Of a DNA stretch of 64,000 bases, positions 1 to 64,000 are shown piece after piece. Position 1 is the first letter of the stretch; every line of letters begins with the position of its first letter. Under the pieces are notes generated by a model. It did no database searches, was not told the DNA's origin, and saw nothing but the letters and a program-made list of their open reading frames with translations. The translations under genes were made by a program, and so were the position numbers. Source of the stretch: Torpedo marmorata (taxonomy: Eukaryota); the NCBI GenBank assembly GCA_977017645.1, contig OZ360230.1:38378001-38442000 (forward strand), written 5' to 3'.

Positions 1-2519
1 ATAAAACAAGCTCAGGCAATATTTTCTTTCAATGTGCTTCTGAACCTCATTAGATAATATTAAATTTACAACATTGCGAGGCTTCCAGTACATTGGACAT
101 TCACAAAAGAATGACTTTGAAAGCCAGAAAATAACCAGATGCTAAATTCTTAATGAAGCATTTTGGCAGCTGGCCTAAAGAGCCAAATTATTATAATGGG
201 CCAGATTGTGCTAGAGCAGGGATTCTTGTGATGAGCCCTGTTAGGCTTGATTGTACACATTCTAACCTTTTTGCCCGCAAATTTGCTGAGAGTGCGAGAA
301 GATAACATTGAGGTGAAGCAGTTGGGAATCTGGAACCTTGGTGCTCACCGGAGGAAAGAGCTGCACGTGTCCTTATTCAATGAAATTAAAGGACAGAAAT
401 GAACGGTGGAAGGACTGAGAAAGTGAATTAGCATATTCTGTGTCTGACTCGGTAAAGAAAGAGAAATAAAGTGAGGGAATGAAAGTTTGAAATGAGAAGA
501 AAAACTAAAATAAACACCAAAAGAAAACCAAGAACAAGCTTTAACAACAGCCATTTTTAAAATCTTCAACAATAACATGCAGCTTGAAAGAATGTGATTC
601 CTCACTTCAAATTGTTCACATTCTGGGACATTCAGGGCAAAAGATGTTGGTTGGCCACTATTAACAATAGTTTAAAAAAGTTGTAACATAATAAATTACT
701 GGAATTGAATTCCTCTGGTGAGTGTAATATATAAACCTGGCAACTTTGTGAAAATTATCCTGAAACTATGGATGATTTATCATTTCCATGAATCTAACAG
801 ATGAGTGCCAATAATTGGCTCCAAACTCCTGGTGTTTGGTAATTCATAGCGACACATGTTCCAAAAAAATGTGCTGTCCGGTCTTCAATTTGCACACATG
901 CATTATTCATGTTTTTGCACATTCTAGTCCATTAATACCGTTAGCCTTTGCATATGAGGATGTCCATTTTGGTGTTCAATTACCAAATATTAACATTCAA
1001 AGTATTTAAAGAAGGATTCAGAGGAACTCCAAAATTCCAGCCGTTGACTTTAGGGAGGCTATTTCAGGCTCAGGTCACAGTGCCAGGATGGGCTATGTAG
1101 CACTATATTCTTGAGAAGGAAAACACAGTTATCTGGAAATACATTAATATTTGAGTTTGAGAATTAAGAGGGAATTCTCATACCTTTACCTCATACCTTG
1201 GGATATTAGATTCTCATTTCAACTGAAAATTTCAGATAAATTACCTTTACATTGCAAGTTCCCATCTCAGGAGGGGGTAGTAGTGAAGGACAGGTCTGTT
1301 TATATTGTACTACTCAAACATGGATCAAGTCAGGAATTGTTGTAATACTCATACATGTCCTTCACTCATTCTGCTCCTTTATCTAGGTTGGCAACAAACA
1401 GTATGGACAGGTAGTGAAAAATATGAAAGAAACAATGTTTTAAAAGAATCAAGACAGAAAGTTGGTTTTTAATATTCAATCTTCCTGTGATGAAATACAA
1501 TTTTCTGTTTGCAAAAAATTTATGAGACTTGGCATGGAGATGGAAACAATTAAATGTCTAGGAAAGCAGAGTCCTCAGATTTAAATTGTCCAGCAGTTTC
1601 TTCCAATTGTGCTTGTTCAGTGAATCCTTCAAATCATGTGTACACTGTTGTGACTCATTTAACATTTCAGCTTTGAGTTTAAAAGCATTGTTCCATTCAA
1701 ATGAACAGGACAAGTTTGAAATCAAAATGATCATGTCTCCCATCACTACAGGGGATGAAAGGATTTGTGTTTCAGGGAAAATAGGCTGAGCATTGGGAAC
1801 AACTGATTGTTTAGAAAATTTTATCATGGGCATTTTAATCAATGATTCCCTATAAAAATCTGGAATACATTTTGTCTTTTATTTGAATGAGGTTGATAAA
1901 GATTCTGAAGATTATTTTTCTTTTCATTTTTAAGGAAATCAGCATTTAAAATTAAAAACATATTTGCAATCTTTGTGAACAACTCTAAATGCAAAATACC
2001 TGGTAGCAAAATGCATGTGTTTATTGCTTGATCCACATCTCCATCAGTCCATTAATATCATCCTCATAACAGCAATGTGATGTTGCTCCTGTAATTTTAA
2101 ACTGCACGCCAGTTATAAGGAGCTTCAATATATCTACAATCCAATATTTCTGTTGGATTTTCCCCTTCCTCACCAGGTGTCATTGCATCTGTAAGAGAAG
2201 CAGTCTAATTCTATCCAGGCAGAGTTAAACATTTGCCCCATTACACACCAACCCTCTGTCCTTCCAGCTTCAAGTAATCATAGTAATCACCATATTGGTT
2301 ATTTTAAGAGCCTGTTACTTTCTGCTTGCTAGTGTTGTAACCTGACGGTCTGATGTCATTCCAGTTCATGTCAATCGACACAGGAGGCAGCCATGCAGGC
2401 CATTGAGTCCATGCTAACTCCCAGTGGTGCAATCCCATGTGTCCCATTCCCTCTGTGCACCCCCACAACTTATTTTCTCTGACACATGACAAGCACATGA
2501 TTCTTGTTGCCATTAAGCT

Positions 2520-2712
2520 ATGATAAGGGGTAATTTACTGTCAACAATAACCCTACGAGCACATCTTTTGGATTTGGGTTGAAAATGGAGTTGAAGCGGA
2601 ATCTGTGTGGTTCCAGAGAGAACATGCAACTGGACACATCTGATTTTAGAATCAAACCCTGATCTATGGAACTGTGAGGTTGAATCACTAAGTGTAGTGC
2701 TATGGTGCTGCC
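2520..2712 (-). mobile_element. Old, degraded tRNA-derived V-SINE/HE1-like SINE
   Basis: Reverse complement shows a degenerate tRNA-like head and a core resembling the younger SINE copies at 38909 and 37755. Boundaries approximate. Confidence 0.5.
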
Positions 2713-2848
2713 TCTGATAAATAGTTGTTGAGGCTGGTACAGCACAGGAACAGGCCTTTTGGCCCACAATGCCTGTGGGAACCATAATGCCAAATTAAAC
2801 TAATCACAAATGCTTGCACATAATCCACATAACTCCATGCTCTGTATG

Positions 2849-3442
2849 GCTTTCTATACATTGGAGAGACCGGTCGTAGATTGGGAGACCGCTTTGCTGA
2901 GCACCTCCTCTCCGTCCGCAACAACAGCGACCTCCCAGTAGCCAACCATTTCAATTCAAGGTCACACTCCCACACTCACATGTCTGTCCATGGCCTCATG
3001 TACTATCCCACCCAGACTACCCGCAAATTGGAGGAACAACATCTCATTTTCCATCTGGGCACTCTCCAGCCAGATGGCATTAACATTGACTTTTCTGCTT
3101 TCCACCAAACCTGCTTGTCGTTCCCTTCCCCTCCCCCCTCACCTGTCCTTCCTGTTTTTCTCCAGCTACCTAGCCATCCCTCCTCCCTCTCTTTGCTGCT
3201 GTCCTCTCCCTCCTTTCTCCACCTATCATCTCCTGCCTTTGCCATCCCCCTTCCCCCCTCACTCTTTTGTTCGGACGCCTGCCGGCATTTTCTCATACTT
3301 TGATGAAGGGCTCAAGCCCGAAACGTCGGTTATGTATTTCTACCTTTGCTACATAAAAGACACTGTTTGACCTGCTGAGTTTCTCCAGCATTTGTGTTTT
3401 TTACTTCAACCACGGTGTCTACAGATTTTCGTGTTTTACTTT
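2849..3442 (+). mobile_element. 5'-truncated Penelope-like element (GIY-YIG endonuclease C-terminus plus pseudo-LTR)
   Basis: Reads YIGETGRRLGDRFAEHL...PVANHFNS...RKLEEQHLIFHLGTLQPDGINIDF, followed by a pyrimidine-rich tract and a pLTR with a hammerhead motif. Flanked by a 15-bp TSD TCCATGCTCTGTATG at 2834-2848 and 3443-3457. Confidence 0.9.
3300..3327 (+). ncRNA. Minimal type I hammerhead ribozyme motif (U3 variant) in Penelope pLTR
   Basis: TTGATGA-A-GGGC-TCAA-GCCC-GAAA-CG-TC: core boxes, 4-bp stem II, palindromic ACGT stem III and a GUC triplet. Confidence 0.7.
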
Positions 3443-3469
3443 TCCATGCTCTGTATGTTCAATTGCCTA

Positions 3470-4505
3470 TCAAAATGACTGAAACATCACTTTTGTATCT
3501 GCTTTGACCAGATCCCTCTCCATTTTTCCCCGACACCACCACTCTGTGTAAAAACATTCCCCCTCTTGCCTTAAACTATGCTTTCTAGTGTTTGATTTGA
3601 TATTTCTGCCCTGGGACAAAGACAGAATTCCAGTCAGAAAAACACTCCTCCCTGCCTTCTGTGTCCAAGACAAATTTGAATCCAGTCTACTGAGTCACGA
3701 TGGATCTCATATGTCTTAATCTGCTCGGTCAGCTTACTATGAAGGAACTTGTGAAATACCTTACTAATGTTCATACAGGCAACATCCACTGCCCCACTCT
3801 CATCAAACTTCTTCATCACTTCATCGCAAAACTCAGTCAAGTTCAGAAGGTATGAGCTGCCCCGTGCAAAGCCATGCTGAACTCTCCCAAATAAGCCCTT
3901 GCCTTCCTATTCCTAAGAATCCTCTCCAATAGCTTTCCTCCTACTGATGTATGACTCACTCAGCTCTAATGTTCTGGATGATCCCTACTGCCCTGAAACA
4001 AAGGAACAGCACTGGCTACTCTGCAGTCCCCTGGAGTCCTCACCTTTGTTCAGAGATGATACAAAGGTATTTTTGTCGAAGCACTTGCAATTCCCTCTCT
4101 CAATAACATGGGACAGATTCCACCAGGCATTGGGAAGTTATACACCTTAATGTCTTATAATAGATCCAACACCTTCTCCTTCTGGATATCAACATGCTCT
4201 AGAATATTAGCAAATCCCACACTGGTCTCACCACCCTCTCTTTGGTGAATACCGTGCAAAGTACTCATTTAGCATTTCCCCTACATCTTCTGGCTCCAGG
4301 CATAAATTCCACTCTTTGTTCCTCTCCATAGTTACCCTTTTATTTTCAATCTAGATATGAAATTGCCTTGAGAGTTTCCTTAATCATTCTCACCAAGGAC
4401 ATTTCATCACCCTTTTTTGGCACTCCTGATTTCCTCTTTGAGTTCTTTCCTGCTTTCTGTATAGTCTTTATGGACCCTGTCTGATTTCAGCTTCCTAAAC
4501 CTTAC
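3470..4505 (-). mobile_element. Degraded CR1-clade LINE fragment (RT region)
   Basis: ORF 3634-3840 (EFCDEVMKKFDESGAVDVACMNISKVFHKF...WIQICLGHRRQ) resembles the CR1 RT motif EFFEEVT..DEG.AVDVVYMDFSKAFDKV. Boundaries approximate. Confidence 0.75.
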
Positions 4506-6100
4506 ATGGTGTGATGGTGCAAGAAAGGGCAGGAAGTAGGTTCAGGTGAATAGGAGATGTTCATGTTTTAAATGATTGAGAACTGTTTAATAAAAGAATC
4601 TTTGGCTATGTAGACACAATAGATTGAATTCTTCAATGCTGTTTCATTCTTTGACTTTAAACTGAATGTTTTAAATAGGATTTTTTAAAGAGGCAAATCT
4701 TTAGTCAAACAATCTGGCTGTTACATGCAAAGTGAGCTGCCATGGAACAGCTTGTTATGATTTAGAAATATTAATCACTTTCACAGTAAATACATGCAGA
4801 GGAGTGGAAATAAAATATTGAATTGTGGCAAATGCTTCCTCATGGAATGAAGGTTGGAAGTATCAATGGGCAAGGAAACTCTGAATGCAGTTGGCTACCT
4901 TCCTCTGCAGAGGCCTGAAACAGTTCACCCGGTGGATTCCCAGCTAATAAGTGCTGTGTGCAATGACAAGAACAAAACAACCCAAGAAGAAAAAGGCTAA
5001 AAAATAATAATTGTACAACAAAGCAAGTACAAATGTGTTCAAATCTAATCTCAGCACCATACTTAAATGAGCATATTTCTTTACACTTCTTTCAAGAAGA
5101 TATACTTGTACATATTTGCTATAAATGGATTTACAAATAAAAGGTACCGGTAATTCAGTCGATACGTGGAAGAACATTAATCTTGTTTCCATTGTCAACC
5201 ATCTTGTTCATTGCCATTGTATGCCTCCAACAATCTGCCTGACCCTTTGGCCTGACCTTGCTTGGCCCAGAGTGATGAAAGGCTGATGGGAGTGCTACTT
5301 TAGGCTCTGGATCACCTCAGTGCTCTCTGTTGTTCAGCTCTGCAACAGGCTGACCACAGCCCCTGGCAGTCGGAAACGTGCCCGATTTTCACGCATCATT
5401 TATCAGTCTGACTACTTCAGGCCAAGGCCATTTGCATTCAAAGATTCCTTCATGCATCATTCAGTGGAGCCTTTTTGCCTTCTCACTGCCTCTGGGAAAT
5501 AGGGGAAAATGCAAAAGTGAGGAGACAGACACTAGGGGCAAACACCATCAGAGCTCTCCCATCCCCTCAGCCAGTTCAATTGAAGGTATTCCATTACAGT
5601 ATATGGGATGAAGAACTACTTGATCTAATGTCTTCAATGCAATCTTCAGAGCATGCATTATGGAATTAGATAGTCCCCACAACAGATGTGAGGATAGCAA
5701 CGTGCAATCAGCTCCTCCTGTATTTAACTCACATCAACTTCATGCAGCTCATTATTCGAGTTTCAGTAAGCAGCCAACGTTAACTACATTGTGAACTGCT
5801 GGCAGATTTCAGTAGGAGTCCAGTCTTGTAATTTGGCAGCACCAATTAAAGTTAATCAGCACTTATTAAACAGGAGACACAAAGCTGCAGATGTTGGAAT
5901 CTGGAGCAAAATACAAACTGCAGGAAAAACTGAATGGGTCAAACAGCCTCCAGCCGAGGCATAGGGATGGCTGACATTTTGGGTCAAGATCAGAGAAGAT
6001 AACCTGAACATTGAAGTGGGAGGAAGGAGTGACACAGAGACTGGTAGGTGATAGGACGAACAAGATGATGGAAGGGGCGGGGAAGGGGGCGAAATGATGG

Positions 6101-6646
6101 AGTGAAACACAGAAGTCTGCAGATGCTGTGATTGTAGTAAAAACACAGAAATGCTGGAGGAACTCAGCTGGTCGTGCAACATCCATAGGAGGTAAAGATA
6201 TATTACTGACGTTTTGGGCCTGAGCTCCTCTTCAAGGTATTAGCAAAACACAGAAATGCGTCTGAGTAAAGACTGAAGAATGGCATGGGGAGGAACAGAC
6301 CAACAGCCAAAAGGTGTTAATTGGATATGATAAGAGGAAAGGTGAGAATTGATTTCGGCTCTGTGAATGGAGACGGGGTGGGGGGAAGCAAAAAAAAAAG
6401 AGAGAGAGAGCGCTGGGGGAAAGGCGACAGAGGCAAGAAGAGGGGGGGATGTTTAACGGAAACCGGAGAAGTCGATCTTAATGCCATTCGGATGGAGGGT
6501 GCCAAATGGACGGTGATGTGTTGTTCCTCCAATTTGCAGGTGGTCTCAGTCTGGCCATGCAAGAGACCATAGACAGACATGTCAGCAAAGGAAAGGGATG
6601 GGGAATTGAAATGGGTGACCACTGGGAGATCCATGCTATTGCGGCG
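6101..6646 (-). mobile_element. 5'-truncated Penelope-like element nested in an older Penelope
   Basis: ORF 6317-6688 (DLPVVTHFNSPS...CKLEEQHI). Degenerate hammerhead at 6208-6235. Probable TSD ATGATGG at 6094-6100 and 6647-6653. Confidence 0.85.
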
Positions 6647-6762
6647 ATGATGGGCACATGAAGCCAGGTGAGGAAGGAGAGAGAACACAAGTGGGCTGGT
6701 GGGAGTGGGAAAGGAATTTTGGGTGTGGGTTACCTGAAATTGGAAAATTCAATGTTCAAGCT

Positions 6763-8491
6763 AGAGACAGAGACAGATACACGCCAGCTATGGCAGTGAG
6801 TGCAGGCCATTACAGTCTACAAAGCGAGGGCGAACACTATAGATGATGTGATGCTTCACTACCCGATGAGCTGAACACCTTCTATGACCGCTTTGAGAAG
6901 AAGAACCAAACAGTGCCTACTAGAATCCCTGAAAAGGCTGAGGACCCTATGATATCTGTTTCTGAGGGCGACGTCAGAACATCATTCAAGATGGTGAACC
7001 CTCGCAAGGAGTCAGGCCTCGACGGCGTACCTGGCTAGGTATTGAAAATCTGCGCCAACCAACTAGCCGGAGTGTTCATGGACATTTTCAACCTCTCATT
7101 GCGGCAGTCAGAGGTTCCTACCTGTTACAAAAGGGCATCAATCATCCCGGTACCCAAGAAGAGTAGTGTGAGCTGCCTCAACGACTACCGCCCAGTAGCA
7201 CTAACTTCTACTGTGATGAAATGCTTTGAGAGGCTGGTCATGGCCAGAATTAACACGTACCTAAGCAAATATCTGGACCCACTACAATTCGCCTATCGTC
7301 ACAATCGCTCCACAGCAGATGCAAAATCACTGGCTCTCCACTCAGCTCTGGATCACCTCGAAAACAGCTATTCATACATACGGCTGGCCTTCATCGACTA
7401 CAGCTTGGCCTTCAATACCATTATTCCCCCAGTGCTGGTCAAGAAGCTACAAACTCTAGGCCTCTGTACCCCCTCTGCAACTGGATCCTTGACTTTCTCA
7501 TCGGAAGACCACAGTCAGTACGAATTGGAAACAACATCTCCTCCTCACTGATTATCAACACAGGCGCACCCCAAGGATGCGTGCATAGTCCACTGCTCTA
7601 CTCATTATACACCCATGACTGTGTGGCCAGGCATGATTCCAATGCCATCTACAAGTTTGCCGATGACACCACAGTTGTCGGCAGAATCACAAACGGCAAT
7701 GAGGAAGTGTACAGGAGGGAGATAGATCAGCTCGTTGAATGGTGTTACGACAACAACCTTGCGCTCAACGTTTGCAAAATGAAGGAGATGATTGTGGACT
7801 TCAGGAGGAAGTCAGGGGAACACGACCCAGTCCTCATCGAGGGCTCAGTCATGGAGAGGGTCAAGAACTTCAAATTCCTGGGTGTTATCATCTCCGAGGA
7901 TCTGTCCTGGAGCCTCCACGTTGATGCAATCACAAAGAAGGCTTGTCAGCGGCTATACTTTGTGAGGTGTCTGAGGAGATTCGGTATGTCACTGAAGACT
8001 CTCGTAAACTTCTACAGGTGTACCGTGGAGAGCATTCTGACTGGTTGTATCACTGCCTGGTATGGAGGCGCCAACTCTCAGGACAAGAATAAACTCCAGA
8101 GGGTTGTTAACTCGGCCTGTGACATCACAGGCACCAAACTTCACTCCATCGAGGACATCTACACGAGACGGTCTTAAAAAAGCAGCCTCTGTCCTCAAAG
8201 ACCCCCACCATCCAGGCCATGCCCTCTTCACTCTGCTTCCATCGAGAAAAAGGTACAGGAGCCTAAAGATGAGCACTCAACGGCACAAGGACAGTTTCTT
8301 CCACGCTGCCATCAGATTCATGAATAATCAATGAACCAAAGACACTGCCTTACTTTTCGTGCACTATTATTTATATATATTTTTTTATAGTAATGTCGTA
8401 AGATGGTAATAATATGAATGTTTGCACTATGATGCTGCCGCAAAACATCGAATTTCATGACTTGTTCATGACAATAAATTCTGATTCTGAT
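6763..8491 (+). mobile_element. 5'-truncated Rex1/Babar-clade LINE (frameshifted RT)
   Basis: [45 protein letters not shown]. 3' end GACAATAAA(TTCTGA)n. Confidence 0.92.
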
Positions 8492-9264
8492 ACTATTGGG
8501 TTGTCAACAATCCAAGTGGAATACGAGGTCTTGTTCTTCTAGTTTGCTCCATAAACAGGAGGCGTTTTGTGGCTGGGATGGTGTGTAGGACAGAATCCAT
8601 CCTGAAGAACATCCTAACATGGGAGAGTGCTGGATCAAAGATATTCAAGACTATTGGAGGTCTTGGTGTAATCTGCATTTAGAAGGAGGCATGATGCCCT
8701 TTCAGACACTTGTGCAGAAGGCCATGGCAGATAATGTGTAGGGTCAAAACTCAGGGACCTGGATGCAGTGTCTCATGGATATGGGTGGGTGCAGATACTA
8801 ATGTGGTTCAGGTGAATGCTCTGACCTCCAGCAGGTTATGAGGATTGCTGAAGTATCACCTTGAGGAGAATGTCCATGCAGCCTGAACTTGCTTGGTGCT
8901 AATACCTTCAACAATATGCTGTCCATTATTAATTCTACACATTCACCATTGAGAGCACTTCCTGTCACAGTGACACAAATAGGACTCAACAACATGTGTG
9001 TTTGATCCCTATTTTCCATTGCTGAATCTGCATGCATATTTATAATTTTTACTCACATCTTGCTCACTGTAATCTGAGATGTCATATGTAGGAATAGATT
9101 AGATGCATTTAAAAATGACTACTGTCAAAAATGGATTGACTTGACCACCAGCTGGTTCCTGAAACATACTTTCTTTTTTCCTTCTCCTGAAAATGTTACT
9201 TTATTTGAATGGATGATGAAAATCAAAGTAGAAGAGTTTAGTAACCCTTTGAATGCTGAATTGA

Positions 9265-10190
9265 CTATTGTTCATTTGCTACAACTCGGTGTTCAACACT
9301 ATCATGCCAGCAAAACCCATGACCAAGCTAAAGGATCTGGGACTCTGTCTGTCCCTCTGCAACTGGATTCTCAACCTCTTCATCAGCAGAGCCCAATTAA
9401 TGTGGATTGGAAACATCATCTCCTCCTTTCTGACCATCAAGACAGGGGCACCCCAAGGCTATGTGCTTAGTCCCCGACTATCCCCTGTACACCCAATACT
9501 GCGTGGCCAAGTTCAGCTCCAACCTCAATCTAAAAATTTCTGATGAAGAACTGTAAATGATGAGTCAGAATACAGGATAGAGGGATACAGATCGAGCACT
9601 TCATTGGGTGGTGCCAGAACAACACTCTTGCTTTCAACCTCACCAAGACCAAGGGGCTTATTGTTGATTTTAGGAAGGAGAGGCCATCTGCATTGATGGG
9701 AAGGTGGAGAGGGTCAGACCTTCAAGTTCCTGGAGTCCATATGTCAGAAGACCTTTCTTGGAGCCAACACATTGAGGCAATTGTGATGAAGGCACACCAA
9801 CCCCTCTACTTCGTGAGAAGTCTGAGGAGATTTGGCATGTTGTTGGATTCTCCATCAAAATTCTACAGAAGCACTGTGTAAAGTATTATGGCTGATTGAA
9901 TCACAGCCTAGTTTGCAATTCAAGTGCCCAGGAATGCAAAAGCTGCAGAAGGTGGTTAACACAGCCAGGTCCATTGTAGGCTCAGACCTCCCATCCATTG
10001 AAGACATCTATGTGAGGCATTGCCTCAAGAAGGCAGACAACATCACAATGGACCTCCAAATACACTGGTCACAACCTTTTCTCACCAATACCTTTGGGCA
10101 GAAGGTACAGAAGCTTGAAAACCAGCACATCTAGGTTCAAGAACATTTTCTTTCCAACACCTCAGACTCTTGAACCTCGCTTTGGTACAT
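9265..10190 (+). mobile_element. Older degraded Rex1/Babar LINE fragment
   Basis: Fragmented RT motifs (TGAPQGYVLSP, SEDLSWSQH, LQKVVNTA...LPSIEDIY) spread across frames. Confidence 0.8.
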
Positions 10191-11093
10191 TAAGCATTAA
10201 CAACATCACAAAAGGACTGTTTACATGATTGCAAGTCACGTTTTTGCATTAGATAACTGTGAATATTTATACTGCTATTTGAAGGACATATATGAACTGA
10301 TGAAACACTGGAAAGCTTGTTAACTGATGGCATGCAATTTGAACAGAATGATTCAACGTACAGTAGAATCATCATTGATAGAGAATGGACATTTAGATGA
10401 ATGGGGTGGAAGATACATATGAAAATTATTAGAGAGGATGAGAAACACTACTGCAGTGAATGAAGAGGTGATGGTTCAGAGGGTTATGGTGATGACGTTT
10501 TCAGAGGCAGACAATAGGAATACCCTCTGGGGATGCAATAACAAGACATCTCCTTTCCTGAAGATGGAAGATGATCACACTTATGGGGGTCACAAGATCC
10601 CTTGACACATCTCCTTTACCCAGATAAGATTGATTACACTGCGGTTGTGGTCAAAGTTCCTCTCTGCCAATTTTAGAACTACACCAGGGAAACTGTCTGC
10701 ACCGAAGGCCTTGGTGTTTTGCAGGCGATATATTTTTTTCACTCTTTGTCAGTCTGTAGTGGCAGAGACACTGGACTGGAATATGGGCTGTGGGAATGAA
10801 GACAGGGACATTTGCATGAAGAACAAATTGTCCATTAAGGATCGTGCTCATTTCTGTGGCCACGAATAACCTCATTCTGTTTGCTCAGCTTTTCTCCACA
10901 TTGGCAGTCAGACTTTAGATTTGTGAGCTTTAGATCACCCAGACAGCACTCAAGGATCCACACGTTGCTCCTCTGCTGTTTCCATTCTTCCCATCCCTCT
11001 GTTAGGTCATTGTATCTTCGTAGGATCTTTGACGTTCAGGTGCCATGGATCTGTTTTATTTCCCTATTGAGCTTGGAGTTTCTGATCAACAAC

Positions 11094-12001
11094 ATCAGAA
11101 TCAGAATTTATTGTCATGAACAAGTCATGAAATTCGGTGTTTTGTGGCAGCATCATAGTGCAAACATTCATATTATAACATTACTATAAAAAATAAAAAT
11201 AATAGTGCACGAAAAGTAAGGCAGTGTCTTTGGTTCATTGATTATTCATGAATCTGATGGCAGCGGGGAAGAAGCTGTCCTTGTGCCATTGAGTGCTCGT
11301 CTTTAGGCTCCTGTACCTTTTTCACGATGGTAGCAGAGTGAAGGGGGCATGGCCTGGGTGGTGACGGTCTTTGAGGATAGAGGCTACTTTCTTAAGACAC
11401 CGCCTCGTGTAGATGTCCTCGATGGAGTGAAGGCTGGTGCCTGTGATGTCACAGGCCGAATTAACAACCCTCTGCAGTTTATTCTTGTCCTAAGAGTTGG
11501 CGCCTCCATACCAGTCAGTAATGCAACCAGCCAGAATGCTCTCCACGCTATACCTGTAGAAGTTTACGAGAGTCTTCGGTGACATACCAAATTTCCTCAA
11601 GCACCTCACAAAGTATAGCCGCTGGCGAACCTTCTTTGTGATTGCATCAAAGTGGAGACTCCAGGACAGATCCTCGGAGATGTTGACAGCCAGGAATTTG
11701 AAGTTCTTGACCCTCTCCACTACTGAGCCCTCGATGAGGACTGGGTCGTGTTCCCCTGACTTCCTCCTGAAGTCCACAATCGTCTCCTTGGTTTTGCTGA
11801 TGTTGAGCGCAAGGTTGTTGTCTTTACACCATTCAACGAGCTGATTTATCTCCCTCCTGTACGCTTCCTCATTGCCGTTTGTGATTCTGCCGACAACTGG
11901 GGTGTCACCGGCAAACTTGTAGATGGCATTGGAATTGTGCCTGGGCACACAGTCATGGGTGTATAAAGAGTAGAGCAGTGGACTAAGCACACATCCTTGC
12001 G
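11094..12001 (-). mobile_element. 5'-truncated Rex1/Babar LINE, same subfamily as 6763-8491 and 18188-19085
   Basis: ORF 11490-11990 is near-identical to ORFs 7581-8177 and 18183-18926. The (TCAGAA)n tail lies at 11094. Confidence 0.92.
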
Positions 12002-12581
12002 TTTGTGATTAATTTCTATCTGACTCTTCTCATCATTTTCATCAAAAGAGTCCTGTGAAAATAATCTCTTCACAACTTTGAATTATGATTGACTCCCTGG
12101 GGTTCCAGGCCCTGTGGGTACCCTGCTGCTCTGATTGGTTGGAAGTTTACAGGTTGTGTCCGAGTTACTGAATAACAACAATCCTTCAGACCTTCACCAA
12201 ATGATTTGTTTGTGGCAACATTTCTGTTTCCACCATTGTTTTGATTTCAAATATATATCTTCAATTGGTCCATCACTATTGCAATGACAATACATGCCCA
12301 AACATTACTCTATGGTTTTATATGTTCAGAAATTCACATTGAAATTGTTCACCTACTACAAGATTCAAAACACTGCAACGAGCAAAGTTACTTTGTAAAA
12401 GGGAACTACCGCATATTTCGGCGTATAAGTCGACCGGCATATAAGTCGACCCCCCTTTTTCAGCCTCATTTTAATGGTTTTATGGTATATCCGGCGTATA
12501 AGTCGATCCCCAAAAATCGCGATGCCTGAGATGTTGCGCATTGACCAGCGTATAAGTCGACCCCCAAAAATCGCGATGATT

Positions 12582-15119
12582 TTATTTTTTTAAAAATATT
12601 TTATTTAAATTTTTAAATCACAGAATACACAAAATAATTTTGCATATATTTCAAAAATACATGTGATATACATTTTCTCCCCCCCTTCCCACCCTCCCCT
12701 CCCTAACCCCTATATCCCCACTACTCTAAAAATAAAATATAGTAAAAGAGAAAAAGAAAAAGGAAAGATAGAAAAATAGAATGAGGAGACAACAAACTTA
12801 AAACTAATTTACCTTAGAGGTTATTTTCGCCAGTGGATCCGATATCTAGAGAATTTAAATTGTTAAACCCATAATCCTCATATATGGGCCCCAAATTTTC
12901 AAGAAAGAATGGTATTTATTTCGCAAATTATAAGTAATTTTTTCTAATGGTATACATGAGCGTAACTCTGCATGCCATCGTTCTAAACTTAAATCCACAT
13001 CTGACTTCCAAGTAATAGCTATACACTTTTTCGAAACTGCTAATACTATACGTAAAAATTCTACTTGGTACATATTTAATCTATTTCTAATACTAAATTT
13101 TTTAATATCTCCAAATAAAAATAACATAGGATCCATTGTAAATCCAACATTAAAAATTCTCTCTAAAAAATTCTTAACTTTCAACCAAAAATCTTGAATT
13201 TTTGAACATAACCATGTACAATGTACAAAAGAACCTATTTCACTTTTACATCTAAAACACATATCTGATAACGCTGGATTAAATTTCTTCAATTTTTTAG
13301 GTGTTAAATATAGTTGATGAAAAAAGTTATATTGTACTAATCTATATCTAACATTAATAACTTTAGTCATACTTAATTTACATAAATCTTTCCAATGATT
13401 TTCATCTATATTAACATTTAAGTCTAATTCCCATTTTAATCTAGATTTATGTAACCCTACTTTAGACATCTTTCTCTGAAACAATTTATACATTTGTGAT
13501 ATAAACTTATTAATATTAGCTTTAGTAATTAACAATTCCAATTCATTTTGTCTTGGTGCTATTAATTCATTCCCTAATCTCTCAATCAAAAAGGCTTTAA
13601 CTTGAAAATAAACTAACATTATATTATCTAATATATTAAATTTTTCTTTTAACCTTTGAAAAGTAATAAATCTACCAGCTTCAAAACAATCTTTTAAGGT
13701 CTTAATTCCCTTTTGAAACCATATTTTAAGTAATTGATTGTCAATAGAAAATGGTATAAGCGGATTCTGATATATTGGTGTATTTAAAGAAATTGATCCT
13801 TTCGACCTATCTCTTTATCTACCTGTGACCAAATTTCCAACAAATGTTTAATAATTGGTGAATTTTTCTTTTTAACTGTTAAAAACTGTTCCACTTATAA
13901 ATAATCTCTTCTTTATGTATTTCTCCTATATTATTCAATTCTATATTAATCCAAGCAGAAGATTTAGTTGAATCAAAAAATTCATTGATAAACTTTAATT
14001 GAGCTACTTTATAATAATACTGAAAATTGGGAAGTTGTAATCCTCCCATCTCATAATTCCATGTTAATTTATCTATACTTACTCTTGCCAACTTTCCTTT
14101 CCATAAAAATTTCCTAATAACAAATTTTAAATCTTAAAAAAATTTATTTGGAATACCATAAGGAATCGATTGAAAAAGATATTGAATTCTTGGAAAAACA
14201 TTCATTTTAATACAATTTACTCTTCCCATCAAAGTTATAGGTAGGTCTTTCCAAAGTTCTAAATCTTTTTTTATTTTCATAAATAAAGGTATATAGTTTA
14301 ATTTATACAAATTTTCCGACTTTATATCCACTTTAACTCCCAAATATTTAATACTTTCTTTAGCCCATTTAAAGTCCGTAACTTCTCTACATCTAGTATA
14401 ATCCCCTTGAGATAAAGCCAAAATTTCACTTTTATCTGAATTAATTTTATATCCAGATATCTCACCATATTCTATCAATATAGTAGCCAATTGCTGAAGT
14501 GATGTAACAGATTTTGTCATATATATTAATACATCATCTGCAAACAAGCTAATCTTATGTTCTTCCCTACCAACTTTTATTCCCATTATGTTTATATCTT
14601 CTCTAATCATTTCAGCTAAAGGTTCTATTACCAAAACAAACAAAGCAGGTGACAGAGGGCATCCCTGTCTTGTTGATCTTGATAACAAAAATTTTTGCGA
14701 TATTTGTCCATTTGTAACTACTTTAGCCGTAGGTTCTTTGTATATAGTTTTAATCCAATTTATAAAATTATTTCCAAAACCAAATTTTTCCAAAACCTTA
14801 AATAAAAAATTCCACTCTACCCTATCAAAAGCCTTCTCTGCATCCAATGTTACCACCAATGGTAAATCTTGTTTCTTCTTATATATATTAATCAAACTTA
14901 TCAATCTAGCTATATTATCTTTCGAGTATCTATTCTTAATAAATCCAGCTTGATCTGAATATATTAGGTTTGGTAAATATTTAGCTAATCTATTTGCTAA
15001 AATTTTTCCCATTATTTTATAATCTACATTTAACAATGAAATAGGTCTATAAGACTCAGTTTTCAACACATCTCTATCTTTCTTTGGTATAACCGTAATA
15101 ATAGCGTTTAAAAATGTCT
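12582..15119 (-). mobile_element. 5'-truncated L1-clade LINE (ORF2 RT plus Cys-rich C-terminus) nested in the pogo 5' region
   Basis: YRPISLLNVDYKI, LDAEKAFDRV, TRQGCPLSP, LFADD and a C-terminal CFRC..GSFVHCTWLC. G-rich 3'UTR, AATAAA and A-rich tail. TSD TCGC(G/A)ATGATT at 12571-12581 and 15120-15130. Confidence 0.93.
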
Positions 15120-15219
15120 TCGCAATGATTGAGCTGCTGGGCGTTGACCGACGTATAGGTCGACCCACAACGATCACGCTGATTGAGCTGCTGGGCGTTG
15201 GCTGGAGGTGATTGTTATC

Positions 15220-16555
15220 ATGGAGGCTCAATTGAAACGACGAAAGTATGAGGCGAGTTTTAAATGAAAAGTTATAGAAATGGCCAAGAAAACCAACAAC
15301 TGTGCTGCTGCAAGAAAATTTGATATATACAAGAAGTTGGTAAGAGATTGGAGGAAGAAAGAAGATACTTTAAGAAAAATACCAAAAAGGCAATGTTCGA
15401 TGAGAAGAGGAATCACTCGTTGGCCAGAGTTGGAAAATCATGTCGCAGCATGGGTACGTGAACAGAGGCAAGATTGTTACATCGTCACCCGAAATAAAAT
15501 AAGAACATTTGCACTGAAGTGGGCAAAGTCGCACCCAGAACTCAGTAATGATTTTGAAGCTACAGTAGGCTGGTGCAACCGTTTCATGAACAGGAAAAAT
15601 CTGGTTTTACGACAAAAAACTAAAATTGCTCAGAAACTACCAAAAGATCTTGATCATAAAGTTGTAAGTTTTCACCAGTTTATTATACGTAACCGGCAGA
15701 AACACAAGTTTGCATTGGCAAATATTGGAAACATGGACGAAACACCCATGAATTTGACATGATAGGCAATAGAGCAGTGGAATGGAAAGGTGTGAAAACT
15801 CTGCAAACGAGGAGTACAGGACATGAAAGGACCAGGTTTACCGTGGTGTTATCGTGCATGGCCAACGGGACAAAGTTAAGACCCATGGTAATCTTCAAAC
15901 GCAAACTTAAACCTAAAATAAATTTCCCAGCAGGTATTTTTGTACATTTTCATGAAAAAGGATGGATGGATGAAAATGGTGTAAAACTATGGATAGACAA
16001 TGTGTAGACAATGTGTGGAACAGGCGGCCAGGCGGTTTATGCAAGGAACGGAGTTTGCTGGTCTGGGATATGTTTCGTAGCCACGTAACTGAGAAGACTA
16101 AAAGTAGATTAGCACAACATAATACTTACATGGCGGTTATCCCGGGTGGTTTGACGTCTATATTGCAACCTCTCGATGTCTGCTTGAACAAGCCATTCAA
16201 AGACCATGTGCGTGAAGAGTGGAATACATGGATGACGAGTTCAGAAAAATCATTTACAAAAGGCGGGGTAATGCGTGCTGCATCGCTTGATGTGCTGTGT
16301 GGCTTCGTGCTCAAGGCATGGGACAAAGTGAAAGTAGAGACTATAATAAAATCATTTAAAAAGTGCTGTATCTCTTGTGCAATTGATAGTACGGAAGATG
16401 ATTTATTGTGGGACACTGACGACGAAGCTGAAGACGCCTCATCAGATACAGACTGGGACCCGTACGATGACTGTTTAAACAGTGAGACCCCGGATGTGCT
16501 TGCCGAGATCTTTGCCTCAGACGATGATAGCGAAAGTGATTTTGAAGGGTTCTAA
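15220..16555 (+). pseudogene. Disrupted pogo transposase (Brinker-like DBD, CENP-B-type HTH, DDE_1 catalytic domain)
   Basis: ATG at 15220 (MEAQLKRRKYEASFK*KVIEM). In-frame TGA at 15265-15267, frameshift near 15755 (NMDETP) and an 11-bp duplication near 15995-16016. Catalytic residues D(ETP), WD and QPLD, with 35 aa between the last two. Confidence 0.92.
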
Positions 16556-18187
16556 ATGTCTTGTTGTTTTCAATAAAAATGTCAATGAAAATTTGTTGCA
16601 GTCGGGTTTTTTTTTGGTTTTTCAAGGGTCAACTTATACGCCGAATCGTGTTTTCAAGGGTCGACTTATACGCCGAATCGTGTTTTCAAGGGTCGACTTA
16701 TACGCCGAATCAGCGTGGACTGGATTTTGAGCTGATTTTAAGGTCTCAAAAGTATATCCGGCGTAAAAGTCGACCCCCGTTTTTTGAGACATTTTTGAGG
16801 GTTTCAAGGGTCGACTTATACGCCGAAATATACGGTATGCACTATATCTGGTCATTGTCATTTCTGATCTGGCACTCGTCCATAGCTTTACAATGTGTCT
16901 AGCTTAAAAATCTTCAATTCCTTGCAATGGTTCACCTTAATAGGCACACGGAGTACACAAAAAAAAACTAATTAATCATTTATATTGGCTGGTTTTAGAT
17001 AACAATAAGTATGAGTGCTATAAAAAAAAAAGCCAGATTTCATCTTGGTACTCAATCCCATTACTCACCTCACAGCTCTCTCATCTTAGGTGGGACTCTG
17101 GACAGGGTGGTGTGATGGTGCTTTTTTTCTTAACTGAACAACCACACAGTAAATGGGAAGGAGCCTTAGTCCAGAAAGCACGTGGTTCATCAGATTGTAG
17201 ACATTAAATAACCTCAACTACATAAGGAACAGGTGGTCACCAAAACAGATCTGGCCCAATAAAACTCACACTCAAACTGAATTGTATCATGATTGACTAA
17301 CAGGTTCTTGGAATAATTTCAAGATTGTGCTTGCAGTGGATATTTAGGCAATGTTTCCAAACCACCACTGCATCTACACTGATATTGATGATGTCACCTG
17401 CTCTTCAACCAGTTTACAAACATGCAGTGAGCGTATTTGGCATTCTATACATAAACCACCAGAACCTCCGCTTTTTACATTTCAGCCTGGGCTCACTCGG
17501 AGACATAGGTTATGTTGTGTTAGGACATGAAGCAGCAGGAAGAGTGGGCCACTTTACTTCTCAACATTTTAAAATATTGTAGCTGTCCTGATTGTAACCT
17601 CAGCTCCACATTTCGTCTGCCCACAGATGCCTTTCACCCCTTTTCTTATCAAGTATCTATTTGCCTCTGGGTTAAACATATTCAGAGCTCTGTTTCCACT
17701 ACCCTTTGAGAAAAAAGTTTCAAGGGCTCATGGTTCTCTGAGAGAAAACATTTTGTCACATCTCTGTCTTACACAAGTGAACCCTTATTTTTAAAACAAT
17801 GGCCCTTAGTTCTAGATTTCCTCACAAGAGGAAACATTTACTATATATCTACCTTGCCAAAAAATCCCACAGGTTCTTGTTTCAATCAAGTCTCCCCCAC
17901 TCTTCTAAACTGCAACCAATATGAATGACCTTTCCTCCTATGATAATCAGCCCATTCCAATGAAATCTCTGAACTAATTCCAATGCATTTGCATTCTTCC
18001 AATACTGTATATAGTCCTCCAGATATGGTTTCACCATGCCTTGTTTAACTGAAGTATAACCTTTATACTTTTGCGTTCAATTCCACTGGCAATAAACAAT
18101 CATGATCCGTTAGCTATCCTAATCACTTGCTATACCTGCATGCTGAACTCAGAGCTCTGCAATTTCTCACCATTTAAATAAGATGCT

Positions 18188-19085
18188 CTACTCGTTATAC
18201 ACTCATGACTGTGTGGCCAGGCACAATTCCAATGCCATATACAAGTTTGCCGATGACACCACAGTTGTCGGCAGAATCACAAACGGCAATGAGGAAGCGT
18301 ACAGGAGGGAGATAGATCAGCTCGTTGAATGGTGTAATGGCAACAACCTTGAGCTCAACGTCAGCAAAACCAAGGAGATGATTGTGGACTTCCGGAGGAA
18401 GTCAGGGGAACACGACCCAGTCCTCATCGAGGGCTCAGTCGTGGAGAGGGTCAAGAACTTCAAATTCCTGGGTGTCAACATCTCCGAGGATCTGTCCTGG
18501 AGCATCCACGTGGATGCAATCACAAAGAAGGCTCGTCAGCGGCTATACTTTGTGAGGTGTTTGCGGAGATTCGGTATGTCACCAAAGACTCTCGTAAACT
18601 TCTACAGGTGTACCGTGGAGAGCATTCTGGCTGGTTGCATCACTGCCTGGTATGGTGGTGCCAACTCCCAGGACAAGAGTAAACTCCAGAAGGTTGTTAA
18701 CTCGGCCTGTGACATCACAGGCACCAAACTTCACTCCATCGAGGACATCTACATGAGGCGGAGTCTTAAAAAAGCAGCCTCTATCCTCAAGGACCCCCAC
18801 CACCCAGGCCATGCCCTCTTCACTCTGCTACCATCGGGAAAAAGGTACAGGAGCCTAAAGACAAGCACTCAATGGCACAAGGACAGCTTCTTCCCCGCTG
18901 CCATCAGATTCCTGAATAATCAATGAACCAAAGACACTACCTTACTTTTCGTGCACTATTGTTTATAATTTTTTATAGTAATGTCGTTAGAATGGTTAAT
19001 ATGAATGTTAATTGCTCTATGATGCTGCCGCAAAACACCGAATTTCATGACTTGTTCATGACAATAAATTCTGATTCTGATTCTG
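18188..19085 (+). mobile_element. Young 5'-truncated Rex1/Babar LINE
   Basis: Open 247-aa RT C-terminal ORF 18183-18926 and a (TTCTGA)3 tail. TSD AAGATGCT at 18180-18187 and 19086-19093. Confidence 0.93.
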
Positions 19086-19172
19086 AAGATGCTATTATTT
19101 TTCCAATCTTACTGCCAAAATGGACCATTTCACATTTTCCCACATGATTCTCTATTTGCCATATCTTTGTCT

Positions 19173-19572
19173 CTTCTCTGTGGATTGTCACCTTGTCGTG
19201 GTGGAGAAGCTTGTGTGGTCCTGAGATCCCGAGAGTGATGCCGTCTGGAGCTATGCTCCTGGTAGGGCCACCCATGGCGGTAAGGTCAAGGGTGAGGTCC
19301 CTGACAAAGAACAATCCAACCAAGTCCTCAACGGTGGAACAGGCAGATGAAGTTACTTCAAACTCATCGGCTGTGAAGGCAGACAAAGGCTGCAACAAAT
19401 CCATCAGCTCCATGCCATTGGAATTAGTTGGTTGATTTGTGAAGTATCGTGTGCTTCTTGGAGTGCAACATTAAGTACATGTTAAACAAATGCACGCACA
19501 GGCGTCTTTGCTCTGTGATCAACGGAATGAAGACCATCATCCTCGACCTCAAAGGATAGCCACGACGACGAC
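19173..19572 (+). mobile_element. Non-autonomous RTE-derived element (RTE/Expander-type 5'UTR plus 3' tail)
   Basis: 5' end GTCACCTTGTCGTGGTGGAG...GGTAGGGCCACCCATGGC...AGGTC...GACAAAG resembles Expander/BovB 5' ends as recalled. (ACG)n tail. TSD CTTTGTCT at 19165-19172 and 19573-19580. Confidence 0.8.
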
Positions 19573-21101
19573 CTTTGTCTACTCATTTAACCTATCCTAC
19601 CTATATTCCTTTGTTACAAACTCAATTACCTTTCATGGCTTGCTTTCCTACCTATCATTGTGTCTTCAGCTGCTTTACTAACCATGCCTTTGCTGCCTAT
19701 AACCAAGCCTTTTCATAAATTGTAAAAAGATGAGGCTCTAGCACAAATCCCCGGGGCACATCTCTCATTACATCTTGCCAACGAGAAACATATTTATTTA
19801 TGTCTACTCTTGTATTTCTGGAAGGCTGTCAATGTTTTACCTACACCAGCAGGTTACTTCCCAAATCATGGGCTTTATTATCAGCAACAAAGTTTGATGA
19901 GGGACCTTATCAAATGCCCTCTGGAAATTTAAATTCATACATCAATCAGTTCCCACTTATCCACAGCACATGTAAGTAACTTCCACAAAGAACTCCAATA
20001 AATTTGTCAGCATGGTTTGCATTTCACAAGACCATGCTGCCTTCACTTGACTACCCTGAATTTTCTTAATTTTCCTGTGCAACTGTCTTTCATGATAGCT
20101 TCTCACATTTTTCCAATTACAAACGTTGAGCCATCAGACCTACATTCTCCCACCTTCTGTCTCCTTTTATGAATAAAGGAGTTACATTTGCTATTTTCTT
20201 GTCGAAAGGAACCTCCCAAATCAAGAGGATTTTGGAAAATTAAAACCAATGCTTCAACTATCTCACTAAACACTTCCTTTAAGACCTGAGGATGAAATCC
20301 ATCGAGACTTGTTAGCCTGCTTGATCCAACAATTACATAGGCCCAGTGATTGGATTTTTCCTGAGTTCCTTCCTTTATGTAAGATATCTGCTGGAATATG
20401 TCAAATGGCCCCAATTGCCAGCAGACTTCCCTCTGATTCATTCCCAACACAAAATGCCAAGAACAATCTCTACTTCACCATACCAGTGTACTGATGAAAG
20501 ACATCTGCAGTAGACAATGGAAGAAAGAGACCTGCCTAATCCTTTTACACGGGCTGGGTGTTCTAGCATTGAACTCACCAGCATTCTTCCCCATAGCAGC
20601 AACTCACCACTTTGCTATTGCACGGTTTGTTCTGTGAAAATCAACTGCTTACCTGTAAAATGTTGACAGCACTTCAAAGTTAGTAGGTGTATATGAAGTG
20701 AATGTAACAGATTAACAAATCAACGGAAGCAACCCCTTGATTGTAGACGGCAACTTACACACATAGAATTTACTGAGAAGAGCCAATTGATCTATCTGGT
20801 CTATGCTTCTCATGAGCCTTCTCCCACTCAACTCCAGCTCAAAATATCAACCTACAACTAGACACAATCAAATTAGTTGACAACTCACTGATATACAATA
20901 TTCTCTATTTTATCAGAATAGGATTAGATGGAGTGTGTTCTCAGTCCTGCTTCTGTAGAAATCAACTATTTTTTCATCACCTTACTAAGCAGCTGAAAAA
21001 AGATGTTAACTTATGTTTAAATATTTCACCAAGGTTACCTAATGAATTGCAGTCTACTCATTTTGCAATAGGGCACTGAAATGTGCATAGAGTACTAAGT
21101 A

Positions 21102-21818
21102 CAGTAAAACCCCTTCTATCCAGAATTCGAGCAACTGGCAAAACAAAATTGAGGAAAATAAATAAATAAAACTTAAAATAAATAAGAATAAATAAAAATT
21201 TAAATAAAAGTTTTAAATTGTAAAAGTAAATGTTCTCTGAAGTAACACATAAACCTTTGGTGAAGATGGGAGCAAATATTCAGCCAGCGGAGTGCTTTGG
21301 TCGTGCTTTGCTCGTAGCAGCTGTTTAAATAAAGTTGTATTTGAATAAAATGGCGTCGCCCAGGATGAAGAGCTGGTTGATGCCACTCGCCATTGGCTGT
21401 CTGCTTAGTAAGAGTTTTAGTAAGAAGCTCACTCCCTGCTTAGTAAGAGTCTTTATCTTTATTAGTATATTATTAAGTATATCAGTAAGTCTTCATCTGT
21501 AAACTTGGGGGAGGGGGGGGTTAATTATCTGTAATGTTATTGTTTGTCTTTCGGGCGGCTCCGTGGAGGTGTAGCGACGGTTAAATGTTTTCAAAGAATG
21601 TGACTGAAAATGAAGTAAAATTCTTTAAGGTTTATATATTCATGCAAGTGAAGTTTGTTCAGTGTAAGTACAGTATAGTATTATTGTCTTTTAAACTGTT
21701 TATTCTTAATGCAGTTGTATAAGTTAGGCATTGTAAGAGTGAGTCTCAAGCAACTGGAAAATACACTTATCCGGCATCTACCAATCCCCATAGGTGCCGG
21801 ATAGCAGGGATTTTACTG
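21102..21818. mobile_element. Tigger/pogo-type MITE
   Basis: TIRs CAGTAAAACCCC.../...GGGATTTTACTG with TA TSD at 21100-21101 and 21819-21820. A related fragment lies at ~38120-38190. Confidence 0.85.
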
Positions 21819-24800
21819 TAATTACAATTCTTCTGCCTTCATGTTCTTGGCTATAGAGAGTTTTGTCTTCTCATTGTCCCTGGTGAAGATCCACTGTCCA
21901 TACCATAGGATGCGCTGATCACTTCTCAAAGCTTCTCACCAGTTACCCAAGAGTTCTAGGTGCAAATAATGTCAGCCATTTCTGAATCAGCTAGCATGGT
22001 TTTGAGGCATATTACAGCTTAAGAACCAAAAGCTGTTTGGAATTAGCACTAAAAAGGGTAAAGCAACGCTTCCCTCCTGTGCCTATATCTGATTTTTTTT
22101 TATTGCAACCAATGAATCACTGGTTTCTGTGTAACAAGATGCCATTTGTCTCAAATCAGTCTGGACTACTGTTACTTGTTAACTTTGTTGCCTCTGTGAG
22201 GCTGCAGGAGTGATTTAACTCTTTCACTTCCACCACAACCTTGACAATGAACTGAAGGGCACCACGGCCGATGGGTTCAGGCAGAGATAAAACAATAGAA
22301 CTAATCATTTTGAAAGGCAGGGTGCACTTATTGGGTCAAATCAAGGTAAGTGATAGCAAGCAGGTCGGCAGAGGAATGAATGCTGGTCTTTGGCCATTTG
22401 CAGCACAGCTCGCTTCTGACATCTGTGCCTGCTCACCTCCAAGATGAGCTAAAGATCAGATGCCAACACATCTAATCTTCACCATCAGCTCCCAATGATT
22501 CCAGCAATGGGGCATGGAGAGAGGTGGAGAGAGGATCCCTTGGTGTCTTGGATTTATTTGAATGAAGTTGCCAACTTCATGCAAAATATACATGCAAGCA
22601 AATGTTGAAATAATTCAATGTTTTGAAATAAATTGTTCACATTATATGGTGCCTTCAATTAAATATACTTTAATGAAGACATCAAGTCCTATTGCACAGG
22701 AACAAGCCCTCTGGCCATGCTGACCATTGTACTTATCTGTACTCATCCCATTTACCTGGATTTGGTCCATAACCTTCTGTTCAAAGTTGTTGATAGCATT
22801 CAGGATGGGCCCTTATTGGTATACTACCTGAAGCCTAATCACTGCTTTGAGCCTATTAAGCCTCACAATATGCTCCTGGGTTTGGGGTTAGGATCATCTT
22901 GTTTGGACTTCCACATCTGGAAAGAGTGAGTGTGGACAGTCAAGCAACAAAGGCCCTGAAACTGGGCATCAAGCTGAGTCCAGTACAATCTTGCCCATAT
23001 GTACACTTATCTTATCAGGAGTACTGCCTCCTCATCTTCAAGTGAGACTTATCCTGTTGGCGGGGACTCAGTGACAGAACATCGAGAAAGAGTTCCAGTT
23101 CCAGTGTTATTCCACTTGCAATCTGCATTTTATTTCTTTTTGCTATGCCCTGTTTTATAAAATGTAAGGGCTCTCACCAGATATTGTTTAGGTAAAGATG
23201 GAAACATTCTTTAAATTTCACAACACATTTTTCCACAGAATTCCAAAACTAATAGTCCTGCAACAGCCCCTTTCATTTAATGAAAGCAACAACATCTGGT
23301 TGCAAACCAAACAAACTGATAATATTTCGACTGAATGGGGAAAGCTATAATTTGATGCTCAATATATATTTTGAATTTGTTCCATTCAGAGGATGCATTG
23401 GGCCCCTGAGTCTTGCTACATACTGTATGCAGTTACTATATTGACTCACCAAACAATTGTAAGATTAGGATTTAGCCTTCAGAGGATATGCTGTTTCACG
23501 TAACCGTGTTGAAGAGTCAGGATTTAAAGTGGAGGTGTGAGTGAATGGAAAAGAAAGGGAGGATGCACATGGGTGAGGATAATCATCTGAAAACAATTAA
23601 ACACTCGTCCGAGTGGGGTTTATTACAGAAGTCCATTTATGAGATGATGTAAGATGAAGAGACGGCATTGGGAGGGTGAAGTGAGGCTGACATGGTCAAG
23701 TTGGCTTTTGGGGTGGATATTGAGAGGAAAGAGGTTAGAATACAAAAGGGAACTCACATATACAACAGCCAGACTTTAGGACTGAACTGCTAGCACTAGA
23801 AAAATATACATAAAATAGTGGTTAATTGAACTGAACTTTGGTAAGGGATTAAATTGTTTCTTTAAAAGCCCCTTTGGTGAAGTGACCAAGGTTGTCTTTC
23901 AGCCTCCAAAAACTGGATTTGAACTGGCAGATTCTGGCCCCAAAAGATGATGATTCCAGATATTCATCTTGTTCTTTTTCTTCCTTACATTCCCTGTTAT
24001 CTTTAAAAGAAAAGTAAAATGATGACCACTTGCCATTTTTGTTGGTGTTATGTGGTGCCCTCAGTTTTTTTTTCTCCAATTTCCAAGCCCCAGCTACACT
24101 CCAAAGTTTTGCAGGTGCGTGTTTCTTTAATGAGAGCCTTTAAAAGTGTTGGAATAGTAACAGTGGAACTGCTGTTTCTAGCTGCCAGTCTGGTTTTCAT
24201 TAACAACTCAACAAATCAAATTCCTCTCTACCAGCACCCAAGGCTGGATCTCAACTATCATGCAGCAATAATTATGTGCTGGGCGGGAATCCATTCAAAA
24301 AATTATAAGACACACTGTGTGACAAGCATGTAACTGAATAAGCTTTCAATCTTTTTTTCTTGCAGGAGGGAGTCACTTGGTTTCTATTTAGGACAAAAGG
24401 GAAACTATGGGTTATTAAAGTTGTAAGGGCGAGTAGCTGTGCGAAATGGAGAACCCCCTAGGTAGAACACAGGGCACGATAACTAGAAACAGATCAGAGA
24501 GGAGGCCTTGGAGCTGATTGGGATGGATTTTAAGATGTACTACTGTATGGTAAAACTCCACTGTATTTCAGCCACTTGGACTCAGTAACACATTGACTTT
24601 TATTTCCCCCCAACTGTTGCAACAAAATATTAAAAATGCGACTGCCATATTTAGAATTAAATGGTTCTGAAGTGAACTTTCTTTCGGCTGTACTTGAATT
24701 TCTAACGGCGTACGAGTGTAAATCTCGTGTGGTATCAGGTGTTGTTTCGAGGGAATTGAGGAGGCTTGTGGGAGCTACCACTAGATGTACATATGAGGAA

Positions 24801-25599
24801 CATTCTGAAGGAATGCAAAGGCTCTCAGTGAGCGATCCCAGATAGTTATGGGTGCATGTTCAGAGACACATTTTATTCTCAGAAGATGGTTGGTGTACTT
24901 TAAAAGAATTTACTGCATTTTGACAATTTAAGGCTTGTGTGAGAATTGATAACAACTCACATCCTTGAAACTAAAACCTTTATTTGTTTAGCTTTTAGAA
25001 AAAAAATCTTTCCAGCAGTAAAGTGAAACAGGATAATGCATCTAGCGAGGAAGTAACTTGCTGACAAGTAGCAAGATTAGGGATCCCTCATTATTTTGAG
25101 GAACTTTGCGCCTGTCCTGGGATAGGAACATGGATTATGAGCAGTGGTGATTAGTGGATGCTGTTCAGGAAATTCCAGCAGTCCGATGGGCTGTTAGCAC
25201 ACAGCCTACTGATTCATATGTCATCTGCTAGCTATAAACTCCAAATTTGCTGTAAACCCATTATTTAAACACACTTGAAATAAGACATTGAACAAGTTAA
25301 TTAGCTGGGTAATTAGAAACCAACCACACGGTTAGGAACAGATTCCATTTGTGATACTGGTGCATGCACATCGGAAAAACAAAAAAATGCATTTAAGCAT
25401 TTAAGAAAGGGTTAGAAATGTTGGCGAACCACAACTCTGCAAAACCACTTTCTGCTTCAATTTGTGAATAGGTTACCTTTCAACACGCTTAAAACAAGGA
25501 TGATTTAATAGATTGCTTTGTCCTTGATGAAAAATGCCCCCAGCCTCAATCCAAACAAAGCATCTAATGTGCGGTTGGCTTTTTTTTTCCTTTGGCAAG

Positions 25600-25812
25600 G
25601 CAGCTCTGTACTGATAAGACCGTTGCCTGCTATTCTCCAAGGACTGGAGCTGCTGGAAGACTGCAACGGAACTCATCCCCTGTTACTTCTGATGCGGGTG
25701 ATCTTCCGACTCCATGGCGCCAACCACAACATGTTACCCACCGTGAGAGAGCAGGACGCAGGCACTGGTAGTCAGGAGTTATCGTCTATCATACTGATTG
25801 ACGAAACCAAGA
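25600..25812 (+). other. Putative internal exon (213 nt, phase 1-1), gene unidentified
   Basis: CTAAT branch-like site, T-rich tract, AG acceptor and GTGAGT donor. Open frame SSVLIRPLPAILQG...IILIDETK. CpGs retained relative to the flanks. Confidence 0.35.
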
Positions 25813-26457
25813 GTGAGTAGAAAAAATAAACATGAACAGAGACTGCAGTGTTTAGGGCAGTCAGCTGGGAGTTTCAGTATTTGGCCTCCGTGATCCCAGT
25901 CTCATGGTGGGTTATCTTTCCCTTCTGCTATCATTTATCATAACTCTAAGGCCAGGGAGAAACAAAACTCAGAACATTCTATTAGTTGCATTCATTATGC
26001 TTTCTCCTTCCTCTAACCCTTCTTCCTTTTAACAACACCCCATCACTTTCCACCCCCACCCAACCCCTCACCTCACTAAAGTTCCATCCCTTCACATCCC
26101 AATCCCTGAAGCATTATGAAATCCAACACCAGAGCATAATCCTATTCAAGTAATTGGCCTGTTTTATTGATTCAGAAATTTACGCACATACATTTTAGCA
26201 CAGACAAACTGAGTTAAATATTTAACCAACACAAAGGCTGAACTATATTAAAATAAATTACTTTCTGGTAGCATGTTGCTTCTTTTCTTGTTCTTCTCAA
26301 ACTTAACCAGAAAAATTAACTACAGAATTTGTTTAAAATTTTCAAGATTCTAATTTATTTCTCTAGATGATCATGGTGTCTGTTAGTAAAACATGTTAAA
26401 TCGTATAGATATTAAACATCATTCAGACTTGAGCCACAGTGGCTCATTCTCTTTAGG

Positions 26458-27257
26458 TTGCTGACCGGCTGCATCACGGTCTGGTATGGGAACACCAATA
26501 CCCCTGAGCGTAAAGCCCTCCAAAAAGTAGTGGACACAGCCCAGGACATCACAGGCAAAACCCTCCCCAATATTGAGTACATCTACAGGGAACACTGCCG
26601 TCGGAGGGCAGCAGCAATCATCAAAGCACCAGCACTACAGCACCAATAGCCCGAATAGGACTGGGATTGTCTGATCTCGGAAGCTAAGCATGCACAGGAC
26701 TGATCAGTACTTGGAGGGGAGACTGCCAAGGAACACTAGGTGCTGTAGGTTTCTGTGAGGGGCGCTGGACAAAGTAGCGACTCTCTGTCTGCCTTATGGT
26801 AGACAAAAGTTAAAGAATTTCATGTATGTTACATTCTAAATGTAGTATTACGTGACAATAATGGAACCTTTACCTTTACAAAGACCCACACTACCCAGCA
26901 CACAATCTGTTCTCACTGCTGCCATCAGGAAAGAGCTATAGGTGCCACAAGATTCACACCACCAGGTTCAGGAACAGATGCTACCCCTCCACCATCAGAC
27001 TCCTCAATGTCAAACTCATTTAAGGACTCTTACTTGTGCACTTCATTGATTTTCTTTTGTTCTCTCTGTATTGCACAGTTTGTTTACATTTATTATCTGT
27101 TTACAGTTCTTTTATTTGTTTACATGTTTACACTGTGTACAGTTTATGTTTTGCACTACCAATTAGTGGTAATTCTGCCACGCCCCCAGGAAAAAGGAAT
27201 CTCAGGGTTGTATGTGATGTCATGTATGTTCTCTGACAATAAAATCTGAAATCTGAA
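26458..27257 (+). mobile_element. 3' fragment of a second Rex1/Babar subfamily, interrupted by SINE3
   Basis: LTGCITVWYGNTNTPERKALQKVVDTAQDI is near-identical to 51201-51569. Tail GACAATAAAATCTGAAATCTGA. Confidence 0.9.
26627..26878 (+). mobile_element. 5S rRNA-derived SINE (SINE3-type)
   Basis: Head contains CTGATCTCGGAAGCTAAGCA...AGTACTTGGAGGGGAGAC...GGTGCTGTAGG (5S box A, box C and 3' end). (ACCTTT)n tail. TSD CAAAG at 26622-26626 and 26879-26883. Confidence 0.9.
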
Positions 27258-27357
27258 GGTTGTCTCTACCCAGAGGGTATTCAGATGCTCCCAATTGCTT
27301 CAGACACTTATACACACAGGGCCTAGGTTACAGATTGATCACCTGTGTTGCCTGCAG

Positions 27358-27459
27358 CAAGAGGGTACTCAGAGGGGCTCATTCTCTCAGTCACATACCC
27401 GGAAGGTTCTTCGTCATGGCTGACCTCACTTCAATTATTTTTACCCAGACAGGTCTCAG
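27358..27459 (+). other. Putative internal exon (102 nt, phase 1-1)
   Basis: CCTGCAG acceptor and CAG|GTAAGG donor. Stays in frame with 25600-25812 (T-RGYSEGLILSVTYPEGSSSWLTSLQLFLPRQVS). Confidence 0.3.
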
Positions 27460-29244
27460 GTAAGGCTGACTCACTTCAACCTCCAAGCAGCAAGCAGGAA
27501 CGTAAACCCAACTCACTGACAACACTGGAATTTCGAGGGGAGCCAGGCATGGTTTCTCTGCTGCAAGCAGCATGTGTGCAGGGAGATTTTAATGCCATCT
27601 GCAGCTTCAGTCACTCATTGTCAAGACCATGTACCGAATAAACCCACGTTAGTTGTCTATTTAATGATATGCTGATGTGAGTCCACTCCTCCAGACAGGT
27701 TGCAAAGGAATGGTCTGAGATACAGCTTGTTAATTACTAAAGGACGCAGGGAAGCAATGTAGTCACTTGTAAATGAAAGTAAAGACTCTGTTCAGTCATG
27801 ATTTTATAGTCCAATGGACCTATATCTAAAGGATATTTAGATGTATGGTTTTTATACAAGAGAGCTTTTACATAGATCAAAGCTTGCTGAATTCTGTATT
27901 TTTGCATATTTTGTTTGCTCAGAATTCAGTGTGGAGACATTTGCACCACTTAAATAAAGTGGCAAACAGGTTTGGCACCGGCTCAATCTCCATTCCCAAG
28001 ATAGTAAAAAGTGGTCTGATACTGCACTTCCAACATGAGGCAAAATGAACACCGACTTTAAAACCAAGTAAAACTTGCTGCCTTAAAGACAATATTTTTA
28101 TATCAGTACAGACATATAATTTTCTTACGAGTACAGTTGTTTCTCAAACATTGTAATGGCCACCTTCTTAGCAGTATGTTCATTTTCAGCTCTTGGTCTT
28201 ATCATCAAGAAAAAAATCTTAAGGTGCTTCACAGGAGTGTTAATAAACAAAATACAATACCAATCCACATAAGGTGATAGCGAGGGAGATAACCAAAGGT
28301 TTAATACAAGAGAAATATTTTGAGAAGGGAATATGAGAGAGGTGGAGGGTTTAGAAAGCATGTTTCAGAGCTTGGCAAATGAAGAAGAATGCCATATTAA
28401 TGCACAGATAAGCATACAGAATTGGAGAAGTGCAGGTGGGAAGTAATTGTGGAAATATCGAGAGCTGAAGCCAAGGTGGAATTGGAAAACTTGGATGAAA
28501 ATGCCAGCTATCAAAGACAAACAGTGTGCAGCATCTCATGCAAAATATGGCATCTCAGAGACAAATATGTTACTTTGTCGAGACTAAATATGTACATTAA
28601 AAATCCAATAAACAGCATTTGTAAAGAAAAAATTAATAATGACTGTTATTGTGTCTATAGGGAGCCTTTCTCTTCCATTATATTCCACCATTGACTCATA
28701 ACTGGAGTATAGAAAGATAAACCAGGCACTCAGCCCTGTGGGAAAAAGTCTTGCACCTGTGTTTGCATGTGTAGTCAGTATTCTATTCTCCTGGCAGCCA
28801 TTTATCAACAATGGAAGTACATGAACAGAACTGCCATGTTCTCGTGCCATTCAAAAGACTGTTGCAACTTTATAGAGCAAACTGGAGGTCTATCATTGGT
28901 TGCACATTTTCTCTTTAAAGCACAACCTCATACCACAGGAAAATCCATGCCAAACAAATTGGTTTCCTTGAGGGGATCTCAAACTGCTTGTTTTCAAATG
29001 AATGAATACCAAAGAAAATCTTTCAAGAGGCATTGACAAATATAAAGTAATTCTGTGGTGCAGGGAAAGGGAATGTAATTCTGCTTTAAAGAGATACTAC
29101 TGCAGAATAAAAATAAAACTATACAAAATGGAAAAGGCTTACCCAACATAAAAGGACCTGATCAGTGACCAGCTAGAAAGGAGCCTTCGTTTATAGCTGA
29201 GGTCCATTGGATTGCTGATACCAAATGCAAATGTCAGTGTATGT

Positions 29245-29487
29245 GGTAAAGGTAAAGGTTCCATTATTGTCACGTAATACTACATTTAGAATGTAACATA
29301 CATGAAATTCCTTAATGTTTGTCTACCATAAGGCAGACAGAGAGTCACTACTTTGTCCAGCGCCCCTCACAGAAACCTACAGTACCTGGTGTTCCTTGGC
29401 GGTCTCCCCTCCAAGTACTGACCAGTCCTGTGCCTGCTTAGCTTCCGAGATCAGACAATCCCAGTCGTATTCAGACTATTGGTGCTG
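29245..29487 (-). mobile_element. Second copy of the 5S-derived SINE3
   Basis: Reverse complement closely matches 26638-26878, including the 5S internal promoter boxes and the (GGTAAA)n tail on the + strand. Confidence 0.9.
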
Positions 29488-30072
29488 GCAACTGAGAAAT
29501 TCTTGCTTCAATGTATCTAAACTGCAGCAATAAATTTGTGGAACCTTAACCCAAGCAAATAAAATATCACTGCAAAGAAACTTAGATGGCATCTACAGTA
29601 TTCTGCTGGCATTTTTGATGGTGAAAAGTGATTCATATAATTTTGGAATTAAATTACATACTAAGTGGAATTATATCCTTAAGTGCAACAAAAACCCCAT
29701 TTGATTCAGAAAGCTTCTCTCAATGAATATGTTTGTAGCTGACAAACATTACAGGCAAGTTCTTCTGTCAAGAATGTGGATTTCACGCAAGTGCTTCAGT
29801 CAAGCGTGTGGATTTCACACAAGTGGACGAACTTTAGTAATACATCATCCCGAACACGGTTCTCTATCTGCTCTAACAATCTGGTTGAGGCACATGTTGT
29901 ATTACAGACAGTGATATTGAATAACAAAAGCTCATGGCTCATTTCAATAAAGACAATCACCTTGATTAAGGATGGAATCTCAGCCACATTCTCAAAGTTT
30001 GGAACAATACTGTCAACTGATTTTACTTTGTGTAACGGGTTTGCATAGGGCTTAGAAAAAGAGACGACTCAC

Positions 30073-30791
30073 GGAATTGTTTTCCAGCATTTATTTGCTC
30101 CCTTTAGAAGACAAAAATAATACAACCATTGTCTTCTGGGTTTTCTTCCTTTTCTGCCCCTTTGCTCCCTAAGCAAGGTAGCAAGTAGTATCTATCATTC
30201 ATTCTTTTCCTCAACTACACACAGAAACTGTATTTTAACATTTCAATATGTACTCAACTCAGGGTACACGGTATTAGCTGAGAGCTTTTAAGATTTGCCC
30301 AGGAAAACATTTTGCATTTTAAAATCTTTTCAACTATATAAAAAAACTATATATACAAAGTGAAAACAGTGGCACCCAGTGGGCGAGTTAAAAACTGCAT
30401 AGAAAAACGAACTAGCCAAAATCATACAATTAACAAGGAAATTCTGTACCTTTAGAAGACAAAATAATACAACCATTGTCTTCTGGGTTTTCTTCCTTTT
30501 CTGCCCCTTTGCTCCTAAGCATGCAAAATAACAGAATTTATACTATGAAATCTCGGGTCACATGATCAACACATGGTAATGGCGCCTCAACACAAGTTAG
30601 ATAAAACATTCATAAAACTCACATTAATGATTAAAACAATACAAAACCAACTGTAAAACATAATAATATTAGCAATGAACAATATATATTGAGATTGATA
30701 AAATAACCAATTCATTTTCCAAAGAAAATATTAAAGTAACCCAGCAGCAAGGTTCCCCTGCACTTACCCTAAGTAAGGTAGCAAGCAGTAT
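30073..30791 (-). other. Cluster of small exon-like segments with a tandem spliced copy
   Basis: Segment A ends at 30768 followed by GTAAGT. Exon B spans 30514-30450 (TTAG|...|GTACAG). 30191-30102 equals A joined exactly to B, followed by segment C (30101-30073) and GTGAGT. Confidence 0.7.
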
Positions 30792-33700
30792 GAGGAACAG
30801 GAAGGGAGGGGCTTAGGAAGTGCACAAGGTGTGCACCGCCAAACTCATTCCCACCGGAAACATTATTAAATTGGCAATAATTACAAGTGACTCATTGAGA
30901 TAAAATTCACAATTACAGAATTGAGAATAAAAATTATTAAAACACATTTTTAACTCTGTTACATTTGAAAAGGAATTAATACATAAATATTCCAAATGAT
31001 ATCAAAAACCTAATATGTTACATTCCTTATGCGTCCTTGCGCTCAAAATGCAATCTCTGATGGCTCATTGGGTCTAGTGGCACCAACCATTAGGGTAAAG
31101 TTCTTTGAGCGGTTGCATGTGATTTGCTCAGGTCCAAGATGAGAGAGGCAAGTTTTTGCTGACCTCCATTTTGCAACGTTCACTTCAAAAAATTTTCATC
31201 CATGATTTCAACTAACCATCGGAATAAACTCTTCCAGCACATCAATGCTCCAATATAATAGGAATCGAAAACTGTTAGGGCAGAGAAGGAGGCCATTTGG
31301 CCTCTTGATTTATTCTGATTTCTAGAAAAAGAATCCAGTTAGTCAAATTCTCAACTTTTTCCCCATAGCCCTGCAAACTATTTTCACTCAGCAGCCTACC
31401 TAACAAGCTCTTGAAAGCCCTGACTGATTCTCTTTTCGGCATCATTACAGGCAGTGAGTTCCGGGCCAAATTTGCTCTTCATGTAAAAATAGCTTTTCTT
31501 AAATTCTTTTCTTCAAATATTAAATCTGCCTGCCCCATCCGGATCCTTGTGCCATTCACTAACAGGAACAGCTCCCCTCTATTTACCCGATCTAAACTAA
31601 TCATGGATGTACACTTTTATCAAATTTCCTCTCAACCATTTTGGCTCAAAGGAGAAAAAAAACCCATTTTATTGCTTGAATTGAAATTCTCCAACTGCTG
31701 TGGTGGGATTAGATTTAAAGATTCTTATTCTATGTTCCAGGCCTCTTGATGCTAAGCCAGTAATTTAACCACTATGCTACCAAACCACAGGAATCTATTC
31801 TCTGATTCTGACCTCTTGTACTTTCCTGATTTGTATCGGTCCACCATTGGCACTCATGCCATTCACTGCCCGAGTCTTTAAATTTGGAAATTCCCTTTCC
31901 GAAGCTCTCAACTCCATGGGTCTCTCCTCCTTCGGATGCTCTTTGAAACCAACCTCATCGATCAAGCTTTTTAGTTAACTCTTCCAATTACCTCTTTTTG
32001 TGGATCAGTTTCAACTGATTCAATATTTTACTGCATTAAAAGCACAATGTAAACGTGGATTGTTGTTGCTGTTGACATTGATTAAATTGTATAAAGTTAT
32101 ATTTAAGACTGCCAATCCTCCATGAAAATGCGGTAAATCTAGCACATCATAAAAATATTTTCATGAGATTATCTGTAACCCTAATAGATTTATTATTTCA
32201 TATTTATTGCCCTCCATCTTGCCAACCCCATTTCTTTAATTTTAAGGTGTAAGGGGCTTCCTTAATTTATGGCCAGGTTGTAAATCCCAGCCAATCAGAA
32301 GTCAAGAAAGTTACTTCAATATAATCATGCCATAATTCACGCCCACTGCCTACAGCAGAATATTGATACATTACCCTCTCAAATAACAATACTGTCTCCC
32401 ACAGCAGAGCTGCATGCAGAGACAGACAGGAGAGAAAGAAGGTGATTGACTTTTTCAGACAGAAAACGTGTTATATATTAGCCTTGTCAGCCATCATAAA
32501 GTATTCCCCTAAGTATCGGTAAATGTGCAATCTGTCCACTTCCTTGCACAGTCCCCCATCCGCCCAGCAGCACTGCCATTCTAACTCAACGGCATCCAGC
32601 TCTTAACAGCTGCTTAAAGCTGATACAAGCACTTCTATCTCTCAGCAGGCAATTCTTACATAAGCATTTATTTTTCCAGATTTTTTTAAAGAGCCTGCAG
32701 GATTTAATTATGTATACAGACACTCCTATAAACTATTCTGAGAGCTTTATTGACTTTTCACTGTGCCTGCATATTCCTACAATTAAACCAAATGAAACTT
32801 TCCATTTCTGCCAAGCCTTGCCCAGGTTTCTGTTTGCTATAATAACACAATCCAGCTCAAATAGATAATAGTTATCAGGAACAGCTGGCTTTTTACTGCA
32901 TTTTAATATTATAGGCAATCAATTGGACCCCTTCATCTCAGAATCGAGTACAAATCCCACCTAGTTACTTGGGCCGTTAAAGTGACAAGGGCAGTGACAA
33001 GGGTAAGGGGAAATGACCTGCCTGCTTCAAGTTTGAATATTGCTGGAGTGAAAGGCTGTGTGAGGTATGATTGGTCTGAATTTTCAGGAGACCTGCTGTC
33101 CAACCTAGACCTGGTCAGTGTCGTGTTTGCACTTTCCCGTTCAACATCAGCCACTGAGGCTGTCGGGCCGACTGATGACCTGTTATGCCGGGTATCATGA
33201 GAAGGGGAGCTGGAGACAGTGAGGGGGAAGGAGAGATAGCTGTTGCCTTTGTCCACTTTCTCCAGTGCGGTTCTGTGGTATTTACTAGACTCCTGCTACA
33301 CTCCATTCAATACGGCGCGCGGCAGTTCATACACAGCGGGCAGCCACAGGCACACCAGGCCCGTCTGTGGAAACCTACCTCTTTTTCATACATCTCCAGT
33401 AGAATTATGCACCTCAACTGCTCTCTTAAGCTGTTCTAATTTCCCTTTCCCTCTTTAAGCTGCCCTGTGAGCCATGAGCATGCATTAAAATCTCCCTAAA
33501 ACAGTTACCCAGAGGCAATGTAATTCCAAAACAAGCACCTAACACTTCACAGCTAAGAAATAATGGATTAATTTGAACCTAATGTCGCCCCAGTTTACTG
33601 CTCCAAATGTTCTGCTGCAGACATAGCCCCAAGGCATAGTGCTGTGGCATGAACACAACTCCTGGAACCGCAGCTACAGTTGGCTTAACATCTGTGCTTC

Positions 33701-36700
33701 ACATTTACCATGTGCCTCATTATCCTGTGCCCCACTGTGCCTACCTGTCCCAATCAAGCTTCTCAGCCACAGGCTATCCAATTTTTTCCCAAATAAGAAT
33801 CTTTGTTCTCTTTCTCACTTACTAAATTTCTGAGAGACCTCTGCACCCTTAGCAGTAGGGGTTTCTGTCCAGGCATACCTTATGTGTTCTGGAGACTCTG
33901 AACATTTCTTTAATAAACAGAGTGAGGGGGAAAAAAAAAGTGAAACATAAAATGCTCCAACCTGTCACTAAATAAATCTCTCCCCCTTTTTTTCTGCTGG
34001 TTCTAATACATGAGGCCTGAACACATGAGAAAGTTGTTTGTTTGACTTTATAGGGCTGATTTATTTTGAGAGTGTGAAGTGTGAACACTGGGATCAGCAA
34101 GCACAGATTTCTGAGCTGGAGAAACCAGAGAAATGATTAGTGCCTACTTTTCAAATGAAAATATTTTTTCTAAATAGTAAATGTTTTCACTGGGCACCAC
34201 CTGATTTAACTTGAAGCGCTCGTTTGCAGCAAGGCCGTGAAGTTTAAAATATTTGTCATCAAAGCCAATTAAAATATAAAAAATGAATTATAGAGTCACA
34301 AATATGCACTAAAGTACCACTTTTACATGTAAGTTATAATAGATACATTGTTGAAGTGTTGTAATTACAGCATGAGGTTTTTCTGGAGGCTAGCTCAACA
34401 CATGGATCTAGATCCTAGGTTATACTGTATAATGTTTGCATAAGATGTATGGAACTGATCATGTGATATTAATTTGATGATATCATTTTGCCGGGACATT
34501 GAGTAATTATGCTTATTTGGAAAACTTTAAATAAAGTTTCCAATGCTGATGTGAAAGTCTGATAAAAACTTCCACTACATTTATTCAGTATTTTTTCTTT
34601 TTTGTCCACACACTTGGCATTCCCAAGATAGTGATCGTTATGACTTTTTTTTTCAGGTGTATGTGAAAAAAACTAGCCTCCATCTGGTTTATATCAATTG
34701 CAGGGCAAAGGTATTCTCCAGCTTCAGATTCTGTTTATCACCTACCTACCCATGTACCAGGCAAATGCGTTTCCGTCTCTGTTACACAGTCATTGAACAA
34801 AATAGTCCGAAAAATCGCTCAGGATTCCTCCAGTCGGAAGCTGTTGAAAAGAGGGTTTTGAATTGTGAAAGCAGTATGAAGCTCTGCTATGTTTTCCTCA
34901 CTGACTCTTATTCCATTCATTCTCAAAGCAACCAAGTGATTCAAAGAGGAGTGTTCTGAGGGGCTTTTATTGAAGGACAGTAGCTCAACAAGCTAGGTGT
35001 TATTTTTGCCTCATAACACATACCCATAAGCAAAAAGAAGTAAAAGGGCAATGTTTTTTATGAAGGCTGTGTGTCATTGAAAACTCCTGTAAAAGGGAAT
35101 TCTTTTGTTAAAAAATCAACAGTTTGTAAAAACAGAAAATGTGAATCCTGCTGCACACCTGAATACTGCTAACTCCTGTTTATTAATTTTTTTTGTGTAG
35201 TTTATTTTTTATTTGACAGAAGGCTGTTGCAGTCTATTTCTCCAGTTCCTATCCCATCCTTCATCAAGAATATAAATAAGACTAACTTCAATCACTCAAC
35301 GTACCCGATTCAATATTCCATCCAGTTCCTAATATTTAATTGAAGGTGTCATTTCCTTGTGGAACAAATGTACTCAGTCAACTGAATATTAATAAAAATA
35401 GAAACAACTGTATTATCAACTTCTGTCTGCTAAATCAAGGGATTTTTTCCAAAAATTGTTCTAAATGGAGGATAGTTACATACAGATTTTACACATAAAA
35501 AGTCACTTACAGCAGTGTGATCACAAAGCTTGGTTGGCAAAGGAATAACTCAGTTATCATCACTCTGTCTATCACATTGCCACCATATGCAGCCTATTTA
35601 AAAGTATAATTATTCCTAAATGTAGGACAAAAGTATTTAAAATGGTTGTTTCCTTGTGCTAAGCTCATTCTTCGTTTCATTGGTAAAACTCACATGATTA
35701 TCATTTTTAAATGACATAACACTAAATATAGTAAATAATATTGATATAGGAAAGCAATAAATGCAACAATTACATTCCAAGTCATTGTCTGATCGTATTA
35801 GTTTTGGAATGAATATATGTGCATGATTGTGATTGAAAATCTGATCAAAACTTTAGTTTGAAAAATTGTTGCAATTTAATATGTTTCACTGATTGCTGAG
35901 TTTTCCCAAAGTGAAAATGTGATATAGTACTTATTGGTGGAGGGTTGCTCTGTGTAGATCAGCTCCATTTCGTCACTACAGTGAAGATGCAAAGCATAGC
36001 AGACATAATTTATGTGAATAGTGAGCTATTCTTGAAAAATGAGTGGTCCACTCATCTTTCTAATTCTCCATACGACATTACAGCCGTGACTACGATTTGG
36101 TCGGTAGGAGCTAAATAAATCCACATTCTTCTGGTGAAGGAGGCAATAAAAGTTTTGAATGGAGTAGGTGTTTTTCCTTGCTAATGAGATAAAGTTATAA
36201 TCAAGGATGGAGAAACTGCAAGGAGGCAACAACCATTCTTGCCTGTTCCCAATTCTTCTAATGCAGAAAAAGGATGGAACGAATAACACAAAATAAGAAA
36301 TTTGAATCACAGCAACCAGCTTTTCACCAAGATGATTGGAATCACTGAGGAGAAGCACATTCTGCTGTTTTGTTAACTGAGCTTGAGGACATTCTATGAA
36401 GATGTCTCCTCATTGTAATATAATCTATTGCCACTGTAGAGAAGCATCTTTCAGATGATCTCTTTAAGGGACCTCCACTCTAGTGGACTTTGCTAACCAC
36501 CAGAAGTGATAATTTTCTGCTTTTAATGTTTACAAAGCATTACTCAGCATCATAACAATTTTTTATATCAACTACTCAGCCACAGAAAATACACATTACT
36601 GCCAATTCGTGGAAACCACACCTTTCAAAATATCTGTTGCAAAAGTCAGATGAGTGGCAGAGGAACAGGAAGTATAATTCCTGTGTTCACAAACACAGAC

Positions 36701-37018
36701 TGCATTTATAGATTAACCAGTTAAATTGATTGTGTGGTACACGTTGTGTTGTACAACTGTGTTTTATTAGAAGATGTTTGAATTGTGATAATTCTGCAAC
36801 TTTTGCTTTCTGAAAATATTTAGCTCATTAAGTATGAGGAACTTACAAGCTACTGCTTTATGATACCCTTGCATAGTGTTATTTGTATACAAATAGCTGA
36901 AAGGTCAATTCCCCAATCTTGTGTTTGTGTATTTTATTTAACAAATTTGTGGGAAGATTGTAAAGATGCAAAATTGCAGTTCTTCTTAAAATGATCAATC
37001 AACTAAAATGACTTTTAT

Positions 37019-37317
37019 GACTTTTACACAGCCGCTGCATAATGGGAACATCTCGGAAATTTCCCGTTATACTGGCTGTTCAAAAATGTCGTGACGGAAA
37101 TTAGTTACTAATTTCCGTCCCGACATTTTTCCTGCAGCAGCCCTAGACATTTTTGCGGATTGCCTGCAGTCTAAATTGAACTGCAGGCGGTCCGCAAAAA
37201 TGGGTTAAAGAATACGACGTACCTGTGTACGTCCGAATCGACGTCGACCCACGTCCACCCTCCGGAATCACCGCAATGCAGGAAGTTAGTGTCAACGTCC
37301 ATCCTGTGTGAACGGCC
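37019..37317. mobile_element. Probable PIF/Harbinger-type MITE with internal palindromes
   Basis: Imperfect termini GACTTTTACACAG / CTGTGTGAACGGCC. CpG-rich interior with hairpins at 37082-37130 and 37148-37202. Confidence 0.6.
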
Positions 37318-37754
37318 ACTCCGGTGGGTAAGTATGCATATTGATGATAGGAAAATCTCAGTACCTCTGACTAAAAATGATAATTGACAAGTGTTCATGC
37401 CAACTCAGTGAGTTTAATGACTGTGCAATGATCTCATTGCTCAATGAGGTTGTTGATTAATGTTTACATTAAACTTAATGATTTTGCTGATGTGATCATA
37501 CCAGTTCAGCTACTTTAGGTAACAAGTGACGAATAATCTCACTGTGACCTTTCTTTTCCAATTTGGTACCATCGAAATTGTCATTCATGCACCTGTTCTG
37601 GACTTGACTTTGTGATGCACTCCTTGATGACTTCCATTGTTCTACCCTCTGGATGTTTGAGGCCATTGAATGCTTACTGTCCATGGCTTAATTTACCCCA
37701 GTTCTGTTCTATGTATGACCTCCATTAGCTCCTGGATAAGGAATGCTCTAATGT

Positions 37755-38012
37755 TAAATTTTAAATTTAAATGTAGACATACAGCATGGTAACAGGTCCT
37801 TTCGGCCCACGAGCCCGTGCCGCCCAATTACACCCAATTGACCTACAATCACCGGTACGTTTTGAAGAGTGGGAGGAAACCAAAGCACCTGGAGGAAACC
37901 CACGCAGACACGGGGAGAACGTGCAAACTCCTTACAGACAGCGTGGGATTCGAACCCTGGTCCTAATCGCTGGCACTGTAACAGCGTTGCGATAACCGCT
38001 ACACTAACCATG
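37755..38012 (-). mobile_element. tRNA-derived V-SINE/HE1-like SINE
   Basis: B box GGTTCGAATCC, V-type core GAGTTTGCACGTTCTCCCCGTGTCTGCGTGGGTTTCC and a (TTTAAA)n tail. Confidence 0.85.
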
Positions 38013-38908
38013 CTATATCACCCTTGTTAACAAATTTCTCCAAGATATCACCCCTCAAACTTTCCCTAATCCAACAACCCCCTGAGATGTCTGCATTCAC
38101 CAATCATGCAACACGCAATCTCAAGCAACCGTAAAATTCATTTATCCGGCATCTACCAATCCCCATAGGTGCCAGATACCAGGGATTTTATCTCTTTAAA
38201 TATTTCTGCCATTCTATCTCTCTTTCCTTCTTTAAGAAATTCCTTGTAATATACCACTCAGATCAACAATTTGATTATCTGCTCTAATATTTCCTTCACA
38301 ACTTCAGATATTGGAAAATTCTCAAAATTTTCAGTTGGTCAGCCAGCATCTGTGAAGCGAGAAAAAAGAGTTAACATTTCAGGTCAATGAACTTTCTTTA
38401 TTGTCCCAAGATGTTAAGTTTTATTTCTCTTCATAAATGCTGGCTGGCTTGCTGAATACCTCCACCATTTCCTGCCTTTATTTTGACTATTTCCTTATAC
38501 ATTTGGTGTTATATTGGATTACACTTATGTAAAGTAACACAGAACATTCTGCTATATTGGATAACGTACAAAAATGTTTTATTATTGCTGGAGTGTTAAT
38601 TCACCTTTAATACATTGTACTACAAGGCCATATACTACAGGAATATATTTAGAAAATAAAAGATTGTCTAGTGGATAATCTCAGTCTTCTGCTTTAATTT
38701 ATTTATGTTGGATTGGACAGTGGAATCCTGAATTATCCTGTCATTTGGAATCAAAATGCTTGTTCTGCCATTTTTCAGAACTAAACATCATTATCGTAAT
38801 AGAAGCACTGTGTAGAACCTTCTCAAAATAGCAACGACGGCACCACAGGGGTATATGAAAACATTTGGTAAGAATGCTCACCATCTATTCAAGCAAACAT
38901 CAACAATT

Positions 38909-39178
38909 GGCACGGTTGGCATAGCGGTTAGCATAACGCCTTTACAGCGCCAGCGATCGGGACCGGACCTGGGTTCGAATCCCGCGCTGTCTGTAAGGAG
39001 TTTGCACGTTCTCCCCGTGTCTGCGTGGGTTTTCTCTGGGGGCTCCGGTTTCCTCCCACCTTTAAAATGTACCGGGGGTGTAGGTTAATGGGGTGTAAAT
39101 TGGGCGGCACAAACTCGTAGGGCCGAAATGGTCTGTTACAGTGCTGTATGTCTACATTTTAAAAAAAAAATTTAAAAA
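38909..39178 (+). mobile_element. tRNA-derived V-SINE/HE1-like SINE
   Basis: A box TGGCATAGCGG, B box GGTTCGAATCC, V core and an AT-rich tail. Confidence 0.88.
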
Positions 39179-40085
39179 TTATGAAGCATTTCCTGAAGCA
39201 TCCATTCCTCCCGTGGGGACCCTTGGATGGACAGTGACAATAAAACATGCACTAATTTTTAAGATTGGCAGCGTTCACCAATAATCCCTTTTCTTTTCCT
39301 TGTTTGTAAAGACGTGCTTTAATTCAGGAGCAGGGATTACAGGCCATCTCTCTCCTTTCCTCAGCAGAATTACAGGGAAGGTATCTATTCATCCCATCAA
39401 GTCCACACTGCCTTTAGCTGGTCTCACTCCCTGCAATCTTCCCATCCACTTGCAAATTCTTCTCTTTTGGATACTTAACTAACTCCCATCAATGCTCAGA
39501 TTGAATTTGCCTTCTCTATATGTCAATATGTTCCACCTCCTAACTAGCTTTCCCCCAGATATAGACCGTGAGGACATATTTACATGATAAGGGAGCAGTC
39601 ATTTAAAACCAAGGTGTGTAGAAATGACTTCTTGTGGTTAATCTCTGGACGCACTATCCCAGAGGGTTGTTTGTGGTAGCTAGATCAATGGACATATTTG
39701 TAGTGGAGGTAGATAAATCATCATGAAGGTAGGAAAGATCAGGGAATTGTGAGCCAGGGAGAAATGGCATGGAAGTGATGAGGCCTTGATCACGCCTGAT
39801 CATACTGACTGTCAGGGATATTTAGCAGGCCAGGTGTCCTTCTCCTGCTCATATTTTCCTTATGTTCTTGTGTAAAAGAAAAATCTTCACGTTATTTTTA
39901 GTTCTTTTGTCAGTCACCTTCACTCAAGGTTGTTGACCCATCACCGATGGGAGTAGATTCTCTCTACTTGCTCTGCTTTGTGAATTTAAGTACCTCCTAC
40001 TAGATGTCCTGACAACTACTTCTATTCTAAGAACAACCTCAGCTTCTCCAGTCTACCACATCAGTAAAGCCTGTCATCCCCGGAA

Positions 40086-40333
40086 TTAAATTCAAAATTT
40101 AATTTTAACGATACAAGGTTCTTCCAAGCCCATGAAATCCATGCTGCCCAATTGCACCCAATTAGCCTACCAACCCCATGCGGTTTGGAGGGTGGGAGGA
40201 AACCGGAGAACCTGGAGAAAACCCATGCAGGTCACTGGGAGAACGTACAAACTCGTTACAGATAGAGCCGGATTCAAACCTGAGTCGCTGGCGCTGTAAT
40301 AGTGTTGCGCTAACCGCTACGCTAACTGTGACG
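40086..40333 (-). mobile_element. V-SINE/HE1-like SINE inserted in an old CR1 3' fragment
   Basis: Same head and core as the other copies. The flanks (~39900-40700) look like a degraded CR1 3' end. Confidence 0.8.
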
Positions 40334-42546
40334 CTTCTTTGAATTTGGTAAAACTCTTCTCGTTTTCACCAAAACGTTTGCATTTCTCCTAAAGTGTGGC
40401 ACACAGAGCTGGACACAATACTTTAATTATAGCCAAACTAGTGATTAAAGGTTCATCATGAAGTAAAATGCTGGAAGCACTTGGCAGGTCAGGCAGCTTT
40501 TGTGGGGACAGATGGAGTTAAAACGTAGGTTGAAGAAGTTTCATCAGTGCTCTCTTACTCTATGCCTCTACTTACACAACACAGGATCCTGAGTGTTTTT
40601 AACCACTTTCTCAACTTTCTCTTGCACTTTAATGGACTATACACATGCAACCCCCAGACCTCTTTGTACTTGTACCCTTTCTAGAAATGTGCCTCAAGCT
40701 TTTGTTGCCAGATATGGTTAAGAAATATTGAGTGAAGAAAATAAAGACAATCTTTGTTTAAAAACAACACGAGTCTATTAGAAAACAAAGTCCTAACTGC
40801 CTCTACATCAAATGGACAATAGTTTCGGATACATCACTTGATGTGTCAACTGCTGTCTCTTTAAAGCAATGCTATCAGTTCCCCTTTTGTTGTTGCTGAT
40901 GCAAGCTAAATGGCAGCATTGTCATTGATGTACCTTTTTAAAGCACAATGTATTTCATTCTTTACCACTTTTTACTTCAAGGATCATAAAAAGCTCACTG
41001 TGAGTCACTGCAGCATCTTACTCGATGGGAACTCATCAAATATTCTATAAGCAGACTTTCCAGACACTTGTTTCCACTTTTGAGTTTTTCCATTAAATTT
41101 CTGTGGTACTTTGTGCAGTACTGTCTCGCTGTTTGAAAGACGTTATGTCACTATAATGTTTATTAGTGTGCTGGCCTTAAGCCCTTGCTTCATGCCTGGG
41201 CCAGATCTATTCACCACTGGCAGCATGCCTGGGTGATCATTTGGGGCTTTCAACTAGGAATAGATTTAAAGATTTGAACTAAATCCGATGTGAGACAGAA
41301 AGAATCCACAGTTAGCATGAGGACGCGAGGAGTAGACAGAGGAAGCTAGGCTTTAAGATTTCACCAGGTTTCATTGTCTCAGTGCAAAACTGAGATTTAA
41401 AGTGGTTCACAGAAATGTGACATTTTCCATCAACAAAAGCCAAACAAAACTGGCCTCAATGAGGGGTTGTTCTTGTTTTCTCAGCACTGTTTTTCACGTG
41501 AGTGAATGTCAGGAAATTAAACTGGACCACAGCCCTCTCCTTCTCTTGTACCTTAAATGGATTTTTTGGGAAATTCAGGCAAAAGCAAATGTAACCTCTC
41601 ACTTTCTGTTGCAAAAGCATGATAATTATGCTCTGTATTTTGCAATTTGAATTCGCTTTGTGAAAATACTGCAAGTGTGTTACAGTCTCTTCAATGGCGA
41701 GAAAAAGTGGCCAACTTTAATTAGCCAGTCACTTTCCAGCAAGATGACATTCATCACCAGTTTCCCTCTATGTTCGTCGCTTGGCATGATTTGTCACTCT
41801 GTCAACAATGAAATATACAAATTAAAACAGGAAGTGCTGGGAATACTTAACAAATCGTGAAGGGTGTATGGGGAGAGAAAGGCAAGGTTTCAAGCCCATG
41901 ACCTTTCATCACAAATGTTAAAAGTCAGACATGAACCAGGATTTAAGATGCAGAGAAAATGGTGAGGGTGGGACGTCAGGAGAGATCAGAAGGGAAGGAC
42001 TGTGATAGGACAGAGGGCAGAAGAAATTAAGTGACTAAATGCACACTGAAGCAGGATGGAGAAGAGAATAATGAAGAAAAAAAGTTGGATCCAAGGTGGT
42101 GTAAAAATATGAGAGGCAGAATAATTACCTGAAACTACCGAGAATGAAACTGAATTTCCAACGTGGTGCCACAGCCAGGCACCTTCACTCCTCTTCCTTT
42201 TCCAGAACTTTTGTATTAAAATACCAGAATTTGCAGTCATTTGCCTTTGAATGATGAGACACAATTGATATGAATAAAAAGACCAATAAATGTGGATAAA
42301 GTTGGTTTGGACACATCCACGTGGGTGCTATTTTAGATGTGTGTGTGTGTGTGTGTTTTGTAAGAACTTTTCTATTGAAGGTTTTCAGCTACATCGGGAA
42401 AGATCTTTCCCATCCACTGAAAATACCCATGTTTGTATATAGCTCAGTCAGTGGTGTGCCTGACGTTTACAGTTGGTTGTCTCGTGACTCCTGCATAGGT
42501 CCCTGATCTTTTCATTTGTGAACCCAGCGTTTTTCAATCTCAAGGT

Positions 42547-43040
42547 AGTAGTGTATTCTAGGCTTAGATATACACAAGCACACGGAGACGTGGTGCTTCA
42601 TTCATCCTTTATTACTAATCTAACAATGGTTTCCCACGCCACGCTATATATAATACGTCATGACGTCATACGCGGCATACCAAGCCTGTGTGTATCCACA
42701 ACACTCTTCCCCCCCACAGAATATAGATGATTAAACATTCCCAGGTAACAAGTATGTAAAACTATAGTGACTACTGAGGTAACAAGTATGTAAAACTACA
42801 GTGACTACCGAGTATTATGAGGGAACTACAACTACAGAATATATGTATATATCATAATGTAATAACATGTCAAGTGTCCCGTTCATGGTACATAGTCCCT
42901 CAGACGTTCTGGAGGACGTCGTTGCATTTGTGATCTTCTTAGGGGCGGGGCCCCTGAGTCCGTCGGGACCCTTGGACTCTTTGCCTTTTCTGGACTCTTT
43001 GCCTTTTCTGGACACTTTGCCTTCTCTGGACTGACCTCCT
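42547..43040 (-). mobile_element. LTR retrotransposon 3' end: polypurine tract, short LTR and adjacent internal sequence
   Basis: On the minus strand, GGGGGGGAAGAG (42715-42704) directly precedes TGTTGTGG at 42703. The ~155-bp LTR has TGACGTCA, TATATATA and AATAAA. Short internal tandem repeats lie at 42743-42810 and 42973-43031. Confidence 0.7.
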
Positions 43041-44599
43041 CCTCAGATTGGGAGCTTGGTTTTAGATGAGCATTATTTAGGCCTTAATTTTAGGTCCTAA
43101 AAAGGGCATTCCGGTACTAGCGGCGACAAGAATCCAAAGATGGGCCATGATGCTCGCCGCTTACGATTATGATTTGAAACATAAATAAGGTGTCCAGTGA
43201 AATGTGTGTGGTTGAGGTAATTATTATCTTGGACTATTTTCAGAACTCTGAATTCGTGAAATTTTGCAAAAATATGTACTGGATGCTTTAACACCGGAGA
43301 ATGTCAATTACAATCAAACAATTTGAGGAAATATGTGAAAGCACATAAGGCAATATTTGTGCCATTTGTGATACTTCTAACCACATACTCCTATTACCAT
43401 CTGCACACATCCATTCCCCCATACCAAAAGTTGGCCAAAGACCCCAGTATCCCCACACTGTACTTCTGCACAGGATTTTATGCTACACTGCACTTGTCCG
43501 TGCATTATTGGTGCTAATTTGATATATGACGTATTTCTATATTTGAACAGCAAGTTATTCTGCATGGTGGTGTTCATAAGTGAGGCCCTTTGAGCTCCTT
43601 CAAATATGCAGAGCAGATGGATTGTGATACCAACAGCCCACAATGTTGATTTAACAGCAACACTGCTGAACTTAAAGGGATCATCAATTTTCATTGCTAA
43701 TTGATTTTTATGGAGTGTTTGGTGTTCCAAATCTTAGCAACAGACATGTGGCTGGAACTCAAGGAGTTTGTGTTGACTTTGAAGTTGCTGTAAGATACTG
43801 CTTTTCCCTTGACAAGGTGCTTTAATTGTTATTCCTCTTACTATGATGCAAGACGGTGAGGATAGGAGAAGACACATGAAGCAGGACAACGCAAGAAACG
43901 GGAGATGAAGCAGGGGGAGTTGGTAAGGCCTGCTTTCACTAAGGGCCTTCTGGGGATAATTCTTTTATGTCCATCTCAGTAAGTGACGATGTTTAAGGTG
44001 CCAGAAATTCACACTGAAGAAGGTCCTCACGGAAATATGCCTTACATTCCAATCACAATCCAACTGCACTGTCTTACAAGGAGCTCTTTGCTGGTGGACA
44101 TCAGGAGTACAGAGGTCATGATCTTCCACACATTGAGCTCCTACCAAGCTGAAGGTGGTGATATCTGTACCATATCCCTTGTGCAAGAATGTGCACTGCA
44201 CTTAGCAATCACCAGCATTTTTCTAAGAGAGCTGAATGCAATGAGGCTTTGCCTAGACTGCAAACTTCTCAATAATGCAGGGTGCATTTTTTGCACTCGG
44301 ATCACCAGAGGTATCCTGCATGTGAAACGAGAGATGTATGGGCACCTGCAAATATGGAGCGTGGGTGTGAACAGAGAGTGCATCCTGTAGGACAACACCT
44401 GATAATGATTCATGATACTTTCATTCGTATCATAAAATCAAGGGGATGAATTACCTCTTTCTGTGCTGTACAACCCTAGTGCCTCTCATCTACATGACAG
44501 TTCATTGTCCCATTAATTGTTGAATCATCTTTCTTTTTCAATCTTTTTATTGATTTTAATATAAAACATACAATAAACAATGGACGGAGAGAATAAGGT

Positions 44600-44799
44600 T
44601 CTGCCCAATTACACCCAATTAATCTACAACCCCCGGTACATTTCGAACAGTGGGAGGAAACCAGAGCCCCTGGGGAAAACCCACGCAGACACGGGGAGAA
44701 TGTACAAACTCCTTACAGATAGCACGGGATTCAAACCCCGGTTCCGATCGCTGGCGCTGTAAAGGCGTTGTGCTAACTGCTACGCTAACCGTGCCGCCC
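44600..44799 (-). mobile_element. V-SINE/HE1-like SINE (3'-truncated)
   Basis: tRNA head GGGCGGCACGGTTAGCGTAGC and V core on the minus strand. Confidence 0.85.
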
Positions 44800-44939
44800 T
44801 TAAGCTATGACATTATATTAAAAGCTCACTTTAGTGAAGTGCAGTCATAGCTAAAGCATGGATGGTCTGTGAGTTTGTGTCCTTAATGGAGGTGTCATGA
44901 ACTTGTGCAAATTGTTCCACCAGCCATGCCATGGTGGTA

Positions 44940-45493
44940 GTAAAACACAAAAGTCTGCAGACGCAGTGATTGAAGTAAAAACACAAAATGCTGGAGAAAC
45001 TCAGCAGGTCAAACAGTGTACTTTATATAGCAAAGATAAAGATACATAACCAACGTTTCAGGCTTGAGCCCTTCATCAAGGTATGAGCAAAATGTAGGCA
45101 GGCGCCAAACAAAATGGTTGAGGGGGGGGCAGGCAGAGGAGCACAGTCCCAAAGGCAGGAGGTAATAGGCGCATAAGGGAGGGAGGGCATAACAGCAAAC
45201 AGGGGGAGGGGGTTGGCTCTGTGAATGTAGAGGGAAGCGGGTGGAGAGCTGGAGGAAAGAAGACAGAGGGATGGGGAAGAGAAGGCGAATGGGGAGTAGG
45301 TGAGCAGAAACTGGAGAAGTCAATGTTAATGCCATCCAGTTGAAGAGTGCCCAGGTGGAATATTAGGTGTTGCTCCTCCAATTTAAGGGTGGCCTTGGTT
45401 TGACAGTACCTGAAGCCATGCACAGACATGTCAGCGTGGGAGTTGGGCGCAGAATTGAAATGCTGAGTTTCTCCAGCATTGTGTTTTTATTTT
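44940..45493 (-). mobile_element. 5'-truncated Penelope-like element with a short inverted pLTR piece at its 5' end
   Basis: ORF 45076-45429 (KLEEQHLIFHLGTLQLDGINIDF). Hammerhead at 45052-45079. Inverted TGCTGAGTTTCTCCAGCATT at 45461-45480. Imperfect TSD ATGCCATG(GTG/ATT)GTA. Confidence 0.88.
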
Positions 45494-45700
45494 ATGCCAT
45501 GATTGTATGTATCTTTTATCATTAACAAGTACAAAATACTTTAGCATGTTCATTGGTGCAAATGTTACAGTTCACCCACTCTCAGACTGGTTTAAACAGA
45601 AAGAGTTGAGGTCTGCTTTATCAATATATCACCACCTTCCACCTAATCAGGAGCCTGAACCCCTTGATCCCTAGTGTCTCCTTCCACCAATGGCCTAAAC

Positions 45701-45836
45701 CAGTGGTTCTCAACCTTTTTTTCCCCCACTCACTTACCTTACTAACCACAGGATAGGATGCCATAGGTGTTCTGTGGTTAGTAAGGGATTACTTAAGGTG
45801 ATATGTGAGTGGAAAAATAAAGGTTGAGAAGCACTG
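45701..45836. mobile_element. hAT (Charlie-like) MITE
   Basis: TIRs CAGTGGTTCTCAACCTTT / AAAGGTTGAGAAGCACTG with 8-bp TSD GCCTAAAC / GCTTAAAC. Confidence 0.88.
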
Positions 45837-48800
45837 GCTTAAACAATAGGCTCCAGAGTCTCTTCCTAACACAGTCTACCCATCACTTTAACAATGGTTT
45901 TCTCTCTCGCTCTCTCCCTCGTTCTCCTTGCCTCATCCTCAACCTTGCCAACTCTCTTGAGGTCTGTGAACTTCTAGACATCCTCAGTGATGGGTAAAGT
46001 ACTCATGACACTCATGACACTTAAGCCTCATGAACAATTGAATTTCACTGCCTGGGAGCAGCACACAAAGTAAAGCAGTGAACCAACATCCCAGATGCTT
46101 AAAGCCTCTATATTTGTGTCCTTTCCTTTCTTTGTTTACCCTATACCACAATGTGGATAGCGAGAATAGGTAATCAGGCCAAACACTTATCAAAGTTAAT
46201 CTGTAAGTGTTCACCAGGAAGCATGCACAGTAACTTCTGGATGACTATCAAATTTTCCCTGTCTCCCTCTGGGGAAATTCCAATCAAACTTAATTGCTGT
46301 CTACTGGTCAGTGCAATGGAACCTGCATATATGTGGCAGCAAAATTTGATGAAACAATAAATAAACCAAAGTGAAGTTCCCAGTCTGGATGCTGCTGACC
46401 TTACACATGCTTCCGTCAGCCCCCTCCAGTAAAACTTAATATATTCTGGTTGTGAAAATTCATGTGAGACATGAACTGTATACAACACATTTTCCTGATG
46501 AACTTACTGGTATTTTAGTATGTTTCTATATTTGTCTATAAAAATTGGACACACACAGCTCTTCACATAAATCATTAAGATTTATGGTAGAATAAACAGG
46601 AATTCTTGTGACATTTAGTAGTCATATTTATACAGATTTTATCATTGATTTGACTGAAGTGAAAATAAAAACCAAGAATAAAGAAACAGGCTGTCCATTC
46701 AATATAACATATTCAATACAATCGCAGTCAAAATTACATCTCTGAAATCAGAAGATATTACAGTAGACTCTGAGGTAAGAGTATTTCTATTTTTGAAATA
46801 ATTCTGTATTTATGCTTTGTATCCCACACAAAAGGCTGCTCTAATAAAACCCTGGCATGGTGCCCCAGCTGTTGCTAGTTTGTTCAGCGCAGAACTGTTG
46901 TTCGATTTGAAATAAACTGTGCTCACCAACTCACGCACAATGACCTTTAAAACTGGACTACCATATCCCACTTTCATTCAGCCAGGTCACTTTCAACCTG
47001 GGACGAGAGGATAATATCCTTTCACAAAGCTAACAACTTGCTGAAAGTAGTTTGGGTTTAAAAATCACAATGATATTTTCACTGTAAAATAGCAGAGAAG
47101 CTGTGACAAAACTCCATGGCAATTTTTGCTTGATGCTGAGTATAATACAGTCTCAGTAAGAAAAAGGCCTATCTGTTATCAATCTTCCAAGTGCTGGAGG
47201 AAATGGAGGATGCTGACCTGAAGCCCACTCCCTTGGGTCAGTGCATGCTGGGAAGGAAAACAGACCACAGAGCAGACAATTTTCAGCTTGGCTGCATTCA
47301 CTTTCTCCACTAGGCCCCATGAAAACAAACTGACATAACAAAGGACGCAAAATTAATGACCCGCAGTCTTTGTCAATTGACTCCTGGTACCAGCAGCCAA
47401 TTCACCTTAATTTTTTTCCCCCACTTTTGTAAACTTTCAACATGTCCTCTGGCATCTGGCTGAAACTCTTGGCATTAAATTCTTCAAAGAGTTCAGTTGT
47501 TGCCTCTTTTTGTAATTTGTTAATCTAAGTGTAATTATGCCTCTAAAACAACAAAGAAACCAATAGTTTTGGATCAGCGTTAAGCTATTAGCTGAAACAT
47601 TTAAGATGGGAGTTAATTAAAATCACCTCCCCTGTGTAGTCTTGTATTTCATAGAGAGAACTAATCAATAACAACTGTCAAGATATTCTTTTGGTTTAAA
47701 GACTCACATGAAGAATATGCCTCAACACTTCAAGTCACATCAAAGGAAGATTTAATCAAATTCTCAAGTTGAATTATGCTTGGTAAAATAATTTCAGAAC
47801 TCCAACCCTTAAGCTGGAACATGCTCTTTAATTTGTTTTGCCTACAGGAGATGTCATCCTGAATTTCCTGGAATAAACCCACAAGTATCTAATATTTACT
47901 GGTGCAATGTAGCAAAAAGAAAAAAAACAGAATCGAAAAGAGAGTGAGTGAGGGAAGGAAACAAGCAATAACTGATCAATCTGAATGGGAAATAAATAAA
48001 CAAATCTGTCTCAAAGAATAATACAATACTTTGCTGACAAAAGAATTCTTCAAATGAATACATTTAGCACAGTGCTAACAGTTCTTAAGAAAATGAAATG
48101 TGATTCTGTGATATTCTGGGTTAAAGTGACTACCGTAAATTGTCACAACATTGTCATCCCGCTTGCTGTTAGTTCTATCTCAAATAAAAGACTTCACTTG
48201 TCAACCCCCTGAACTGAGGTTAAATTCAAATCGGCCACAAATATTGTTAAACATACAAATTAGGAGATGTGATGAGGGACCATGTGACTCACTGCTCCTA
48301 CCCTCTATGTTCATACATTTGAACCTATCTTCCACTCATTTACTTCCAAATTGGTATTGGCTTGTTTGAAGTTAGTTCACTCCTGTGTACTCAATTCTCT
48401 CAGCAAGCTATGCACCTTAGGTATAAAAGCTGCTTGAGAACATAGGTGTGAAAATATCTTGCAGTGGCCACATCCTAACTCTCAGCTCTGGATATTTACT
48501 TGGTTCAGAGGTTTTAAGTAACCAAGAAACAGAAAAGATGTCTCAAAATATTAATGTTGGGGAATCTGCTGATGGATCCAGAGACAGGTTTGACATTGAT
48601 TACACTGGAGCTTGTTGAGGTGCAGAGAAGGAGAAAAATATTTTTAAAAACTTTCTTTCGAAAAATATATTTTGAATTTAATAATTGAGTAATTTCTCCC
48701 AGTGCTGATGCCTTCCACATCCCCTTTACAGGAGCCAATTTACATGCCCTTCCAACTGAAGAGCCTTCTGACAGCATCTTGTCAGGTTTAGAACATTTGG

Positions 48801-48851
48801 GTTTTATACTTGAAATTTGGGGAGAAACTTTTCTTGTACTTAATCATATTT

Positions 48852-48952
48852 CAGATTTATTGTCAGAGTACATACATGACGTCACATACAACCCTGAGAT
48901 TCTTTTTTCCTGTGGGCGCAGCAGGATTACCACTAATTGGTAGTGCAAAAGT
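48852..48952 (-). mobile_element. Extremely 5'-truncated Rex1/Babar 3' tail
   Basis: Reverse complement matches 51700-51805. Flanked by a 27-bp direct repeat at 48825-48851 and 48953-48979. Confidence 0.85.
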
Positions 48953-49249
48953 AAACTTTTCTTGTACTTAATCATATTTATTCTTGAGCATGTCAGTGGA
49001 ATAGTTCAATTAAAAAACGCATCCAAAGAAACATTAAAAATCTTGTATAAGATAGTTAGAACATGTCTAAAACATTCAAAGTAATTCTGACAGAAATATT
49101 TGTTTTTGAAATAAACAGTTCCTGCCAAACAGACACCTCTTGTAACTATTGTGAATACATCATAATGTTCGGTTTGTATAGAAGTGATCTCATTGTATTG
49201 TTATGGTTTAAACTCATAGAGTCATTAATGACTCTAATGACTCATAGAG

Positions 49250-51817
49250 TCATTAATATCTTCAATATCTCACTCCAGCAGGGTGTGGTACTCACCTATT
49301 TCAAACAGGCATCAATCATGCCCAAGAAGAGTGCAGTAACCTGCCTTAATGACTATCAACCAGTAGCACTTACATCAACAGTGATGAAGTGTTTTGAAAG
49401 GCTGGTGATGAAGCATATCAGCTCCTGTCTGAGCGGTGACATGGATCCATTCCAGTTCGCCTATCGCGGCAACAGGTCTACGGCGGATGCCATCTCACTG
49501 GCCCTACACAAAGCCCTGGAACATCTGGACAGCAAAGGTGCATACATCAGGATGCTCTTTATTGACTACAGTTCGGCATTTAACACCATCATCCCCTCAA
49601 AACTGATCTGCAAACTCCAAGACCTGGGAGTTAACACCCCACTGCGAAATTGGATCATGGATTTCCTCACCTCCAGACCACAATCAGTGAAGATTGGTAA
49701 GAACTTCTCCTCCACAATCTCTATCAGTACCGGAGCACCACAGGGCTGTGTTCTTAGCCCCCTGTTCTACTCACTTTACACCTACGACTGTGTAGCTCAG
49801 TATGACAATAACACCATCTACAAATTTGCCGACGATACCATGGTAGTAGGTTGTATAAAGGAAGGGGATGAGTCAGCATACAGGATGGAGATTGAAAACC
49901 TGGCTGAATGGTGCACTAAAAACAACCTTGCACTCAATGTCACCAAAACTAAGGAGCTGATTGTTGACTTCAGGAAAGGAAAGGCAGAGGTATACAATCC
50001 AGTGATCATTGGGGGACCAGGGGTGGAGAGGGTGAGCAAATTTATGTTCTTGGGAGTCACTATCTCGGAGGATCTTTAAAAAAAAAATTATTTTATTAAA
50101 AAATTTTAAATCACTCGATAATACATATTATAAAATGCAAAATTATCAAAATACATGTGATATATTTTCACCCCCCTCCCTCTCCCCCCTCCCTAACCCT
50201 CCCACCCTTACTATTCTAATAAAATAGAAGAAAGAAAGAAAGAAAAAGATAAAGTAAGGAGAATGTCAATCTAAAAAGAACAACTATAAGCTAATTTTAT
50301 TGTGGTTATAGATGTGTCAGGAAGATATGTTTTAATAAATTGTCAGATATATTCAGAAATGTGGACACTTATGAATATATATGTGCCAAATACGGAAGAT
50401 GAACAATTTATTCAAGATTCCTTTATGCACTTATCAGAAGCAAATGATAATATTTTAATTGGTGGGGATTTTAATTGTTGTTTAGATCCAATAATGGGTA
50501 AAACATCAAAATCAACTATCAGAACTAAAACTGCTAAAAGAATTCTTACTTTGATGAAAGATTTGAATTTAATAGATATTTGGAGGAAGTTGAATCCAAG
50601 AGAAAAAGATTATTCCTTTTATTCTTTTAGACATGATTATTATTCTAGAATAGACATGCTTTTATTGTCATCACAATTAGAAGATAGGGTGACTCAAGCA
50701 CAATATAAAGCAAGAATAATTTCTGATCATTCGCCTTTATTAATGTCATGTATAATTCCAGAAAAAGAAAAAATTATATATAGATGGAGATTTAATTCTT
50801 CTTTATTGAAAAGAACAGATTTCTGTAATTATATAAGAAGAGAAATTCAAGAATTTTTACAGATTAATTCTAATTCGATTGACAATAAATTTATTATTTG
50901 GGAAGCTCTAAAGGCTTATTTAAGAGGTCAAATAATAAGTTATTCAGCAAAAGTTAAGAAGGGATATATTCAGGAATTGAATAATTTGGAGAAGGAGATT
51001 GAGTTTTTGGAGAAGGATTTGCAAAAAAAGAGATCAGAAGAGGAAAAATTTAATCGAAAAAAAATTATATTATAATACATTACAAACATATAAAATGGAA
51101 AAATTAATCGGAGGATCTTTCCTGGATCCAACACACAAATGGCATCGTGAAGAAAGCACGTCAGCGCCTCTACTTCCTCAGGAGCTTATAGAGGTTTGGT
51201 ATGACACCAGAAACCCTGGCAAATTTCTACAGATGTGTGGTAGAAAGTGTGTTGACCGGCTGCATGACGGTCTGGTATGGGAACACCAATACCCCTGAGC
51301 GTAAAGCCCTCCAAAAGGTAGTGGACACAGCCCAGGACATTACTGGCAAAACCCTCCCCACTATTGAGTACATCGACAGGGAACGCTGCCGTCAGAGGGC
51401 AGCAGCAATCATCAAAGACCCACACCACCCAGCGCACGCTCTGTTCTCGCTGCTGCCATCAGGAGAGAGTTATAGGTGCCACAAGACTTGCACCACCAGG
51501 TTTAGGAACAGCTGCTACCCCTCTACCATCAGAATCCTCAACGACAAAGTCAAATCAGAACTCATTTAAGGACTCTTGCTCGTGCACTTTATTGATTTTT
51601 TTCCTTTGCTCTCTCTGTATCGCAGTCAATTCCATTTTCAGTTTCATTCGTTACCTGTTAGCAGTTCTTTTGATTGTTTACATGTTTACGCTGTGTATAG
51701 TTTACTTTTGCACTACCATTAGTGGTAATTCTGCTGCGCCCGCAGGAAAAAAGAATCTCAGGGTTGTATGTGACATCATGTATGTACTCTGACAATAAAT
51801 CTGAATCTGAAATCTGA
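49250..51817 (+). mobile_element. Rex1/Babar LINE (second subfamily) interrupted by an L1 insertion
   Basis: RT ORF 49063-50079 ([29 protein letters not shown]) resumes at 51121 (SWIQH). Tail (ATCTGA)n. Confidence 0.92.
50078..51107. mobile_element. Inverted (twin-primed-like) L1 insertion: minus-strand 3'UTR plus plus-strand APE endonuclease fragment
   Basis: 50078-~50290 resembles the L1 3'UTR at 12582-12800. ORF 50302-51075 has APE motifs (GGDFN, YSRID, SDH). TSD TCGGAGGATCTTT at 50065-50077 and 51108-51120. Confidence 0.9.
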
Positions 51818-52299
51818 ATGGTGAATATTTATCAATTTACAACTATTTTCTTTTCCTCACACATAAAAATCACTATTTTTTATTTTCCTCAGATGCTGCA
51901 GCCACCACAACAAACAAATCACCCTTTGATCCTTGGTTACAAGTTTGACACTCTTGACTTAATCTCTTCAATGATATCCACAGTCCCAGTTACCTACGAA
52001 AGCGCCTGCTACATGACATCAGCTTGGCTCAGTTAACTGCTACTGACTCCTAAACTGAGCCCTGAGAACTCTGTGTTCAAAGCCCAATCCAACAACCAAG
52101 TCCATAATGTGTGCTGGTCCTTAGGTGAAGTGGTGGAGGAATACTACAATGCCAGACCTGCCTTCTTTCGATGTGATAACCTGATAGGAGCCATTACATC
52201 AAAATTCACAGGACCAAAGCAGTTGAAAGCTGTGGATCACCACCACCTCCTCTGGAGTAATTGGAGATGAGCAATAAATGCTAGCCTTGGCAAGGACAT

Positions 52300-53316
52300 C
52301 TACTGGATATATGCGAGTTATAGTCAAATTTTGTGGACCAATTTTTAGGGTAAAATTTATGGCACCAACTATTACATGCATATTACTTTTGACCGCGTTA
52401 AGTACCTGCGTCGTTCGGTGCATCAGTAATTTGGGTGGGAGGGTGGCCGGGACCGGGTGGTAAGTATGCGTTCAGGGTGTCGGGATCTCGGATGGGCGGG
52501 CGGGCGGCCAGAACCAGGTGGTAAGTCCATGTTCGGGGCGTCGGGAGCTCGGATGGGCGGGCGGAAGGCCGGGACCAGGTGGTAAGTCTGAGTTCAAGGC
52601 ATCAGGAGCTCCGATGGGCGAGCGGCCAGGGCCTAGGCAAGAGTCCGCGGTTGGGGCGTCGGGAGCTCAGATGGGTGGGCGGCCAGGGCCTAGGTGAGAG
52701 TCCGCGGTTGGGGCGTTGGGAGCTCAGATGGGCGGGTGGCCGGGGCCTAGGCGATAGTCCGCGGTTGGGGCGTTGGGAGCTCAGATGGGCGGGTGGCCGG
52801 GGCCTAGGTGAGAGTCCGCGGTTGGGGCGTTGGGAGCTCAGATGGGCGGGTGGCCGGGGCCTAGGTGAGAGTCCGCGGTTGGGGCATTGGGAGCTCAGAT
52901 GGGCGGGTGGCCGGGGCCTAGGCGAGAGTCTGTGGTCGGGGCGTCGGGAGCTCAGATGGGCGGATGGCCGGGGCCTAGGTGAGAGTCCGCGGTTGGGGCA
53001 TTGGGAGCTCAGATGGGCGGGTGGCCGGGGCCTAGGCGAGAGTCTGTGGTCGGGGCGTCGGGAGCTCAGATGGGCGGGTGGCCGGGGCCTAGGCGAGAGT
53101 CTGTGGTCGGGGCGTCAGGAGCTTGGATGAGCAGGCGGGCAGGGCCTAGGTGAGAGACGGTGGTCAGGACATTGAGAACTCCGATGGGTGGGCGGCCGGG
53201 GCCAAAAATAGGGGGGGTTGACCTTGACATGCGATATATGGAAAATATGAGATTTTTGGGCCAAATATAGTGGGGGTCGACTTTTACACTGTATCGACTA
53301 TTAAACACATACAGTA
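52300..53316. mobile_element. Degenerate non-autonomous pogo/Tc2-related element hosting a minisatellite
   Basis: The right end GGGGGTCGACTTTTACAC...TACAGTA echoes the GTAAAAGTCGACCCC subterminal motif of the 12409-16835 element. The left end is degenerate. Confidence 0.45.
52432..53202. repeat. GC-rich 57-bp minisatellite, about 13 units
   Basis: Unit GGCCTAGGTGAGAGTCCGCGGTTGGGGCGTTGGGAGCTCAGATGGGCGGGTGGCCGG with period 57 (52801 to 52858). Confidence 0.95.
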
Positions 53317-53360
53317 TATATGGTATGTCTCATCAAATGAACAAATATAAAATACCATTT

Positions 53361-53680
53361 AGGCAGCGGAGATGTTCAGCGAGTGGAGCTGCTACCTGCC
53401 AGCTCCAGGGAGCCAGATTCAATCCTGACCCCTGGCCGTTCCTGTGCAGAGCTTGCACATTTTCCCTGGGTGCTCCAGTTTCCTCCCAAATGCCAAAGGG
53501 GCGCAGCTTCGTGGGTTAGTTGGCCACTGTAAACTGTCCCTAGTGTGTGGATGAGTGGTAGAATTTGGGGGTATTTAATATGCGGAAAATGAAATGAAAT
53601 TAGTGCAAGGTGAGTGTAAATGGGTGTGTGATGGTCCATATAGACCTGGTGGGCTGAAGAACCTGTTTCTGTATGACTCA
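53361..53680 (+). mobile_element. Older V-SINE/HE1-like SINE
   Basis: Degenerate tRNA head, V core and a CR1-like tail GGGCTGAAGAACCTGTTTCTGTATGACTC. Confidence 0.7.
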
Positions 53681-54137
53681 GTGGCCGTCTGCCCATGCAC
53701 TTCACCCTTTGCTGGCCATGCTTTCTCCTTTTCATGTTCCAAGCTATGAAAGCCTCTCCCCAAATCAAACCTTTTAGCCTCCCCCTGCTACTTAAAACCT
53801 ACTAAGTATTTAGTCTCATCCTCTTTGGCCATTGCCCAATTTGTTTCTGGCTACTTTCAGTGAAAACGCTTTGAAAAGGTTTCCTATGTTAAATTTATTA
53901 TATAATTTGAGACTTTCCTCATTACATCATTGCTTCAGTAGAATGAAAAGAGGACAGTATTGTAATGATAGAGCGCTAGTGATCCTCCTGACCACTAGAG
54001 GGAGTCGGAGACTAGTTTGTGGCAGTTTCGGTTGGATTCAAGATGGATGCCTCCACACGGTCTTGTGTACTTTAGCTAATAAAGTATAGGTGTTTTAAAA
54101 AAACCCAAGTTTCTTTATTACAATAAAAGAAACATCA

Positions 54138-54152
54138 CGGTACCAGGAGTGG
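54138..54152 (+). promoter_or_regulatory. Primer-binding site complementary to tRNA-Leu(UAA) 3' end
   Basis: CGGTACCAGGAGTGG immediately after the LTR's CA, versus the expected TGGTACCAGGAGTGG (vertebrate tRNA-Leu-TAA, from memory). Confidence 0.7.
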
Positions 54153-54203
54153 AAGAAACACCAGGAGTGTGCAGAGTGTGTATCAGTCGATAGGAGCAGA
54201 GAA

Positions 54204-55383
54204 ATGGAGAGTGTAAAGGCTCCTGACGCTGTAAATTGGACTGGAAATGTCGAGCACGAGTGGAGGTTGTTCAAACAAAGATTCATGCTGTACCTGAAAG
54301 CCATTGGACTCGATAACAAACCTGATGCATGGAAGATTACACTGCTACTTACCGTGGTGGGACCTCAAGCACAAGAGGTTTTCAATACATTTGTTTTTGC
54401 CGAGGCAGAAGACCAGGGCAAGTTCGACAAGGTTATCGAGATGTTTGATGAACACTGTTCACCAAAGAAAAATAAAACATTCGAGAGGTACGTGTTTCGC
54501 TCGCACACGCAGCTGCAGGGAGAGAGCTTTGATACTTTTTTAACGGACTTGAAATTAAAAGCAAGAACATGCAATTTTGGATCGCTGCAAGATTCAATGA
54601 TCCGTAATCAAATTGTGTTCTGGATTATTGATAAGAAAGTGAGAGAGAGGTTGCTGCGAGTGACGGAGCTTATCTTAGCTGGAGCTGTGAAGATATGCCA
54701 CGCCAATGAATTAGCTCTGCAGCACACGAAAAAGTTCGGTGATAGTGAAAAAGCCAGTGAAAATGAAGGCATAGCCGTAGCCACAATATGTGTCCACACA
54801 CATAAACAAAAAACGAGATATAGGAAACAACAAAAAGATGGAGAGGCATTCAAGTGCAAACGATGTGACACTCAACATGCAACAAAACAGTGCCCCGCCT
54901 ACGGAAAAGTCTGTAATAAGTGCAAAAGGCAGAATCACTATGCAAAGCAATGTTTTTCCAAAGGGAAAGCGTGCATACTGTGCACACAAGAGAAGAAACT
55001 GCTCTGTGATACACTTTTCATTGACATGGTAGTGCAGGAAGATTATAAACCAACAGACACTGAACAGCCAAGCGTGAACAGTCGAGCAGGACAAGTGGAC
55101 TGTGTCATTACATACAAATGGAACAAATATTCCTTTCAAGCTGACACAGGGGCAAAGGTCAATTTGATCTGTGAGCGTGACATCAGGGCAATGAAGATAA
55201 AGCCATACATCCATGCAAATCCTGTACAGCTCAAAGCCTACAATGGACAGAGCATCAACACGAAAGGTACATGTAAACTCAAGGTGAAAGTTAAAGATAA
55301 AGAGCACCACCTCAGGTTCACAGTAATCCCAGATGGACATGAATCACTGCTGGGTGACAAAGCATGTGAAAACCTAAGCCTAG
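54204..55383 (+). pseudogene. Gypsy gag-protease reading frame
   Basis: CX2CX4HX4C knuckle (CNKCKRQNHYAKQC) and aspartic protease motif DTGAKVNLI. The frame is interrupted by a solo LTR at 55384. Confidence 0.9.
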
Positions 55384-55530
55384 TGTTACAAATTCAAACC
55401 TGCAATGACAGAAGACGCAATGCAAAAGGGGTTAAATTGAAATTTATATTTATTAAAGACAATTAAACATATAATTTCACAACAATTAACCCCACTATAA
55501 ACATCTATAAACACTATTCTTATTTAAAAG

Positions 55531-55581
<51 letters not shown>

Positions 55582-56353
55582 GCCCAAACCATTACAGTCT
55601 GTGCCCAACCCTCATGCTAAAATGGAAAAACCTTCCCCAAAAACCCCAGGTCAGTCATAAAAACAAGTCACTCCCAAAAATACAGTCCACAAAAATTCAC
55701 TCTCTATGTTCAGGGTCCAAATTCAGCTCTGTGTGCTGGCAAGCAGGACTTTTTAATGAACGTTGGAGAGAGAGACAATGACTGTTTATGCTTACGAATG
55801 CTTGGCTTGCTTTTCTTCTCTGATGACTTTCCCTTCTGGTGTTTTCACAAGGATTGCGAATCCAGATCCATTTTGGATTGAGGCGTATACTTGGATCCCA
55901 CAGCCTGTTCTTCACAAAAGCTGCTCTCAACTCAGGATTTTGCTGAATCACCAAGGCCTTGCTTTTGGTCCCAACCTTTTCCTCTGGGATGCACAAGCCT
56001 GGATTTTTATGATTCAAAAGGCTCTGTGTTCTTCTCCCAACCTCTTCTCTGGGATGCACAAGCCTGGATCCTGCTGAGTTCTCCCGCCTTTGCAACTCCA
56101 AAACTGCCACTGATTCAATTTTCCACGACTGAACTTTTAGGCCTTTCTGCAGAGAGTCTTCCTGTCTTTTTCAAAAAGTCCAACCAAGTATATCTTTCCA
56201 CAGTTTGTCTCCCCCTGGTGTCTCTCTCTGGTAAGTACAAGAAGTCCTGGGCAATTTAACTCTTTCAGTACCAGGTCCCAGTGTGTAGTCCAAAAGACTT
56301 CATCCTTCCTGCTGACCGTCCGCAGTCCAAAAGGTCAGTCATGGTCCATAACA
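55384..56353. mobile_element. 970-bp solo LTR of another family nested in the Gypsy
   Basis: TGTTA...TAACA inverted termini and a 4-bp TSD CTAG at 55380-55383 and 56354-56357. Contains a (TG)n tract at ~55536-55578. Confidence 0.85.
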
Positions 56354-56599
56354 CTAGTCAAGAGGGTATACACACCAGGGAAACCTATTGTTTTAGCTGA
56401 TGCGTTATCCAGGGCAATGACGCAGAGTGAAGCACACAATGAGAGTTCCACAGAGACAGATGTGAATCTCCACGAGAACCTGATCACTGAGCAGCTGAAA
56501 CAGAAAAGGACACAGTTCTACAGAAGGTCATCAAGAATCTGAATGAAGGATGGCCTAGAGGTGAATGTCAGCCATACTACAACATCAGAGCTGAGCTGA

Positions 56600-57291
56600 G
56601 TGTTGTCAATGGGCTTCTACTCAGACAGAGCAGAATTATCATTCCTCAATCTCTGCGACAAGAGATGCTGAAAAGGGTGCATGAGGGACACCTTGGAATG
56701 GAAAATGCAAGAGGAGGGCCAGAACTGCTGTTTATTGGCCAGGGATAAATGCTGACATTGACAGGATGGTTTCCAGCTGTGAGACCTGTTTGAAACATCA
56801 CGCAAAGCAGGCAAAAGAACCCATGATAATAACTGACTTACCAGCAGAACCATGGCAGAAAGTTGGGACTGATCTGTTCCACATGGATGGAAATAATTAC
56901 TTGCTGGTTATTGATTTTCAATCGAACTATCTGGAGATTTTGCTGCTTCCTAATATGTCTGCTGCTTGTGTGATCAAATATATAAAATCGATCTTTGCAA
57001 GACATGGAATTCCTCAAATTGTCTACAGTGACAATGGACCATGCTACAGTTGTAGAGAATTCCAGAACTTTGCAGAAGAGTATGATTTTCGACATGTGAC
57101 TTCAAGTCCTCTGCATCCACAGTCAAATGGTAAAGCAGAGAAAGGAGTGCACATAGTTAAACAGTTGCTCAAGAAAGCACTAGACAGTGGCTCAGATCCT
57201 TATCTAGCTCTATTGATTACAGAGCTTCACCACTTGAACATGGCATGTCAGCCACTGAGCTTCTGATGGGACGTAGACTACGCACCACACT
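56600..57291 (+). pseudogene. Frameshifted Gypsy integrase
   Basis: HHCC and D,D(35)E-type motifs; ORF 56766-57266. Truncated after LLMGRRLRTTL. Confidence 0.9.
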
Positions 57292-58418
57292 GAAAACTCT
57301 GAAAAGGTTTCCTATGTTAAATTTATTATATAATTTGAGACTTTCCTCATTACATCATTGCTACAGTATAATGAAAAGAGGATTGTATGATCAAGATGAA
57401 TAAGAAACTAAAATTCTGTTAAATTTTGGAACATTAGCAAGATGTTAGCTACCTGCAAGCCTTTAAAAGGTTTAGCGTTAGGAATTCAAGCCAGAGATTT
57501 ACTTTAACCAGTCTCTCACATGTCAATGCTCCTCACAACATGTCATACATCTTTATTTCTGTTGGTTTTATTAATTTCACTTGAGCAATGACAAACTGTT
57601 CTCATTGTTCCAGCTAATCCACTAGAGGAAATATGTTGGCACGCTGGCAAATATCGTTGGCTCCCCTAAATTGTTTGCAAATAGTTTCATTGTTCGTGGT
57701 TAAGTCTGTGGAAACAGCAGCAACTCACTGGAGACTGCCCAGTGAGCCTTCATCTGCCCACATGGCACAGGCTGGAGTCAGCTCATCTATTATGGTCCAC
57801 TGCTATCTTCCACTTATCATGTGTAAGTGCACCAGGACATAAAAGACCATTTACTCTTATCATTAGATAGAGTTTTCTTTTACCCCTTTCCTTCCCCCTG
57901 TAATAACGTGTAATGAAGTATCACATCGGTTAATCATTATAGTAGATCAATCTACATAGCCACATACTACTGCCTCTCGTGATCAAATTACATTGCCTTA
58001 CAATCACAGCACACAACCTCTAAGAGGACAACAACAGAAGGACGGTAAAGAAATAATTACTTATGAAAGATGCTTTATGATTAGTTTTTATTTTTTCGTA
58101 TTGATCTGTGGTTTAGGGCATGACCTTTACAGAAGAAGGAATACTTTCACTTAATGTGTTTTATGTTTTGAAAGTGGTTCATAAAAATCAATGATTTATC
58201 TTGTTTTGTTTTAGCAGCAGTCAGTTTATAGTTTCCGAATCATATGGACTGCCTCCATTCCAAGAATTTATTCCAAAATAATATATTTTTAAAATTAGAA
58301 TCCAGTGCACAGAAGTTGTTCCATTTCCTTTCATGACCCTTTTAATGTTAAAATAGTAAGGCAGGACTCTTTTCCAAGCAGGTTATTACATTTCAGTGAT
58401 CTGGTGGTATAATCAATA

Positions 58419-58768
58419 CAGGTAGTCCTCGACTTACGACCTACGCGAGTTACGTCCACCCGCACATACGACCAAAATTTTTTTTGTATTAAAAGTACTG
58501 TATATATGTTGAGATTCTTTATTACAGTATTTACTTGAAGTTCATATGTTGAGTATCTTTATTAAAGGTACTGTACTGTACAGTACATATGTTGAGATTC
58601 TTCATTAAAGGTTCATTTGTTGAAAATGTTTTTGAAAAATTGCTTTAAGACCTCCTTAAGACATGCGCGGTAGGGTGAATCCGACTTACGACCAATCCGA
58701 GTTACGACCAATCCGAGTTACGACCAATCCTTCGGTCCCAATTACGGTCGTAAGTCGAGGGCTACCTG
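58419..58768. mobile_element. Tigger-type MITE
   Basis: TIRs CAGGTAGTCCTCGACTTACGACC / GGTCGTAAGTCGAGGGCTACCTG with TA TSD. Internal 16-bp repeats TTACGACCAATCCGAG. Confidence 0.92.
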
Positions 58769-60223
58769 TATACACATATGCAAACTGGGCATGGGTCTGC
58801 TTCCAGTTCATCCAGGCAGAGTACACCACGACACGCTGCCACAGTGTCAAAGCAAATCATTTGACATCTTTCCTGATCGTCACTTCTAATTGAATCAAAT
58901 GGAAATTTATCTTGCTAACTTCACAGTTCCAAGGCCGATGAATTCAATTGTATAGCACATTTTTTTTAAAGATATAGGAGTTGAAATAGACTATTCAGCC
59001 CATTGAGTCTGTCCCGCCATTTAATAATGAGCTGATCCATATCCCCACTCAGACCCACTGCCCGGCCTTCTCCCCAATAAGACCATAAGACATAGGAGTG
59101 CATTTTCACGCACAACATGCTTTAATGGAGATATAAAATTGATTTTGTAGAACATGAATGGGTCTTTTTGACCAGGCATGGACCATAGTTTGACTTTGAA
59201 ACATTCATTTATGTGTTTGTCATGTGAGATTCTGGGCAGGAAATAGTGACATAGCTTATAGGCAATGTATATTCAATCTTGACACTGAAACATTATAGAT
59301 TGGATTCCTGGTGACATTGTTGGCTGTGAATTGGAAAGAAGACTCGATTGGAAGGAAGCATTGCTTGAGTGCACCTACTTGCATTGTTGTTGGGCAATCC
59401 ATTGCAGAAGACACAGACGCAATAATGGGCCAGATTTTTGAATATTTCACATGTGAGGCTACATTTTTCCCCCGGGGTCCCTGTCCACACCCATCAATGA
59501 TTTAAACCCCCCCCCCACAAGATTATTCATGTTCCCCAATCCAGTGCTGAAGAATCACAGCCATCTGTCGTGGCATTCTTAATTACGCCACTTCAAATCA
59601 GTCCAGTACTTCTAGTAGTAAGTCCAGTGGATGACCGTCACTTTCAGAGCACCAAACACGTCTGCACAACATTGGTTAAAAAGCACTTCGCATACAGCTC
59701 CTGAATTTATATTGGGTTAATGTCATGCAGAAGATAATGAATGCTTGCAAACTCTATGCCTTACACATCACAAATGCACAAAAAAATCACACCAAGATGA
59801 CCCTCATCAAAATATCATGGGACCCCTGCACAGCAGCATTTTAGTTCTTAGATGATGTATTTCAGCTCTCAGCCTCTAACCCTGAGAAAATGTTCTCATT
59901 TATCTCTATGATCCAGTGAGGATCACCTCAGGCTTCTCCACACTAAACTCCACCTGCCACTGATTTGCCTGATCATTTCATCTATTTTAGAGATACACAG
60001 GAGACTGCAGATGTTGGAATCTGAAGCCAAATACAATCTGCTGGAGGAACTCAGTGGGTCGAGCAGCATCAGTGGGAGAAAAATAATGGTCAACATTTTG
60101 AGCCAACACTTTTATCAAGACTGAGGAAATGTAGTAGAGAAGCCAGTGTAAAGAGGACGGGGTAGGACAGGGGCCCCAGATGGAATTGATGAACCAGGTA
60201 GAGGTGAAACATGATGGATTATT

Positions 60224-60436
60224 GGTGGCACAGTTTCCATAGGGCTTAGCACAATGCAATTACAGCGCCAGCAATCCGGGTTCAAAACCGGCGCTGTCTG
60301 TAAGGAGTTTGTACGTTCTCCCCGTGTCTGCGTGGGTTTCCTCCAGGTACTCCCTTCAAAGCATACAGGGGTTGTAGGTGAATTGGGGCTGCACGAGCTC
60401 ATGGGCCGGTAGGCCCTGTTACCATGCTGTATGTAT
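60224..60436 (+). mobile_element. V-SINE/HE1-like SINE next to a Penelope pLTR relic (~59990-60220)
   Basis: B-box-like GGGTTCAAAACC and V core GAGTTTGTACGTTCTCCCCGTGTCTGCGTGGG. Confidence 0.8.
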
Positions 60437-61610
60437 GGATGACTAATTCATTTATTTTCACTTGCAACTTCTTGCATTGATCCATTCTGTGTACCCTAAC
60501 TTATTGCATATCTGGAAAGTTGGATGTACAATTTGCCATTCTTTCATTAAATTAATAATGATTCATTTTAAGTGAAAAGCTGAGGCCTCAGTATAAATCT
60601 CTGGAGACACCATTTGTTCCATCCTGCCAACCAGAGCTTGTCTCCTTTATCCCTGTCTCCTACCTTTCAAGTTGATTGTTGACTCACATTACAAAGTTAG
60701 CTGCAAACACCAGCATTTTAATTTTGATAATAATTTCTAGAGTGGAACCTTATCATATGCCTACTGGAAATCCATCTGTTGTCACTTACCCATAAACCAT
60801 AGTAACAACCTCCAGAAAAACCGGGACCAGTTTGAACATTCATGACTTGCCTTGCACATATCCATGTAGATACTGCAGTCTATCCATTACTTGTCTGAGC
60901 ATTCGGTCACTCTATCTCCAGTTTGCATAACTTCAGAAGTTTTGGGAATACACACGTTCTCAAAATATGTAACATTCATCTTTAGGGACTAGAGCTTTGC
61001 TCAGCACAGATAATTGTACTTTGGGCCATAAAAATGGTGCTGCCGAGCTGGATTCGATTTTGCAGCTACTGTTCTTAACCCAGTAAATGCAAGATAAACA
61101 GTCTTCCAGGATTTCTTGCAGAGCCATGGTCACACAGACTGTGATAAGTTATGGACTGATACAGTCCATCATGTTTCCAGTATTGTATTGAGGACATTGT
61201 TATTTATACTCTCCATTTGATCCTAACACTTCCCAATCACTGACAAAACCCTCATTACCTTCCTTTAAAAAATTGTCTCATGTTCCCCTGTTGTTCATAT
61301 GCACAAAATGCACATTCCCGTGAATCCTGGCAGCATTTTTGACTTGATCATTTGCAGAAGCAGTGAAAACCTACACAATAGTCATTATTCTTCTAGGACT
61401 GTGTGTGATTGCTGCCTTTTTGTCTGTTTTAGGAGATTCACAGTTTCACAATAAGTTTAAAAACAAATGGCAGTCGTTTCAAACAGAAGTGCTGCTAATA
61501 GGGAATAAAAAACCTTTGCATAACACTCCAAAATGTGGTCGAGGACTAGAGTCAGCATCAGAGGGAAATAAGAAAATCTGAAGACGTTCGGGTCCAGTGT
61601 AGTACACCAA

Positions 61611-61776
61611 AAATACAGGAAAAACTCAACAGGTCACACAACATACAGAGGAAGTAAAAGATAATCGACGTTTCGGGCCTGAGCCCTTCTTCAGGAGAAT
61701 GTCTCAGGCCCGAAACGTTGACTGGCTTTTACTTCCTATGGATGCCGCATGATCTGCTGAGTTTCTCCAGCAGTTT
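61611..61776. mobile_element. Fold-back element made of two inverted Penelope pLTR ends
   Basis: Arms 61611-61683 and 61703-61776 are imperfect reverse complements. Both carry GGCCCGAAACGT and match the pLTR ends at 3300-3410 and 44980-45080. Confidence 0.8.
61667..61694 (-). ncRNA. Minimal type I hammerhead ribozyme motif with canonical core
   Basis: CTGAAGA-A-GGGC-TCAG-GCCC-GAAA-CG-TC. Confidence 0.75.
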
Positions 61777-64000
61777 TTTTAAATAGTTACCATAAGGCTT
61801 GCTTCAAGTTATAACACATTCAGTTCACATCTGGGATGTGTAAATCCCACTGCATCATTAATTGTAACTAACCAGAAACTCTGTAAACTCCAAGGGCCGC
61901 ATTGAGGTCCCTTTGGAAATCTGACCAAACGCCTTCACTCGTGTGTAATAGGGAATATCAGGCATTTATTAATGGGCTGTGCATGCAATGCCAGATACCA
62001 GCAGATGGCAGTTGTAACCAGTTTCCAAAGATCTACATAATTGAAACCAGGACTGATTCTCAACATGATTGCAAACCATATAAAGGTAAACCCCATTATC
62101 TCAAAGACATCGGATAATGAAATCAGATTTTAATATCAATGCAAGGGTCAATAACTTAATCCAAAAAAGAAGGATTTCTGGCTTGAAATCATCAGGAAGG
62201 TCTTGCCAGTAATGGTGAGGACATTTTCATTACATGAAAGAGAACTTCATATTTATGAGTGTCTATCCTGACTTCTTGTGTACATTATGATTGGGCCATA
62301 TCAAAGGCTTAACTCATGTATTGCTCAGCATCTAAAAAGTGTTGGGATTCAGTGACTATTTGCAGTTTTATACCTGCTCCATTTAAGTAGTGAGAAGGTC
62401 CTTCAAAAACAGATTGATTGAGTTCACAATCCTACCTGGTAAGTATCAGGACAAGTGTTTGGGTGTAACTTGCACTCATAAGCACAAAGAACACTCAACT
62501 TAGTGACTCTAGAGTCAAACAGAGTTCATTATCTCTCCTTGTTTAATGTTTAACCAATACCAACCTTTTTGTAAAGTGTTATCTGGAATACTATTTCTGC
62601 ATAGGTCAGTATCTTTGTCTTCTTTTGACATAAGATATCTTTTACTCACAAATACTGTTGAATAGCTGTTTGACAAGCCCTCCTGGAGTGACGGAGCAAA
62701 CAAATCAAAAGCATTCTTTGCAACTTTTATATCAGGCTTTTAAAAGACTGCAATCTCCTTCCTCAACACGCTGAAGGTCAAAAACAAATGAAAATGACAG
62801 GATAAACAAATCAGTTTTGTAAGAAAGCCATGATACTTGTAGAGAAAAAACATACAACTAGCCAGAGAGCTCAAGAAACAGATGCAAAACAATCAACTAA
62901 TTTGTTGCACAAAGCAAACAGATTCTTTTGACTGCTAATTCTAACTTCAGAGTGAATCATGTACACCATAACAGATTTATATACCAAGGGCCAATTTGTC
63001 AGCTACATTTCAGAATAGCCACTGCCAATTTTAGAACATTACATGTCTAAAAGAAAGCACTTTTTTTTTGCTTTGCTAACCTAGCAGCCATGTTCTTGCT
63101 GACACCAGTCAATGTTCTTTACTGATTGATTGGGATATAAAAACGTTGATTAGAATCACCAATCGATCGCCAGGACCATCTTAATACTCCAGGATTAAAT
63201 TGGTGTCTGATGAGCTAGGTTTGTGTTTTATTTACAAAATATAAATTTAAGCTCGAGTTTTCTTTGACAACTTTCTTGTTAAATTACCACTAAAGTATCT
63301 TGCAAATTTCCTTTTTAAGTGTAGCATTTGTATGCAGAGCATAGCAGAATACCTAATTAATTTAGTTTGCCATCAATATAAATATTGCTTTTGCTCTCAA
63401 CCCATCGAGAAACCACATTAAAATAATAATAAATGCAGCTGAAATGCTTAAGTGTGGGGATAAAGCTGGGAAAAGCAATACCACGCCAGACCTGTGAAAT
63501 CATCTATCAGTCCTCTGGCCTGACCTCTGTGGCAGTAAAGCAACCCACTAACATCAGGCATCCAATACACTGTCCCCCTAATCCAAAGCCATTAGATTTC
63601 ACCAGACCATGGTGCCAGATGGTTTTGGAGTTATTGAACGTCTGTGGTATCACTCTGAAGGAGGTCATATGGGGGACACTAACATATGAATAAGAACATT
63701 TTATTGGGAGAAATAGACAGATCTTCAGATTGATGTGGTTGTTCTCAAGAGAAATAGATTCCCTCCTTGGGTGTTCTTAACAGGTTAGCAGTTAGCATAA
63801 GAAAATGGAAGAACATTTTCCTTTTAAATGCCTGACTGTTATAATACCTGAATGTTAGTAATTTCATATTCTTCTTTTATTTCTGATCCTTGTTCATTCA
63901 GTAAACTTGACTTGCATACTATGAGTGACTGAATTTTTATTTGGTTTGGCTCACAGTTTACAAAAAACCTGGTACGATTTGCTGTACATACATCAAAGTA

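Follow-up and report, generated by a model that had tools for sequence, protein, structure and literature searches.

An apparent 90-base copy of spliced exons within the second intron of a small unannotated fish-type gene

The routes by which introns are lost in evolution are disputed, an RNA-templated route standing against one that depends on microhomology. The contribution of RNA-templated repair to evolutionary intron loss has been described as yet to be determined (PMC12065846), and a prominent role of reverse transcriptase in intron loss has been argued against (PMC3698931). A clean intron loss cannot discriminate between the routes; a half-finished event, in which the original is kept together with a spliced copy, can, because it is hard to make without RNA. 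Here we analyse a locus that may preserve such an event, within a stretch of 64 kb (the window). Judged from its sequence, a small unannotated fish-type gene appears to carry a 90-base copy of its own spliced RNA inside its own second intron, and the question that it raises is whether the copy was templated by RNA and, if so, by which route. Along the minus strand one reads A, a GT-AG interval of 253 nt, B, a 258-nt spacer, the copy A'B', C and GTGAGT:

30792..30860, minus strand: region 5' of A, with ETS-type cores at 30859 and 30821, a hairpin (fold z -2.3) and a pyrimidine tract; not copied.
30768..30791, minus strand: segment A, the 3' 24 nt of an upstream exon-like unit and the part of it that is copied; GTAAGT comes next.
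30515..30767, minus strand: interval 1, which looks like an intron of 253 nt (GTAAGT...TTAG); both its ends carry a 6-nt repeat, CTTAGG, offset by one base from the splice register.
30450..30514, minus strand: exon-like B, 65 nt, ending at an AAG/GTACAG donor, with a 9-bp hairpin inside.
30192..30449, minus strand: spacer, a candidate 5' remnant of intron 2, 258 nt, beginning with GT and with a purine-rich end that lacks a polypyrimidine tract.
30168..30191, minus strand: copy A', 22/24 identical to A; its end is a possible acceptor.
30102..30167, minus strand: copy B' (B plus one T), joined to A' in exact splice register and ending, at its 3' side, in a possible AAG acceptor for C.
30073..30101, minus strand: segment C, 29 nt, a candidate resident exon (internal or terminal), single-copy in the window, with AATAAA at 30095-30090.
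30056..30072, minus strand: GTGAGT and a U-rich stretch, either a weak donor or a downstream polyadenylation element.

Firstly, we re-measured this arrangement on the window sequence. The coordinates that a sequence-only reading had given for A, the interval, B, the copy and C all hold, and its claim that a copy of A and B is joined at the GT/AG boundaries is borne out, with two mismatches and one extra base. The copy (30191-30102, minus strand, 90 nt) is composed of A (24 nt) and B (65 nt), the 253-nt GT-AG interval is missing exactly, and the whole sits 258 nt from B on the same strand. The duplication has a BLAST E value of 2.5e-27 within the 64-kb window. Similarity between A and A' begins abruptly 24 nt inside A, and that between B and B' stops at the GT donor of B, plus one shared G. 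The copy differs from A and B by two transitions, at copy positions 6 and 18 within the A part, and by a T added to a T-run of B; the earlier statement that splicing gives the copy exactly holds for the register of the junction and not beyond it. Within the 64 kb we detected no further copy of A, B or C, the best other ungapped matches being 17/24, 24/40 and 18/29, respectively, and the only exact repeats of at least 11 nt between 29400 and 31300 are A/A', B/B' and one 32-nt tandem unit. The latter lies at 29748-29825 in 2.4 copies and overlaps a box C/D-like motif at 29848 that is at chance level. The two substitutions in 89 nt amount to 0.022 per site, with a 95% interval of 0.003-0.081 that is 30-fold wide. 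By arithmetic, the chance that both would fall within the 24-nt A' part is about 0.07, and their position there may mean that they arose during the copying event itself.

An assembly artefact, in which transcript sequence was pasted in by RNA-assisted scaffolding, gap filling or polishing, would produce an insert with exactly the content of an RNA read, as we see, and the extra T in a homopolymer is a typical read error. However, two substitutions in 89 nt are more than one expects of RNA from the same locus (for scale only, the epaulette shark has a pi of 0.002; PMC10587355), the window contains no N letters, and a splice join is presumably not one that a DNA-only assembler would normally make. 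The three differences in 89 nt also argue against a haplotype or polishing duplicate. We regard an artefact as highly improbable.

Secondly, we scored the splice sites at the junctions with an approximate matrix of splice-site frequencies and ranked each predicted site over 127,920 window positions. The donor of interval 1 (GTAAGT) scores 10.3, a value reached by 21 of the 127,920 positions; the acceptor of B scores 7.0 (0.22% of positions are as good) and its donor 5.1 (505/127,920). A chance model was then run with 3,000,000 simulated duplications carrying an internal deletion, every microhomology register and a 2-nt overrun being allowed. GT-AG was present at the ends of the deletion in 0.56% of them, and GT-AG plus an end GT in 0.09%. 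Three moderate splice sites were found in 7 of the 3,000,000, and the observed splice scores in none; since the thresholds for the observed scores came from the observation itself, the count for moderate sites is the fairer comparison. The two junctions of the copy thus follow splice signals. A spliced RNA template is the simplest cause of junctions that fall on splice signals, and we consider it likely that the copy had an RNA template; the spliced-RNA origin proposed earlier is thus supported, by two independent junctions on three splice signals. A transcript of the locus would then exist or have existed.

Thirdly, we compared the splice register with a DNA deletion at the A/B join. Among 728 single-deletion models, five tie at 3 edits: three correspond to the 253-nt splice register and two to a 254-nt deletion, with a crossover 7-8 nt ahead of the donor. 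The A-to-G difference of the copy, seven bases ahead of the join, matches the 3' end of the intron itself; the 254-nt deletion accounts for this difference and costs one G insertion instead, and a MAFFT alignment chooses the 254-nt register unprompted. The splice register is still favoured, since a base inserted into a GG run is a less likely change than a transition. The argument that removing the interval as an insertion would leave one G too few is weaker than claimed, as the 254-nt deletion also takes 3 edits. The extra G alone does not settle splicing versus deletion; the second junction and the strengths of the sites carry the case for RNA. A-to-I editing was considered as a source of the A-to-G difference and dropped: in the folded spliced original the A is unpaired in a loop, not opposite a C in a stem.

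The same join bears on origins that involve DNA only. In one of these, microhomology would have guided template switching among real or apparent splice junctions; in the other, A would be the intronic acceptor of B, the copy would simply duplicate that acceptor together with exon B, and interval 1 would have been inserted afterwards, with a target-site duplication (TSD) of 6 nt. Microhomology at the ends of interval 1 amounts to 2 nt in the 253-nt register and 6 nt in the 254-nt register, and in worms and flies intron loss is predicted by microhomology at the junctions (PMC3698931). The 6-nt repeat at the ends of the interval, the equal edit count of the 254-nt deletion, the good acceptor at the end of A (8.1) behind a long pyrimidine tract, and a 10-nt repeat that spans both joins of the copy all fit such origins. 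Interval 1 has the CTTAGG repeat on both sides, while the copy has one G more than an empty site would have. Against these origins, a G insertion in the GG run is needed in place of a transition. Moreover, the insertion must start with a near-perfect donor (21/127,920) and the duplication must end exactly at the donor of B, while interval 1 has no other copy, dispersed or not, within the 64-kb window and no terminal inverted repeat among the inverted repeats listed. Taken jointly, the two DNA-only origins seem to us very unlikely.

Whole-intron removal matching a spliced RNA is present at the A/B join; at the B/C join it hinges on segment C being an exon. From its sequence, C may or may not be an exon and, if it is one, may be internal or terminal. 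Its GTGAGT donor is weak (score 3.85; 869/127,920 positions are as good), and C also looks like a polyadenylation site, its AATAAA preceding CA and then a stretch rich in G and U; of the 165 AATAAA sites in the window, 20 have CA and a context that is as rich in T. GT[AG]AGT is present in 1.7% of 30-nt windows and AATAAA in 3.7%; the proposal that the copy is anchored in C is plausible, and weakened by the poor donor and by motifs that are only modestly rare. On both exon readings the sequence after C is non-mRNA, which suggests that C is resident rather than retro-copied. The end of the spacer ahead of the copy has an acceptor score of -13.4, that is, no acceptor; as no native acceptor is left in 30192..30449, intron 2 would have been truncated. 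In contrast to the spacer end, the 3' end of B' offers C an acceptor of fair quality (score 8.05, reached by 0.13% of positions), and A' also terminates in a possible acceptor (score 8.1). The acceptors in A' and B' predict specific RNA junctions, and possible use of the B' acceptor by C could explain why the change was tolerated. Folding of the copy together with C is stronger than that of shuffled sequences (z between -2.55 and -2.8, the latter reached by 1 of 80 background windows), an observation that we do not use as evidence.

We also searched the flanks of the copy for the hallmarks of retrocopies. No poly(A) was found at the copy, a single A-run of at least 5 occurring in the 600 nt downstream, at 29616, and no TSD abuts it, the best matches being of 5-6 nt and more than 200 nt away; both absences had been claimed before. 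Lacking TSD and poly(A), the copy falls outside the definition of an L1-type retrocopy or class 1 TSIP (PMC5110952). A retrocopy of partly spliced RNA with the native C further on was rejected, the window containing no second C. A local retro-fragment is another matter: a piece of spliced RNA (A+B or A+B+C) would have been reverse-transcribed by a LINE enzyme and captured at a nearby break with no homology anchor, C being either target-site DNA or carried in. The modest rarity of the C donor and of AATAAA is compatible with this, as is the presence of LINE reverse transcriptase (RT) remnants within the window; inserts devoid of TSD and poly(A) are known, as class 2 TSIPs and endonuclease-independent L1 insertions (PMC5110952), and among cartilaginous fishes retrocopies are no rarity (14,081; 5.4%; 10.64898/2026.06.26.734816). 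However, if C is not an exon, the fragment ends exactly at the donor of B without reason, and a C brought in with the fragment should have a native copy, which the 64 kb lack. A diffusible cDNA would, besides, be unlikely to integrate 258 nt from its source and in matching orientation. We consider a retro-fragment unlikely, whichever origin C has.

The window as a whole is repeat-rich DNA of vertebrate type, containing remnants of L1-type and other LINE RTs, a Tc5-type DDE element, and a retroelement protease and integrase. The named relatives of its L1-type RT are mostly from teleosts, plus rat and langur, with no cartilaginous fish among them. An L1-type RT remnant with long open frames (12855-15369, minus strand) abuts a Tc5/pogo-type DDE transposase element (15268-16555, plus strand), the region being CpG-rich relative to the window, and a 0.9-kb LINE RT fragment of a fairly recent family is present in three copies that are 91-93% identical (7572-8494, 11094-11999 and 18184-19084). 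An LTR-retroelement remnant (54099-57266, plus strand) has its aspartyl protease and integrase domains in separate frames; a 100-nt direct repeat lies at 53858-53960 and 57288-57388, and a GC-rich minisatellite with more than 10 copies of a 57-61-nt unit at 52432-53203. A 242-nt element, which we take to be SINE3-like, has two 95%-identical copies (29246-29489, minus strand, and 26638-26879, plus strand) whose heads resemble 5S rRNA (37.8 and 29.5 bits against a cut-off of 38); the second copy interrupts a LINE fragment that is contiguous at 51250-51818, and the element has therefore been mobile. Self-alignment revealed self-complementary stretches at 37082-37202, 38340-38446, 45696-45841 and 61609-61777, possibly MITE-like.

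We then looked for a host gene. The region 5' of A contains a tract, 30811-30792, with 19 pyrimidines in 20 nt (matched by 0.12% of 20-mers), and no CpG island. It could be a promoter with the start of a first exon, or a branch point with its polypyrimidine tract, in which case the template would be a partly spliced RNA. When 19001-33402 was translated in six frames, stops being written as X, Pfam returned 0 families for 6/6 frames; among 55 chosen stop-free frames none exceeded a curated cut-off, and four had weak matches (E 0.014-0.084). The two frames of the copy have no match at E 10 in a set of 5.8 billion proteins, limited to longer proteins, only matches with E above 0.4 in the PDB, and nothing named among their Atlas matches (score 0.84, low recognition). 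A search of representatives with the 36-aa copy frame returned one unnamed 999-aa protein, at E 1.6e-5 over four stretches with 52% identity, a score that summed short repeats could inflate. The locus is probably non-coding. Rfam gave 0 matches over the window at gathering score, leaving unsupported the idea of a snoRNA host gene, which the pyrimidine tract and the short exons had prompted. The best snoRNA match, SNORA21, reaches 20.9 bits against a cut-off of 80 (E 0.15-1.5), and the region folds no better than shuffles; this match (30159-30297, minus strand) runs into the copy and, if real, would be a snoRNA cut off by the insertion, at a score far below threshold. The box C/D motif with a terminal stem at 29848 is one of six such matches among 45 C-D pairs in the window, which is not beyond chance. 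On the same strand, 2 kb upstream of A, a 120-aa stop-free frame lies in a GC-richer patch (32933-33295, minus strand), with no Pfam match and no PDB match better than E 0.4; within it a candidate 249-nt exon, 33209-32961, has an acceptor of 11.6 and a donor of 7.1. This frame could, to judge by its position and strand, belong to an upstream exon of the same transcript as A.

What we observe is a contiguous A'B', flanked by an intron 2 that looks truncated and by C and oriented as the original is, with exact splice joins and neither poly(A) nor TSD. The explanation that we rank first, and to which we give about an even chance, is a one-ended RNA-templated repair in cis, that is, an aborted intron loss, for which we infer a transcript, a break, priming in C and an enzyme. 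A, B and C would be exons of a short spliced transcript from this locus. A break in intron 2 in the germline would have been followed by trimming of the downstream DNA end back to C, removing the acceptor that belonged to C. The template strand of the trimmed end would pair with exon C of the spliced RNA, and a reverse transcriptase would extend it toward the 5' end of the RNA, through B and 24 nt of A; candidate enzymes are a translesion polymerase, as in human cells, or a LINE RT of the kind whose remnants fill the window. The new end would then fail to anneal to genomic A, an annealing that would have deleted both introns, and would instead be end-joined to the upstream break end at 30192, yielding a duplication rather than a deletion. 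The product expected from these steps is A, intron, B, part of intron 2, A', B' and C, the order that we observe. Such a change was probably tolerated, either through the usable acceptor that B' offers to C or because the locus matters little, and its product is most likely a neutral scar rather than a functional element.

Several observations count for one-ended repair: the two junctions fall on three splice signals; no TSD abuts the copy and no poly(A) marks it; the sequence after C is non-mRNA on both exon readings, as expected if C is resident; there is no second C in the 64 kb; and the spacer contains no acceptor. Against it, the exon status of C is weak and the anchor would be a mere 29 nt of exon, the 254-nt DNA deletion ties on edit count, DNA template switching could have been guided by the 10-nt repeat that spans the two joins, and the locus has no Pfam or Rfam host gene and no CpG island. 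A further objection is that a two-step history yields an identical end state. In that history, a tandem duplication of DNA from part of A through intron 2 would be followed by cDNA-mediated loss of both introns from the downstream copy or, in a variant, an intron-less allele and an intact allele would undergo unequal exchange; precise loss of successive introns by way of spliced mRNA is on record (PMC12065846). The two-step history demands two rare events at one small locus, the second of them recombining through the 24 nt of A', and exact repeats of at least 11 nt reveal no remnant of a duplicated intron in 29400-31300. We judge the two versions together to be quite improbable, while noting that one genome cannot separate a one-step recombination in cis from a duplication with later intron loss. 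One-ended repair would make the locus a heritable fossil, left in a vertebrate germline by break repair on an RNA template: a twin of reverse-transcriptase intron loss in which capture failed, with spliced exons written into the gene's own intron and fused to the next resident exon. We advance this fuller reading tentatively, at somewhat less than an even chance.

A single case, at a locus that is probably non-coding, proves little and probably has no function; what it offers is a pattern with which whole genomes can be searched. If the fossil reading is true, it defines a searchable class of scars, in which upstream spliced exons abut a resident exon whose acceptor has been lost, with no TSD or poly(A), and counts of such scars across genomes would test whether RNA-templated repair in cis operates in germlines and contributes to intron loss and exon duplication. 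We found no published description of this geometry in the titles and opening lines of abstracts that were covered, most subscription journals lying outside their scope.

The closest known system is RNA-templated break repair (RT-DSBR) in human cells, where spliced mRNA anneals to the cut template strand at a break within an intron and is reverse-transcribed, giving whole-intron deletions upstream of the break (PMC12065846). On our reading the copy would resemble it in its spliced RNA template from the same locus, in exact joins across consecutive introns without poly(A) or TSD, and in copying toward the RNA 5' side of the break. In RT-DSBR, however, both ends resolve by homology and the introns vanish in place, in somatic human cells, in experiments that report deletions and whose main text does not use the word 'duplication' (PMC12065846). 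Here, in contrast, the upstream end is non-homologous, the intron-containing original is kept and exons are duplicated, in an assembled genome and hence presumably in the germline. Repair of the RT-DSBR class depends on Pol zeta, not on a LINE RT, and takes place at a transcribed and spliced locus (PMC12065846); the copy is not a member of its whole-intron-deletion products, as the A-intron-B original is retained and exons are duplicated. Like a processed pseudogene, L1 retrocopy or class 1 TSIP, the copy is an intron-less, 5'-incomplete version of a spliced transcript (PMC5110952; 10.64898/2026.06.26.734816). Unlike an L1-type retrocopy or class 1 TSIP, it has no poly(A) and no TSD, measures 90 nt, lies 258 nt from its source instead of at a distant locus, and is apparently continuous with a resident exon. 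With class 2 TSIPs, which patch DNA breaks, it shares short length (experimental insertions are of 73-414 bp) and the lack of L1 hallmarks; those TSIPs have distant templates and are polymorphic among individuals (PMC5110952), whereas the source of the copy is adjacent within the window and the copy spans a splice junction. Microhomology-mediated intron loss (PMC3698931) likewise has microhomology at the intron ends, here 2 nt in the exact register and 6 nt one base off, and RNA-bridged end joining, described as bridging DNA ends, favours intron deletion (PMC11390984). Both delete the intron in place, and such a deletion alone neither duplicates exons nor explains two precise joins in the copy. 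As its sequence reads, the copy would work like RNA-templated repair or reverse-transcriptase intron loss, but with the introns remaining and the exons duplicated.
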